A DNA stretch of 63,870 nt, counting the filler, from Dugesia japonica (taxonomy: Eukaryota), in assembly GCA_001938525.1 (NCBI GenBank). It is 5 parts of 5 records of this genome, joined end to end, with 100 filler letters (N's around TTAATTAATTAA, not from the genome) between each part and the next. Parts side by side here need not be neighbours in the genome. Positions count along the whole stretch, not along the records: positions 40,159 to 54,784 come from MQRL01608100.1; 4 more parts are not named here. One strand, written 5' to 3'. The translations under genes and the position numbers were made by a program. Below the pieces are notes generated by a model. That model was not told the origin of the DNA. It was given only the letters and a program-made list of their open reading frames with translations, and did not search any database. Below, piece by piece: positions 1 through 63,870 of this stretch; position 1 is the first letter of the stretch, and the number at the start of each line of letters is the position of its first letter.

Positions 1-1035
1 TGTTGGGTATCTAACTCAACAAAAGATTTTATGGTTCGAATTTTAAAACAATAAGGTATAAGGTTCAATAATGAATTTTTTTGGGAGACTCAAAATTTCC
101 CTGTGTGTGTGTGTGCAAATACAACTATTATATAAGAATATAGTTTAAGCAAAAATATAAATAACTGATTTATGTAAATTTCCCCATTTAAAATAAAAAC
201 ACAACTCGTACTTCTATAATTGATATTTTGATTAGGATAATTACACTTATATCGCTCAGTTTAATTTTAAAGTAGAGAAGCCAATCAAAGAGATAGCTTC
301 TCTAAATTAAATTTTGTCTGAACAATAAACTGACATACGTCAGTATTTATAGTAAAATTCACACTAGGCCTTCATGCATTGACCTAGTGTTTACATAAAA
401 TTTTCCATATAAATTACTTACATGATTATTAGTTTACATAAATAAATTATATCCAATAAAATTTTTCATAAAAAATTTCCATGATTATTAATTCGTCATA
501 AAATAAATTATATGCCATAATTGTTTATACAATAAAATTAATAACATTAACTAAGTCTAAATTGTTTATACAATAAAACCAATAGATTTTCAAATAATCC
601 AAATTTTCATGAAATTCCAAATAAAATATAATGTCACAATACAATATAATGTCACAGTAAAATTGAAATTCCAAATAAAATATAATGTCAGCACATTTTT
701 TCAAATATAATGTCAGCGCATTTGAGTTAGATTTATTTTTCTGGGATTGATATTGATTCGAGGACTTGAGTTAACTAATTGATTTAGGAATTTTGCTCTG
801 CTATGTTTATTGTGTGTTTTGTAAATTTTGCTCTGCTATGTTTATTGTGTGTTGCTTGTCTGTTTAAACTATTCAAACCTCAACAATACACATAAATCTT
901 AGTGATTTAACAATTCTTCAATAAATCAAAGATTATTATTTATTGTAATTGTTATAAAACGGAAGGCATTAAAAATCAATGCACAACGCTAATACAAGAT
1001 TTTAATAATCATTAAATTATAGTAACAGAAAGTAG

Positions 1036-1467
1036 TCAGAGGGCAGATTCATTGCTACCGTCAATATTAGAGTTTTCGGAACTACCGCCCTCTTCACCAT
1101 TACGGATGTTCCAAAGGTTATCCTGCACAAAGGCAGTTAAGTTCGAGAGCGGGGTAATTTGAGTGGTGATATGGCCCACGATTAAAGGACCTTCCTGCCA
1201 TGTCCGGATTGTTAGCGTTTCACCATTTGTACCTATCCGGGTGGTGGTAGTTGCGTGGAAGACTACACGGGTACGATATGGCCCGTTCCATGAAAAATAC
1301 GCTGCTCATTCGTTTGCATCCCATTCTCTCTCGTCGTTTCTCTCTTCCACTGGTAAGTTAGTTCGGTCTACGAGGACCCTGGCGTCGCGATTGTGCGGGT
1401 TCCTATAGCGCTTAAAAACTGTGCGCCCGGTTCTCTGATCTAGTACAACTTCCCATTTATATTCCAT
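1036..1467 (-). pseudogene. Unknown 143-codon ORF with one in-frame TGA (MEYKWEVVLDQRTGRTVFKRYRNP...)
   Basis: Manual translation: ATG at 1467, stop at 1038-1036, single internal TGA at 1308-1306. GC content is clearly above the flanks. Confidence 0.5.
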
Positions 1468-1619
1468 CTAGATTATTCAATGATTGTTAGAATTTAGTGA
1501 TCGAATTTAATTCATTTTTTAAATAAAGAACAATCCAACTGGCTAACGGTCTCATATTTTAATTAAATTAAGATTTATTGTAGATAAGTTATAATAAACA
1601 CAAAAGATAGTTGTAAAAA

Positions 1620-1811
1620 TTATGGTTCGTTTTCGTCGTCCATATCCACGTTGAAGTTCAGGGGGAACATCTCGACGAAATACTGCAAATCAGTCTCGTC
1701 GGGGTGTTCTATTTTACCAACTGATAAAAGGTGAGCTAATAATTGCTTGTTACGGGCTTTTCGCTTCTTTTTTCGAATTAACCTCAAAGTTTTGGTCAGA
1801 ATGCTGGACAT
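1620..1811 (-). CDS. Small unknown protein with basic N-terminal half (RKKKRKARNK) and acidic tail
   Basis: ORF track; co-oriented and tandem with the 1036-1467 ORF. Confidence 0.35.
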   Translation of the reverse strand: MSSILTKTLRLIRKKKRKARNKQLLAHLLSVGKIEHPDETDLQYFVEMFPLNFNVDMDDENEP

Positions 1812-2282
1812 GGGAGAGAAGAGTCGAGGACCTAAATAATAAGTTCATAAACATTTTAAAATTTAGGAAGACCATAAGTTTGCGTCTGACCTATCATTAA
1901 CCCTCAATCTGGGTAGACATCGTCAACGTACGCGCAAGGTTTGTACTATTCATGGGATGGATTGTCTCAACTAAAACTCTTTTGGTTTTGCGAAACGCAT
2001 GTTGGAGATATTAGCATTATTAAAAAATACGAATAATGATAATCATGCCAAGAAGAATGCTTTTAAGATAATCTGAACAGTAATTGAGTGGCTGTTAAAA
2101 TATCAAGCTGGGTACTCCTCATACAATAATAAAAGTGAGGTTAACATACCTTACGGGGGTCACTTGCTGTAAATAACAAAATATCCACACTAACTAAAAT
2201 GATCTGAATAACAATTGAATGAAACGGGTTATAGCAAATCAAATATTATGTCCCCGGGCAACGATAACCCTGATCATGATAA

Positions 2283-2625
2283 ATGGGTAACAAAGAGGCT
2301 AGCAATTATAATAATGGTAGCAGTAGAATTAATTTTAATAACGCAATAACAAGTCTAATTTTGACACTAATTCTAATTATAATAATAATTTAATAATGAT
2401 AATAATAATAATAGTAACAATAATAATAATGTTAATAGTATTCATTCTAATAGTAGTATTAACAATAAAATTAATGGTATTGATAATAATGATACCAGAA
2501 TTAACAATAAGGACGCCGATAATAACAATCGTAACAGCAATAATAGCCATAACTAACACAATGAGGATAACAGTATTATTAATGGTAAGCATATTTGCAT
2601 AAATAGTTAACTGCTTGTTGGTAAA
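2283..2625 (+). repeat. AAT-rich low-complexity tract (degenerate Asn-rich coding remnant)
   Basis: Degenerate (AAT/AAC)n. The + frame reads NNNFNNDNNNNSNNNNNVNSIHSN...; the hydrophobic ORFs in the track are other frames of the same repeat. Confidence 0.6.
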
Positions 2626-4989
2626 CATAACCCTTGAATACGATGAAGATAGTGTTAATATATCCGACTCATTTTAACAACACAAAAATAATACAGCAAT
2701 GTTGGTCATGATGATGTGCTTATTAAACTCAATTTTAATCTTGAATTCATAACTAACGTCATCAAACATTTATTGAAAATAAACAAAACTCAATGACCAG
2801 GAGTTACGTCTTCGGAAAAGTGATTCAGGCAATTCACTTAAAGATCCATTGGTAGACAATATCGAAAATCGAGACCGAACTTTATTGAGTGTTCAACATG
2901 AGGTTAGTTCCTGAAAAGGTATAACCTCATAGTGCGTTCACCGTTAACTAATCTCTGCCGTAAATTGGGCTTGTTAAATCCTAACGGTACAGAGTGCGCT
3001 TTTATTTCTGTTTTTTCTTTTGAGCAAAATAAGTTTCTCCATAAGATATCATTCAAAATGAAATAAATCGAAAATTTCAAGACATCGATTAGTGTTAAGA
3101 TAATCCTACCAAAAATCAATATACCACTTCTGATTTCCTAATAATAATGTGAGTCAACTAATGTTGTTTTCTGCACATTAACTCACAGAATGTGTCATTC
3201 AGATAGTCGCAATTTGTGTTCATTGATTTCTGAAATTATTATGCATCAAAATTATCATCAAGCTCTGATTATTAAAACATCGTTAGTGCTAATGGATCAT
3301 CTCGACTGAATGTGGTGTACTAGAATAATTATGCTAGTGCGACTGTAGAGAGCATTTTAACAACTAGTTGTCTGACACCGATCTTTTTTAGCTAATAATA
3401 GTAACCGCAGTGAGAGGCAATCCACTAAAATTAAAAGATTTCTATCTACATACTTTCGTATAATACATGCTTTGACTTTTAACATTTCGCTGAATAAATG
3501 GCAACATAACTAATTTTTTGTATTAAAGCTAAGATTATTTATTAATCATATATTTAATTATCGTAACACATGGATATAATCCATTATTTTTGCGACTACA
3601 GTAACAAATATTAACATAATTAAACGAAATACTCACTGATCAGGGTTAAGGTTTTCTGCAACGTGAAAATGAATGAATGATTTCTCGGTTTCGGCTTCGT
3701 TGGAGATATTTCCACTGATAGATACTTTTCGATTGCTCGGCTACTTTAACTGATAACAAAGTAGTGATAATATGAAGATCTAGCGAATAAATTACCAACT
3801 TGTCGTTATTTTCTTGTTGAATTTTACGTCCGTTCTACAAAATTTTCAATTATAGTTTGAAAATGGTTCACATTACTCGTGATAAATGAATAAACAAAAT
3901 TGGATGTGTTTTTCTTCTAAAATTCGGGGGGTTTATATACCTTTCTAGATGCAACTCGGTTCTTACCACATTGGTCGGCTATTTTTGTTTTAATTTCCTT
4001 GATTTTCATTGAGTTTTGGTCTAAGATTCTAAATTCTTTAGCATTTTCTGCTACACCATTAGTACCTGTTTTTGGAGCACCTTGTGACTTTTCTGGCTTT
4101 GTTTTATTTTTCTTTTCTGGCTCCTTTTTGGCCCATTCTTCATATTCTTGTAGGGGTCCTCCTGATGATGATAAAATTTTCTTGTTCGGCAATCCTATTG
4201 CCCCGTATTATTTCTTTTTCAGATTTTCTTATTACAGGTCTCTTTGATTTTCCTGGGCTGAGATAATCGACCAAAACTGATTTTTGCCTAATTTATATTC
4301 TTTTTTGTTTAAAATTAATTAATATTTTCTTGTTAGTTAATTGTTTTTTCTTAATACATTCTAATTTTTTTAATTATTGTGATGTAGTGGGGTTGGATTC
4401 ATTTGTCTGATGTTTTCTTTCTGTCGTTTATTTTTCTTTCTGGTATTATTTCTTGATATAGCTTTAGACTGTTTATCCAACTGATTCTTATTTCTGTTCA
4501 AGCCTCTTTTGCATTATTTTTATATTTCGAGCCCTGATCCATCACTTTTTCTTTACTAGTCAGGTGTTTCACCCCAACATAAGTAAGGACCCCTAGACGA
4601 TAATAAAAGAAAATATTACCGGGAAAACCTTAACAATTTCTAATTCAGTAATAATAATAATTAATTTGAAAGAAATAACAATTGTAATCAACCGAATTAG
4701 AAATAATTATGAAGGAAGCCATAAATAAATATAAATAATATAAAAAAATAATTAATACCCACAAAAGGTAGAATCGTGGCTAATTATCCTAGCTTCTCCA
4801 AGTTCCTCATTCGACGATAACTTTGAAAATTAATAGTTGATACTGTCGTTAGATAATATAAATCCTGTCTTTTAAATTTTTCGTCTTGATTATTTAAACT
4901 TTTGAAATAGAATTTATGGAATGATCTGGCTAATTCTGTTTAGTTAATCCATCTTGGTCCCGATAAACTGCACCTAATAAAAAATTACT

Positions 4990-5710
4990 AGTAGACAGTG
5001 TGTAAGAGGAGGCCATGTGGGATCTCTACTGCTTGGCCAAACGGAGATGAGAAGCGGATGTCGCAGTAGAGAGAGCCAAAACTAAGAGGTTTAAAAATCG
5101 CTGCAGGGAGTATATCAACCGAAGAGCGAGCGTGGAAATCGCAGCTTGAAACCTTTGCGGATATTATTCGCTCGCTACACAAACAAAAAAGTAAAGTGAT
5201 GGCAGATATTTTAGATCTACGGAAACTGGTGCCATTAGACCCGCTCTTTATTGACAAAGCCATCCAAACTAGACTGTGACTCGATACACAAATGCCCTTT
5301 TGTAAAGAGTTAAATAAATTATATTTTAATTCAACTCGCTGCATTTCTTTTGTTTCTCCATAATTTATTTACTATACTTAATTAATCTCGTCTAAATTTA
5401 GTGCCACGAATTCGCCTACCAAATAGCAAAAATTCAAAAATTCATTCATGAATGACATTATGCCAAACGATGTGAATGGATCTTGATCTGACATATAGCT
5501 AAGAAAAATAGACTTATAAAAAAGTTGGAGTTAGTTTCTAAAAAGGAATTGAAGATTCCTAACAAGTCAGCAAATCAGCTTTTCAACAAGGTCACTTTTT
5601 TGACACAAAACGTCGCCGACCTAACCAGAAGTAGCTTTAAGGTTCTTGAACCATGGCGCAGCGAGGACGATTAGACCGCGTTAGATTTTACGGACGACCT
5701 TATGTTCTAA
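4990..5710 (+). pseudogene. Degenerate unknown coding remnants
   Basis: + frames read protein-like through scattered stops: ...GLKIAAGSISTEERAWKSQLETFADIIRSLHKQKSKVMADILDLRKLVPLDPLFIDKAIQ... and KLELVSKKELKIPNKSANQLFNKVTFLTQNVADL... Confidence 0.35.
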
Positions 5711-6379
5711 TCTTATGTTCTACTAGGTTAGTGTAAATATGTAATCATGCAACATTTGCTTATTATTGGTCGATGTTTTTCTTAAATAAGTATTTTATAT
5801 TTTAATCATAACGACATAAGAATAAATCAAAGTACATTACTTACTGGTAATAATTTTGCAACTGGGAATAAAAATAATTTCTGATTTATCCCTGATTTAA
5901 TAACCAATTTAACAACAAATGTCTGACAGTAAAATTGATGCTCTAAATAAGTCGCAGTAGTAAATTGCAATTAAAGTCTAGATTCCTTTTCTTGGCTAAG
6001 CCAAAAAAAAAATTTTTTTTTGTGTTAAATTTCTCTAAAATTCAGGAGTTTGATTTACACCACTGCTCCTTTTCCATTGATTTTTTATATTCTTATTTTT
6101 TATTTGCGGTTTGATTGGCGAGGGAGTGTATTTTAAAATTTTCAATTTTCTGTGCTTTTCTTTGTCTGCGTTGGTGGGGTTTTTTTAGGTAACCACCTGA
6201 TTTTTTATTTTTTGTTTTAACTCTTTTTTTCTGGCTCCTTTTTCCCCTTTCATACCTCTATCCTTATCTTTCAAATGGGTTTTCAATTTTTGAAATTAGA
6301 AAAATAAGGCTTTTTTCTTTTAGATTTATTTAATTGGATACAATTAACCATAATACATTCAATAATGTTTGATTACTAC

Positions 6380-9300
6380 GCCAAATTTATGGTTTTATAT
6401 GATTTTGTAAAGTTTAATAGGTTTTGTTTGGTTTTATTGAGGTTTTTTTGCATAGTTTTATATATGTCGTTTTACACACTTTTATATTGTTTTTATATGA
6501 TTTCTATATAGACTAATAGAGTTTTATATAGTTTAATAGAGTTTTATATAGATTTATAAGGTTTTATTTAATCTTATTAAATATTATCGAATTTATATTA
6601 AGTTTTTATCACATATATAATGGACCAATACACACACATAATGAATCATAAACAGTGTTACACAAATACATGTTTACAAAGAGGATTAATAATATCTGTG
6701 CATATATAGCAAAAATATTGCAATATGCATGCAAATTAACAAAGTCATACTTGTACAAGATAGACAAAGACAATGCATTAATAATGCAAGTATGCAAAGG
6801 ATGATAACTAAACAAATATAAAGGTTTTAATATAATTTTTTTTAGTTTTATAGGGTTTTATATGGTCTTATAGGATTTACAAGGTAACTATATGGTTATA
6901 ATTGGGTATTATATGGTAATTATATGGTTCTAATAGAGTTTTAAAGGATTGGTATGTATTAATAGGGTTTGTATGGTTTTATAATGTAATTATATGATTT
7001 TATTTGTTATTATATTGTTTTTATATGGTTTTTATAGGAATTATAGGATTTTTATAGAGTAACCATAGGGTTTTATATTTTCTTATTATGCTTTTATAGG
7101 GTTTCATATGGTAATTATATATGTTTTATAAGGTAATCATGGGGCTTTATAGAGTAATTTTTATTATTTGAGCTTAGTGATCAATTGTTTTAAAATTACA
7201 TAGATTTCAATGAAAAGTTAACAGATGTCATGTAATTATTTTAAAAGATTTATTAGAGATACGGTAATTTTTTTCAAAACAATTACCAGAGATCCTGTAA
7301 TTTTTTCAAAAATTTACTAGATACATTTTCAAAATCCCATGTAAAACATAGGGAAAATAACTCAAAAGTTTACTAAATGCCCCTAAAATATTTCTAAAAG
7401 TTACCAGAGATTCTTAAAGGACTTTTAAAAAGTTACAAAATGTCATGTACCTTTTTCTAAATATTTACTATTTATCCTCGAAAAGTAACTAGAGTTATAA
7501 AAACCATTACTTTAATTAAGATCATGCAATAAACCCAATGCATTCGATGAAACAATTAACAGAATACATTCAATAATTACATCATATAAACGCAAATAAT
7601 TCAAAGAAATCTTTACATTAAATGTATTCAGTACAATCATATACCCATTAATACGTTTAATTTGTACTATTAACATGTAATTTTATTAATAAAATATGCA
7701 AAGTTCGTTGATTTACATATAAACTTTAATTATTTTTCCAAAATGCATACATACCTCATGCAAATTTTCATAGATTTACATATCAATTTCACTTAAACTA
7801 ATTTACTATTTTTAATATGCTTTTAAAGGGTTTATAAGAAAATTATTGAGTTTTATATGGTATTTGTATGTTTTTATATGGTAATTATATACTTTTAAAT
7901 ATGGTTTTATATGGTTGATAGGGTTTCTATATGGTTTTTATGTGGTTTAATAGGGTAGTAATATAGGTTTAATATATAGTAATTATTAGATTATTATAGT
8001 ATTTTATATGGTCATATTGATCAAATATTTTGAAATTGCATAGATGTCTATGTAATGTGTCGAAAAATCAATGTAAATATATGTAATCTTTTCAAACATA
8101 GCATAGATCTTTATGTAAAATTTTCAAATATAACATAGATGTCTGAATTTTTACAAACATTGCATATATGTCACTAAACGTTTACAAAATCTCATGTAAA
8201 ATATAGGAAATAATAACACAAATATTGTATAGAAGTCAAAAAGATTTTACATAAATTACATATATGTCTATGTTACATTCTGAAACATAGCATATATGTC
8301 TATGTAATATTTTTAAACATAACATAGATGTATGGATAATTTTTACAAACATAACATAGATGTCATTAGAGTCTATTACAACAAGCCCAATAAAGCTTCA
8401 TACACAGTAAACTAATTGAATCTTATACACATAGTAAATCAATGGATATAATACACACAATAAACCCAATATAGTCATATAATACAAAAATAAATATATT
8501 AACACATAGAATACACAAAATTAATAATAGAGCCATTAAATGCATACAAATAACTCAATTGAACTAGTTAAAATTACATCATAAACTCCGTACTTACAGT
8601 TAAATGCGTATAATAAACTCAATATAGTCATATTATACACACAATAAACTCAATATAGTCGTATATTATATACATACAAATATCCCCAATAAAGTCACTT
8701 AAATACACATAAATAACTTATTATAGCCTTATACATAGAAAAGCAATGGGATTTATACACTAAATCTTATATAGTTATATAATACACATTTTATACCCAA
8801 TATAATCATAATACATATTGTTAGATCCCGTGGGTAAGAAATAACAATTTATTTTGCTGACTCTAAATTTTACTTAAAATATGCATGTAGGTTATATAGA
8901 CAATTAACTATGATAATAATAAGATAACACAATTATCTCTATACGTTTTATAAGTCAATTAGATTTTTACGAATAAATTACAATTGATATAAGATTAATT
9001 TGATTTTTGGGGATTAGCAAAATTAATACGTTTAAACAATCAAATTTATATAAAACTAATTATATTAACAATGTAAGCCTAGCTTACAACCCTAACAATA
9101 TAATAAATCCTATAAAGTCAATAAATACAAACATTTAACCCAATATGGTCTTATAATACACAGAATTAAGTCAATAATAATATCTAATACATTTAAATAC
9201 CTCAAGTAGAACCATAGCATATGTATACACCATATAAAGTCACTAAATACATACATATTAAACCATATAGAATTATATAATGCATACAATGATCCCTATA

Positions 9301-9880
9301 AAGTCAATGAACCAAATAAATCTTATACTCATGTAACCAATGGGTCTTATACACACAGGAAAGCAATAGTTCTTATACACACAGGGAACCAATTGAGGTT
9401 TATACACATGAAACAAATGGGCCTTATACGCAGAAAACCAAATAAAGTCTCTTAATTACACACAGTAAACCCAATAGGGTCATATACATAGAAAACCAAT
9501 GGGTATTATACACAAAAAAACACAGAGACTTATACATAGAAAATGAAAGGATCTTATACACACATAAAACCCAATAAACCTAAAAAAAACACACACTAAA
9601 CCCAATAAAGTTTCTTAATTACACACACAATAAACCTAATAAGTTCTTATACACAGAAACCCATTAGGTATTGTACACATTATAATCTCCTTAGAGTTTT
9701 ATAATACACACTAAATTTTAAAGAGTTATTAAATACATAGATGTTGGAAAAAATCTCAAAAATTACATAGAATCACCAAACATTTTCCAAAAAATCATAG
9801 AAGTCGGTGAAATTTTTTAAAAATTACATAGAAGTCGATGAACATATAATAAATTACTTGCATATTTGTTGATTTTTATT
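6380..9880. repeat. Degenerate minisatellite block with a diverged ~0.9-kb duplication
   Basis: GGTTTTATA-rich segments (6380-7160, 7820-8020), CATAGATGTC-type ~30-bp units (7190-7490, 8030-8370, 9730-9850) and an AAACCCAATA/TATACAC-rich segment (8380-9730). 7326-7366 matches 8181-8222. Confidence 0.65.
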
Positions 9881-10265
9881 AAATATGACATGTGCAACAC
9901 GAATACAATAGAAATGCATTTTTAAAATTTCCATAATCTTTTTAAAATTTGTTTCATCTATTTTCAATTTGTAAGTAGTTAATTTATTCATTTTTTATTC
10001 ATGTTTAAAATTTAAATAACGAAAATCTTGCTACATAATTATCAAATTGTTATAAAAATATGAAATATGTATTTGTCATCTCATTATCATTCTAATGATA
10101 TCAAAATTGGTACATTTTCATTAATAAATGGTAACAAGAATTCATTTTTAAAATATTTTTTAAAAGTTATTTGTTCTTTCGTATATATGATTTTCTCGTA
10201 AAATCTGCATTTTCTAATACTTATTTTATAGACAATGTATAGGTAGTTTTTAATTCTCTATCTGA

Positions 10266-10483
10266 TAGTGTCAAATTCAAGTCAGCATGATAAAAATTGA
10301 AGTCTGCACTCGACTTTTAAACTTTATAATTTCAAATCTTTAATAACTCGTTACCAAAATGTTAGATAGCAGTTATGTTCATCAAGATTTTACAAGTTCA
10401 ACGGTACCAAATTTGCCACCATAGCATGCATGTACTTGTTTTAATGACGATTTTAGGTGGTTCAGTGCTGACCTGTCTCACTA
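10266..10483. mobile_element. Possible MITE (~220 bp)
   Basis: Imperfect terminal inverted repeat: TAGTG...AGTCAGCATGA versus the reverse complement TAGTGAGACAGGTCAGCACTGA. Confidence 0.3.
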
Positions 10484-11772
10484 CTAGATTGTTCTTCATT
10501 TTTTGAAATGAAGAAAGCATTTTCGCTTTAAACTCTTTAGGTAATATATATGCGGTTTTCGATTTCATCTTGATGATGATGGTTTCAACTCAAAATACTA
10601 GATGCGCCTACCGTAGAGTCAAAATATTTGTTTTATCAATATCACTGTAGGAAAACCTTTGTATTTACAAATTTATAAGTGAAATGTATTTTACTTTTAT
10701 CACATGGTATCAAAAATTTAATAAGTGAAGACGCCATAGACACATCTAGTAATTTAAAATTATCGGGAGACACGAACAATAATAAGTATATACCACTTAA
10801 GGAGAACCTCCAGAATAACCTACTGGTTTGGAAGGTCCTCTTTGAGACGATCTCATTAGGTTGTCTGGGATCTTGGTGTATATAAAATGAGCAAATGCTC
10901 AAAAATGTTGCTCAAACAGAAAATTCACTCTGGTCTCAATAAGGAAATCTATAGCCTTGTCAAGCGTGGAATTGTTCTTCTATAATGGACATGCTGGCAC
11001 ATTGGATATCAAAGACTTATAAGGCAATTATTCCAGAACCAGTGTCTCTGATGGAGGAAGAAATTTAAAGTTTCCGAATTATCCCGCTATCCCATTGCGT
11101 TTTCTTCTTCTTTCTTCTCTTTTTGTTTTGTTAAACAGTTTTTAGCTGGCCGAACCAGTTCATGATTTAGCTTGAGGAGACTTTTTCAGCCTGAAATATG
11201 GTTGTTCGTGGAATATCAATTGGTTTAAATGTTTCATATTTAGTATCTCACTATGAGAGATAATAATTACTCTTAAATGAGTATAGCCGGTTTAGTTTCT
11301 GATTCGGCACCCTACATGATTTCATGTTTAAGTAGTTCTAAAATTTTAATAGTAGAAAATATATTACATTTCCAGCGCTAGGCACATAAAATAAGCTTAG
11401 TCTGTAATATATTTTTGAAAGAATTGACACTTTTAAATGTATTTATATGTAAAATAAAATTCGCATTTTTATATTCTAGGAAAATAAAATCGGCGTATTT
11501 AAAATTTTTAAAGACAAAAAAGCCTAATATTAAACCAATTTTATTTTCAAGTTCTATTATCACTCGGTGGAAGTCATGGTTCAAATCTGTGAAACATATC
11601 GACACATTTTTTAACCAATTAATAGAATTTTTTAGACAGCTCATTATAAAAAGTAATTTTAGGGATAAAATAATTGCCCTTTATAAGACTGATCTAATAT
11701 TAATAAGAAAACAATCCAAATTTTTTGGTGATATTTGTATTAAATTTTTAGATTTAATAGTCCAATTAGAAG

Positions 11773-12330
11773 TAGGGTTTGCAAAAAACCGTGTCTCTTT
11801 TCAAATCGGTTTTACGGTTTTTTCCAATCTTAAACCCGGTTAACCGATTAAAACCGGGATTTTAAAGAAAGTAATTAAGTCTATAATAAAATCTCCCTTA
11901 TTGTATTACTTTGCTAAAAACGCCATTCAATAAAGATTTTTTCATAGTTTTTATTTTTAATTCCAACTTAGACACAAAAATTAATAAAACCATGTACAAT
12001 CTATTATAATTGTATAAATATAGTTAAATAAAAATAATATTTAATGAAAACTTTAACTCTCTATTCGAAAGAAAATAGTATTTTAGAAAGGCTAAAGCAT
12101 TTATCGACTCACCACGAAGACGATTTTTTATTTTATTTCAAAAATTTCCTGATACAGAAAAGGTTCTTTTTAGTCCGTTGAAGTGGGCTTAACTTTAAGT
12201 AAGGCATTGAAAAGCAATTCTTAGTTGTTTGTTCTTTCCCCGGTTGCTTCGAAAAATGACATTCTTTTCTAAGCTTGTTAACATTAATGACTTCTTGTGA
12301 TTTTGCACACACTCTTTTTCAATATGTGAC
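11773..12330 (-). mobile_element. hAT DNA transposon 3' remnant
   Basis: Minus strand encodes a hAT C-terminal dimerisation motif (KPTSTD..RTFSVSGNF..KIKNRLRGESINALAFLKYYF). The TAGGG terminus at 11773 is followed by AACCG/CGGTT subterminal repeats. Confidence 0.75.
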
Positions 12331-12753
12331 AAGATGACAGGTTAAAATACTAACAATTTTTATCGACAGTAAATAGAAAATATAATACAAATTGATTTTA
12401 TTTATCACTATTGAAGATGTTGGTCTGTTTTTCCTTATTATATGTAATTGAAAATATAAAACTAAACTTTTACCACTTTGAATGTATGTATTCTTTTTTG
12501 TATGTAAGCTAAGATAAAAGATTTAATGAAATCTACAGATTTTTGCGAAAAAGCCTTGAGATTTCTTGCAGGTACCTTCTATAATAACTTAGGATTGAAT
12601 TATCGGTTATCGCTGGATAAGTTTCTCCCCAACTTTCCTGTAAATGAACTTTGTGACTGTTGAATTCATTCCCGAATAGTTTATGTTAGATATAATATTT
12701 AAACATATATGTTTAAATACTATTGATTTATTTAATTTTAATAAACTTTAGTA

Positions 12754-14330
12754 ATGTCTACTTTTGAAATTCAAAATCTAACTGGCAATCATGTAGAAGT
12801 TAATGCCATGACTAGGCAAAGGAAAGAAAGGAAAGAAAAAAACTTTTCACAAGCTACTCAAGAATTGCTAATTCCAAAGCCTACCATTTTTATAGCCCTC
12901 CTAATACTGCAGATGATTATATCCAAACCACCGAGGAATTTTCCATATTTTATCAAATGGGAATTTCTTTTGCATATGATATGCTATTACGAGACGATGC
13001 CAAGGAATTTTATCAAAAAAACGAACACAAACGAGGACTTCAATACAAATGAAATGTGCGATTGATTCAAGGATTGGTAATAATATGCAAAAATTAAGAT
13101 ATATAAATGAAGACCAAAAAAGAGAACTTGCAAACCATTTTGTAAAATATGTAGCAACAAAAATTTATAATAAATGTCATGGCAAAGCTCCTCCAAAAGT
13201 TGAATTCCTACAACCTGGTACTTGTTTTGGCTGTGTAGAAACAGATCATAGAGAGGGCCACGCTTTCAAAAATTGTGCATTATTACAAAGAGGGCACAAT
13301 AATTACATAGTTTTTTGATCCTTGCGTTTCCGAATCTTCAAAATAAAATTATATTAGATACAGATGCAATTTTTCATGCAATTTGTGCTGTTTAAAGTCA
13401 GTTGTTGAGAGATGGTGTGGAAACTGTTATTGCTACTCAATGGGTTATTGTGTAATCAAAAAAGAATTATTAGCGTTACATGAATTTACGACTCACTTCA
13501 AGTTTTATCGTTACGGAATAAAGTTCATAGCCAAAACCGATCATAAAGCATTAGTGTTTATGAAGAAAACAAGTAAACCAATTAGTTCACAGTTCCAGGC
13601 GTAGAGTACGAACTAAGTGAAATTTGATTTTTATCTTCAGTTTTGTAAAGGCATTGATTATGGAAATGGTGATGGATTATCAAAAATAGAGAAATTTTAT
13701 GTGCTCGTTGTTTGATGACTCATCACAATAAAAAAGGTCAAAAATCTGGAGTTATAAGAATAAATATGGTAAAAAGCACATATTATGATAAATTATCATA
13801 AAATTTAAAGAAATTTTCAAATTATCAAAGAGAAATTTGAATATATTAAAGATAAAAGTTTCCATTTTAGTAAAAATTCAAATAAAAGTAAATAATTTAG
13901 AGATATTGATAAATTCGTTTTGGAAAAGGATTTGTTACTGTTTGTTGATAAAAGTACAAAGGAGATTGTTTTAGTAGGTAAATCAGTGGTTGATTCAATG
14001 AATTACATTTATGAAGAATTGTGTCACTTGGGAACGAAAAGATTAAATGGCTTTATTCAAATAACTTATTTTTGGCCAGATATGTTCAGAACAATTGAAC
14101 ATGAGTTAAAAAAATTCTTAATTTGCAATCTAAGAAAAACATATACATGTATAACAAAAGAAATTTTACTACCTTGAACCGACTTTAGAGCGTTATAATA
14201 GACTGTCATTGAATCAAAGTTAAAGAATAAGTATGTTTTAGTCATTATAGATCGATACAGCAAACTTGTTAGCTTGTCAGCCATCGCAAATCAAGACGAA
14301 AAATCTGTAGTTAAATCAATAAAAGAGAAC
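12754..14330 (+). mobile_element. Decayed Ty3/Gypsy remnant (Gag knuckle, RNase H, integrase; RT not seen)
   Basis: CFGC...GHAFKNC knuckle; ILDTDA and KKELLAL...KTDHKAL RNase H motifs; HLG..R....YFWPDM integrase zinc-binding region; YVLVIIDRYSK core. Confidence 0.85.
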
Positions 14331-14399
14331 TAGATATATCATTGCAGTTTTATATAATATTACTTTTAAAGTAATTATTTAAAAGAACTATTTGTTTTA

Positions 14400-15535
14400 A
14401 TATATTAATTTATATGTCATTTTGAAGCGGAAATCCAATTCTACATTACACAAGTAACATTTTAATTTCATTACTATTTTTTGTGAAATATTATTTTTGG
14501 AAGATATGTTGGATAAATATCAAATACGAGCAATATTTCTATATGAATTTAAACTGGGATCTAAAGCAGCAGAGACGACTCGGAAAGTCAATACTGCATT
14601 TCCCAATGAAACTGGAAAAGAAAGAACAGCGCAATTTTCGTTTAAAAAATTGAAGAGTGGAAATGAGAGCCTTGAAGATGGCGAAGGTTGGAAAGGTCCA
14701 TCAGAAGCTAGCAAAGACGATTTGAAGGTAATGATCGAAGCAGGTCCACGCGCAACAACTCAGGAGTTTGGCAAGAATTTAGGCGTAAGTCATGTAAAAG
14801 CTTTATACCACCTCCATTAACTTGGAAAATTACGGAAGCTGAATAAATGGGTTCCGCATGAATTGAACGATTTTTAGACAAACCGCCGTTACGAGATCTT
14901 CTCGGCAAATCTGTTTAGAAATAAAACCAATCCATTTCTTGATTGAATTGTGACATTCGACGAAAAATAGATTGTATACGACAATAGAAAGCAAGCATCG
15001 CAATGTAGGACAAAGACGAAGCACTATATCCTTTTCAAAAGCTAAAATTGCGTCAATAAAAAGCATTGATGACGGTTTGGTTGTTTACAGCCAGTCTGGT
15101 TCATTACAACCTTTTAAATCTAAGTGAAACCATGAAGGTAGAAAAATATTGTCAAGAAATTGACAAAATGCACCGCAAATTGAAATCTATGTGTGCTGCA
15201 TTAGTTAACAGAAAACTTCCCATTATTCTTCACGACAATGCTCGTCCACACGTCGCAAAACTATCCCTTTAGAAACTAAATGACTTAGGATTTGAAAGTC
15301 TGCCTCATCCATCATACTTCCCAGACCTGTCGCCAACCGACTATCAATTTTTTTTATCATCTCTCAAATTTTCTTCAAGAGAAAGTCTCCCATAACAACG
15401 ATGTTAAAATGTCTTCTTAGAGTTCGTGGAATCCAGGACAGCTGATTTCTAATTTATTGGCATAAATAAACTTATTTCTCGTTGGGAGAAATGTATTGAT
15501 TGTAATGGTTCATATTTTGAATAAAATATCTTTAT
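14400..15535 (+). mobile_element. Mariner transposon, near full length, pseudogenised transposase
   Basis: FLYEFKLG..AAET HTH start, WVPHEL, IVTFDEK, LHDNARPH and HPSYFPDLSPTDY motifs, with stops and frameshifts. Confidence 0.92.
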
Positions 15536-15539
15536 GTTT

Positions 15540-15985
15540 TCCGAGATTTGTCTTGCTAGAAAATCAACAGCAGTCTGATCTCTAGAATCTTTGAATAGAA
15601 CCAAATATATCACGTTTAAATTGCGGACACTATGACAACTCCCTGATGATAAAGATTTTGAGTGATAAATATCACAGTCATATTACGAAGTGTTGATATT
15701 TTTATCAAAAAAATTGTTGAAATATTTTTCTTTACAGATACAGATCTTCAACAACAATAATATCCTCTGATCTCAATCCTTTGCTCCAATTTTTATCAAA
15801 AGCATTTATAATTTTCATTTTAATATTACAAAATTAAGATTGAGTCAGACCATTCTCGTCATCGCATCTCTATGCCATTATATTTTTTTTAATTTTGACT
15901 TGAATAAATATGATTTCAATAATTTACATACAAAGATTTCCAACTTCCAATAGGCGCAACAATTTGATAGACTGCATCATTTCTT
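15540..15985 (-). pseudogene. Polinton/Maverick FtsK-like packaging ATPase remnant
   Basis: Manual translation: Walker A-like IVAPIGSWKS, Walker B-like IIVVEDL, then RNMTVIFITQNLYHQG and NLNVIYLVLFKDSRDQ..DFLARQI, characteristic of Polinton ATPases. Not in the ORF track. Confidence 0.85.
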
Positions 15986-16814
15986 AATTTTTCCATCTTG
16001 TTTTTAAATTTATTAATAATTCAGTATATTCTTTATATTTGTTTAACAGATCAATTAAATTAATTCCATCTAAACCCCAACGTTTCTCATTAATTCATTA
16101 TTTGTCATTAATTATGATAACTTATATTAATTTCAGAGGTGAAGTGTCACAAGAGAATGAGCTTTTGAATATGTAAACAATAACAATTCTAGGTTAAAAG
16201 TGACATGTATACGATTACTTTCCAATTTTGAATGTCTGAAATCTAGGATGATTGATATATTATCAAATAATTATTCAATTATAGTTTTGCAAAATTTCGA
16301 GAAATAGATATCTATGTGGTTTTTTTGTCGCATCTTAAAATGATTCAAAATGAAAATGTTGACTAAATTCAATCTACTTACAAATAACCAAACCGGCCGT
16401 TTTTAGGGACGAAATTTGTTGAGTGGTAAAGTAAAATTGTTTTTTTATATATAAAGAATTTAATAAAGTTGTTTTTTATTATATAAAACTTATTACATTT
16501 TTATAGAAATTTATTAAATTTTGTCGTTTTTTTAGTTTTATATCATACGGTTTCTATGGAGATTTGTTTATTCTTAAGGTGTATTTATACAGTAATTTTA
16601 AGTCATGTAGGGTTTTGTGTTTATATAATCTAATGAACCTGTTAAACTCCAAACATGATAAGCTAACTAATAGAAATATACATAGACTTCACTGTTTGAA
16701 TATTTTTTTACTAGATATACTTTAAAAAAAAACGTTCCACGCTTTTATTATTTTTTAAAAAAAAGTTCCACTTTAAATATTTTGTCACGTAAATATCATG
16801 TGTTTGAATTGTAA

Positions 16815-16935
16815 TATTACCATAATTAGATTTATGGTAATATGAAATTAAAAATAGTAATATAAAATTAAACAATCAATAAAAATAATGGTTGTTTAAT
16901 TTTGTATTACTATTTTTAATTTCATAATAACATAA
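16815..16935. repeat. Long AT-rich hairpin (inverted repeat)
   Basis: ~38-bp arms TATGAAATTAAAAATAGTAATATAAAATTAAACAA / TTGTTTAATTTTGTATTACTATTTTTAATTTCATA, plus an overlapping small hairpin TATTACCATAA...TTATGGTAATA. Confidence 0.8.
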
Positions 16936-17700
16936 TTGAATATAAGGTATATTTGAAATTTAAAAATGATGAGTATTTATTATTTATTTTATTCGTTAAT
17001 TAAATTTTAAATGAAATTTTTTTAAAGTTAATTTAATTTAGATAAATCTATTAAAAGATGGTTAAAGGTTCTATTATTATATGGTCTAAGATGTTTAAAG
17101 GTTCCATTAATTATGTCAAAGTTGGTTAAAATGAGGCAAAGATGTCTAATTTATGCTAAATGATATAAAATATGACATACATTGAATAGGTAACAGTTGC
17201 GTTGGAATTCCTTACCATTTTGCGAATCCACGTCTTGCCATTATTGACGATAATGACTTATTGTTTAAAAACATTTGTATCGGTGTTCAATTTGTGACTG
17301 GATATGAACGGTTAGAAAACTGCTAACGGAAATGCACAAGTTGAATCGAGCTGAACATAGTTAAAACTTTGCACGCTGTTTGATAAGTTCAATTATGAAC
17401 GGTTTAGGTCGTATGCTAGCAGTTTACGATTTGAGACCCGACGTGAACAGTCTAAATAACTGCCGGGCTGTACATCTTCGGAGGATCCTATATAATGGTA
17501 ATAAAGTAAAAACAAGACTGTTAATGAAACAACGCATGAAAATAATTATTAATAGTTTATTGAATTGAACTGATTAAGTTATAAAAATTTAATTAATGTC
17601 TTATTTCATAGACTCCACACTTTGAAATTTCGATAATTTAAATATCTCTGTGGATATAGACGGTCCTAAGCATTTAGACTGCCCTTAGCATATATATATA

Positions 17701-17822
17701 TGAACATATTATTGAACATATTATTGAACATATTATTGAACATATTATTAAACATATTATTGAGAATATTATTGAACATATTATTGAACATATATTTAAA
17801 TATATTATTGAACATACTATTA
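17701..17822 (+). repeat. 12-bp tandem repeat (TGAACATATTAT)n
   Basis: About ten imperfect copies. Confidence 0.9.
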
Positions 17823-17852
17823 AATACTTTTAAATACTTTTAAATAAAAAAT

Positions 17853-18246
17853 TCAAAACCCAAATGGTAAAGTTGTAATACCATCATTTAATATAAATCT
17901 TTTATCATCAAAAGGGGTTAGAGACTTCTTTAATTGTTTAGTTTCTTTTACTACATGTAATGTGGAATCAATAGAATAATTTGTTCCTTTGATTGTTTCA
18001 TTATAATACAAAACACTTGAATAATGTTGTTTCTTTAAATTATTAGTTTTGCTTACTCCTTTATATTTTGTAAATTCTTGTTCTTTAACTAAACAATATG
18101 ATTTTGCTTTGATAAAGAAAGCTTCAGTAATTATTTCATTTGGAAATTCATCCTTCATTTGGAAAAGATTACTTCCAAATAAATGTTGAATTTTCAATTT
18201 AAATTCATTCCATGATTGATTAGGAGGAACAAACTCCATCATTAGA
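17853..18246 (-). pseudogene. Polinton protein-primed DNA polymerase B, C-terminal fragment
   Basis: MKDEF...KAKSY...KYKGV...KKSLTPFDDKRFILNDGITTLPFG is the canonical pPolB C-terminus. Confidence 0.9.
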
Positions 18247-19309
18247 AGTAAATCAATAGTAGCGCATGGAGCCACCCCCCTCGCGAGGGAAATTTTTTTT
18301 CGACCGATTTTCCCCACTTATTTTTGTTTAAATGAGGTGAAATTATTTATTTTGTTTAAATGAAGTAAAATTATTGATTTTTTGTTTAAATTAATGAAAT
18401 TAGTGATTCTTTGGTGATTGTTTCTTTAAATTTAATGAAATGAATAATTTTTTAGTTTGTTCAATGAAAAAATATTGAAAATGCTTCGTTTAATTAAACA
18501 AAATTTATCGAATGTGATTTTCTCGTTTTTTTTACATGATTTTTGTGCTCGTTTTTTTTCTACGATTTTTGGGATCAAAATATTTTGGATCGGATCAAAT
18601 TATTTTGATCGGATCAGTTTTTTTATTTAAAAAGTAGGTCAATTTGAGTTTGTGTATGTAGTTGTGTGTGTAAGAGTGGAAAAAACGAGGAGGTGGAGCT
18701 GGAGATCTTGAAACTAATTTTTTGTAAATTTAAAGATTTGGTTGTGATTGGACAAAAATTTGGTCTATATATTGTCTAAAAGACTTAAGAGTTTTGATGG
18801 ATGGTTTTCGCTACAAGGGTAAAAGCGAACGGGCACAGTTGTATTAGTTATCGTGGGTTGTTTTTAGGTAGGCTGTAGGTTCGTATGTGGTAAATGGAAT
18901 TTGTTGTTTGATAGGTTGTTGGAAAGGTAATGTGATGTGGAAGATAATTCATGTCGAATGTTCTTTGATTTTTTTATTTTAAGGGCTTGAATTTGATTGG
19001 TTTATTTTGTAAGTAGTATAAGTGTGTTAAAAGAAATTTCGTGAGGTGGAGGTTGGTATGTATGGAAAGAGAATTAATTATCGGATTTTATAAGATTTAT
19101 TTGAAATTTTTTGTCGGGTGGTTATGACGTCATAATTTTTGAAATCTTTATTTTGGTTAAAAATGCTATATTTTGCTTAAATTGATGAATTTAATAAAAG
19201 TAATGATATTTTTGAGTATTTGATTTATGTTTGGTTATTTTTTTGGTATTTTTGAACAGGTAAGAATTGTTTTTTAATAATTTCGAACGAGGAAAAGGAT
19301 AGCATTTAT
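18247..19309 (+). mobile_element. Polinton-type terminal inverted repeat (left-facing copy)
   Basis: ~18540-19290 is a diverged reverse complement of ~59850-60590, which flanks Polinton integrase and penton genes. Begins AGTA...AGCGCA. Confidence 0.7.
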
Positions 19310-19409
19310 NNNNNNNNNNNNNNNNNNNNNNNNNNNNNNNNNNNNNNNNNNNNTTAATTAATTAANNNNNNNNNNNNNNNNNNNNNNNNNNNNNNNNNNN
19401 NNNNNNNNN
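19310..19409. other. Artificial contig spacer (N44-TTAATTAATTAA-N44); also at 30673-30772, 40059-40158 and 54785-54884
   Basis: The same 100-bp construct, with stops in all six frames, occurs four times. Confidence 0.9.
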
Positions 19410-19415
19410 TTAATT

Positions 19416-19800
19416 AAGGGGAATTGGTGTAATTGTCAAATGCGGCGAACTATGTTAAATCAAAATGTCAAGGACACCGTGGAATAGTACCCATATTACA
19501 AGCATAGTGTTCTATTGTTGATACATCTTGTATACCTTTGCATGGATATGCAACTTTATTATCAAACAAAGACACGTAAACTATTATATAACATGTAGTA
19601 TTGTTTGTCAATTATACACAATGATAAAATCAAGATGTATAAAGCTCTTGGCAAAAAGAATAATCACTATTAACACGTCTCCATGATCCACAAATATAAT
19701 TTTGTTGATACTGCCACACTAGTTAACACTCAAGTGGAAAGCTTGAGTACCAAAATTAAGCGCCGAATAAAAGATTTTAAAGGTGTTGAACGAGACAAGA
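19416..19800 (+). mobile_element. Merlin (IS1595/ISXO2-like) transposase remnant
   Basis: Frameshifted translation: GHRG, IVDTSCIPLHGYATLL, HKYNFVDTATLVNTQVESLSTKIKRRIKDFKGV. Confidence 0.75.
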
Positions 19801-19944
19801 GATGAGTTTATTATTCTTGATACTTATAAAACTTATGCCTTTTCAAAAACGTTTACTTTGTTATGTATAAATAAATAATTATTGTGTTACTTATATTTAT
19901 ATTTTTTTTGTTTTAAATTTTTTTTTTGAAATCAACTTAATTAT

Positions 19945-20330
19945 ACTTTATTAAACTTGCACTTCTATTGCATTTTCTTTGTTTAATTGATAATTTTCAG
20001 CCCTAAAGAGGACTGTCATTCGATAAATTAATCACAATTTGAGGCTTTAATGAGGATCGGTATACGTTTAAATATTTTTCTTTTTGTTTCGTTCTGTTCA
20101 AAAATTTTTTTTGAAGTGTTTACTTTCTTGAAAATTTTTCTTTTTTAATTTTTCTAAAGTTTTTTATTTTCCAATATTTTTTAATTTACTTAATTAAACT
20201 TGGACATGTGTTGCATTTTCTTTGTCGAACTTGTAATTTTTTAGCGCTAAAAAGGACTGTAATTTTCTCAATCACAATATATGATCCTGGAAAGGACCAC
20301 TAGACGTTCACATATTTTCTTTATCTTGTT
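19945..20330 (+). repeat. Diverged ~245-bp tandem duplication, likely Merlin subterminal region
   Basis: TTAAACTTG...TTGCATTTTCTTTG...AGGACTGT...AATCACAAT occurs at ~19951 and ~20194. Confidence 0.55.
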
Positions 20331-23300
20331 TTCAAAACTTTTTAATTTCATTTTTTCCAAATGATTTTTTTGTATTGAAAATTTTTTACAATTTATTTAT
20401 TTAGCTAACTATTTTCAATTTTATTAAAATTTTATTGCTTAGTCGAATTTATTAATAATTGATACGTTATCCCATTGTATCTTGTATTCTCCATTTTGAT
20501 TTCATTATTTCTTCCATCGGTTTTATTATTCTTTGATTTCTTTTGAACTAATCTAGATCTTAATTNNNNNNNNNNNNNNNNNNNNNNNNNNNNNNNNNNN
20601 NNNNNNNNNNNNNNNNNNNNNNNNNNNNNNNNNNNNNNNNNNNNNNNNNNNATTCAGCGTGTAAGTAAATTTTATAGATTTTGATCAGCTCTGATTTTAT
20701 ACAGCTCCGATTTGTAAATTTTTAATACATTTGGATTTGAAATTGAATAAAAACAGAACATCTAATAAACAAATCAATTAATAATGTGTATTAATTATTA
20801 TAATTTAAAATTTAATTAATTACTGATCAAAAATGAATTGTTACACGCCATTAAGTAATTAATGTGAAAACCATGATAAACTCGATGAAGAAGAATTAAA
20901 GACAGTTTTTAATGTTAGTTATCTTGAGATATGAAACATGAAAGAACTGATGTGCCCATGACCAGAAGAATGCAAATTTAAAATTTATCATTGAAATACG
21001 AAATTTCAATACATGATTTTTCAAGATTTTGTCAAGATAGCTTAAACACAAAAATTGAATGACGAATTCCCTCATAAAACTATTATGTTTATCATCGCTA
21101 TTAGTAGTACAGAAGTTGAACAATGAACAGTATTTTCACGATAAAAATATATTTTAATAAAAATTTGTTTAAATGGGCCAACTTTGAACAAGTTCAATCC
21201 GACACCATATGTAAAATGTCCATTTGTTCGGCCTAAGAGGTTCTAAAGAGATCAACTGACATGAAAAGAATGCAAGGTATGGCAGTTTTTTGAATAATAT
21301 TTAATCGTTGTTATTTATTTTAATATAACCTTAATGTCTTAAGTTATAAAAATTGTTCGCTGAATATCAATTTTTTGTCCAAACTGTTTGCTTTATGGAT
21401 ACTTATATCATCTTTTTTGAAAAATAAAAGGTTTTATTACCAGAAAATGTATCAATAAATGCTAAGAAAATTATCAATAAAATTTGGTTTCACGAGAAGC
21501 AGTGAAAGCCTTTTGTCATACATTTTATAGTTTAGTAAAATGTACAACAATTTATAATTTTTAGATTTTTTATATAGACAACGTACAAGAAAATACAAAA
21601 AACTTAGTTTAAAAGCAACACTCTTAAAGAGAAAGAAACACGGTTGTTTTTCGTCCAGTTTTNNNNNNNNNNNNNNNNNNNNNNNNNNNNNNNNNNNNNN
21701 NNNNNNNNNNNNNNNNNNNNNNNNNNNNNNNNNNNNNNNNNNNNNNNNNNNNNNGTAAATTGTTGGAAATCATTAAAAAATATATTGATATTATATTAAA
21801 ACGAATAAATTTTTTATTAAATGACCTCGGAAAACAGAAAAATATCGTTTCCCTTTAAAGATGTCTTCTAAATTTTATATTTATTTTCTTGAATTTATTT
21901 ATTTTTACTTTTTTACAATAACGAATTTCTGACTTTTGATATTCTTATTTCATTTTTTATGTCAATTTAATAATCAATTTCTTTGATGTAAATCTTGAAA
22001 AATATTTTTGATAAACAATCGAACTCAAAAATTAGGTTGAGAAAATATGTTATGAAAATTAATTTTCCTAAAAATAATTTATGCTATTTCCTCAAATTTT
22101 TGCATTGAAAATAATTAATTTAGAAATTATTTATTCACTTAACTTGATAATTTTGATAAAAAATCACTTTTTATTTTTCGAATTACCAAAATTTTCTTTT
22201 TTTATAAATTGTAAATCCAGGGCCGGTGCTAGTGTGGGACCAAATTAAAAACTCAATTTTATTATAACAATAAATCATTTTAATTTTATCGGATTATTTT
22301 ATACTTACAAATAAATATCGTTCGATGATAACATTTTTAGAAAGAGTCGATAATCAAAAGTTGGAATAATTGATAATAAAAACTTTTTTTAATGATGACC
22401 ATTAATGATGAACCATTAAGCAAGCATTTGTATAAATTGTATAAAAAATCATTCGAACAAGATTGTAATAAATAAGCACCGTTTCATATCAGGAATAAAT
22501 TAACACTGTAAAAAGAAATGGACCATGCCTAAAAAATCGTTAAAATTTGTTTATTAATAAAATTTTATAAAAAAATTAATTTTTCAATAGCTTTCTTAGT
22601 CTACGTTTTAGGAAGAGCCATTATTCATTTTAAAACTTATAAAGAGACTACTTAGTACCTGCTCGCACAATTCCTTCTTATTTTTGCATGGCCTTAACTC
22701 ACAACCTCTATTTTCTCGAAGGTACTTTACGGAGTGATAACAAAATCAATAGACCTTCTTCTATTTTTAAAAACACAATTTTTTGTATAACAAATTGCGG
22801 GACAAAGGCAATTACCTCGTACTAACGCCGGGCTTCTAAAAACCTGATAAAATGTTCTGATACACAAAGCGAGTCTCAAAAGTAACGAAACTGGAATAAA
22901 TAATTGGGTGAAATGATATCATAAAATGCTAAGAAAACTTCAGGTAACGAATTTCTTTTTTGTTTTGAACTGTTACCGACATTTAGTAAATGCTTTATTT
23001 ATCAAATTTCCAATTTTTCTTGTTTAAATTAATTTTAAAAGCCTTTAAATAATATAAATAATTATTTTAAATGATATAATTAATTATTTTAAATAGAATN
23101 NNNNNNNNNNNNNNNNNNNNNNNNNNNNNNNNNNNNNNNNNNNNNNNNNNNNNNNNNNNNNNNNNNNNNNNNNNNNNNNNNNNNNNNNNNNNNNNNNNNN
23201 NNNNNNNNNNNNNNNNNNNNNNNNNNNNNNNNNNNNNNNNNNNNNNNNNNNNNNNNNNNNNNNNNNNNNNNNNNNNNNNNNNNNNNNNNNNNNNNNNNNA

Positions 23301-23479
23301 TAATTAATTATTTTATAAATAATTTTACGAAATTCTTTGTAAAAAAGCATTTATATCAAGATTTTAGAAATTATTGCAGGAAAGAATATTACAAGTGTAT
23401 TGATTTTTATTACGAAATATTTTTCAACTGGAATTTTGGACTTCTTCGACTAAAATGAATTGGTCTATTAATTCTATTA

Positions 23480-23880
23480 GCCATTTTTTTGGACATGTTG
23501 AGTTGAAACTTGTATGTAAGCATTTCCCTCAATAATACTTCTTCTCTTTAATCGTTGTATCCATATGTCGTAATAAGTCTCATTTATATACAAATTGTAA
23601 GTAACTAAAATAAANNNNNNNNNNNNNNNNNNNNNNNNNNNNNNNNNNNTTGCTGTGTACAATAACAAATGGTCTAATTTTAATTGATCCAGTTGTAATT
23701 GAACATAGAGCTATCGTTATTTTGAACTCTAGATTGTTTCGAGTATTTTCTAGATAAAATCGTTCTGATAGGAAATGCTTGAAAATAGTCCAGTTTCATC
23801 CAACTTGAGCATGACTTGTAAGTCAATTCCTGCCAATTTTCAACCATCTTTTTTCTATGGCTCATTTTGGACTTTAATTT
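23480..23880 (-). mobile_element. pogo/Tigger-like transposase remnant
   Basis: LDETGLF motif on the minus strand (~23780-23805) within degenerate coding sequence. Confidence 0.5.
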
Positions 23881-24022
23881 TTCTCAATGTCACAGGTAGA
23901 ACCACCCGACCCGCCCCCTGTCCTGGCGGTAAATTTAAATAAAAACATGTTTGCACATAATATTGTTTGTGTGCTTGCTGTACGTTTGTTTATTTTTTCT
24001 ATCCTTAATATAACATTTATCT

Positions 24023-24504
24023 CAGTGTTGAGGAACCTTTAATAAACTGATAATTTTACTGTATGTTTAATCTATCACTAGTAAAACCACTCTATTTTTG
24101 ATCAATGCGAACGTTGAAACCGTTTTCCAGTGCAAAACAGATTGATGCGGGGCTCAATCTTTGAAAGAGAAACACGTAGTTCCTCGTCGATCATTTGAAA
24201 TCTCTCGTGCTTCTTTGACTTAATTTCTGTAAGTACTGAAAATCCAAGCTAGCAAAGATGAGAGCTTCCAAATGATAACAATTCTGTTGTTTTGCTGCTA
24301 AAAGAGGAAACTTGCTGTTTGAAGATGTCCAAAACTTCGAAAGATCTTTTTCAGCGACAATTTGTTGTAAACTAGATCATTATTTAAATCAATCAAGTTT
24401 TATTAAAGATTTCCAGCTTCACACTACCTATAAATGGATTGCAAACCCCCATTCAATTTATATCATATTCAAAAACACGGCGGCGCATCGGTTACTCAAC
24501 ACTG
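24023..24504 (-). mobile_element. Non-autonomous hAT (Buster/Charlie-like) deletion derivative with intact TIRs
   Basis: 15-bp TIRs CAGTGTTGAGGAACC / CAGTGTTGAGTAACC. The interior encodes LSKFW...KFPLLA...SFGSSHLC*LGFSVLTEIKSK...DEELRVSLS...RSH. Confidence 0.85.
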
Positions 24505-24630
24505 TCATCAAAGTATCGATTTTACATCGCACGCAATTATTCGATGGAAAAGTGAATAATTTCGATTGCGTAAAAGTAGAAACGAAGAAACTTATAAACA
24601 ATCTTTCGAATGGTTTGAAACCGATCTAAC
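24505..24630 (-). mobile_element. Mariner transposase fragment
   Basis: VSSFLLLRNRNYSLFHRIIACDVKSIL resembles mariner SLxLRN...FLDRIVTCDEKWI. Confidence 0.6.
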
Positions 24631-24928
24631 ACTGATTTATATTGTAGTAATACAATCAAATTGCGAGATTTTATTATTTTATACAAGAATTATAAAGTTN
24701 NNNNNNNNNNNNNNNNNNNNNNNNNNNNNNNNNNNNNNNNNNNNNNNNNNNNNNNNNNNNNNNNNNNNNNNNNNNNNNNNNNNNNNNNNNNNNNNNNNNN
24801 NNNNNNNNNNNNNNNNNNNNNNNNNNNNNNNNNNNNNNNNNNNNNNNNNNNNNNNNNNNNNNNNNNNNNNNNNNNNNNNNNNNNNNNNNNNNNNNNNNNN
24901 NNNNNNNNNNNNNNNNNNNNNNNNNNNN

Positions 24929-25508
24929 AATTTTTCAAAATCATCTAATCCGTTTAAAAAATGTTCTTCTTGATCTTTGGTATATTCTTTTTCAAAAGCA
25001 ACAGCATGAAAAGATCCAAACGTCTACAAAAAATAACACTTGAGTTTTTTAACTTCAAAATAAAAATTACTAACTTTAGCCCACCATTCGTTAACTAATT
25101 TTATTGAATTTTCATCGGAAGCTCGAACTAAATTGTCAGTATCTACTAATTGATCTAGATATCTGCAAATCATTTCAGAATCAAGTAACTTTTGTCCGTC
25201 TTGCTCAATCATAGGTACTTTACCAGTGGGATTCAAAGTTAGAAACCATTCGGGTTTCTTAAAAATATTAACATAAACTCGATCATGCCTAATAAAATAA
25301 TAAATCATGGTTTATTATAAATAATCTTACTCGATCCTGTGATAAGATAATGTTAATGCAACTCGACGTGAAAAAGGACAGAATTGAAACATAAACAATA
25401 ATAGCTTGTTATTGTCAAAAACTGGTTCAGGCTCGTCTTAAAAAATATTTCAAAAATTTACCTTAATTAAATCACCAAATTAGTACCTTTTTCAAAATGC
25501 TTCAACAT
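24929..25508 (-). CDS. GSTO: Glutathione S-transferase omega class (host gene; 3' part lies in a gap)
   Basis: Spliced model with GT-AG introns of 50, 42 and 51 nt: exons 25508-25487, 25436-25331, 25288-25075 and 25023-<24929. Translation MLKHFEKDEPEP...MFQFCPFSRRVALTLSYH...KPEWFLTLNPTGKVPMIE...DSEMICRYLD carries the omega CP(F/Y) active site and the GKVP motif. Confidence 0.9.
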
Positions 25509-26399
25509 TTAGTATGTATCTATCAATAAAATATCAGATATTGATGTAAAACGAATAGCAGAACCCAAAAAGTCTTTTTGAAATATTAATAACACCAATT
25601 AATGATTTAAATTATTATTCCATTAACATTTAGATAAACAATTCAATTCTAAAATAATTATTATAAATTGTTTTAAACTTGTAACTTATAAAGAATATTT
25701 AGTTAATAAAAATATTTCAAATTCAATTCCCAAAGTGAATTGGAAAATCAAGTCAAAGCTGAATTTTACAGTAGATTTTCTAGTTAACTCATCAATAAAG
25801 AAGAAACTGGGTATCAGAGTGCATACTTAAGAATATGAGGCTTTTCACTATATCTCTAAAGTATGAGTAAAATACTATCCGCAAATAAAATACTTACTTG
25901 TTTTCTAGAATGTGTTTTTGTCATATAAACAAGTGCTTCTCAAGCTTTTTAATATAGAGGACCAGAAGAATTTTTCCATTCCACCTGGAACTGGTTCATT
26001 ATTTTCCTTGTACTGACTTGATAGCGAAATTAGTCCCTTACATTGTAGGATATCCGACATTTGGCATGAATATGGCTTGTTTTTTTACATGTCATCAAAA
26101 AATTTTGAAAATAATAATCTTAAACGTGAATTGGTTATTTACGATAGTTTTCATTTCGTATTTGTGACAACTTTGTGTCATGACCCTCATTTCCTGGGTC
26201 CAGTGCGACTTTTTAATATCGCGTCTTACATTCCCAATGCCGATGTATATGGACTAAATTAATTTTTTTGCTCAGTAGAACTCTTATATATAATTAATCG
26301 ATTGGTAAAACTGGTCATACATAACCAAAAGCAAATGATGACACACATCAATTAACATTTATTTATTTATATTCTAACTATTGAGATCTACAGTAATTT

Positions 26400-27430
26400 A
26401 TTTCTCTTCTTGTTCCTCTTTAGGCGGTTGATAATTTAGCCATAAAATAAGAATATTGGCGAAAACCATTGCTTCGCGATCCNCTTATATTTTGATGATG
26501 TTTGTCATCAGTCGATCAGCCTGCTGCAAGGCTAGCTCCTTTTTTAAGGTGCAGTCACTTTGCTTCGAATTTGGTAAAATGACCCTTAAATCTTAATTTC
26601 GTTGCGTACCTCGCGTTTTTTTGTCTATTTTTTCTGAAGTGCAATCACCTTCTTCTTCAACATCTCGTTGTTGCGTTGTTTATTCATAAAATTAGTTGAC
26701 AATAGATTAATGGTGAACNTATTAACTAANAGAAGAAAGATTTTGAGTATGTAAAAGTTCGTTTAGTCTATTCACACAGTTTAAAACCAAGTCTTCTAGA
26801 CATAAATTCTAATTTATCTAATTTTAGTTGCACATATATAAGTAACTTTTTAACGCAGAAATTAGTGAATTCCCATTCGTTTAACTTTAACTGCACAAAT
26901 CCGATTCCTTAACTCATGTTATCTGATAAATGTAATCACATCTCAATGACTGTTCTCTCACACAACCTCTACTGAAATTTGATCAAGTACTCAATATTTC
27001 ATTTAAATTTAATGTGACATGTCACTTAACATTAAAATTTACTAATGAAAATGCCGAAAGTGTAATTCAATTTATTAGTTATTAAAATTAATCTGACGAA
27101 TGGCACCACTCAGGCTCATTAATTCTCTCAAAATTTTCAGCTCCTCTTCTTTCACTTGTAACTCTTCCACCTCGTTTTCCAGCTTCAACCGACCTACATA
27201 TCCAGAATTCAGGTCATCTAAATTTTTGGCACGTTCTTCGTAGTCACCGCATGTATTTCCATCATCCAATCCCTTTGCAACACGATCACATGTAAATTCG
27301 CTTCTTTTAGTGCCAGTTTAGCTGTATCTAGATTGGCTTTCAGATTCTGAATTTTCAAAGCACAGCATTCTCTTTTTTGGCTATCATTGCTCGTACTTCC
27401 GTCTACTCGATAAAATAACATACGGTTTTG
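26400..27430 (-). pseudogene. Degenerate unknown ORFs (coiled-coil-like), probably Polinton accessory genes
   Basis: ORFs 27218-27421 and 27075-27269 form one frameshifted coiled-coil ORF downstream of, and co-oriented with, the pPolB remnant. Confidence 0.35.
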
Positions 27431-27529
27431 TCATCATAAGGTCAGACGTAATTATTTAATTTCCGATAGTTTTATTGGTGATCATTCATCTGTTAAGATT
27501 ACATATATATGTACTTACTAATATAAGAC

Positions 27530-27765
27530 ACCAACCCAATGTCTCACACTTCAAGGGCTTCGTTGCATCCAAAAAGGATTTTATTGTGTATTTGGTGGAC
27601 AACAAAGGACATTATTTATTATGATCTTTTTGGAAACTGGTCAAACCATAACCTCTGAGTTACATTGTGAACAGCTACAGCGAGTACAGGAAGCACTCAT
27701 CAAGAAACAGCCATCTTTGATCAATTGAAAGAAAGTGCCATTGCTACAAGACAAGCAAGACAGCT
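27530..27765 (+). mobile_element. Mariner transposase fragment abutting pPolB
   Basis: LHPKRILLCIWW...ETGQTITSELHCEQLQRVQEALIKKQPSLIN..VPLLQD. Confidence 0.8.
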
Positions 27766-27769
27766 TTTA

Positions 27770-30018
27770 ATCCTTCTGCAATATCCATAGTATTTTTGAA
27801 TGTCACTTTNCTCGTATATGTAACATATTTCTTTTTATTATTGCAGAGTCGGAGATTCATTCCATTTTTTAAATTCACCACCGTCTTGCCGTAGAGATCA
27901 TTTTTCAGCATCTTTTAGAAATCCTTCTCAAACTTTGTATTGAAAGTCGCTCCTCTCGCTGAATTTGCGTTTATGTAATTTGCAAAAATCTCGGCCTGCT
28001 TAAATCTAATTATCCTATGTACTGCTGTCACACGAGCTTTAAGCTTTATATATAGTTCCAACAATTGCCAATAAATAATATAATGACTTTTAGGCTCATG
28101 TGTTAGTAGTAATTTCTTCACTTTTGATCCTGGTAGACATTTATGCTCTGGAGCCAAAGGTAATTGATCTAACCTATCATGATGTTTGATATGTATCTCC
28201 AGATCAATTTCAAACAGGTATCCAACTTCATTATTTTTGTTACCACCATATAATAATTTCTAGTACTCCCCTTCAACNNNNNNNNNNNNNNNNNNNNNNN
28301 NNNNNNNNNNNNNNNNNNNNNNNNNNNNNNNNNNNNNNNNNNNNNNNNNNNNNNNNNNNNNNNNNNNNNNNNNNNNNNNNNNNNNNNNNNNNNNNNNNNN
28401 NNNNNNNNNNNNNNNNNNNNNNNNNNNNNNNNNNNNNNNNNNNNNNNNNNNNNNNNNNNNNNNNNNNNNNNNNNNNNNNNNNNNNNNNNNNNCGATACGA
28501 ATCGAAGTGGTTCCAACCCATGTTTCTCAAGTGCTTTGTTCCTGAATGTTTGAAATACATCATCCAATAGATAAATATCCAACTTCATGTAATATAACAT
28601 GTCCCACAGCTATTGGCACATATTTTACTCACCAATCATCTTCCGGTATCAAAAGAGCTTCTATATCTGCGTATATTACAAATCACGGTGTCATGGTTTT
28701 TCCAAAATCGTTGAATATCAACTCTTTCTCGTCAGGCATTGTGTAGAATGTTGTTTTTCCGTTATCTGGCTGCATAGTGCTACATGTCAATCAAATGTAG
28801 CCTGTGTCTTGAATCCGTGCAGACACTTTTGACATGTATTCGACATTTTATTGATTTGACGTCTAAATTTAATAATCTTACAAATTTACCACACCCTTAT
28901 AATGATAATCTTTATTNCTTTCCAGCACCAACAAACTCACTGGGCGTCCAACTGGGGTTTTTGTTAGGAAAATCACATCAACGTGTGAATTTTTGTACAC
29001 AATTTCAGCATCTTTTTCTTCATCAAGTACTTCTTTAAATTTGAAAACAGTTATTGATAATTCATTTTCCCGCTCAAATTCAGGGGTATTGGTGAGCTTC
29101 ATTGGCATCTTCTGTTCATCATACACCAATTCATGTAAAAAACCATCGCATTTTTGCGGAAGATCACGATGATCCTTGATTATATTGTATTTAAGTACCG
29201 CCAAGATACTATAAATAAAATTTTATTATCATTGTTACAAACATGCACTATTGCTTTGCTTCCACGTAACGAATCAGAACTTTGAATGAATGAGCAACCA
29301 GATAAGTAAATTACAGAATCAAACTTCACAAAATAAGCCTGAGTTCCAATATTCTTCTAATTTTCCACTCACTACTGAGCTTAGAATAAGTTTCAATTTT
29401 TTAATTTGCTTTAGCCGTTATCTTTCCCATAAAATCATCCAAATATTACATCGCCTTGTAGGACCATGACCATTCCTTAATTTCCTCTTCTCCACCATTC
29501 TTCTTAAATTCTGCTTGAACTCCAAATTGGACTTTAGAATGTTTGAATTTCCGAATTGTTTCTTCTACTCTATCCTTTATATTTGCATGAATGTTAACCG
29601 CTTTCATCTTCAAATGATCCACCTTGAACTAGAGACTGACATAGATGTTATTAAAATCTGTCATTACATAGTCATTAGTAATTGTTGTCATTCTTTTTCT
29701 TTTCTTGTTTCCATCCATCTCTTCATTTTTATGAGTTATTTTTCGTTTCATATTCATTTTAACAAATTGCTGTTCATCACTCTCATTTTGTTTATAACAA
29801 ATTGCTGATGGGGATAACGATAAATCAATAAAACTAGCAATATTAAAATTTGTTTTTAATGAAAGTTGTTGCTCATCATTATCATCACGTGATGATGTTA
29901 ATGTTTCAATCAACCCGTATATACTAAAATCTATTTGTTTTCTTTTACTATTGTCGCCTAAAATCCTATCAATTGAATAAGACAGATTAGCATGATTAAT
30001 AGATAATCTATTAAACAT
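27770..30018 (-). pseudogene. Polinton protein-primed DNA polymerase B (internally deleted, decayed)
   Basis: N-terminal SSEWKIRRILEL (GSGW-equivalent) and KAIVHVCNND; exonuclease FVIYADIE; LDIYLLDDVFQTFR; KKLLLT...VHRIIRFKQ...YINAN...FEKDF*KMLKNDLYGKT. Confidence 0.9.
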
Positions 30019-30772
30019 GACTGAATGCTGTAGATAATTATTTAAATAATCGTTGTTTTTCTAAATCCTGATATTGATTTTTATAAATCTGAAGATAAAT
30101 AAATAAAGATCTTTTTAAATAAAATGAGTATGTTGTAATTAAATATATTAACAATAATTTTAATCAATTTTAAAGGGATCAATGTACANNNNNNNNNNNN
30201 NNNNCATTAAATGCATAAGTACACATAACTTATTATTATTTATTTATGTTTATAGTATGACAGTATATTATAGTATAATTTATAAATTGGTTATTATTAA
30301 ATTGTTATAATTATTAATTGTTATTGGAGTTTTACCCTAGAGAGGTTAATTCCTTATAATATTAAATCTAGGGGGGTCGAACTTTATGTAAAATAAAGTC
30401 TAGGGTAATTGACCTGGTAAAACCCCGCGATGAATTTGAATCTGGTGTCCCCAAAAANNNNNNNNNNNNNNNNNNNNNNNNNNNNNNNNNNNNNNNNNNN
30501 NNNNNNNNNNNNNNNNNNNNNNNNNNNNNTTTTTACATGATACTCGCCTGATTTACTAAGCACAATTAGCCTTTTCAATTATCCACCTATAATTTTCAGC
30601 TTTGTGGAGTGTTCATTAATTCGGTCACTCTATATTTGATTATAATTTTAATAGCTATATTATCAATTCAGANNNNNNNNNNNNNNNNNNNNNNNNNNNN
30701 NNNNNNNNNNNNNNNNTTAATTAATTAANNNNNNNNNNNNNNNNNNNNNNNNNNNNNNNNNNNNNNNNNNNN

Positions 30773-30826
<54 letters not shown>
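30773..30826. repeat. (TTA)n microsatellite; (AAT)n also at 31385-31414 and 39990-40058
   Basis: Read directly from the sequence. Confidence 0.95.
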
Positions 30827-30829
<3 letters not shown>

Positions 30830-31384
30830 TTTTGATAATTATCATCATTATTTTAATATTTATATTTTGGATGTTTATTATAAATTTGGAAATTGAAATT
30901 TGAACTTTATTAACTACATTTCACAAAACAGATTTCATTTGTTAATAATTTAAATAAGTCTTATCTTATCATTAAAATACTTATCCATCATTAAAACAAA
31001 TAATCCAATTATTGGTAAAATATTTTTTATGTTTAATTACTTTATTTTATATTTTAGATGATAACAGTAGGTATTGTCAATAGTCTATTAATTTATAGTC
31101 TATTTTATTAGTTTACTTACTCATGATTAAATTTTACAAAGTAATGAAAACTTTAAATCTAAATGGTTATCTTTTCTATTAGTAAACATACCAAATGTAA
31201 ATGAATAAATTTTCCTTCGAAAAAAATGTAAATTTTGAAACTACACATAATTTTCATACCAAAACTTTATTTTAATTTATTTTAATTTCTTGTTTAATTT
31301 GTGACTTCTAATTTTTAAATGACATTTTAAAAAATAAATCCCAATCAAAGCACACAAATTTCAACTCGTTTCAAAACCACTCAC

Positions 31385-31415
<31 letters not shown>

Positions 31416-31554
31416 CAAAAAACGATGGCAAATGTTTAATAAAAAATAAGTAACGCCATTTAAAATAAAACTTTATTGTTAAATTAAATTTTTTAACAAT
31501 TTTTTAATAAAAAATTTCTTTATATAATATTTTATTACTTTAACCTAAAAAATC

Positions 31555-31628
31555 ATACATATTATCAATTTAAATGCAATGGATGTGATGCCACATACAT
31601 TGGAGAGACAGCCCGTCATCTCTGTAAT
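31555..31628 (+). mobile_element. Penelope-like element GIY-YIG endonuclease fragment
   Basis: YQFKCNGCDATYIGETARHL. Confidence 0.75.
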
Positions 31629-32759
31629 ATCGATTAAATCAATCAAAAAGTTATATTCTTAAATAAGACAATAGTTGAAAATTCGAATAATAAAAGGAAA
31701 CAAAATAAATTTTTTTTTCTAAGTTTATATTTTAATGAAAATTTAATATTTCCAATTGCAATTACAGCATTATGAAATATATAATTTATATATCTATATA
31801 TTGGTAGTTAAAAATTATTTATTTCATATTGTTGTAATTGGTTGAAATCTTTCTATTGGCTGAAATTCTCCATTATGGGGCGCATTTAAGAACTGGGATA
31901 TATTTAATAAAAATTTATTTAAGAAGATGGAAAGTAGCGGGTTATACCATCTTATGTATCTACCACCAGGAATAGTGATGTAATGAAACTAAATCCCTGT
32001 GTTTAAAGTTGACAATTTAAAAATGATATCATATCAGGTAATCCAATAAAGTGGTATAGAGTTTTCCCTGTTTTTTTTTAATTCTGAAAAAAATTTCAAG
32101 CATTTTAGGCAACAAATTATTTTATGGGATTTTTACATTAATTCAAGTGAACAGCTCGGTGTGTTTAAACAATTAATTTTAAATCAAATATTTGATGGAA
32201 TCCGGTGAGCCTCCCGAATTTTCAAAAACATTTTTTACAATTTTTAAACAAATAGATATTTTGAAAATTTCGACTCGGAAATTTNCAAAGATTATTTGGG
32301 TTCTTCAAATATCTTATACAAAATTTTTTGAAAAACTTTTTTCTTCTAAAAAAATGTTAACAAAGTGTTTATTCGCTTGGGAACTCTATGCCAGTTACAA
32401 AAAATGTGGTTAAAATAAATGAAAAATCTCAAATTCTGAAATTTGGCGCTCAATTTTCTTTGTGTACATTATAGTTATGGACTCAGATTTGGTTTCATTT
32501 AAGAAAAATTGACTGGACAAATTTAAATTATTGTCTCGTCAAAAGTGTTTCTTAACGAAGATATACTAAGATAATCTGGATTTGATGAACGCTTAGTAAA
32601 TTGCTGATAAAGTTCTTTGACTTCTGTGTAATTTATGAAAATTTATAATGACATCTAGGAATTTTTTAATATTTTTTTATTAACTTATAGTAAATTTCAG
32701 ATAAATTTAGATATTTTCTAGTAAAGCTTTGTTTAATTTATTATTCTTCAAGCAAACTT

Positions 32760-33420
32760 TAGAAATATTTCCGTGACATAAGAATTATATTCAAAACGCA
32801 AGATCATTTGGGTATCCAATTACAGTAACCAAGACAAAACTTATGTGGTTACAAAATGCATTTGTGATGGTAGAAAAATATGCGATAAGAAAAATGTCAC
32901 TTATAAAATACCATGCAAATGATGTAATGAAACATATATAGGAGAAACATGCAGAACCATCTGAACAGAAATTAAGGAAAACTTTAAACAAAAAGAAAGT
33001 GAAGTCTTCGAACACTTTCAACACAAACATAAAATTTCACCAGAACAACCACACATTTCATGGAAAACACTCAGAATAGTCTACATTTCTAGGCTTCATA
33101 GGAAAATTATGAAGAACTACTAATTATAAAAGACTATTCGAAAACCAATGTAATTATTAATATTTAAATAAATAATTCAAAAAATTAAAATTAAATAATT
33201 AAAATGTAATAAAATTAATTCAAATAAAAATTACTATTGTAAAATAAATATTGAATAAATCAAAAATAGTCAATTCATGACGAAGACAAAGTCGTTAATA
33301 AGAATTTTTATCAAAACAAAAAAGACACAAAAAACCATTTTGATCGAAACTTTTATTTTAATGAATTCTGAAAAACGATCAATAGTTACGTCCAATAATT
33401 ATTCCAGCAATAATTGCTAT
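32760..33420 (+). mobile_element. Penelope-like element 3' remnant (GIY-YIG)
   Basis: KCICDGRKICDKKNVTYKIPCK*CNETYIGETCRTI; a diverged inverted copy lies at ~41590-42330. Confidence 0.75.
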
Positions 33421-35392
33421 TGTAAGAAAATTATGAAGGGATAAAAATGAGAGAACTAGTGAGAGGAGGCTAATAATAATGATGACAAGAAAGAGTGAGA
33501 TAGTTTATCTATTTTTATCATTCATAAATGACACAACTCTTTTATTAATCGTAAAAAGATGAAGTATTATAAACTATTATAAAACTAGTTTTAATTTACT
33601 TAAACATTTTTAAAATCAAAAATCTTAAAATCATAAAAGTACTTAGTAAAACACATTGATTTCAAATGTTCATATTCTCAGTGACAGTATCAAAATATTT
33701 AATTCTCTATGAGTATATCATAATGGTACTCTATTACTCATACAATCCACTAATTATTAACTCAATCAAACCTAATAATTCAGTCAATTATTCACGTAAT
33801 GTCACATTAATATAGAAAAATACTTTGAAAATAACGGTTGAATCATACAAATGTACATTATTTACCTATTAAGCATATTAGTACAATTCACTCGCTATAT
33901 TCAAATCTAAACATAAAAGTANAATATTGGTTATCAGACGGCTCTCTCCCTAGACAACTCTCCCCAAACACATAAAAATTTGCGCTCCACAATGGACGAA
34001 AATCGATTAAATGGTTGGCTTTGTCAACCTTACTATACAAAATGAATATAAAATATTTTAATCATGTATTTTATATAAAAAATATTTAAATTTAACTGAA
34101 CTCTTATTATTTTTGTTTTCTTTTATTTGTACGCCTGCATAATACTCGCTTCTTTCAGGTATTAATTTAAATATAAAATATTCTGTTCATCAATACAAAT
34201 ACAATATGAGTAATATAAATACTGCTCATGTGGTAATCTGACATCAACCATGAAAGAAATATATGAAAAGTAACGAATCTTATATATAATTACTTAGTAA
34301 AACACATTGCTTTCAAATTTCAATATTTTTCACTTTGAATAACGAGTATTAATAATTCAATTTTATGTGTGTATTAACCAATTAATCATCAATTTGAAAC
34401 ATTAATTTATACATTAAAAATTTTTACCAATGAACCTTTGAAATTAAATTATTAATTCTTTAAAGAAATTTTATTCAATCAAAGCAAAATTTAGAATCAG
34501 CATATAAAAATTTTAAATTCAACTTATAAATTCAAAATATTAAGAAACTATTTCACACGAAATAAAATAGTAATATCCAAATTGATAATAGAAATTATCC
34601 TTTTTTGATGAATTAAAAAAAATTTAGAATTACCCTTATTTGTTTTAGTATTTACTGAACGTGTAACCATATATTGTATAGGTTTTCCTGTTAATAATTG
34701 CAAAAGCTTAAATTTCACTGCTTGTTGTAATAAAAAGAATAAAGTTATTGTATTTACAGTTAAAATTAGTGTTTTAGAATCTTTACTTTTAATTATTTGA
34801 AAATTATTTATTCAATCAATTTTATGGGTTAATTTTAATGAATAGTTACAAATTATTCAAATTATCTTTTGTTTAATAAAAATTTCCTATTATAAATTAA
34901 AGTTTGAAATTATCTATGTTCAGCAAATATTTAGAAATTATTTCAATGTATCTAATTCTTAATAAAAAATTACAAGTAAAATATAGAACAGGGTAAATAA
35001 CTAAATATGAATGCAAGATTTACAGAAAAAGTATTTAATTCAAATGAAATTTTATTAGCATTAGAAGTGATTATTTATTATGCTTTCACATGGATCGTCA
35101 ATCATAGAAAGAAAAGTATTTGCAAATTACTGGGTTATAAAATTTTTAGTCGAATTTAGCATTTTATTCAAATTAAAGTTTAAATTTATAAGTGGAATCT
35201 TTGGTTTAATACAAATTTTAATGTAGGTTTAAAGTATTTAACAATCATCAAAAAACTGTTTTTAAATAATATTTAAAAAACTTTTTAAACTGAGGACAAT
35301 TTTAAAACTTATTTCTTATCCAAAGTAAAATTAATCTAATATCTTCATGGCTCTTACAANNNGCATGAACGAAAATGGACTATAAATAATAT

Positions 35393-35595
35393 TGTTAGTA
35401 ACTGATAAACTTTCTTAAAAGTCCATTAAATTCAATAAATTTTTATTTATAACACAAAATTTCAAATTTTCAAAAAACTGTTTTCAAAAGCTGAATATTT
35501 AAACAAACCTTTTAAATGTTTTAAAAAATTCTTGAAATCTTTTATAACATTTTCTTCAAACTTTTATTTGCGATTTTCAATTTTTAATCCTTACA
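35393..35595 (-). repeat. 3' LTR of the short Gypsy element
   Basis: Direct repeat of 38245-38458; preceded on the minus strand by a purine tract. Confidence 0.9.
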
Positions 35596-38244
35596 TCCCT
35601 TCGATTAAAAGAATTTTTTAAGCTTTTCTACGTTCCTTTCTAGCTCTTTTAATTTGTATTGCGTATACGATATCGTCTCTCATGTACCTTATCCGTGATC
35701 TTGTATGGACCAACGTATCTTTCATTGTCTTTTGTTCTAGTTTCTAGTTTAATCAATACTTCGTCTCCCACTTGAAATAGTCTTTTTGTAGGTGTTTCTT
35801 CCATTAACTCTTTGTCATCTTTTTGACTGTCAAACCATTGTTCTCTGTGAATTCTCCTGCCGAATACTTATTCTGCTGGTGATATCCCATATGTCTTTTG
35901 ACTTGTCGCATTCATTATGTATTGAATCTTCGGTATCCTGTTACTCCAATCCTTTCTTCTGTCTTCATCTGTGGCTGCGTTAATACAGTCTCTAATTGTG
36001 CAGAATTGTCTTTCTAAAATTTCGTTTGTATTGTGATGGTACAGACTTGAAAATTATATTTCTATATTCATCGATTCCATCAGATTCTTGAAGTTTTTCG
36101 ATTCAAATGTCTTACAGCTGTCTGCCTGAACTTCTCTCGGTGCTCCAAATCTCAGGATCCATTTTTCCATTATCACTTTTTTAATTGTCTCATCATCTTG
36201 CTTGCTGATTACCGTTAGGCTTATGTTTCGAATGTATTAGTCTATTATTCCACATATATCTCTTCATCTGTTCACAGTCTCTCGAAAAGGTCCCCATATG
36301 TCCATATATATCTTTTCAAATGGAAAATTTGCGCTTAATTTTACTGTTGTCTTTTTCGTTGCCACTGTATTAACTTTGTTCTTTGGGCACGCTTTACACT
36401 GTCTTATCACTTCTGTAATTGTCTTCTTCAGTTCTTCCATGTCGTTAATGCTGATTATATAGCTGATCATTTTCTCTGTTCCTGCACTCTATACTTTGAA
36501 TTCTTTCCTTCTTGAATATCTCGTTTGATTAGTTTGATTTCCTCTATTTCTTCTTGCCATTTACATCTCTCTATCGTTATTATCTGATTAATCTGTCTTG
36601 TTTTCATCTTCCCCATCTTTGGATTTGCATTTTGTATTTGACATTGAATGCACGTTCCGCATTTCATTCTTGAGAGTATATCTGCGTTTATGAGTTTTTC
36701 GCCTTGTCTATGTATTAGTTCATTGTTCATCTTCATAATCCTTTCGTTAAACGGTATCCAAACTGGCGTTACATGTCTATTCCTCCAACAAGATTCGAGC
36801 TCATTTCTTCCACTACGTTGAATTGTACTGTTTTCTGCACTTATTTGCACATTTTAACATGTCATCAGTTCCTATCAGCGCCACATTTGCCAGACTTATA
36901 ATAATATTGAGGCTCATCACTTTTTTTGCACCTATATTCAAAAGGCAGTCCATATATTTTCCGTGAATTCTAAATTCCACACTGAGCCTACTTTGCATCC
37001 TATCATAATTTATTTTTACTTGTTCATTCTCTTCTAATACCATTATTCTGTTATCAACACTTCTTGTTTCTTTCATTATATTGATATCTGCATTATATAT
37101 ATCTTTGAAATCTTTCTTTAAAACCACATAAACGTTTCTGTCGACTCTTTCCTATTGAGTTTCATCTTTTATACTATTAATTAAACTACTTTTACTATAC
37201 ATATGTATCTCGCGATCTGGATTGTTTTTCAGTTGATTGCTCTATCATCTTCATCCTCTTCTACCATTGCGTTTACAGATCTACGGCTGTCTCTTTTCCT
37301 AAATGCATTATTAACTGATGTCTTCCCACTCAGCTTTGAGAATCTGTTATTATCGTTATATCTTCTGTTTGTTTCCTCTCTTCGGTTGTATTGTGCTGCT
37401 TCGTTTCTTTGTTCATTATTCTGCTGTCTTCTATCATTAGTCCACATACCTCTTTTCTCCAAATTAGAATAACATTGTTCTGTATGATGTCCATTTTTTC
37501 AACATTTTGATCATCTAATTTTGTCACAATTCCTTCTTATATGATTCTCTGATCCGCATGCGTAATACATTCTTTTCTTTTCCGGACAATTTCTGCTGAT
37601 ATGACCTATCTTCTGACATGACCAACATGTAATTTCTTTTTAATCTTCACTTTGAGTTCCGTAAACGGTTGAAAAGCGTTCTTTTGTCATGCCTCTTTTT
37701 ACTGCATTGCTGTAACTCTCAAATGTATTTATATTATTTGTTTCTTCCAGGTCATCCTCATTTGTTTTTATTGTTTCAAATATCTCTTCCGAGTTAGCTA
37801 GTTTGCCTCCTTTAATCTTTATTTGCATTCTTTTGTCGCGGCAACTATTGAATATTAATTCTTTTGTCATCTCTTCTTTGCCTAGTTTGTGTGCAAAGAT
37901 TTTATTGACCAGTGTTAAAATCTGTTTCTTGTGAACATAAACGTGTTCATCCGTTCCCTTGTATTTTAAAGCTTCCACTAAGTCTTGTATTAAAGTAGTC
38001 TTTTTGTGGAACGCTTTTCTCAGTCGGTCCTCAAATTCTAATAATTCATCTTGGCATTCGTATGCTTCTCTTAATTCTCGATCAATTAAGCCAACCACCA
38101 AGCGGTTTTTATCCTTTTTCTTTACACCAATACATTCGAAGTATTTTGTGCAACCATTGATAAACTGTTCAATATCGTCAAAATGCCAGTAAATTCCTGG
38201 GTGTAGTACTTCTCGAATGAGGTCCATTGAAGCGTTGATCGCCA

Positions 38245-38458
38245 TGTTAGTTACTGATAAACTTTCTGAAAAGGCCATTAAATTCAATAAATTTTTATTT
38301 GTATTACAAAATTTTAAATCTTCAAATCTTCCAAAAAACTATGTTTTTAAAAGCTGAATATTTAAACAAACATTTTAAATATTTTTAAAAATTCTTGAAA
38401 TCTTTTGAAACATTTTCTTGAAACTTTAAATTGCGATTTTCAATTTTTGATCTTTACA
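38245..38458 (-). repeat. 5' LTR of the short Gypsy element
   Basis: Direct repeat of 35393-35595; followed on the minus strand by a TGG PBS. Confidence 0.9.
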
Positions 38459-38840
38459 ATGTTTGTGTAATACTAGTTCATGAATTATATCAAATATTTA
38501 AATTGCATTTATTTATTATCAATTACTAGTTAAATGAAAAAGTATTTTTTATCTATATTAGTTTGGATAAAAATTGAAATAATTTAAAATTAGATTTTAG
38601 AAGTCAAAATTATGATTAAATGAAAACTAACAGATGTGAGTCCAGCTTAGTGTAATGAGCATGTTCAATCATATCTAAGCATGTAAAACTGTATCTGGGT
38701 ATATTAGACCTGCCTGAATACATTGAAGCTTATATGAACAGATTTAAGTATATATGGGTCTAATATAAGTGTAATGAACATGTTCAATAATATTTCAGCA
38801 TCTCGAATCATTAATTTAATACATTAATTTAATTTAACTA

Positions 38841-39970
38841 TTAGGTTGATGAAATAAAGATCTCAACTTTAAATTAGTACAACTCAGCTTTCAAACAAGT
38901 TTATTAATCGAAATAAAAATTACTAGAATTAACGCAATTTTGCCAACGTGAAACAAGTTTATTTAAAACGGTAGTATAGAAATCCGAAGTTCTGGTGGCG
39001 ATGAAGTTGGCAAAGGCGTTTTTGGCGTCGTCTTGGTTTTTGAAGCATTTCTCATAGAGAAAATTGTTCAGATGCTTGAAAAAGTTATAGTCGGTGAGCG
39101 AGAGGTTTGGCGAATATGACGGATGAAGAAGAGTCTCGTAGTCTAATTCGTGAAATTTCTGCAGGGTTAGTTGTGCGACGTGCGGTTGAGCGTTGTCATG
39201 GAGAAGAATTAGTCTTTTTCTAATGACCAATGCTGGACACATACGTTGAAGCTTCTAGTGCATTTCTTCAATATGTTGACAGTACTTTTCTGCTGTAATC
39301 GTTTCACCCAGATTCAGGAATTTTTATGGATAAGACCGGCTGCAGATCACCAAACAATCACCATAACCTTTTTTGTTAAAATGTCAGCTTTGAAAAGTGT
39401 TGTGATTGTTGATTGCGGTTCAACCACTGCAACAAACGTCGCTGGTTGTCATAAAAAATCCACTTTTCGTCGCACGTTATAATTCGTTCAAGAAAATGAT
39501 CGTTTTTTGTTGCGCAAAACGAGCAAAGATGCAACTTCAAAACGACGATTTTTTTCTGTTCTGTCAATTAGTGTGACACCCACTTATCGAGCTTTTTGGT
39601 CTTTCAAATTTTCTTCAAATGACAAACGACGGTTCAGCTCTTCAGCAACTTCTCGTGTAGTTTTGCGAGAATCAGCCTCGATTAACAGCTTCAATTACTT
39701 ATTATCAATATCTAATGGACATCTGGCATGAGACTCATCATCGAGGCTGGTATTGCCAGAACGAAACTTCTGATAACAACCATACACCGCACATTCGTTG
39801 ACACTTGACTTGCCACAAACTTCGTTGATGTTTCAGCGGTTTGAGCGGCATTACGTCCTAGCTTGAACTCATAGAAAAAAAATACGGCGGAAATCGCGTT
39901 TCAACATCTGTGAATAAAAGCCAAATTATAGGCATAAGAAAAATTACTTTAAATTTTAAATAAATATTTA
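38841..39970 (-). mobile_element. Mariner transposon, pseudogenised
   Basis: FFYEFKLG start, FLERIITCDEKWIFYDN, LHDNAQPH and HPSYSPNLSLTDY; TTAGGTTG TIR-like end at 38841. Confidence 0.92.
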
Positions 39971-39982
39971 GAACATATATAC

Positions 39983-40058
<76 letters not shown>

Positions 40059-40158
40059 NNNNNNNNNNNNNNNNNNNNNNNNNNNNNNNNNNNNNNNNNN
40101 NNTTAATTAATTAANNNNNNNNNNNNNNNNNNNNNNNNNNNNNNNNNNNNNNNNNNNN

Positions 40159-41010
40159 TCTATAAAATGCTGCATGAGTCCAATGAAACGAGCTGCTTGA
40201 TGGCCAACGAGAACGGCCATAAAAGTCTTCAAGCCATATCATGTTTTGCGTTATCCACAGACTTGCTGAGAGTTTGGATACGAATGGACGGGAAATCTTT
40301 CAGTGCTTTGTTGGATACATGCAGTAGGGTTTTCTTAATAAGGAGTGGGGTAAGAAAACACGCAAAGCTTAACAGCATGTGTGGTACGCGTTTGGAGTCG
40401 GTGAATGGGAGTGCACTGAATATACTGGGAAAGTGTNNNNNNNNNNNNNNNNNNNNNNNNNNNNNNNNNNNNNNNNNNNNNNNNNNNNNNNNNNNNNNNN
40501 NNNNNNNNNNNNNNNNNNNNNNNNNNNNNNNNNNNNNNNNNNNNNNNNNNNNNNNNNNNNNNNNNNNNNNNNNNNNNNGTAAATTTCAAGTAATTGTGGA
40601 AAACCAGCATTCAAGAGTCAGCATGATGAATAGCATACCAAGCGAAGAAAAACTTTTAAATATATGCGCGACAATACCAGAGAATGATCACAACTTACTG
40701 ATTGATGACACGATTTCACAGCATGGTTTGACAGTGGTAAATGGACTGTCAGATGGAAGTTCGTTGTGGAAAATCCTATTGGTNNNNNNNNNNNNNNNNN
40801 NNNNNNNNNNNNNNNNNNNNNNNNNNNNNNNNNNNNNNNNNNNNNNNNNNNNNNNNNNNNNNNNNNNNNNNNNNNNNNNNNNNNNNNNNNNNNNNNNNNN
40901 NNNNNNNNNNNNNNNNNNNNNNNNNNNNNNNNNNNNNNNNNNNNNNNNNNNNNNNNNNNNNNNNNNNNNNNNNNNNNNNNNNNNNNNNNNNNNNNNNNNN
41001 NNNNTATTGG
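40159..41010 (+). mobile_element. LTR-retrotransposon aspartic protease region remnant (gappy)
   Basis: MDGKSFSALLDTCS...LESVNGSALNILG. Confidence 0.65.
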
Positions 41011-41589
41011 GTAAGATTATTAATTAATAATTATTTCCTCATAGGTTTATTGATTGTATTTAGTTTTATAGGGTTAAATGGACTTGGATAGTATAACTAT
41101 TAAATAAATTAAATGTATGAATGGTTAACTGTATCGAAATTATATTTGAATGTATGAAATTACCGTACACTTATATTATTAGTACATAAATATAAAAAAC
41201 ACTAAAAATTTTATCAAGTTTTATTTAATAGTTATGACTTAATTGAACGAATTTAAAATTATGAATATAAGAACGATGATCGATTTGGTCATTGGATGTA
41301 ACAATTCTTTATGGATCAATTACCATTAAAGGACCTAAAAATGTCACCGATATAGAAATTCAAATTTTCAACACATTTTTTTCAGTAATAATGACTTTTT
41401 GATAGATTCAAAATCATAATAGATTTTTGGTAAAAAATTCTTTATATTTTATCAACATTTTATTGGTCTATTTAAATTATAATTTCATTATTTTGAAATT
41501 AAATCTCAAAAAATCTTTTTTTAATCAAATTAAATTGTAAAATAAATATTATTTATTTTTAAATATTAAAAATATTTTATAATTACAAT

Positions 41590-42330
41590 TATTGTGAGAA
41601 TAATTGTTGGACTTAACCATTGATCGCATTTGAGATTTCATTAAAATAAGAAAAGGCTTCGATCAAAATAAAATTTATTTGTAAAAATGTTCAAATTTTC
41701 GACAATAGTCTTCNTCAGGAACATGTTGGCTTCTTGAGATATTCAATACAATAGATCTTTGTTACTCAATTCTTCAAGTTTTATCGAAATTTTATTTGTT
41801 AATTTTTTTTATACTTTTAGTTTTAAATTTTAATGATTTTAATTTTATTTTTTAAATCAACTCAACTCAAAAAATTTCAAAAATAATTTGTTTTTATGAA
41901 TTAATATAGAAAAGTCTATTAGGTATTTTAGATATATTATATTTAGAATTTTTTAATAATAATTTTTTGTAATTATTTCATAAATTTATTTCATAGATTT
42001 CTGTTGAAAGTGTTTGAAGACTTCACTTTCTTTCTGTTTCAGATGTTCTTCAATTCTTGTACGGATGGTTCTGCATTTTTCTCTTATATATTTTTCCTTA
42101 TATAAGGTGCATGTTATTTTTTAAGTGATATTTTTTAATTGCATATTTTTCTCTATCATCACAAATGCATTTAGGACCACAAAAATTCTGTCTTGGTTTC
42201 TGTAATTGGATATTGTTTGCAATAAATGTAATTTTTTGAAATTTCCAAAATTTGTTATTCGTATATACAAGTAAAATCTTTAGTAATTTTTCAAACTTAT
42301 AAAGAAACATGTGACAACATTTGTATATCT
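41590..42330 (-). mobile_element. Penelope-like remnant, inverted copy of ~32760-33420
   Basis: IQLQKPRQNFCGPKCICDD matches the 32.8-kb copy; flanking non-coding similarity to 33290-33420. Confidence 0.7.
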
Positions 42331-43943
42331 TCTATCTAGACCCAAATCAATCATTAAATTTGATACATTTATTTAACCTTACTAACCTGATACAGTCAGT
42401 AAACCTAGTATATTCTTTAAACATATGGTAAAGTAAAACTAGTGTAGTCAGTAGGACGAAATTGCAATATTCTCTCATAAACTCATTACTTACTTTACCT
42501 AAATCTGTTCAATTCACTTCAAATATACAAATAGCTATTTAATTACTTTATTAGATACCCCCCAATACATTCAACTCATATACTTTATCAAAGAATCTTT
42601 ATATCAAACACTTCAAAACGAAAGAAATAACAAGATTTATTATAAAAGATTTGTTGGGCTGGAACACCAAAAATGGTGAAATAATAGAATATGTAAAGAG
42701 TGGCAATGGTTGCCGAAAATAGAAAAAAGTATACACAAAATTGATGGGCTGGATCAGGAAATTGATTATTATGTACAAGAATATCATTATTATTATTATG
42801 GTCATTATTATTATGTAGTTATTATTATAATAATTATTATGNATTATGCTTAGAAAATATCGAAAAATAAAAATTGGGCGTAGAAGACCCAATTATGGTG
42901 GTACGAAAATGAAAATCATATGCAGAGAAATTGAAATCAAGATGTTGTCAGAAATTAGAAATTTAAATGCAGCGAAAAACGAAAAGAATATGTAGAGCAA
43001 TTAAGATCAAGATGTGTTCAGAAATTTGAAATAATTGGAAGATGTTGAAAAGTGAATGACCAAAATTTGTTGAATCTTATACGAGTAAATAAAGTAGAAA
43101 ATATTGAAAGTTGATAAAGGACCGAGAAGACAAATTTCCAGGATCAGGCGGAAATGTTTCAATGTGAAATGTCGAGTAAAAGTAAAATTAAGGAGTTAGT
43201 CAAATTTTATGGTGAGATATTTGAAGCTTTCAGTAAATTAAAGAGCTTTCATTGATGATAATTTGCCAGGAGCAGACGGAAATGGTCCATGAGAAATGAA
43301 TAAAATTTATTAATGAGTAAAGGAGTCATGAGCTCAACGGAGGAATAAATTACAAGGAGACGAAATAAATTAATGGAGTTTATTGGAGTAATGTGTCAAA
43401 AGTACATCTGGAGAACCTACATTAGCTATGGATTAATGATTACGAGAAAATTGGGTACAAGAGTATGTTAAACTGTTAACCTATATGATTTATAATTGAA
43501 ATTAATAATCTGAGTGGAACTGTTTCGGAACAGTAAATATTGAAATGGGTATTTCAGTAGACGTAAAAAAATAAAATTGCTGCTTATGTATAATAAATTA
43601 CGACGTAATAATGGTAAAATTACGTAAATACGCTGCTAAAGTAATAGAAATCAAGTATGGTAATGTATCGTAGTGTAGTAATTGGTAATTAGGAGTATCA
43701 ATCGGTAGATAAAAGTAGTTAAAAGTAGTCAATTAATAAATGCGGTAATAATATTTGAATGCGTGCAGAAGCCGTAGGGCCATATTATTTAATTTCCGAA
43801 ACAAAAACAATCCACATTCCAATATTCCCAAATTCGAGATAAACCAATCAATCTGCGAATAAACCAAATAAACAATCATAGATAATCAAGGATCCCGATA
43901 CAGTTTTAGAGAAAGTACTGAACATAGAAGATCGTTTGTAATT

Positions 43944-45235
43944 ATGAGACATAATCCAGCCAAAGTAAAGCGATCGGTCTCCTACAACAGACCGTCTCGA
44001 CAATTCAACCCACCTCTATCAATTTCAACATCCAAATCACCTAATTCGTTCCCGTCTAACGACGAGGTACAAGGAGGATTTGATACCATAACCGAACCAA
44101 CCCACTCAAGAGCCGATTCTTAGAAGACATTAATCCGGAAAGTTTATACGAATCTAAATCAGTTATTGAGAGTATAACTACGACAAGAGCATCAAGTAGA
44201 ATTCGTCAATACTCGGAATCTAGTTCGGAATCAAGTAATACTGATACTATGTCAGCCAACAATAAAGAAAAGGAAACCGAGGAGAATTCTAAAATTTCAG
44301 TTGAATTCAGAAATTGAATGATTTTATTGCAGAAGTATACATATATAAGCGTGTCAATGGAGTGACAAGAAAGCAGCAGATCAATCACCTCTATATTTGA
44401 AGGATTCAGCTAAAACTATTTACTGGGATAAAATTAATAGTCGTAAAGAACCCGTTGATACATGGGAAAAGCTAAGGAAGTATTGTTGGAAAATTTCAAG
44501 CCAATAATGTTGCAAGAACAAGAAATTCAAGAGTTCGTTGGTCGAAGACAACTAAGAGATGAAATCTTTCAGGCATACGCAACAGAATTACGTAAACTCG
44601 GCAAATTGGCGATGAAAGATAAGTTGGATGATCCAANAGTGCTCGGTATTTTTATTAAAGGACTTAGAAATGCAGAAGTGAAAAAATGGGTAAATCTATC
44701 TCAGCCCACGACGGTGGACATGGCAATAAACGCGGCGATGGTAGCACATAAAGTGGAAATGAATCAAAAACAAGCCAGTGTCTTTAAAATTGAAGAGCAA
44801 AAAGAGGAAGAGAAAAGCGAACCAAAAATTGCGGATTTTATACCTGCCAGAACTCAACCATTATTAAGAAGACTGTCAGCAGGTCAGAATAGACCACCAG
44901 CATGACAATCAAATAATAATTCAAGATCAACTGGAGGAAATAGATAAGGAGCGTGGCAGCAACCCCAAGGAAGTACCTGTTATAACTGTGGTAAACTCGG
45001 TCATTATGCCAGAGATTGCAGATTGGCAACGATATGTACAAATTGTCAGAAACCAGGACATAAAGCGGAAAATTGCTTCATCACAAAATCCTCAGTGTGT
45101 TATTCATGCAATAAACCGGGTCATACGAGTAGAAATTGTTTCCAGAATAACCAAAGATCTGGCTATAGGAATTCTAATACAAACTACAATAATAAATCAA
45201 GAAACAACCAGGCCATTGGGAAAATGATGGACTAA
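43944..45235 (+). pseudogene. gag: Gag (capsid plus three CCHC zinc knuckles)
   Basis: WSDKKAADQSPLYLKDSAK...TW; RRQ...FQAYATELRKLG...FIKGL; knuckles CYNCGKLGHYARDC, CTNCQKPGHKAENC and CYSCNKPGHTSRNC. Confidence 0.9.
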
Positions 45236-45559
45236 AATGATAAATTAAGGAACCAGATAAAAAATAATCGAAACCAAAATCAACAACAAGTGAATCTAAT
45301 GCAACAAGATAAGCGAAGGTAAGATGAAATAGAGCAGCGAGTATTTGACAAGTTGAAACAAGAGCAGGAATATTTACAATTACAATTAGAGGGATAACAA
45401 GTAGCGAGAGAGAGAATGCAAAAGCGAGAGAATAATCGAGGACAGATAAATATGATGAGAGCACATCCAATGGAAGTTGAGCTATCGGCAAAGGAAACAG
45501 CAAAAAGAGCAACGATAACGAGACAGCTTGAGGATAAAATTGCAATGATCCAAACTTTC

Positions 45560-48500
45560 AAGACAGTAGTTTATCGAGAAGCATATTGGGCAATGATGAA
45601 TCATTTGTTGGAATTAATGGAGTTAGAGGTATTAGATGCGTACACCAGTGAAGTGTGGTTTCTTCAGTCGCAAGAATATGAATCGGAATACAAAACCTGA
45701 TGATTAAAGTATTAATGCTTACGGGCCGGCCATAGATGAAGATTCAACTGAATTAAAATATCAAGAGATACCTAGGAAAATTGTGTTGAAGGATACTACT
45801 GTGAGTGGATTATTACANNNNNNNNNNNNNNNNNNNNNNNNNNNNNNNNNNNNNNNNNNNNNNNNNNAGTATGTTTTGTGTTCTCGAACTAGAGTGATCG
45901 AACAAGATGATGGTAAAGCACATATATCGGAATATGGAGTTTGGCCAGGTAAAACAACAATAAAGTTAATAGATTTAGTAGAAATGCATCGCATTAAACG
46001 ACCATTGTAGTATTATTTTGATTTCAGAACGACCGAGCAAATATTAAAATCATTTGAAAAGAAATATCACAAATATATGGTGTTATAACGGACGGAGTCA
46101 ACAACTACAACCAAAGGAATAAGCAAATTGCAGCAAGGATTTCTGACAGATGTGGTAAAAGAGATCAGACAGCCAATGACCCGGCAAACAAGAGGAGCAG
46201 CAAAAGCAGAAAATACCATGGCTCAAATCAGCATGATAACCAAAAGCGATCCAACGCGATCGAAAGCCCCGATTAGATACAAAACAAGAGTGTATGATTA
46301 TGTAGAAACGGTCATAAAGGATGTTAAATTATTGAAGGATGAATTACCCAGGAAGGCTTATTGGAAATTAATGAATCATTTAGTTGAGTTAGCTGAACCA
46401 GGTCATATTGACACGATGACGGGAGAAAAATGGAGACCAATAATTCTTGAGTGTGAGAAAGAGTTGTTAGAAAACACAACCGTGGAGGATTATAAAATCA
46501 AAGCAATGGAAGCATGGAGACCGGATGAAGATAGAACCGCATTCATTACGATGGATCAGGTTTTGAAGAAAGTATCAATGGCGACAAAGTGGAACATCCA
46601 ACGAGTGTTAAAACCGAAAGGAACGACAGTAACAGACTTAATCGACGTGTTGGAGGAGGTGGAATGGGTAAAACCCATTGGCGAATATATTATCTGTACC
46701 CCAGTGTCAGTAGTTAGTATCAATGATATGAATGTACATATTTACGAATATGGTCTAAAACCTGGAACTACTATAGTAATTACGATGTTAGAAAATCGCA
46801 GAATGCGTTTATATAACGAACTAATTTGGGCTCATTTCTACTTTAGAACAACTGAAAATATAATCATTTCGTTGAATAGATGTCAAATAAAGTATCTTGC
46901 GCCTTTATTAGAAAAGAGAACACCACAGATAACCCGATTAATTGAATTACCTAAAGCGGAAATACCGAGCGTTGTAATGAAAACTACTATAGAAGCTAAC
47001 GATGAAAAGTTATCGAGAACACAGCCAGGACCAGCTAGAGTTTTTATGATGAGATCATTTTCAAGTAAAATACTAAAAAGAGGTAAAAAGGGTGCTAACA
47101 ATCAAGAAATGTGGGAGAAGGAAGTGTGAATGAGCCGCGTGAAACATCAGCTACTGTCAATGAGGACAGTAACGAGGATAACTATCATAATTTAGCTGCA
47201 ATAAATAAATACGTGGGTATTACATTAGAAAGAAAAGAATTAATTCCGAAACAAACTTATTGGAGAATGCTGAATTTAGTTTGGGATGTACACTATCATT
47301 ATGATATATTATGGGAACATTGGAGGAACTAGTCTGAATTAATTAAAGAGTATCAGGAGATGATAGTAGCAACGACAGTTGGATCGGATTTTAGGGTAAA
47401 AATCCACTATCCTACAATGGATGATAATTTGTGCAAGACCATGCAGACGAAAATAGTTGAGGAATTTAAAACTACCAGAGTGGGTGAATTGCGAGCAATA
47501 CTGAGTAAATTGCCTTTGGAGAAAATATTTGAGAAATATCGGATTGTGTGTGATTATACAAAGAGACAAACTGAATAAAAGGGATCAACATGTGATTGAA
47601 TTACGATTGAGACCAGGAGAGATTACTGAATTAACATTGGAATTAGATGACCGAAAATTAGAAACCGAAAAAGTTTGAATTACAATCAATTAGTCGAATT
47701 AGGACAAAAATGAGAAAAGTGTATGTAAATAAAATAGATAAAATGGAATATTTGAGAATCGTTACTGACGAGGAGATCAAGTGGATTGCAGATGCAGAAA
47801 ACGAAAGCGAACCGTGGCAAAGTTTGAAGCGAACTACGGCAAAAATGGCGTTAACAATTTACAAGAATTACAGTCAAATGGCTGAGTTGAATATTCAAGA
47901 GATAATAAACAGATTGAACCAGTTGTGTATGATAGGAAGAAAAGAGTTGTACACCCTTATACATACGTTAACAATAACTCATGCAGACGGCATAACAAAA
48001 CAAGATGTGAAAGTAACAGTGCATTTCCCGGATGAATCAAGTAAAGAGTTTGATATTAAAACGACGACAAACTGGGATAAATTAATAAAGAAAATTATCA
48101 AACATTTGAATAAACAAACAACGAAGGGATAAGAGAATACACCCATTACTAAACGATAGGTTATTGTAGTTTATTGCGGAGGAGAGTGAGGCCATATGAT
48201 GAATGTCTATATTTTTGCAAATGAAGAAAATGAGAGAAACTCGTATACGTTAAAATCAATCAGAGAAAATTTGTGTAGAAAGACAATACGGTATTATGCC
48301 AATAATATCAATCCAAAGTTGACATGGGGATTGCAACTACATAATGATGAAATTGAATTATCAAATTGAGAAACGATAGCGGTAATACAGCAGAGACCAA
48401 TGTTACATCGCCAATACAAATCAAATCAAGAGTTGAGTAGATCACAAGAAATGATAGCTGTAATGACCGGTAAATCGAAAAAAGGTAGTGGAGATTCTGC

Positions 48501-48930
48501 CGATATGATAGATCAATTTTTATAAAAATTCAAGAGAAAAGTATAAACAAAACCAATGTGGAGCATATAGCGGATTAATTATTGCAGAGTGATTTATCAA
48601 TTGAGGAGTTGAGATCATTGACCTACGAAATATCCAGATGTAAAGAGGAATGCAAATGGAGACCAAAACAATTTAAACTGCTGATATCAAGATGGAGAAA
48701 ATGCAAACAAGATGAAGTAGTACCACTTAGATTTAGCTTCAGAATCGTAGAACCAGATGGTCATGAAACGAGAATCTCGAATTTGGCGTACGAGACAGTA
48801 AACCAGATGAAATCTAAAATACCATACAAGTTGCCATATGTACTATTGAACAATCGGGAATTATTGAATAACGATATCATCGGGACGTTGGATATCCGAC
48901 AAAAGGTAGAAAATAAAATGTATATCAAAC
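45560..48930 (+). pseudogene. Array of repeated novel domains: 3x (YWxxxN motif plus ubiquitin-like fold) and 2 further Ubl-like units
   Basis: YREAYWAMMNHL / PRKAYWKLMNHL / PKQTYWRMLNL; HISEYGVWPGKTTI / HIYEYGLKPGTTI / HVIELRLRPGEIT; VTVHFPDESSKEFDI; FRIVEPDGHETRI...ETVNQMKSKI. Confidence 0.55.
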
Positions 48931-49839
48931 CGGAAGGTAGTAAACGATTGATCAGAAGAAAATTACCACCCAATGAAATTAAAAATAAATTGCAATCGGG
49001 ACTAGGATCAAGTCAGACATTGATAAAATCATTTGTACAACCAATGACGCCAGTTAGCACGAGTGAAGTAGTTGCCAAATCAAGAGGACGACCGAGAAAA
49101 TCACAAATCAAGGAGTCAACACCAGAAAATATCACAGAAGATGAAATAGTAGAACAGATTTTTGATCTTGAAGATGAGGTGGATGATGAAGAGATTCAAA
49201 TAACCCAAATGGAACCAGCGACCACGTCAGAGTCAAAAGTACTAATGAAACCAAAAAAGTTGGGAAAATTTAATCCAAATCAACTGGATTTGGATATGGA
49301 GGAAGACGATATATCAGTTAGATTGGACGAAATTGCCGACGAAATAATACCACAAACGGCAATGTTTGAAGAAATGAAAATGACAACGGATAACACGGAT
49401 TGGAAGTACAATTTTGTCAACGGAAAGTAAACAATTAGCAACGATATTAGAACCGATCATAGCCAAATTACCAGTTGCCAAACATACCCTCCTCAAGGAT
49501 CGAGAAACGATGGAAAAAGAAGTACAAGGGGTATTGTCGAATCGCCCGACAATTCCAAAATTATTAGTGGCATTTGCATATTTAGTAAAACAAACGCAAA
49601 TATCAGTTCGTTGTAGGCCAGGAATGAAATTTCAATTAAGAAATCTACCGATAGTCAGGATAACAAATGATCAAATCGAACCGATATTAGTAAAGGTCGG
49701 AGGTTGGAATAGAATAATCGAAAAGACGAAACCAAAAACAAATTCGAGTAAAACATTAAACGAACGAGTCCATGCATTATTAAAAGATTATATCGACGAA
49801 TACGGAACTGAAACGAATCGAAGCACAAGAACCAACAGT

Positions 49840-51751
49840 ATGCAGTCCATGTTCATGGTATTAATATTAATGTTCTTAATGGGCCGAAGTGCAGCAATCC
49901 GAGCTTATGATTGTGATCATATGGATATCGGGGAAACGGTGTATTCATTAATCGATGCAGAGGAATCCCCAGAAGCAAACCCAGAAAAGTTAGAAGTTGT
50001 ACAGAAGTCGATTAGTTATTTTGTGTACCAAGAATCAGATTATTACAAGACAAATGTAAGGGAAAATAAAGTAACAATGTAAGTATTTGTATATTGGTGT
50101 GGAGGAAGTAGTTATTCGGCGGTCATATCCCCAGGTATGGAAGTAATGCATGTTCTCCTTACAAGACAACAGTGCGAATCTGGATTTACAACCGGTAAAA
50201 TACCAGTGGGGAAAGGAAAGATGATTAAGGAGGTCAAAAAGTACAAACCCGTCTGTTCGCAGCAGGATCAATCTGGGATGCTACGGGAACATGTGTACAA
50301 GGGAAATACACTAGCCCTTTAGGTTATGCGACTGGAGTCGTGGCCATAGAAAGTTATAGAGCGGAATTAAAAGAATTTGATGCCTTATTTGATACAACGA
50401 CCAAAACGATGAAGATGTATTCAATGTTTTTAGCCTCAGATAATACGTGTAATACAGGAGAGTCAACTTTAGTATATCAAGTCAATCATCAAGAATGTAC
50501 GATGTCATTTCTTAGAGAGGTTTTGTTCGATGAGTATCGAGGAAAGAAAATTGTTGACTCAGTTAAAGAGGAGAGAATGCCAGCCATCGGAAAAGTAAAC
50601 GTGGAAATGAAGACAAAGGAGGAAGCTCTATTGTCGTCTGATACACGAACCGTATTAATGGCAACCGATGCAAATGATATGATTAGATTAATCCGTAAGA
50701 AATCCGAGGCCAATGTGGAAAAAATGCATATAAAACAAATTACAATAGAATCTTTGTATCAAAGTGGAGACTGGAAAAGGGAAGAGATGGAGTTATGCCT
50801 CAAGATACTAAGTTATATTTATATCTGAATAATAAAGTGGACACTTTGTTCCACCTAGCGCAACAATCTATGGAGCGAATGTATCATGATTTGATCTATA
50901 ATGACTGTTTGTTAAATCGCGAAATATTACGGACAAAATTAGCAACAGCGATAACGAACCCCGACAATGTAACCCCAGTGTTACCATTGTAAGAGGGTCA
51001 TGTCGGGCAAATTGTTGGAGAATTTATGTTCATATATCGATGTAGGAGGGTGGAAGCAATTTTATCCAGAGAGAAAACTTGCTATAATGAGATGGAAATC
51101 AATTATATGGGAGAAAAAAGGTATGTACAACCTATTATAAGAGTAATATCAACAAAAGCATTCGTACCAAACAAACTGTTTTAATTTATTCGAACCCTAC
51201 TTTAAAATGACTAACAATAAATGGATATATTTCCCTGAGAGATTACCTGCAGATACGTTTGTGAGAAATTTTTCAGCATTAGAACTGAAGGCGGGGCGGA
51301 CTTTTAACCCATTAAATGTAGCAGAAGGTGGTATATTCAAATTGGAGGATCTGGAGAAGGCCAGAGAGCACATGTTGTTTCCGGTCAAACGAATGCAAAT
51401 TTTATCTAACCTTGTGTATGTCGCTGGAGGGGCATTTACTCAGAGGGGAGACCGAATTATGAATTATTATTATCACTAGATCACTTTCAACAAGCAACAG
51501 CAAATGTAATGAAGAAGATGTGGGGTCGATTTATAGTTTTCGGACAAGCCATGGCAGGATTATTGGGGATAATCTTTATAGTGCAAATAATAAAAGTATT
51601 ACTGACTCAATTATTAGCGTGTTTCGATTTATACAAAAAGGAAAGGAAAATGTCCTGGACAATGATTATAGGATTATTCCCAGCGTGGGCTAAATCAGTA
51701 GTAATAAATAGTCATTCAAATGACTTGCATAACACCAGAAGGTTATTGTGA
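49840..51751 (+). pseudogene. env: Chuvirus-like (class III) fusion glycoprotein / env
   Basis: Signal peptide then AYDC; YSL; YWCGGSSYSAV; QQC; YLNNK...MYHDLIYNDC...LATAITNP; GE..IYRC..VE...CYNEM...YVQP..RV; GGIF..EDL..R.HMLFP; MWGRFIVFGQAMAGLLGIIFIVQIIK (TM). Motif order matches Jingchuvirales glycoproteins as I recall them. Confidence 0.85.
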
Positions 51752-52499
51752 TATCTGAGTCAATTGGGTGGAAGCGACAGGTAGATAGTTGAACAAATTC
51801 GTGCAATATGTGATGACATGAGAAAGCGAAAAGCAAGGAAGACATCCTATTTTGATGTATTTAAACCATGGAGATGACAAGATAGTAGTAGTGATGATAG
51901 TAAAGATGATTCATATGGCAAACGACAAAGACGAGGAGTAGTACCGAGTTACGGATCTAGAAAGCACCAGAAAGTATTCTAAGTGAATTATCAGAATCAA
52001 TTATCAGATGGGAATATCGCGAAAGATAATATTTGTGACCAGGAGGACAGAAGTGAAATTTATTGCTATGGTTACCCACAAATGGGAGTACAACAGTGTG
52101 AGAATAACAAATAATTTAGTAAATATCAAAGTGATGACTAAAGACAATCTAGGAAAGGAGAGAAATTAAACGAATATCGGAGTGAAGAGGAGCGACATTA
52201 CCGATCTGGAAATGGGAGAGGACGGAAAAATAGTAAAGCATGGAAGCAGCTATAGAATTCAAGTTATGATGCAGAAAATCGAGAATTAATCTACTATCCG
52301 AATGATGAATTACAGTGAATACGCAGACAGCCCGACTTCGAGGAACTTAAACAACGAATTCGAGCAGAGTATGAAGATAAAAAGAAATCTTATAGAGTGA
52401 CAGATAACAAAATTATTGGAACAGCACCACCCGAAGATACAAATTTCAGTATAATATCTGATAGCAAAGAAATAAAAGACAAGGATACCAGAAGCCTTG

Positions 52500-52790
52500 C
52501 GCCAATGACAATATCAGGTGGTAGAGTGTTACTCAAAAAATTGATAATTAACGGTAGAGAAATAGATTGTATGATCGATACAGGAGCGTGTAGATCAATC
52601 ATCGATAAATGAGTGTTGTATGAGGTAGATAAAGCTAGAATGCGTAAAGAAGGAATCCAAATGCTAACGGTAACCGGACAAGCCGTAAATACAGTGCGGA
52701 AATGTGCGCTTTATGCATCCTATGCAAGTAATGCAGAATTTAGTTTTTGATTGTATTGTGGGATTGGATATAATGGGAAGGCGTTTTTCA
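52500..52790 (+). pseudogene. Retropepsin aspartic protease 1
   Basis: LIINGREIDCMIDTGACRSII...LTVTG...FDCIVGLDIM. Confidence 0.88.
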
Positions 52791-52858
52791 GGTGGAAAAT
52801 TAGATTTGAATTTGTGTCAACAACCGAATGAAAGTAAATTAACAATGACTCAGACAAA

Positions 52859-53205
52859 ATGTGTACATTGCAATAAGCGAGGTCATTTATCAAGCAGATG
52901 TTGGAAAGTTGGAAATAATCCAACCTGGTGTATAAATTGTCAACGACCAAACCATACCACTAAAGAATATCNNNNNNNNNNNNNNNNNNNNNNNNNNNNN
53001 NNNNNNNNNNNNNNNNNNNNNAAGTTGGAAATAATCCAACCTGGTGTATAAATTGTCAACGACCAAACCATACCACTAAAGAATATCGCAGTAAATATAA
53101 ACATTGTAAAACTTGCGGGAAAAAGGGGCATTCCGAAATGGAATGTGAGAAATTGAATCGATGTTATGTGTGTGGTTTAATGGGGCATTTATCAAGAGAT
53201 TGTCG
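52859..53205 (+). pseudogene. Second zinc-knuckle cluster (4 CCHC-type)
   Basis: CVHCNKRGHLSSRC, CINCQRPNHTTKEY, CKTCGKKGHSEMEC and CYVCGLMGHLSRDC. Confidence 0.85.
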
Positions 53206-53289
53206 GAGACGAGTTGAACTCAAACCAGAAATCGGAAATACAGTTAAAATTCCTCGAACGAAGAAGAAAGTTTATGTGTGTTTAAACTA

Positions 53290-53599
53290 TTCTGAGACTG
53301 GGAATCGAATACTAATAGATCTAAAAATCAATGGGAGGATATTATCCGCGTTGTTGGATACCGGAGCAACAATATCAGTATTAAATTATAATCTAATATC
53401 ACCAACCAAGTGGCCATANNNNNNNNNNNNNAAATCAGAAATATTTTTAGCGGATGGATGGCAACCAGAAGTGTATGGCAAATTGCGATGTGAAGTTGAG
53501 TATCAGAGGAGAACAGTATCGCATGAAATGACAGTAATGAATATGAGGGAGGATTGTATATTGGGAACGGATCTAATTCCATTATTGATGAAAATGTAG
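53290..53599 (+). pseudogene. Retropepsin aspartic protease 2
   Basis: LKINGRILSALLDTGATISVL...FLADG...EDCILGTDLI. Confidence 0.9.
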
Positions 53600-54042
53600 T
53601 TTTGAATATGACAACATTGAAAATATCGAATTCCAGAGAAAATCTATATATGAAGGATAATGAAGTATATACAAACGAAAAATTGGTGATACCGAGGAGG
53701 AATCAAGTATTTTGTATTGCGAAAACCCAAGCAAACTGTAAAGAGGATATGATTTTTGAACCACTTGAAGGGTTCTCAAAGCGATATAAATTACTAGTGG
53801 CGAGGGAAATAGTAAAAGTGTCTGAAGAGGGCAAAGTGCCAGTGAATGTATTGAATATGACAGAGGAAGATATTACTATTTATTCAAATTCCAAAATCGG
53901 AGTATTAACCCCACTGGAAGACGAAGAGGCGGAAATGAATAATGTGATAAATAATGATTATGAGAAATTAAAAGGAGATATGGCGAAGCGATTGGAAATC
54001 GAGTTACCGACAAACGCATAAGAAGTAGATCAGACATTTAAA

Positions 54043-54784
54043 GTGGAATCAACCATTCTATCAGCAGCAAAAAAAGCTAAATTATTACAACTATTGGAGG
54101 AATTCAGAGATAATTTTGCGTGGACAAACAATGAATTAGGTACGTGCTCGGTGACCAAGCACTCAATAGTACTAACAGACGAAACACCGATAAAGTTGCG
54201 AACTTATAAACAGGCCGAGGCAAACAGGAAAATTTGCGAGGAGAAAATTGACGAGATGCTAAAATTTAAAGTAATCGAGCCAAGTTGTTCACCGTGGCAA
54301 TTTCCAGTAGTATTGGTAAAAAATAAAGATGGAATAATGAGATTCTGTATCGATTACAGACAACTAAATGCGAAAACGAAAAAGGTTACTTATCCGTTAC
54401 CAGACATTAACAATATGTTAACGTTATTATATAATGCAAAGATATTTGCGACATTAGATTTGCGGAATGGATATTGGCAAATCAAAATAGAGGAAGCAGA
54501 TAAAGAGAAAACCGCATTTTCAGCAGGCAAGGATTTATATCAATTTGTGCGAATGCCGCTTGGATTGATAAACGCGCCAGCATCATTTCAGAGATGCATG
54601 AATTTTGTGACACGTGGCATACCACAGTGTATGGTATATATAGACGATTTGGTGATATTTTCAGTTACGTTTGAGGAACATTTAAAGGATTTAAGAAATG
54701 TGTTTGTACGAATAAGAGAATGGAAACTACGAGTGAAACCAACAAAGTGTGAATGGGCGAAAAATCAAGTGACTTATTTGGGGC
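54043..54784 (+). CDS. pol: Ty3/Gypsy reverse transcriptase (N-terminal part; runs into a gap)
   Basis: IEPSCSPWQFPVVLVKNKDG..RFCIDYRQLN, LDLRNGYWQI, KTAF, MPLGLINAPASFQR, YIDD and KCEW...VTYLG. Confidence 0.95.
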
Positions 54785-54884
54785 NNNNNNNNNNNNNNNN
54801 NNNNNNNNNNNNNNNNNNNNNNNNNNNNTTAATTAATTAANNNNNNNNNNNNNNNNNNNNNNNNNNNNNNNNNNNNNNNNNNNN

Positions 54885-55045
54885 TAACATCTTGAGCAGT
54901 TTTCATACCAAAACTATCAATACGTTTAAGAATAGGAAGCGCAAATCTACCTATTTTTTGCAACCAACCAGAACCATACTATTTTCTTACAAAAAAAGGC
55001 AATTCTCCACCTGTTTGACTGTTACTATACAATGATATAATATCA
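54885..55045 (-). pseudogene. Polinton small putative core/structural protein fragment
   Basis: QTGGELPFF...GSGWLQKIGRFALPILK, the Gly-rich small ORF type that typically follows the penton gene. Confidence 0.5.
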
Positions 55046-55048
55046 AGA

Positions 55049-56080
55049 TTAGACATTAGTTTTTCGAAAATGTAAAGTTAAATGTGTTTTTGAATCTTTT
55101 GGAAACTTGATTAACTTTCTGTTATCATCACTCATATTAATTTCTATATTGTTTATACATGTTGTTGCAATCGGTAAATACATTGAATTATCAACTATCA
55201 TTTGTACTACTTCATCAGTTTCATATTTTTCTATCCATACTGATTTCAAAAGAGGAACTTTAACATCTCCTACAATNNNNNNNNNNNNNNNNNNNNNNNN
55301 NNNNNNNNNNNNNNNNNNNAACTTAATTATTTTCGGTTTTCTAATACCTTGTAATATACCATCTTTCAATTCTGAATGTGAATATTTTTGTTTTTCTTAT
55401 CCCAATGTTTTTTTCAAGACTTTATCAAATGTAACAGTTTTGATATAATTTCTTAGTGACATTTGAAATAGATTATTTGCTTTGAAGCTATTTATGTAAA
55501 ATAGTTTAGAACCGCTTTCTGTTAAATACTTACTTAATTTCTCAATTTCTTTTATGTATAATTCATCTTTCAACTGTATACTATTATAACTTATTTGAGT
55601 ATATTCTATTTTAAATTTTACATATTCTATTGGAGAATCTTCTTTATATGCTGTANNNNNNNNNNNNNNNNNNNNNNNNNNNNNNNNNNNNNNNNNNNNN
55701 NNNNNNNNNNNNNNNNNNNNNATTATTTCATTTTCAAATATGGCAACATATGGATATTTACATTTAATAGTTAAATATCCACTAATCGCTATATAAATAT
55801 TATTATTTTTACTTACACTTAAAGATTGTTGTTTGTGATCAATTGTGACAGTTATTTCATTTGATATATTTCTTGTAGACATGTATTGAATTTTAGACTT
55901 GCTATATAACGGAAATGTTTGATATACAAAGGTAAAATCCAACAATGCTACTTCCCAACTACCATCCATATAAATTTGATTTTGAAGCTCAACAATGAAT
56001 TTACTAGCATTATTATTCGGATGAATAAGCGAGCAACTATTACTAGGTAAAAGTGTTACGAAATTATTCACATTGTTCAT
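55049..56080 (-). pseudogene. Polinton minor capsid protein (penton)
   Basis: N-terminal FVTLLPSNS...PNNNASKF...GSWEVAL and C-terminal VGDVKVPLLKSV...YLPI...IEI..SDD....IKF....LTLHFRK, split by a stop/frameshift. Confidence 0.8.
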
Positions 56081-56089
56081 TATTAACTA

Positions 56090-56830
56090 ACTGTGATGCT
56101 AATATCAAAGAAGGTTTTTGATAGCCATGCCATTTTACGTAATATTGTTTATTCTCTTTTGTTCCTTTCGATTTTATTATTTTTTCGATTCTATATATAG
56201 TAGGAGGTAGAATGACTTGTAATTCTTGCTCCTAAAACTTTCCCTGTATAATATTATTCTCATAATCTTTAATAACATACATGACTGGATTTTGTTTAGC
56301 ATTGATTTTTGTTATTTGAAACCCTTCATCGCTCCAATTACTTATTTTTGAGATTCTAACATGGTCACTGACTTTATATTTTGGTTTCTTATTTGCTTTA
56401 CTTTGATCACGCTATAACCATAATTTTAATTGATTGTTTGAACTAACATCAATCGGTCTTGCTCCATTATGACTTAAAATTTTATTATGACTTAAACCTT
56501 TATGACTTAAATGATTATAACTATAAATCAATTTTGGAAACACATTTATCCAGGTTTTATAACCAGTATGCACAAAGTATTTTTTCAAAGCATCTCTTAA
56601 TGTTCAATTAAATCTCTCTACATGTGCCACTTTATACTGAAAAAATACGGTAAAATGGTTTATAGATAGATGTGATAAAAGAATTTTGACTTTAGAGTTG
56701 TAAAACTCCTTACTTAAATCTGTTTGTAAATTATCCGAATGTCCATCTTTAAACATTGATTTAATTGCCAGTTCCATATCATTTGCGGATTTCGATTTGA
56801 CAGGAATAGATTTTGCAAATCGTTTTCAAA
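56090..56830 (-). pseudogene. Polinton retroviral-like integrase with C-terminal chromodomain
   Basis: LQTDLSKEFYN, HVERFN*TLR, YSYNH, DHVRISK, NWSDEGF, GKF*EQELQ, YRIEKII...YVKWHGY. Confidence 0.88.
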
Positions 56831-56899
56831 TCTTTTCAACATTGGTTTGTTCAGACTGTACGCTAGTTGTCCCGATAACCAAATTATCAGATTTTATAT

Positions 56900-59800
56900 G
56901 TAAATAGTAAATTTATGTTTATTCCATAACTTCTCGTATTTTCTTTTGAATAGTTAACCGAAATATTTAAATTTTTGGAGGATTTGATTAGAAAATTCTT
57001 CGAGAGGGTTGATTTTAGTACGATTTTAATGAATAATTTCCTTTGTTTGGTCTATTTGTGTTTAATGTTTACGAAAATTCGTGGGAAATCGACGAAATTG
57101 TTTAACTAATTCATAGATTACAGAATACTGAGAATCAGTGAACACTGAGAAAACCAATTCACTTAAAATTTACCCATATCAAGCAACTCCGTGTAAATAA
57201 TTGACCAAATTTATCTAAACCGAGTAAATAATTGATCAAATCTTCCAAAAATCAACCAAGTTAATCATTACAGAGGAAATATTTGACTTCATCATCCAAA
57301 GATTATCCAAATTGACCAAACCCAAGGAAAAATTAGACCCAATTACCCAAAGATTACCAACCCCGATGAAAACTTAGAACAATTTTACATAAACCAGTCA
57401 AAAATGTACCATATTCGACCTCACCAAGAAATTTTCAACCAAATTCGCTTGAACCAATCAAAAAGTAACCTAAATCAACCTCACTAAATAAGTTCACAAA
57501 TACGCGTGAAAAATATTATTGCTTAAAAAGCCTCAATAATTTTCACAACTAAATACACAGTAAAAATTCTACCTCTAAAAAAGCGTGAAAAAATATTGCC
57601 GCTTAGAAAGCCTGAAAATATTTTCGCCAACTTAAAACATAGACTCTGCATGCAAAATATCAAGAATACCCCATTTCTTACATAAAAAAGTAATTTAATT
57701 AGATTTAATTATAATAAAAAGATTTCTTCCATTGCAATGAAAAATTTCCAATCTAAATATTGTTTTTCGAATTTCCAGCCAAAAATATTTTTTTTAAAAG
57801 TTCCCGCCAAAATCTTTTTTAAAAATAACACGATTCCCTCTTTCCCAGTCAAAAATCTTACAAAACAACACTTACCTGATCAAAATACCGATAAAATAAC
57901 CAAAATTACATCAAATACTCAAAAATATTATTACTTTCATTAAATTCATCAATTTAAGCAATATACAGCATTTTTTAACAAAATAAATATTTCAAAAAAT
58001 TATGACGTCTCTTTTCATTTCTCTATTCTTTTACCCTCTTCTTAACTTTTACCCTCTTCTTTCTTTTACCCACTATTTTTCTTTTTCCTGTTCTTCTTTT
58101 TTACACTCTTCTTTTTTTTAATCTCTTTCTTCTTAACCCCCTTCTTTCTTTTACCCTTTTCTTTTCTTTTCTTTCTTTTACCATCTTCTTTCTTTTACTC
58201 TATTCTTTTTTACCTTATTCTTTCTTTCACCCTCTTCCTTCTTAACCCACTACTTTCTTTTATCTTTTCTTTTTCTTTTACCTTCTTCCTTCTTTTATCC
58301 TCTTTTTACCCTCTTTTTTTACTAATTCTTCTTTAACTCTCTTTACTCCTAAATTCTATACACCATGATTTCTATACAGATATCAAAACATTTACTTAAA
58401 GGTTTTATATATACTTATTATATGGAAAGGTTCCATGAATTTTCGATTTTTATGAAAAAAGTTCTATTTTTTTATAATTTTGTAAAGAAACGTTCCCAGC
58501 TAATATGTTTTTTTTATAGAAAATTGTCACTAGTCATATGTTTTATATTAAAAATTGCATCGCTAATCAGATGTTTTATTAAAAACTGTAAAACTAATGA
58601 AATTTTCTATTAGAAATTGTAACTCTTATGTGATGTTTTATTTAAAATTGCAATACTAATGAGATTTTTTATTGAAAATTACATTGTCAATGAGATTTTT
58701 TTATTAAAAATTACAACACTGATGAGACTTTTTATTTAAAATTGTAAGACTAATAAGTTTCTTTTTTTTGTAGAAAACTTGCATGATCTATGTTTTTATT
58801 GAAAATTGTCACTAGTAATATGTTTTTTATAGAAAATTACCTAGTTAATGTTTTTTAGTTCTGTTTTTTATTATTTTATAAAGAAAAGTTTTAATTTGAA
58901 TATTTTATCATGTAAATATTACAAAGATTCCTTTCTTTGATGTTTTCTTTTGATAGATATATTTTAACGTGTAAATATCACAAAGAACCCTCTTTAAAGA
59001 TTGAAGTTTCTTAAAAGTATATTTTATCATGTAATATTGCATTGTCAATATGTTTTTTAATGGAAAATTGCATCGCTAAATAGATTTTCTATTGAAAATT
59101 GCAATGGTAATGAGATTTTATATTAAAAATTGCATTCCCCTCTTTGGATATTTTTAATAGTTATATTTTTATCATGCAAATACCACAAAGACTCCCCTCT
59201 TTGAAGTTTTTTTTTTGATAGATATATTTTCATAAATGCAACTCAGATGCAACTCAGATGCTACGCACTTACACTGAAAATCACAAGTCTGAGAATTTTC
59301 AAAACTTAACATAGGGGCCATTTTGATTTTTTTAAATAAAGGCAATAGGTATGCAGCTCAAATGTAACTCAGATGCAAACACACATTTACTGAAAATTAC
59401 GTGCCTATGAATTTTATTCTGTCTCATACCTTGCAAAATATCAAGTCTGTCTCATCCAATGCAAAATATAGAGGTTCCTTATGTCAAATATAGTAGCTCC
59501 CCATTCAAAATATCAAGACTGGTCATATTATTCATAAATATCTTGTAATAATATCTTAAAAAATATCAAGACTGCACATAACATGCATAAATATCTTAAA
59601 AAATATCAAGACTGCAATACTATACATAAATATCTTGTAAAAATATCTTAAACAATTTCAAGTCTGCCCATAACGTGCATAAAGATCTTGTAATAATATC
59701 TTAAACAATATCAAGTCTGTCCATATTATGCATAAATTTCTTGTAATAATATCTTAAAAATTAAAACGTTTGTCGATTTTAATAAAAAAATAGAGACTCT

Positions 59801-61082
59801 GCATGCAAAATATCGAAACTACACCATCTCTTACATAAAAAAGTAATTAAATCCCAAAAAAATAACCAAAAATACATTAAATACTCAAAAATACCATTAC
59901 TTTCATTAAATCTATCGATTTAAGCAATACACAGCATTTTTTAACAAAATAAATATTTCAAAAATTTATGACGTCATAACCAACTGACAGAAAAATTTCA
60001 AATAAATCTTATAAAATCCGATAATTAATTCTCTTTCCATACATACCAACCTCCACCTCACATAAAAAAGTTTTAACACACTTATAGTACTTACAAAATA
60101 AACCAATCAAAATCAAGCCCTTAAAATAAAAAATTAAGGCACATTCGACGACTCAGATCTTCACCATCACATTACCTCTCCAACAAACCATCAACTAAGA
60201 AATTCCATCAAAATTTATACAAACCTACAACCAACACAAAAACCACCCTCGATAACTCATCTGATTGTGACCGTGTGCCACTACCCTTGTAGGACGAATC
60301 AACCATCCAACATTTGACCAACAACAAATAAATCTTCAAAACAACAAAAAAATTATCTCCAAGATCTTCAGCTACTCCTCATCATTTTTTCCAATCTTTT
60401 ACACACACACACACAACCACACACACAATCAAAACTTGACCTACTTTTTAAAAACCCTCTTAGCAACCCAAAAACACAGAAAATTTCCAAATACACACAC
60501 TTTCAGGATAAAAAACTGATTCGATCAAAAAAATTGATCCGATCAAAAATTTTTGATCCCAAAAAAAATAGATCACAAAAATCATGGTTAAAAAAAAAAC
60601 CAAAATTAAAAACCAAATTTTATGAAAAATAAAATAAAATTTATTTAAACAAAAAAAAATTTATTTAAACAAAAAAAAATTTATTTAAACAAAAAAAAAT
60701 ATATTTAAACAAAAAAAATTTATTTAAACAAACAAAAAAAATTATTAAAACAAAAATTTTTTTTTTAAGTTATGTGTTTCCGTGAGGGAGGTATTGTCTT
60801 TGTTCTGACATAGAATAATTTTCAAAAAAAAGTAAGACTCATCACAAAAATTCAAAATGGAAGGTGTGGGGGAGGGGGAGGGGTGAAATTTCTTTGTTCT
60901 TACATAGAAAAATTTTCGAAAAAAAGTATGACTCATCACAAGAAAGTGGGCGAAGAAAAAAAGTGGGCGGCGCAAAAGATAAAAATTTGGCGTGGCAAAA
61001 AGATAAAAAGTGGGCGGGGTTATGACTCATGGGGGAGTACCCCCTCTAGGGGCCCGGTTTGGTGCGCTCATATCTACCTACT
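56900..61082 (-). mobile_element. Polinton subterminal repeats and TIR
   Basis: Adjacent to the integrase. Internal duplication (57640-58010 vs 59790-59980), pyrimidine repeat 58030-58350, ~50-bp tandem 59500-59760 and 20-bp tandem 60640-60740. Ends ...TGCGCTCATATCTACCTACT (AGTAG on the minus strand). Confidence 0.7.
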
Positions 61083-61099
61083 TGGCTTTCTGTTCTTGA

Positions 61100-62669
61100 G
61101 TGGTCTTTTCTGATAAAAGTTTAAAACTCTGACATTGTACATAGCTTCAATGTAAATCTTCTTCTAATTCTGATATATAATTTCGGCTGAATGTTATTCT
61201 TCTACGTCATAGTGATTATTAATCCAAATTCTTTTATACTTTTATATTATTTAGGTCATAGTTACATTCAATGAAAGTCCCTTTATAATTCTTTTTACTT
61301 TTCTCTGAAACCACCTTAATAGTTAAGTCCTAGTCATAATCTGTTAAAATTATTTTACATATATTTAATCGTAATTGTTAATATTTGAGTCGTAATAAGG
61401 TACCTCTAAAAATTTGTTTTAGTATTTGTATTCGTAATCATTGAAACTTATTAACTTGAAATCGGTTAATATGTGCGTTTTTAGAAGAATTATTGAAATT
61501 TATATACTGAAAATCCTTTAAACAACTAACTCTCTTGGAATAGCTTTGGCTTTTAGGAATTGATCCGTCATAGTTCTCTCATCATTTGTCATTAAATCAT
61601 CTGAATGTTCATCGTTTGCTGCCCCATTATATTGACGATAATCTCTTTTTATATCCCGAATCTCATACCATTGATGTTTAAAATGTCCAGGTCTGTTACA
61701 CTGGAAACATTTTACATTTGGACAATTAACTCTGACATGTCCTTTTTCTTTGCATGCCGAACATCTTAAATCCTCTTCCATCAAAACGATTAATGAATGC
61801 ATTTGAATTAACAAATCTTATGGAATTCGAATATCGGTTTCTGTTGTATTCCACTAAGTTATTCATTTTAAATTGTTGCATAATTCTTTTTTACGATTTT
61901 AACTGCTGCAACATTGACTTCTAGATTAAGCTCCTTCTTCATACTGCCTATTTTTGAAATAATGTCTTTCATTTCTTAATTTGTTTTTGATCCAGGAATT
62001 TTTATTTCTTTTTTAACATCCATATATTCAACAGCATTTTACAAAAGAAAACCGACGAGATTTTCTTTTGTCAAGTTATGTCTGGTTATATTCTCTGTTA
62101 GATGATCAATTTTGTTGAAAAACGAATTTATGGATTCATTTTTTTTTCGATAATTTAATGCAGCTATTAAATTTTTAACGATATTTGCTGGTTCTTCAAA
62201 AGCTTTTCTGCATCTTTGGCATAATCTTCAATTGAATCATACACAGATTCATATCTTTTAACAGCTTCTGAGAAAAGAAATACTTTGATAAATGTTCTTT
62301 GAACAAGACCTTGAGTCATTGTAAGCTCATAAAATCTTGCCATCTCGATTAAAAATTCTTCCACATCATCTCTAATATCGAAGGTTTTTGGAGTAGAAAC
62401 AAACGAATTGAGCATATTTTCTTGGGTGGTCGCTATGTTAGAAGTCTCTTTTATTAATATTATTACTATAATATTTATTAATATGGCAATCTAAAAAGAG
62501 GAATAAATATATATATTTATATATGATTTGATCAATCAACATACCTCTGTCAGCAAACAAACATTGGTCTGTTATAAAACATACAAATTATTTGAATTCA
62601 TAGTCAAATATTAATTATGCAACATACAGTTTTAATAATCATTAATAATAAATATAAAATATCCTCACA
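61100..62669 (-). mobile_element. Ty3/Gypsy remnant: 5' LTR (~62446-62669), gag and knuckles
   Basis: TGTTAG...CACA LTR-like ends; mutated PBS TAGCGACCA; Gag PKTFDIRDDVEEFL; CSACKEKGHVRVNC / CFQCNRPGHFKHQ. Confidence 0.75.
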
Positions 62670-63635
62670 CTATTGAAGAATATTTCTGAAAAGACAGTTA
62701 ACGAAATAATATTTGAAAGATGGATAGCGTACGTTGGAATTCCGAGAATAATTCATTCTGATAACAGAACACAATTTAAATCAGAAATAATAAATTACAA
62801 ATAAATCAATCATTTCCAGCTCCCTATTATCATCAGGGAAATGGGCGTATATAACATGTATTTAGAACAGCCAAAGACAAATTATATCCACCTTGTGAGT
62901 CACATAACTAATCGTGGGTTAAAGCAATTTCTTTGGTTGAACTAATTATGAGATTTTCAAATAACAAAAAACTTGAGGTTTCACATTGCGAAATTTTATT
63001 TGGGAAAAGATGGATTTAAAACCAGATATTTTGACTGAAAATTTAGAAATTGACAAGCTGGATTTTCAGAATAACTTTAAAAAGCAACAGGAGAAAATTA
63101 CAGAAAAGAGAAGACAGATTCCAAAAGAAAATAAAGCAGAAAGCATAGGAGATTGGATAATGGTAAAAACTAGAGAGAGTTACTGAAAAACAGATATACA
63201 GGACCATGGATGGCAAGCAAGTTTCTCAGTAAATATAATTTAGAATTAGATGATGGAAAAATGTAATTCGTCAAATCTTCCCCTAGTTAAACGATTCAAT
63301 GCGGAATTCAGAAATTAAAAAGGAACAATTGACAAATCAATCATTAGTGCCATATATTCGACAGTTAACATCAGCGATAAAAAGCCTGTTTTTATAGACA
63401 ACTCCGAACAATGCAAAAGGCGATATACGAGAAAGGAAGCCAAATCCTAAATATAGGATCACTTTTTAAAGAAAGGGGATTGTGATATGTGTTTTAATAA
63501 TATTAATTATTAGGTGTAGTTTTCAAATAAAATTCAAGTAACTTTATTGCTTATCAACAACTATTATTATACTGATTTTATTAAGAAATAATTTTCTTAG
63601 TATTTTTTCGCAGTATATTACATTTCTTTGTGACA
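62670..63635 (+). mobile_element. Ty3/Gypsy 3' remnant: integrase, PPT and 3' LTR
   Basis: WIAYVGIPRIIHSDNRTQFKS, APYYHQGNG, IGDWIMVK...YTGPW; PPT AAAGAAAGGGGA then TGTGA at 63481, with a probable LTR end TGTGACA at ~63635. Confidence 0.8.
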
Positions 63636-63870
63636 TACACCAAACTCATTTTTTATTTTTAGATAGATCCCCAAGAAAACCGTGCAAAATATACATACTA
63701 CAAATATTACAATTGGGGATGTGTTCCCCAACTTTAGAAAACCGTGCGAAAAATATAATAACAACTATATTATATGTATAAACCCAATCATCTTTATTGC
63801 AAAATAAAATTAGTATTACAGTGTGTAAGAGTATTTCCTAGATGATGCATATCTTGGACATTCTTAATTT

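Follow-up and report, generated by a model that had tools for sequence, protein, structure and literature searches.

A decayed, probably Burro-like Ty3/Gypsy retrotransposon of Dugesia japonica with a chuvirus-like glycoprotein gene between gag and pol

Results

The window analyzed here is a 63,870-nucleotide stretch of Dugesia japonica DNA (assembly GCA_001938525.1) joined from five assembly pieces, one of which (from MQRL01608100.1) carries a retroelement that extends 10.5 kb from the start of gag to a cut in the middle of the reverse transcriptase (RT) (Table 1). All domains lie on the + strand, in the order Gag, three zinc knuckles, spacer, Bcl-2-like segment, signal peptide, glycoprotein (env), two proteases, and RT. 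The Pfam scan bears out the order given in a preliminary description of this DNA, namely, Gag, extra domains, signal peptide with ectodomain and transmembrane segment, protease, and RT. The near-continuous coding reported there is an overstatement: stop-free stretches of at least 60 codons span 86% of positions 44250-54784 on the + strand (57% on the − strand; maximum of 26% in 100 shuffles), but each of the genes (gag, env, and pol) contains stops or frame changes. The window contains four identical N44-12bp-N44 linkers, one of which cuts the right end of the element at 54784; because this is an assembly boundary, the RNase H, integrase, and 3′ long terminal repeat (LTR) would lie outside the piece. 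The window contains neither an LTR pair nor a second copy of the 5′ region, and that region yielded no convincing primer-binding site. No tRNA was found, Rfam gave no match, and a PHROGs scan of 8 pieces gave 0 matches. The GC contents of env and the flanking genes are 37% and 35 to 37%, and the A contents of env and its flanks are 35% and 39 to 41%, respectively.

Table 1. Features of the element and of the assembly piece that carries it (window coordinates)
Feature	Position	Strand	Evidence or remark
Assembly piece carrying the element	40159..54784	.	Artificial 100-base linkers at 40059-40158 and 54785-54884
5′ region with purine skew of the element and decayed short frames	42550..44248	+	Skew shifts near 42500-42750
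Gag capsid region, frame changes inside	44249..44905	+	Retrotrans_gag PF03732, E 8e-4, below Pfam's cut-off
Three CCHC zinc knuckles (nucleocapsid)	44975..45141	+	zf-CCHC PF00098, E 1e-19, 3 stretches
Spacer of accessory domains, ~4 kb	45236..49427	+	Repeated module inside
Bcl-2-like segment (putative)	49510..49720	+	In frame with signal peptide; unbroken match to P0007 residues 20-250
Internal signal peptide, predicted	49840..49902	+	Hydropathy (Kyte-Doolittle peak 1.74 at 49849) and position
Chuvirus-like fusion glycoprotein gene (predicted class III), broken	49840..51751	+	PF24664, near-complete
Low-complexity linker, many stops	51752..52510	+	env-to-protease junction closed in this copy
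First aspartic protease, DTG motif, broken	52514..52790	+	E 0.006
Second cluster, four CCHC-type knuckles (one degenerate), between proteases	52860..53205	+	Resembles Gag knuckles, E 2e-5
Second aspartic protease, DTG motif	53306..53590	+	RVP PF00077, E 4e-9
Conserved domain between protease and RT	53602..53952	+	Common to 4 relatives; site of Burro's dUTPase-like domain
Ty3/Gypsy RT, YIDD motif, cut	54022..54784	+	RVT_1 PF00078, E 1e-32

The Gag capsid region also matches relative P0004. The spacer downstream of the knuckles holds a module of ~200 residues in two copies (45527-46079 and 46302-46898; tblastx E 2e-9; blastp E 6e-9 and 1e-6), with a third, weaker trace near 47517-47639. Atlas scores of 0.81 to 0.83 provide a lead toward ubiquitin-like folds in the spacer, where the Pfam scan also gave a weak RA_2 match (E 0.024). 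A PDB sequence search with two ubiquitin-like candidates from the spacer returned no significant match, the alignment of six candidate units was not convincing, and the single-sequence fold of the module reached a pLDDT of only 40. The broken spacer pieces gave no Pfam match to MATH, BIR, ankyrin, or Smc domains; ankyrin is present in relative P0152. Directly ahead of env, and in frame with it, lies a putative Bcl-2-like domain assigned through relatives. Three of the four aligned members match PF00452; the window's own segment, which has no match to this family, has an N and a GGW in common with them. Searched alone against PDB sequences, the segment gave nothing significant.

As previously described, the frame upstream of the glycoprotein (49384-50082) runs into the hydrophobic signal with no stop. 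The glycoprotein matches PF24664 (Monjiviricetes_fusion) in four colinear pieces (E 2e-14, 1e-19, 5e-8, and 6e-11) that cover profile positions 4-135, 303-422, 419-510, and 522-580. With a profile built from nine close relatives, five colinear pieces scoring 53 to 184 bits align between 49852 and 51742 and together account for 626 of its 657 positions; the best of 50 shuffles scored 5.8 bits. Eleven of 14 conserved cysteines are kept and 3 are lost, and the transmembrane helix shows a hydropathy peak at 51548. The gene contains two internal stops (50080-50082 and 50990-50992) and four frame changes (near 50240, 50710, 51170, and 51440); this copy cannot make the encoded protein. The element had been called possibly infectious, which cannot hold for this copy because its env is broken. 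The intact relative P0007, which is 28 to 51% identical by piece to the window's env, was folded at pLDDT 84, and the resulting model resembles herpesvirus gB (E 1e-13; Z 9.7, rmsd 8.2, 396 aligned) and a chuvirus-like G (E 9e-44). The PF24664 match in the window and the predicted fold of this relative point to a gB-type (class III) env, as the preliminary description had anticipated. A word-index homologue search with an env piece produced no match among 45 candidates, and a scan of metagenomes left 1 weak locus from 137 pattern matches.

Downstream of env, the first protease resembles the second (E 5e-4), and the second precedes the RT. Inside the second knuckle cluster, 100% identical copies of a 66-base duplicate flank a gap of 50 N (52906-53087) and are likely a gap artefact. 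The preliminary description named neither the two proteases with knuckles between them nor the Bcl-2-like segment before the signal peptide. The conserved domain that follows the second protease has weak family matches (1 of 5 members to PF00692, E 0.1; dCTP deaminase, E 2.4), and a PDB search with its dUTPase-like profile returned nothing significant. The best match of the RT is Ty3 RT (E 3e-45), followed by those of caulimovirus (8e-31), foamy virus (1e-23), and MLV (2e-8), with no BEL or Copia RT among the 21 matches. By these comparisons the RT appears closest to Ty3/Gypsy RTs, as had been stated.

A Pfam scan covered 18 selected relatives of env. In ten of them, a single open frame holds env followed by protease or RT; in one, env comes after integrase; and seven show no pol domain. 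P0008 and P0025 encode CCHC-env-PR-RT-RNase H-IN within one frame, and the order protease-RT-RNase H-integrase is complete in P0005, P0008, P0017, P0025, and P0152. The relatives carry RT_RNaseH and Integrase_H2C2, which we take to mark Gypsy elements, and lack Peptidase_A17, presumably a mark of BEL elements. The label of one relative, a bacterial bin protein, probably reflects contamination. In a quick env tree (168 columns; rows with <125 matched residues and two near-duplicates left out), the window's piece belongs to a 14-row clade (SH-aLRT 98) that includes 7 env-before-pol rows. In an RT tree of 8 rows, in which the window has a long branch, it groups with P0005, P0152, P0008, and P0010 (92/100). 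P0017 and P0025 fall outside in both trees. The trees agree on neighbors, and together with the env-before-pol frames of the relatives they support the earlier proposal that env is an integral part of the element, as judged by sequence.

Discussion

The locus very probably represents a decayed, piece-truncated Burro-like Ty3/Gypsy retrotransposon with a chuvirus-like glycoprotein gene, of predicted class III fold, between gag and pol. It had been described on the premise that the env of Gypsy elements is invariably 3′ of pol, which the available text of two sources contradicts: in Burro, env follows Bcl-2 in frame and precedes the protease (PMC6431247, 2019), and GAG-ENV-POL Gypsy elements with gB-type env are catalogued in Platyhelminthes, Nematoda, and Bryozoa (PMC13524379). 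The layout is real, yet it is known from earlier publication on planarian Burro elements; the copy is therefore not a new kind of element but one more member, and the idea of an undescribed, independently derived lineage is not sustained.

As far as the available description of Burro/GYPSM1 extends (PMC6431247), both elements have Retrotrans_gag with three CCHC knuckles, a long accessory spacer, a Bcl-2-like domain directly 5′ of env, env before protease, matches to a mononegavirus-type fusion protein, and a conserved domain between protease and RT. This likeness, which is to the description of Burro and not to its consensus sequence, agrees with the guess of a Burro relationship and a flatworm host made earlier, as does the kinship of env to Smed_errantivirus_5 and Smed_errantivirus_6. 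The window differs in having two proteases with knuckles between them, and no MATH, BIR, ankyrin, or Smc domain of the kind present in Burro1 was detected in it; the accessory set varies among Burro families. The description of Burro further includes a ubiquitin/SUMO-like domain ahead of Bcl-2, for which the window offers the weak spacer leads given above, and a total length near 30 kb, against 10.5 kb from gag to the cut in the RT here. Searches of the open-access literature on tandem proteases or Burro env yielded only PMC6431247 and reviews on other subjects. That paper, in its available part, likened Burro env to gypsy Env, whereas the predicted fold of relative P0007 is of the gB-like class III type, as in PMC13524379.

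The HSV/gB-type errantiviruses of Chary and Hayashi (PMC13524379) have in common with the window a Ty3/Gypsy RT, a gB-type env, and the gag-env-pol order, and the envs are homologous in sequence by hand count, with Smed_errantivirus_5 and Smed_errantivirus_6 nearest. Their flatworm entries, as catalogued in the available text, are intact and have 1 to 215 copies, including multi-copy ones in S. mediterranea, whereas the window copy is broken and truncated; the spacer module and second knuckle cluster are absent from the available part of that description. Anakin of mosquitoes (Dezordi et al. 2020) likewise has a chuvirus glycoprotein in an LTR retrotransposon, but by the available account it is a BEL/Pao element, whereas the window's RT is closest to Ty3 and the RNase H and integrase of its relatives are of the Gypsy type. 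Non-canonical endogenous retroviruses of nematodes (Sacco et al. 2022), as cited in PMC13524379, are metaviruses with an RNA-virus glycoprotein before pol.

Knuckles followed by a protease form the usual gag-pol junction. The second such arrangement in the window resembles this junction, as if gag, spacer, env, and the first protease had been joined to the knuckles, protease, and RT of another, related element, whether through recombination, through nesting, or through mis-assembly at the N gap. A CCHC knuckle follows env in 0 of 14 long relatives, and the gap with its duplicated 66-mer falls inside the second knuckle cluster. However, the first protease is continuous with the knuckles in a single frame, no capsid domain separates the two, several protease motifs are frequent among relatives (up to 7 in P0152), and the RT is of the same lineage as env, which together make a chimera improbable in our judgment. 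Since RT and env belong to one lineage, the family-level layout would hold even for a chimera. Still harder to credit is the chance insertion of a separate endogenous chuvirus-like glycoprotein gene into an env-less Gypsy copy. The A content of env is slightly below that of its flanks, the 3′ junction of env is full of stops, and in arthropods, by the available part of one report, chuvirus-like glycoprotein remnants often adjoin fragmentary Gypsy copies without clear capture (PMC10084718). Against this, the Bcl-2-to-env junction recurs in P0007, P0002, and P0027, the env and RT trees are concordant, and at the level of the family, relatives have env in the corresponding place. Of 324 env relatives at E <= 0.001, the best 150 were listed, and among these the nearest are polyprotein-embedded envs (36 to 46% identical, versus 20 to 33% for stand-alone proteins of ~650 residues).

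Even less weight, and very little at all, falls to an undescribed gag-env-pol retrovirus lineage independent of Burro and of published flatworm elements, although neither the spacer module nor the second knuckle cluster found a match among 153 proteins compared, and the missing Burro1 domains noted above count on the same side. Along one ungapped stretch (50262-50543; hand count), env is identical to Smed_errantivirus_5 at 49 of 94 residues (52%) and to Smed_errantivirus_6 at 40 of 94, while six S. mediterranea envs (sequences of PMC13524379) differ among themselves down to 27% identity. The series of Gag with three knuckles, Bcl-2, env, and protease is also the Burro order, so far as PMC6431247 was available.

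Under the reading as a Burro-like element, an active ancestor would have made one long polyprotein. Its internal signal would direct the ectodomain to the endoplasmic reticulum (ER), and its single transmembrane helix would bring the chain back to the cytosol. Cleavage by host signal peptidase and by the proteases of the element would then free Gag, Env, and Pol. Particles with a gB-like fusogen might move from cell to cell, reaching for instance neoblasts or germ cells; cell death, meanwhile, might be dampened by the Bcl-2-like and spacer domains. The present copy is capable of none of these steps, because its gag, env, and pol all contain stops or frame changes. We regard it as possible but unlikely that such copies mark a distinct planarian sub-lineage that combines tandem ubiquitin-like modules and a Bcl-2 mimic with a gB-like fusogen and a second nucleocapsid cluster excised by paired proteases, and whose intact, infectious members enter stem cells.

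A broken and cut-off copy is unsuited to asking whether flatworm elements form infectious particles. The repeated spacer module and the second knuckle cluster between proteases are small extras of this copy. The locus contributes a single decayed copy to an already published family; it confirms the chuvirus-like env as a stable part of the Gypsy polyprotein.

The Burro-like Ty3/Gypsy copy carries, in order on the plus strand, a Gag capsid region, three CCHC knuckles, a 4.2-kb spacer, a glycoprotein gene (env), two aspartic proteases, and a reverse transcriptase (RT). As the preliminary description had proposed, a chuvirus-like glycoprotein lies between gag and pol: its region gives four colinear matches to Pfam PF24664 (Monjiviricetes_fusion; E values of 2e-14 to 5e-8, and 1e-19), and 626 of the 657 positions of an env profile derived from nine closely related natural sequences are covered in five colinear pieces scoring 53 to 184 bits (best of 50 shuffles, at most 5.8 bits). 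The frame upstream runs without a stop into the hydrophobic signal, and the RT is nearest to Ty3 among solved structures (E value, 3e-45), both in agreement with that description. The GC content of env is 37%, versus 35 to 37% in the flanks, and its A content is 35%, versus 39 to 41%, which makes it less A-rich. Upstream of gag, decayed short frames lie in purine-skewed DNA and may represent small accessory or LTR genes.

Features located in the window
Feature	Position	Strand	Evidence
Decayed short frames	42550-43700	+	
Gypsy element, Gag to RT	44249-54784	+	
Stop-free frame	49384-50082	+	
Glycoprotein gene (env)	49840-51751	+	PF24664
Hydrophobic signal	49840-49902	+	
Perfect repeat, 66 bases	52906-53087		On both sides of a 50-N gap
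Linkers (n = 4)	19310-19409, 30673-30772, 40059-40158, 54785-54884		Identical, 100 bases; each 44 N, 12-base all-frame stop, 44 N
Retrotransposon remnant	13318-14339	+	RNase H-integrase trace, E 1e-5
Mariner-like fragment	14458-14820	+	Motifs, presumed
Frame	17853-18317	-	No informative Pfam or PHROGs match
Frame	27915-29222	-	No informative Pfam or PHROGs match
Second decayed Gypsy-like element	35393-38458	-	Integrase match 35655-36482, E 3e-12; gag-like frame 37640-38338
Direct repeats, about 200 bases	35393-35595, 38245-38458		89-90% alike
Mariner-like fragment	38904-39254	-	DDE_3, E 8e-4; motifs, presumed
Frame, 229 codons	55397-56086	-	No match in Pfam, PHROGs, or PDB
Retrotransposon remnant	61518-62490	-	Gag-like piece with CCHC knuckles, E 1e-6

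The env gene is part of the element. One env piece used as the query retrieved 324 proteins at E values of ≤0.001, of which 150 were listed and 18 of those chosen for a domain scan (12 of the 13 best-ranked, another four long proteins, and two stand-alone examples). Among the scanned relatives, env stands ahead of protease or RT in one frame in 10, follows integrase in 1, and is accompanied by no pol domain in 7. In relatives P0008 and P0025, a single frame spans knuckle, env, protease, RT, RNase H, and integrase, and env also precedes pol in a 4,844-residue cluster member. The P0008 polyprotein carries the label of a protein from a Flavobacteriaceae bin; the record is likely animal DNA inside a bacterial bin. 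A quick tree built on 135 env pieces puts the window in a clade of 14 rows (SH-aLRT, 98), 7 of which have env before pol. The 11 rows with env before pol all belong to a single group of 27 (support, 90), and the row with env after pol lies outside it. An RT tree of 8 rows places the window with relatives P0005, P0152, P0008, and P0010 (support, 92/100) and leaves out P0017 and P0025, matching the env tree; each of these trees is small or short, with a long branch leading to the window. Protease motifs number seven in the polyprotein of P0152 and three each in those of P0003 and P0005, some downstream of integrase; our literature search found no description of multiple aspartic proteases per such polyprotein.

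The fold was predicted for P0007, an intact relative 28 to 51% identical to the window by piece. Its model, predicted from an alignment of 80 rows (pLDDT, 84), matched herpesvirus gB in the PDB (Foldseek E value, 1e-13, with low TM-scores of about 0.3; VIA-align Z, 9.7; rmsd, 8.2; 396 aligned) and chuvirus-like glycoproteins in BFVD (E value, 9e-44). Carried over from P0007, this predicts that the window's env is a class III fusogen.

The segment ahead of the signal peptide aligns with those of relatives P0007, P0002, and P0027; three of the four segments match Pfam Bcl-2 (best E value, 3e-5), the window's own being without a match, and a profile of the aligned segments retrieves Bcl-xL (E value, 7e-4). 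The spacer holds a module of ~200 residues twice, plus a third trace, and ubiquitin-like folds there are a lead only (Atlas, 0.81 to 0.83; other fold and structure searches negative). A second knuckle cluster lies between the two proteases; a CCHC knuckle downstream of env was found in 0 of 14 long relatives. The conserved domain between protease and RT is tentatively dUTPase-like.

The copy in the window is dead. Two internal stops interrupt env, its frame changes four times, and 3 of the 14 cysteines conserved in at least eight of nine relatives are gone; Gag, the spacer, the proteases, and the stretch ahead of RT are broken as well. Position 54784, where the element breaks off, is an artificial boundary. 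The linkers mark joins of five separate assembly pieces, so features across a linker are not real neighbors, and RNase H, integrase, and the 3′ LTR lie outside the piece because 54784 is such a join. Within the window, no LTR pair for the element and no convincing primer-binding site were found. The 66-base repeat is likely a gap artifact.

Elsewhere in the window, the direct repeats may be the LTRs of the second Gypsy-like element. We take the start of the 229-codon frame to be like that of a Polinton/Maverick minor capsid protein, the two other unmatched frames to resemble pieces of a Polinton-type protein-primed DNA polymerase, and the mariner-like fragments to derive from transposases, all on the basis of their motifs.

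In planarian Burro elements, Gag carries two or three knuckles; the elements also have ubiquitin-like and Bcl-2 domains, a dUTPase-like domain, and an in-frame env between Bcl-2 and protease that matches fusion proteins from mononegaviruses of arthropods and fish; decayed fragments occur in a third planarian species (PMC6431247). GAG-ENV-POL Gypsy elements with a gB-type env are reported from Nematoda, Bryozoa, and Platyhelminthes, including six in Schmidtea mediterranea; chuvirus-like glycoproteins adjoining Gypsy pol are reported as well (PMC13524379). For arthropods, a clear Gypsy capture of a chuvirus-like glycoprotein was not found in PMC10084718, a result overtaken by the later PMC13524379. 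In an ungapped hand count over 50262-50543, a stretch picked for good alignment and so no measure of whole-gene identity, 49 of 94 env residues are identical between the window and Smed_errantivirus_5 and 40 of 94 between the window and Smed_errantivirus_6. The independently derived lineage proposed earlier is not upheld, since the gag-env-pol design is already in print (PMC6431247; PMC13524379) and the element fits the gB-type group. The element is genuine, functions like an enveloped Gypsy element of the Burro type, and agrees with the published GAG-ENV-POL gB-type group on every feature testable; it likely belongs to Burro proper. Judged by env similarity, its host is likely a planarian.

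The entry mode of such elements is called unknown in PMC13524379. The intact ancestor would have encoded one long polyprotein, with an internal signal that would direct the ectodomain into the ER and a transmembrane helix near 51548 that would bring the chain back to the cytosol. Release of Gag, Env, and Pol would then fall to signal peptidase and the element's own proteases, and particles carrying the gB-like protein may have fused with neighboring cells.

Follow-up and report, generated by a model that had tools for sequence, protein, structure and literature searches.

A triplicated module with a probable ubiquitin-like part between gag and env of a decayed Burro-like Ty3/gypsy element of Dugesia japonica

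What is encoded by the long stretch between the nucleocapsid and the envelope glycoprotein of a retroelement in the planarian Dugesia japonica, and what could it do for such an element? The DNA analyzed here, called the window in the following, comprises 63,870 nucleotides (filler included), in which five parts of genome assembly GCA_001938525.1 are joined end to end. A previous sequence-only reading had pointed to an array of repeats with ubiquitin-like (Ubl) folds at 45560-48930. We favor the reading, with chances that we consider about even, that the array constitutes the accessory segment of a retroelement of the Burro-like gag-env-pol type, and that its three-copy module and two further likely Ubl units would form a multivalent docking platform for host proteins that read ubiquitin.

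The array is part of an A-rich element on the + strand, which spans approximately 43.0-54.8 kb in an AT-rich and gap-ridden surrounding. Pfam and a motif scan gave the gene order gag with three zinc knuckles, array, mononegavirus-type fusion glycoprotein, proteases, and reverse transcriptase (RT) (Table 1). The tandem accessory cargo is thus located inside a Gypsy element, as had been proposed, between nucleocapsid and Env and flanked by Pfam matches to gag and RT. The host of the array is a decayed, multi-copy Ty3/gypsy element, and the copy in the window is dead. No RNase H, integrase, or LTRs were observed in the element, which is cut by the N gap at 54785. In Env, hydrophobic stretches were found at 49849 (internal, signal-like) and at 51548 (C-terminal membrane segment). 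The helical stretch preceding Env shows a spacing which we take to be BH1/BH2-like; it has no match in Pfam and no relevant one in the PDB sequence search. 3′ of Env, a block of knuckles and protease seems to have been duplicated, with DTG motifs at 52574 and 53351 and CCHC motifs at 52860, 53105, and 53162. Since the N gap at 52972-53021 lies within a locally repeated stretch of this block, part of the protease duplication may be an assembly error. Between protease and RT, a stretch of 160 residues (53527-54000, + strand) matched Beta_helix only (E 0.03).

Table 1. Features of the retroelement in the window, ordered along the + strand
Feature	Position	Strand	Evidence
Gag capsid-like part	44459..44902	+	sub-threshold Pfam match to Retrotrans_gag (E 8e-4)
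Three CCHC zinc knuckles (nucleocapsid)	44948..45232	+	zf-CCHC E 1.3e-19, 3 stretches; motifs at 44978, 45035, 45098
Unit 1 of the repeat (YW helices, Ubl-like part, and FRTTE tail)	45515..46085	+	aligns with unit 2
Repeat unit 2, unbroken in ORF 46089-47126	46281..46910	+	alignments, structure models
Unit 3 of the repeat, the most strongly diverged and without a clear tail	47198..47690	+	aligns with unit 2
Unit 4: Ubl-like start of its own (RA/FERM-N-like), preceded by a helical stretch	48007..48270	+	weak Pfam; end uncertain
Unit 5: ubiquitin-like by eye, unbroken in ORF 48579-49427	48732..48935	+	sequence
Basic-then-acidic low-complexity linker, one AT-hook-like motif (49086)	48940..49427	+	AT_hook E 0.11
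Candidate Bcl-2-like helical domain just 5′ of Env	49411..49737	+	BH1/BH2-like spacing by eye
Broken Env, pieces of class III fusion glycoprotein	49849..51650	+	Pfam Monjiviricetes_fusion, 6 pieces, E 1.6e-3 to 5.7e-11
Two retropepsin-type protease stretches, CCHC knuckles between	52319..53596	+	RVP E 5e-9; gag-asp_proteas E 0.006
Reverse transcriptase, cut by assembly gap	54022..54784	+	RVT_1 E 2.2e-33; N run from 54785

Further remnants of mobile elements are present in the window. At 35472-38458 (- strand), a separate small and decayed Gypsy-like element is bounded by a direct repeat of 124 nt (89% identity); by eye, it contains a gag-like ORF with knuckles as well as protease-like and integrase-like pieces, and RT is apparently missing. 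A fragment of a Mariner/Tc1 transposase (DDE_3, Transposase_1; E 2e-4) is located at 39000-39600 (- strand), and a gap-ridden ORF with a retropepsin-like motif at 40107-41024 (+ strand; Asp_protease_2 E 0.095) is probably another retroelement scrap. Minisatellites with periods of 31 nt and 53 nt at 58510-59167 and 59509-59795 lie near dispersed inverted repeats that also occur at 18970-19252.

Both the gene order and a Ubl domain at this position have already been published for the planarian element Burro (PMC6431247). According to this source, Burro carries gag with three CCHC motifs, MATH, BIR, ankyrin, an Ubi2/SUMO-like domain (PF11976), BCL2, an in-frame env, PR, a dUTPase-like domain, and RT; the env of Burro/GYPSM1 matches mononegavirus fusion proteins, and the Ubi2/SUMO-like domain is located between gag and env. 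The earlier statement that no Gypsy element with such cargo was known is thereby not supported. The element in the window resembles Burro in Retrotrans_gag with three CCHC motifs, in a long accessory segment, and in a mononegavirus-like env between gag and protease. The Ubl-type domain between gag and env may have a counterpart here, for which the ESM Atlas gave a lead to PF11976 (0.83, without Pfam match), and the BCL2 domain before env may have one in the candidate helical stretch at 49411-49737, again without Pfam match. At the place of the dUTPase-like domain of Burro, between PR and RT, we found the stretch 53527-54000, which has no dUTPase match. A difference from Burro is the segment from gag to env itself, which comprises approximately 1540 codons here with three helical plus Ubl-like repeats and two more Ubl-like units, whereas the text of PMC6431247 names one Ubi2/SUMO-like motif and no array on the protein level; this comparison refers to the text and not to the tandem repeats marked in a figure of that paper. 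The element in the window also has a pair of protease stretches separated by knuckles, an arrangement that the section on Burro in PMC6431247 does not mention. MATH, BIR, and ankyrin had no Pfam match in the pieces scanned, and no BIR pattern occurs in the three + frames. Therefore, we filed the element as a Burro-like GAG-ENV-POL element and not as Burro itself. Burro elements are described as exceeding 30 kb and as being silenced by PIWI (PMC11410931, PMC8532177).

GAG-ENV-POL order has also been published for errantiviruses, among them six elements of 14.5-18 kb from S. mediterranea (PMC13524379). The GAG-ENV-POL errantiviruses of Platyhelminthes with HSV/gB-type Env share with the window element the order gag-env-pol and a gB/chuvirus-type env, and among the six flatworm rows in supplement file 3 of this source, Smed_errantivirus_6 and _5 are by eye the nearest to the Env described here, with many matches on the level of motifs. 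Env similarity and composition by themselves would also suggest a planarian flatworm as host. In PMC13524379, the word "ubiquitin" is absent from the main text and seven supplements in a word search, so that this source gives no annotation of the accessory segment.

The reality of the repeats was analyzed on the protein level. The motif [PY][RK]xxYWx[ML][ML]N occurs exactly three times in the six frames of the window, at 45572, 46347, and 47246; because these copies themselves served to define the pattern, the count provides no independent test. The repeat unit has a length of about 200 residues and consists of a helical YW part, an Ubl-like part, and a tail. In unit 2, these are a predicted three-helix part (approximately 46270-46475), an Ubl-like part (approximately 46490-46795), and the FRTTE tail. 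Unit 1 is damaged by a frame change near 45700, a 50-nt N gap (45818-45867), and one stop, and unit 3 by a frame change near 47575 in addition to stops. In total, the reading frame of the array changes five times, the reading path 45708-49427 contains 8 internal stops, and there is one N gap. For whole-unit comparisons by Smith-Waterman, X was placed at the breaks. Units 1 and 2 scored 178 and units 2 and 3 scored 99, values reached by none of 1,000 shuffles each (maximum 51 and 57, respectively). The corresponding identities are 61/166 (37%) and 45/158, compared to 26/122 between units 1 and 3, for which the score of 39 was matched by 86/1000 shuffles and is not significant. A profile of units 2 and 3 recovered both pieces of unit 1 (iE 1.8e-6 and 1.1e-8). 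The profile of units 1 and 2 found unit 3 at iE 0.8-1.8 only, so that unit 3 is joined to the set via unit 2.

The sub-domains were compared in single-frame pieces without any joins (67 pairs, 1000 shuffles). For the helical parts, the score was reached by 0/1000 shuffles for units 1 and 2, by 0/1000 for units 2 and 3, and by 24/1000 for units 1 and 3. For the Ubl-like parts, it was reached by 0/1000 for units 1 and 2 and by 1/1000 for unit 2 against the C-terminal piece of unit 3; against the N-terminal piece of unit 3, 99/1000 shuffles reached it. The FRTTE tails of units 1 and 2 gave 0/1000. The three diverged repeats with the YW motif and the FRTTE segment common to the first two, both claimed from sequence, are thus borne out, with the motifs in place and the alignments of units 1 and 2 and of units 2 and 3 far above the shuffles; the quoted string beginning with TTVTDLIDVL is that of unit 2 only. 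A failure of the repeats to align, named beforehand as speaking against the array, applies to units 1 and 3 and not to the other two pairs. On the DNA level, the best blastn match of units 1 and 2 comprised 31 nt (81%, E 0.17). Since the DNA likeness is nearly gone, the duplications appear to be old, and the 37% protein identity is what would be expected of old duplicates that were kept as protein.

The two further units had been quoted with their starts, and both starts are present as quoted; the units align neither with the repeat nor with each other. Against the repeat profile, the scores of units 4 and 5 were reached by 43/299 and 60/267 reported shuffles, and the score of unit 5 against the Ubl-like part of unit 2 was reached by 17/1000. 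Both were considered as further copies of the repeat, for which these tests gave no support. Unit 4 is broken by stops; its nine weak Pfam matches, all below cut-off, include RA_2 (E 0.003), FERM_N (0.02), Ras_bdg_2 (0.03), and PI3K_rbd (0.05), which we take to be beta-grasp families. The ubiquitin likeness of unit 5 follows a pattern that we presume to be typical, and the unit had no match in Pfam or PDB sequence searches. An identical stretch of 13 nt encoding KWRP occurs at 46428-46440 in the third helix of unit 2 and at 48654-48666 in the helix before unit 5 (E 0.6). This match, which is not significant, may hint at unit 5 being a very old fourth copy.

Concerning the fold, the repeats probably include an ubiquitin-like (beta-grasp) domain; we consider this likely because several weak signals agree, none of which is significant on its own. 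AlphaFold2 was run twice, for unit 2 alone (227-residue construct; mean pLDDT 41, under 50 from residue 69) and for its Ubl-like part with a 4-row alignment (mean pLDDT 37.5), where a helix is followed by four strands in the C-terminal half. With the unit 2 model, Foldseek returned 0 matches at E <= 0.001 (TMq <= 0.24); among the 47 matches listed, eight chains (ThiS twice, NEDD8 twice, TtuB, Mpe1, UFM1, and the Ddi1 UBL) presumably have a beta-grasp fold. VIA-align gave a best Z of 3.3 and no chain at Z >= 5. Of five ESM Atlas rows for unit 2, four carry Rad60-SLD, CLU_N, or ubiquitin families (the last in two clusters) and one belongs to a cluster without a name, all at 0.81-0.83, scores which below 0.9 (recognition 2159) are leads only, as a third of shuffled proteins reach 0.8. 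The top row was PF11976, the family of the Ubi2/SUMO-like domain of Burro. No Ubl family was found in Pfam for units 1, 2, 3, or 5, and sequence searches of the PDB with units 2, 4, and 5 and with alignment A2 gave none either. The Ubl folds claimed from sequence are favored by weak but agreeing leads (ESM, Pfam for unit 4, Foldseek), with both models at low confidence. The repeats share with integral (type II) Ubl domains such as Rad60-SLD, UBX, and RA/FERM-N, whose family properties we assume here, the predicted strand-helix-strand order, the embedding in a larger protein, and the lack of a terminal Gly-Gly. They differ in having no match above curated cut-offs, in an insertion of about 25 residues that unit 2 as an Ubl would need in the first hairpin, and in the pairing with the YW helical domain.

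These data also bear on the strongest alternative to docking, in which the repeats would belong to the Gag shell as a structural component of matrix or spacer type, with their own fold and a superficial likeness to ubiquitin. Their position directly 3′ of the nucleocapsid, the missing statistically solid Ubl match for units 1-3, and the lack of any homologue found fit this alternative, whereas the weak leaning of three tools (ESM, Pfam, Foldseek) to beta-grasp families and the Ubl domain published at the same position of related elements (PMC6431247) argue against it; we regard it as rather unlikely.

For the YW part, residues 5-72 of unit 2 were modeled as three helices (block pLDDT 47-78). 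VIA-align matched this part to the N-terminal domain of Vta1 (Z 8.1, rmsd 2.2, 73 aligned), to chain B of calpain-7:IST1 (Z 6.8), and to an archaeal ESCRT-III/AAA-ATPase chain (Z 6.6), all of which we take to be MIT domains. However, 465 chains reached Z >= 5, the identity to the MIT-type chains is 7-8%, and Not5/CNOT3, designed bundles, and sensor domains obtained equal scores, a Z under about 13 being ordinary for helical bundles. A PAH-like domain, which had also been considered, was set aside as less likely after no Pfam match and no PAH title among the 50 VIA matches listed. Retroviruses use short late motifs for budding. An MIT-like bundle with an integral Ubl as second handle, captured and triplicated, could be imagined as a folded, multivalent adaptor that recruits ESCRT-III and the ubiquitin machinery for budding from planarian cells in place of such motifs. 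The element encodes a fusogen, and no PPxY or P[TS]AP motif is present in the three + frames, in agreement with an adaptor of this kind; the tie with unrelated bundles, the lack of a usable ESM Atlas match and of any Pfam match for the helical part, and a literature search that listed no such element make both the recruitment and the budding role improbable.

To see whether the array belongs to an element family, sequencing runs were searched, and 10 of 24 listed runs contain part of the stretch, none of them half of its words; no run recorded as RNA is among the ten. Two contig sets, with 18,759 (X1, presumed DNA) and 9,185 contigs (X3, kind not stated), cover 30/30 bins including those of the array, which accordingly belongs to the family; contig depth across bins does not equal copy number. 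The family contigs are mostly 90-99% alike, and many diverged relatives exist that include the array. Among the 40 family-wide differences listed, besides which 1,100 more exist, 31 are on the reading path, and five of these 31 fall in stop codons of the copy, although only 24 of 3306 codons are stops (P about 3e-6). This excess indicates that many stops are private damage of this copy. Two RNA runs (of 7 raw) contained 236 and 15 reads of mixed strands, 230 and 15 of which were under 95% alike, and the bin 46473-46869 had zero depth in both. Relatives of the element are thus weakly transcribed in these two runs, and their reads gave no sign of transcription of the copy in the window.

That the array is a functionless passenger, made of host-derived or slippage-made duplicates, could be argued from the breaks throughout this copy, from the erosion of unit 3, and from family contigs with deletions over parts of the region. 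It appears as doubtful as the ESCRT adaptor, considering that the protein likeness persists where the DNA likeness is nearly gone, that the family covers the array similarly to gag and env, and that a polyprotein would presumably pay a high cost for long, useless sequence inserted between gag and env.

Among 1.84 billion representatives, phmmer found no match to unit 2 at E <= 0.001. ORF 46089-47126 had no homologue among proteins of 30-189, 190-606, and 607-2000 aa. Metagenome contigs yielded 43 pattern matches, none of which was confirmed, and NCBIfam contained nothing relevant. A weak profile match at 36.0-36.2 kb (iE 0.012) was rejected, as it overlaps the integrase of a different element in another reading frame. 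As the libraries searched may be poor in animal transposon proteins, these blanks are weak evidence of novelty. The novelty claimed for the YW domain is therefore upheld only as far as these libraries reach; with no relative detected, the domain may represent an undescribed family. A description of a triplicated YW plus Ubl module did not appear in the literature searches, and the extended data of Grohme 2018 may hold more on the Ubl region of Burro. On the basis of these comparisons, the new part would be the triplicated module of helical YW part, Ubl-like part, and FRTTE tail; the rest is known.

In the docking reading, all functional steps of which are inferred, intact relatives would produce gag, array, and Env (possibly with pol) as one chain; the five frame changes inside the array are a point against a single open frame. 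The array would remain cytosolic with Gag, since the hydrophobic stretch at 49849, where Env would begin, lies 3′ of it, and would either be cut free by the protease of the element or be kept on Gag. Gly-Gly ends are absent from all five units in their reading frames, and the only in-frame Gly-Gly of the array sits inside unit 4. Integral Ubl domains without Gly-Gly serve as docking surfaces, and the missing Gly-Gly ends suggest docking domains rather than conjugatable decoys. A release of the units as ubiquitin/SUMO-like modifiers or conjugatable decoys, which the proposal of decoys or processing signals in the sequence-only reading had included, is very improbable and largely refuted. Tandem Ubl-like units beside a protease do resemble the layout of a polyubiquitin precursor, but terminal Gly-Gly is missing and each repeat embeds its Ubl-like part between the helical domain and a conserved tail. 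An anti-silencing role, also proposed in that reading, drew no support from the data.

As docking domains, the non-conjugatable Ubl units would bind receptors such as proteasome receptors, p97 cofactors, or SUMO-binding proteins, and three to five of them in a row would provide avidity for proteins of the ubiquitin, SUMO, or p97 pathways. The triplication would be old and kept on the protein level. Binding may shield proteins of the element or blunt host responses, beside the apoptosis-related cargo published for Burro (PMC6431247). Ubiquitination and apoptosis have been discussed there as themes of the Burro cargo, and the same source asks for experimental confirmation of the function of accessory cargo.

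Elements of this type, their gene order, and a Ubl domain in them were already known, which limits the surprise. Unit 2, being small, natural, and free of breaks, could be expressed alone. Flatworm enveloped retrotransposons carry virus-like accessory cargo of putative function, and within this cargo a module that was amplified three-fold and kept on the protein level would point to selection for dosage or avidity in an interaction with the host.
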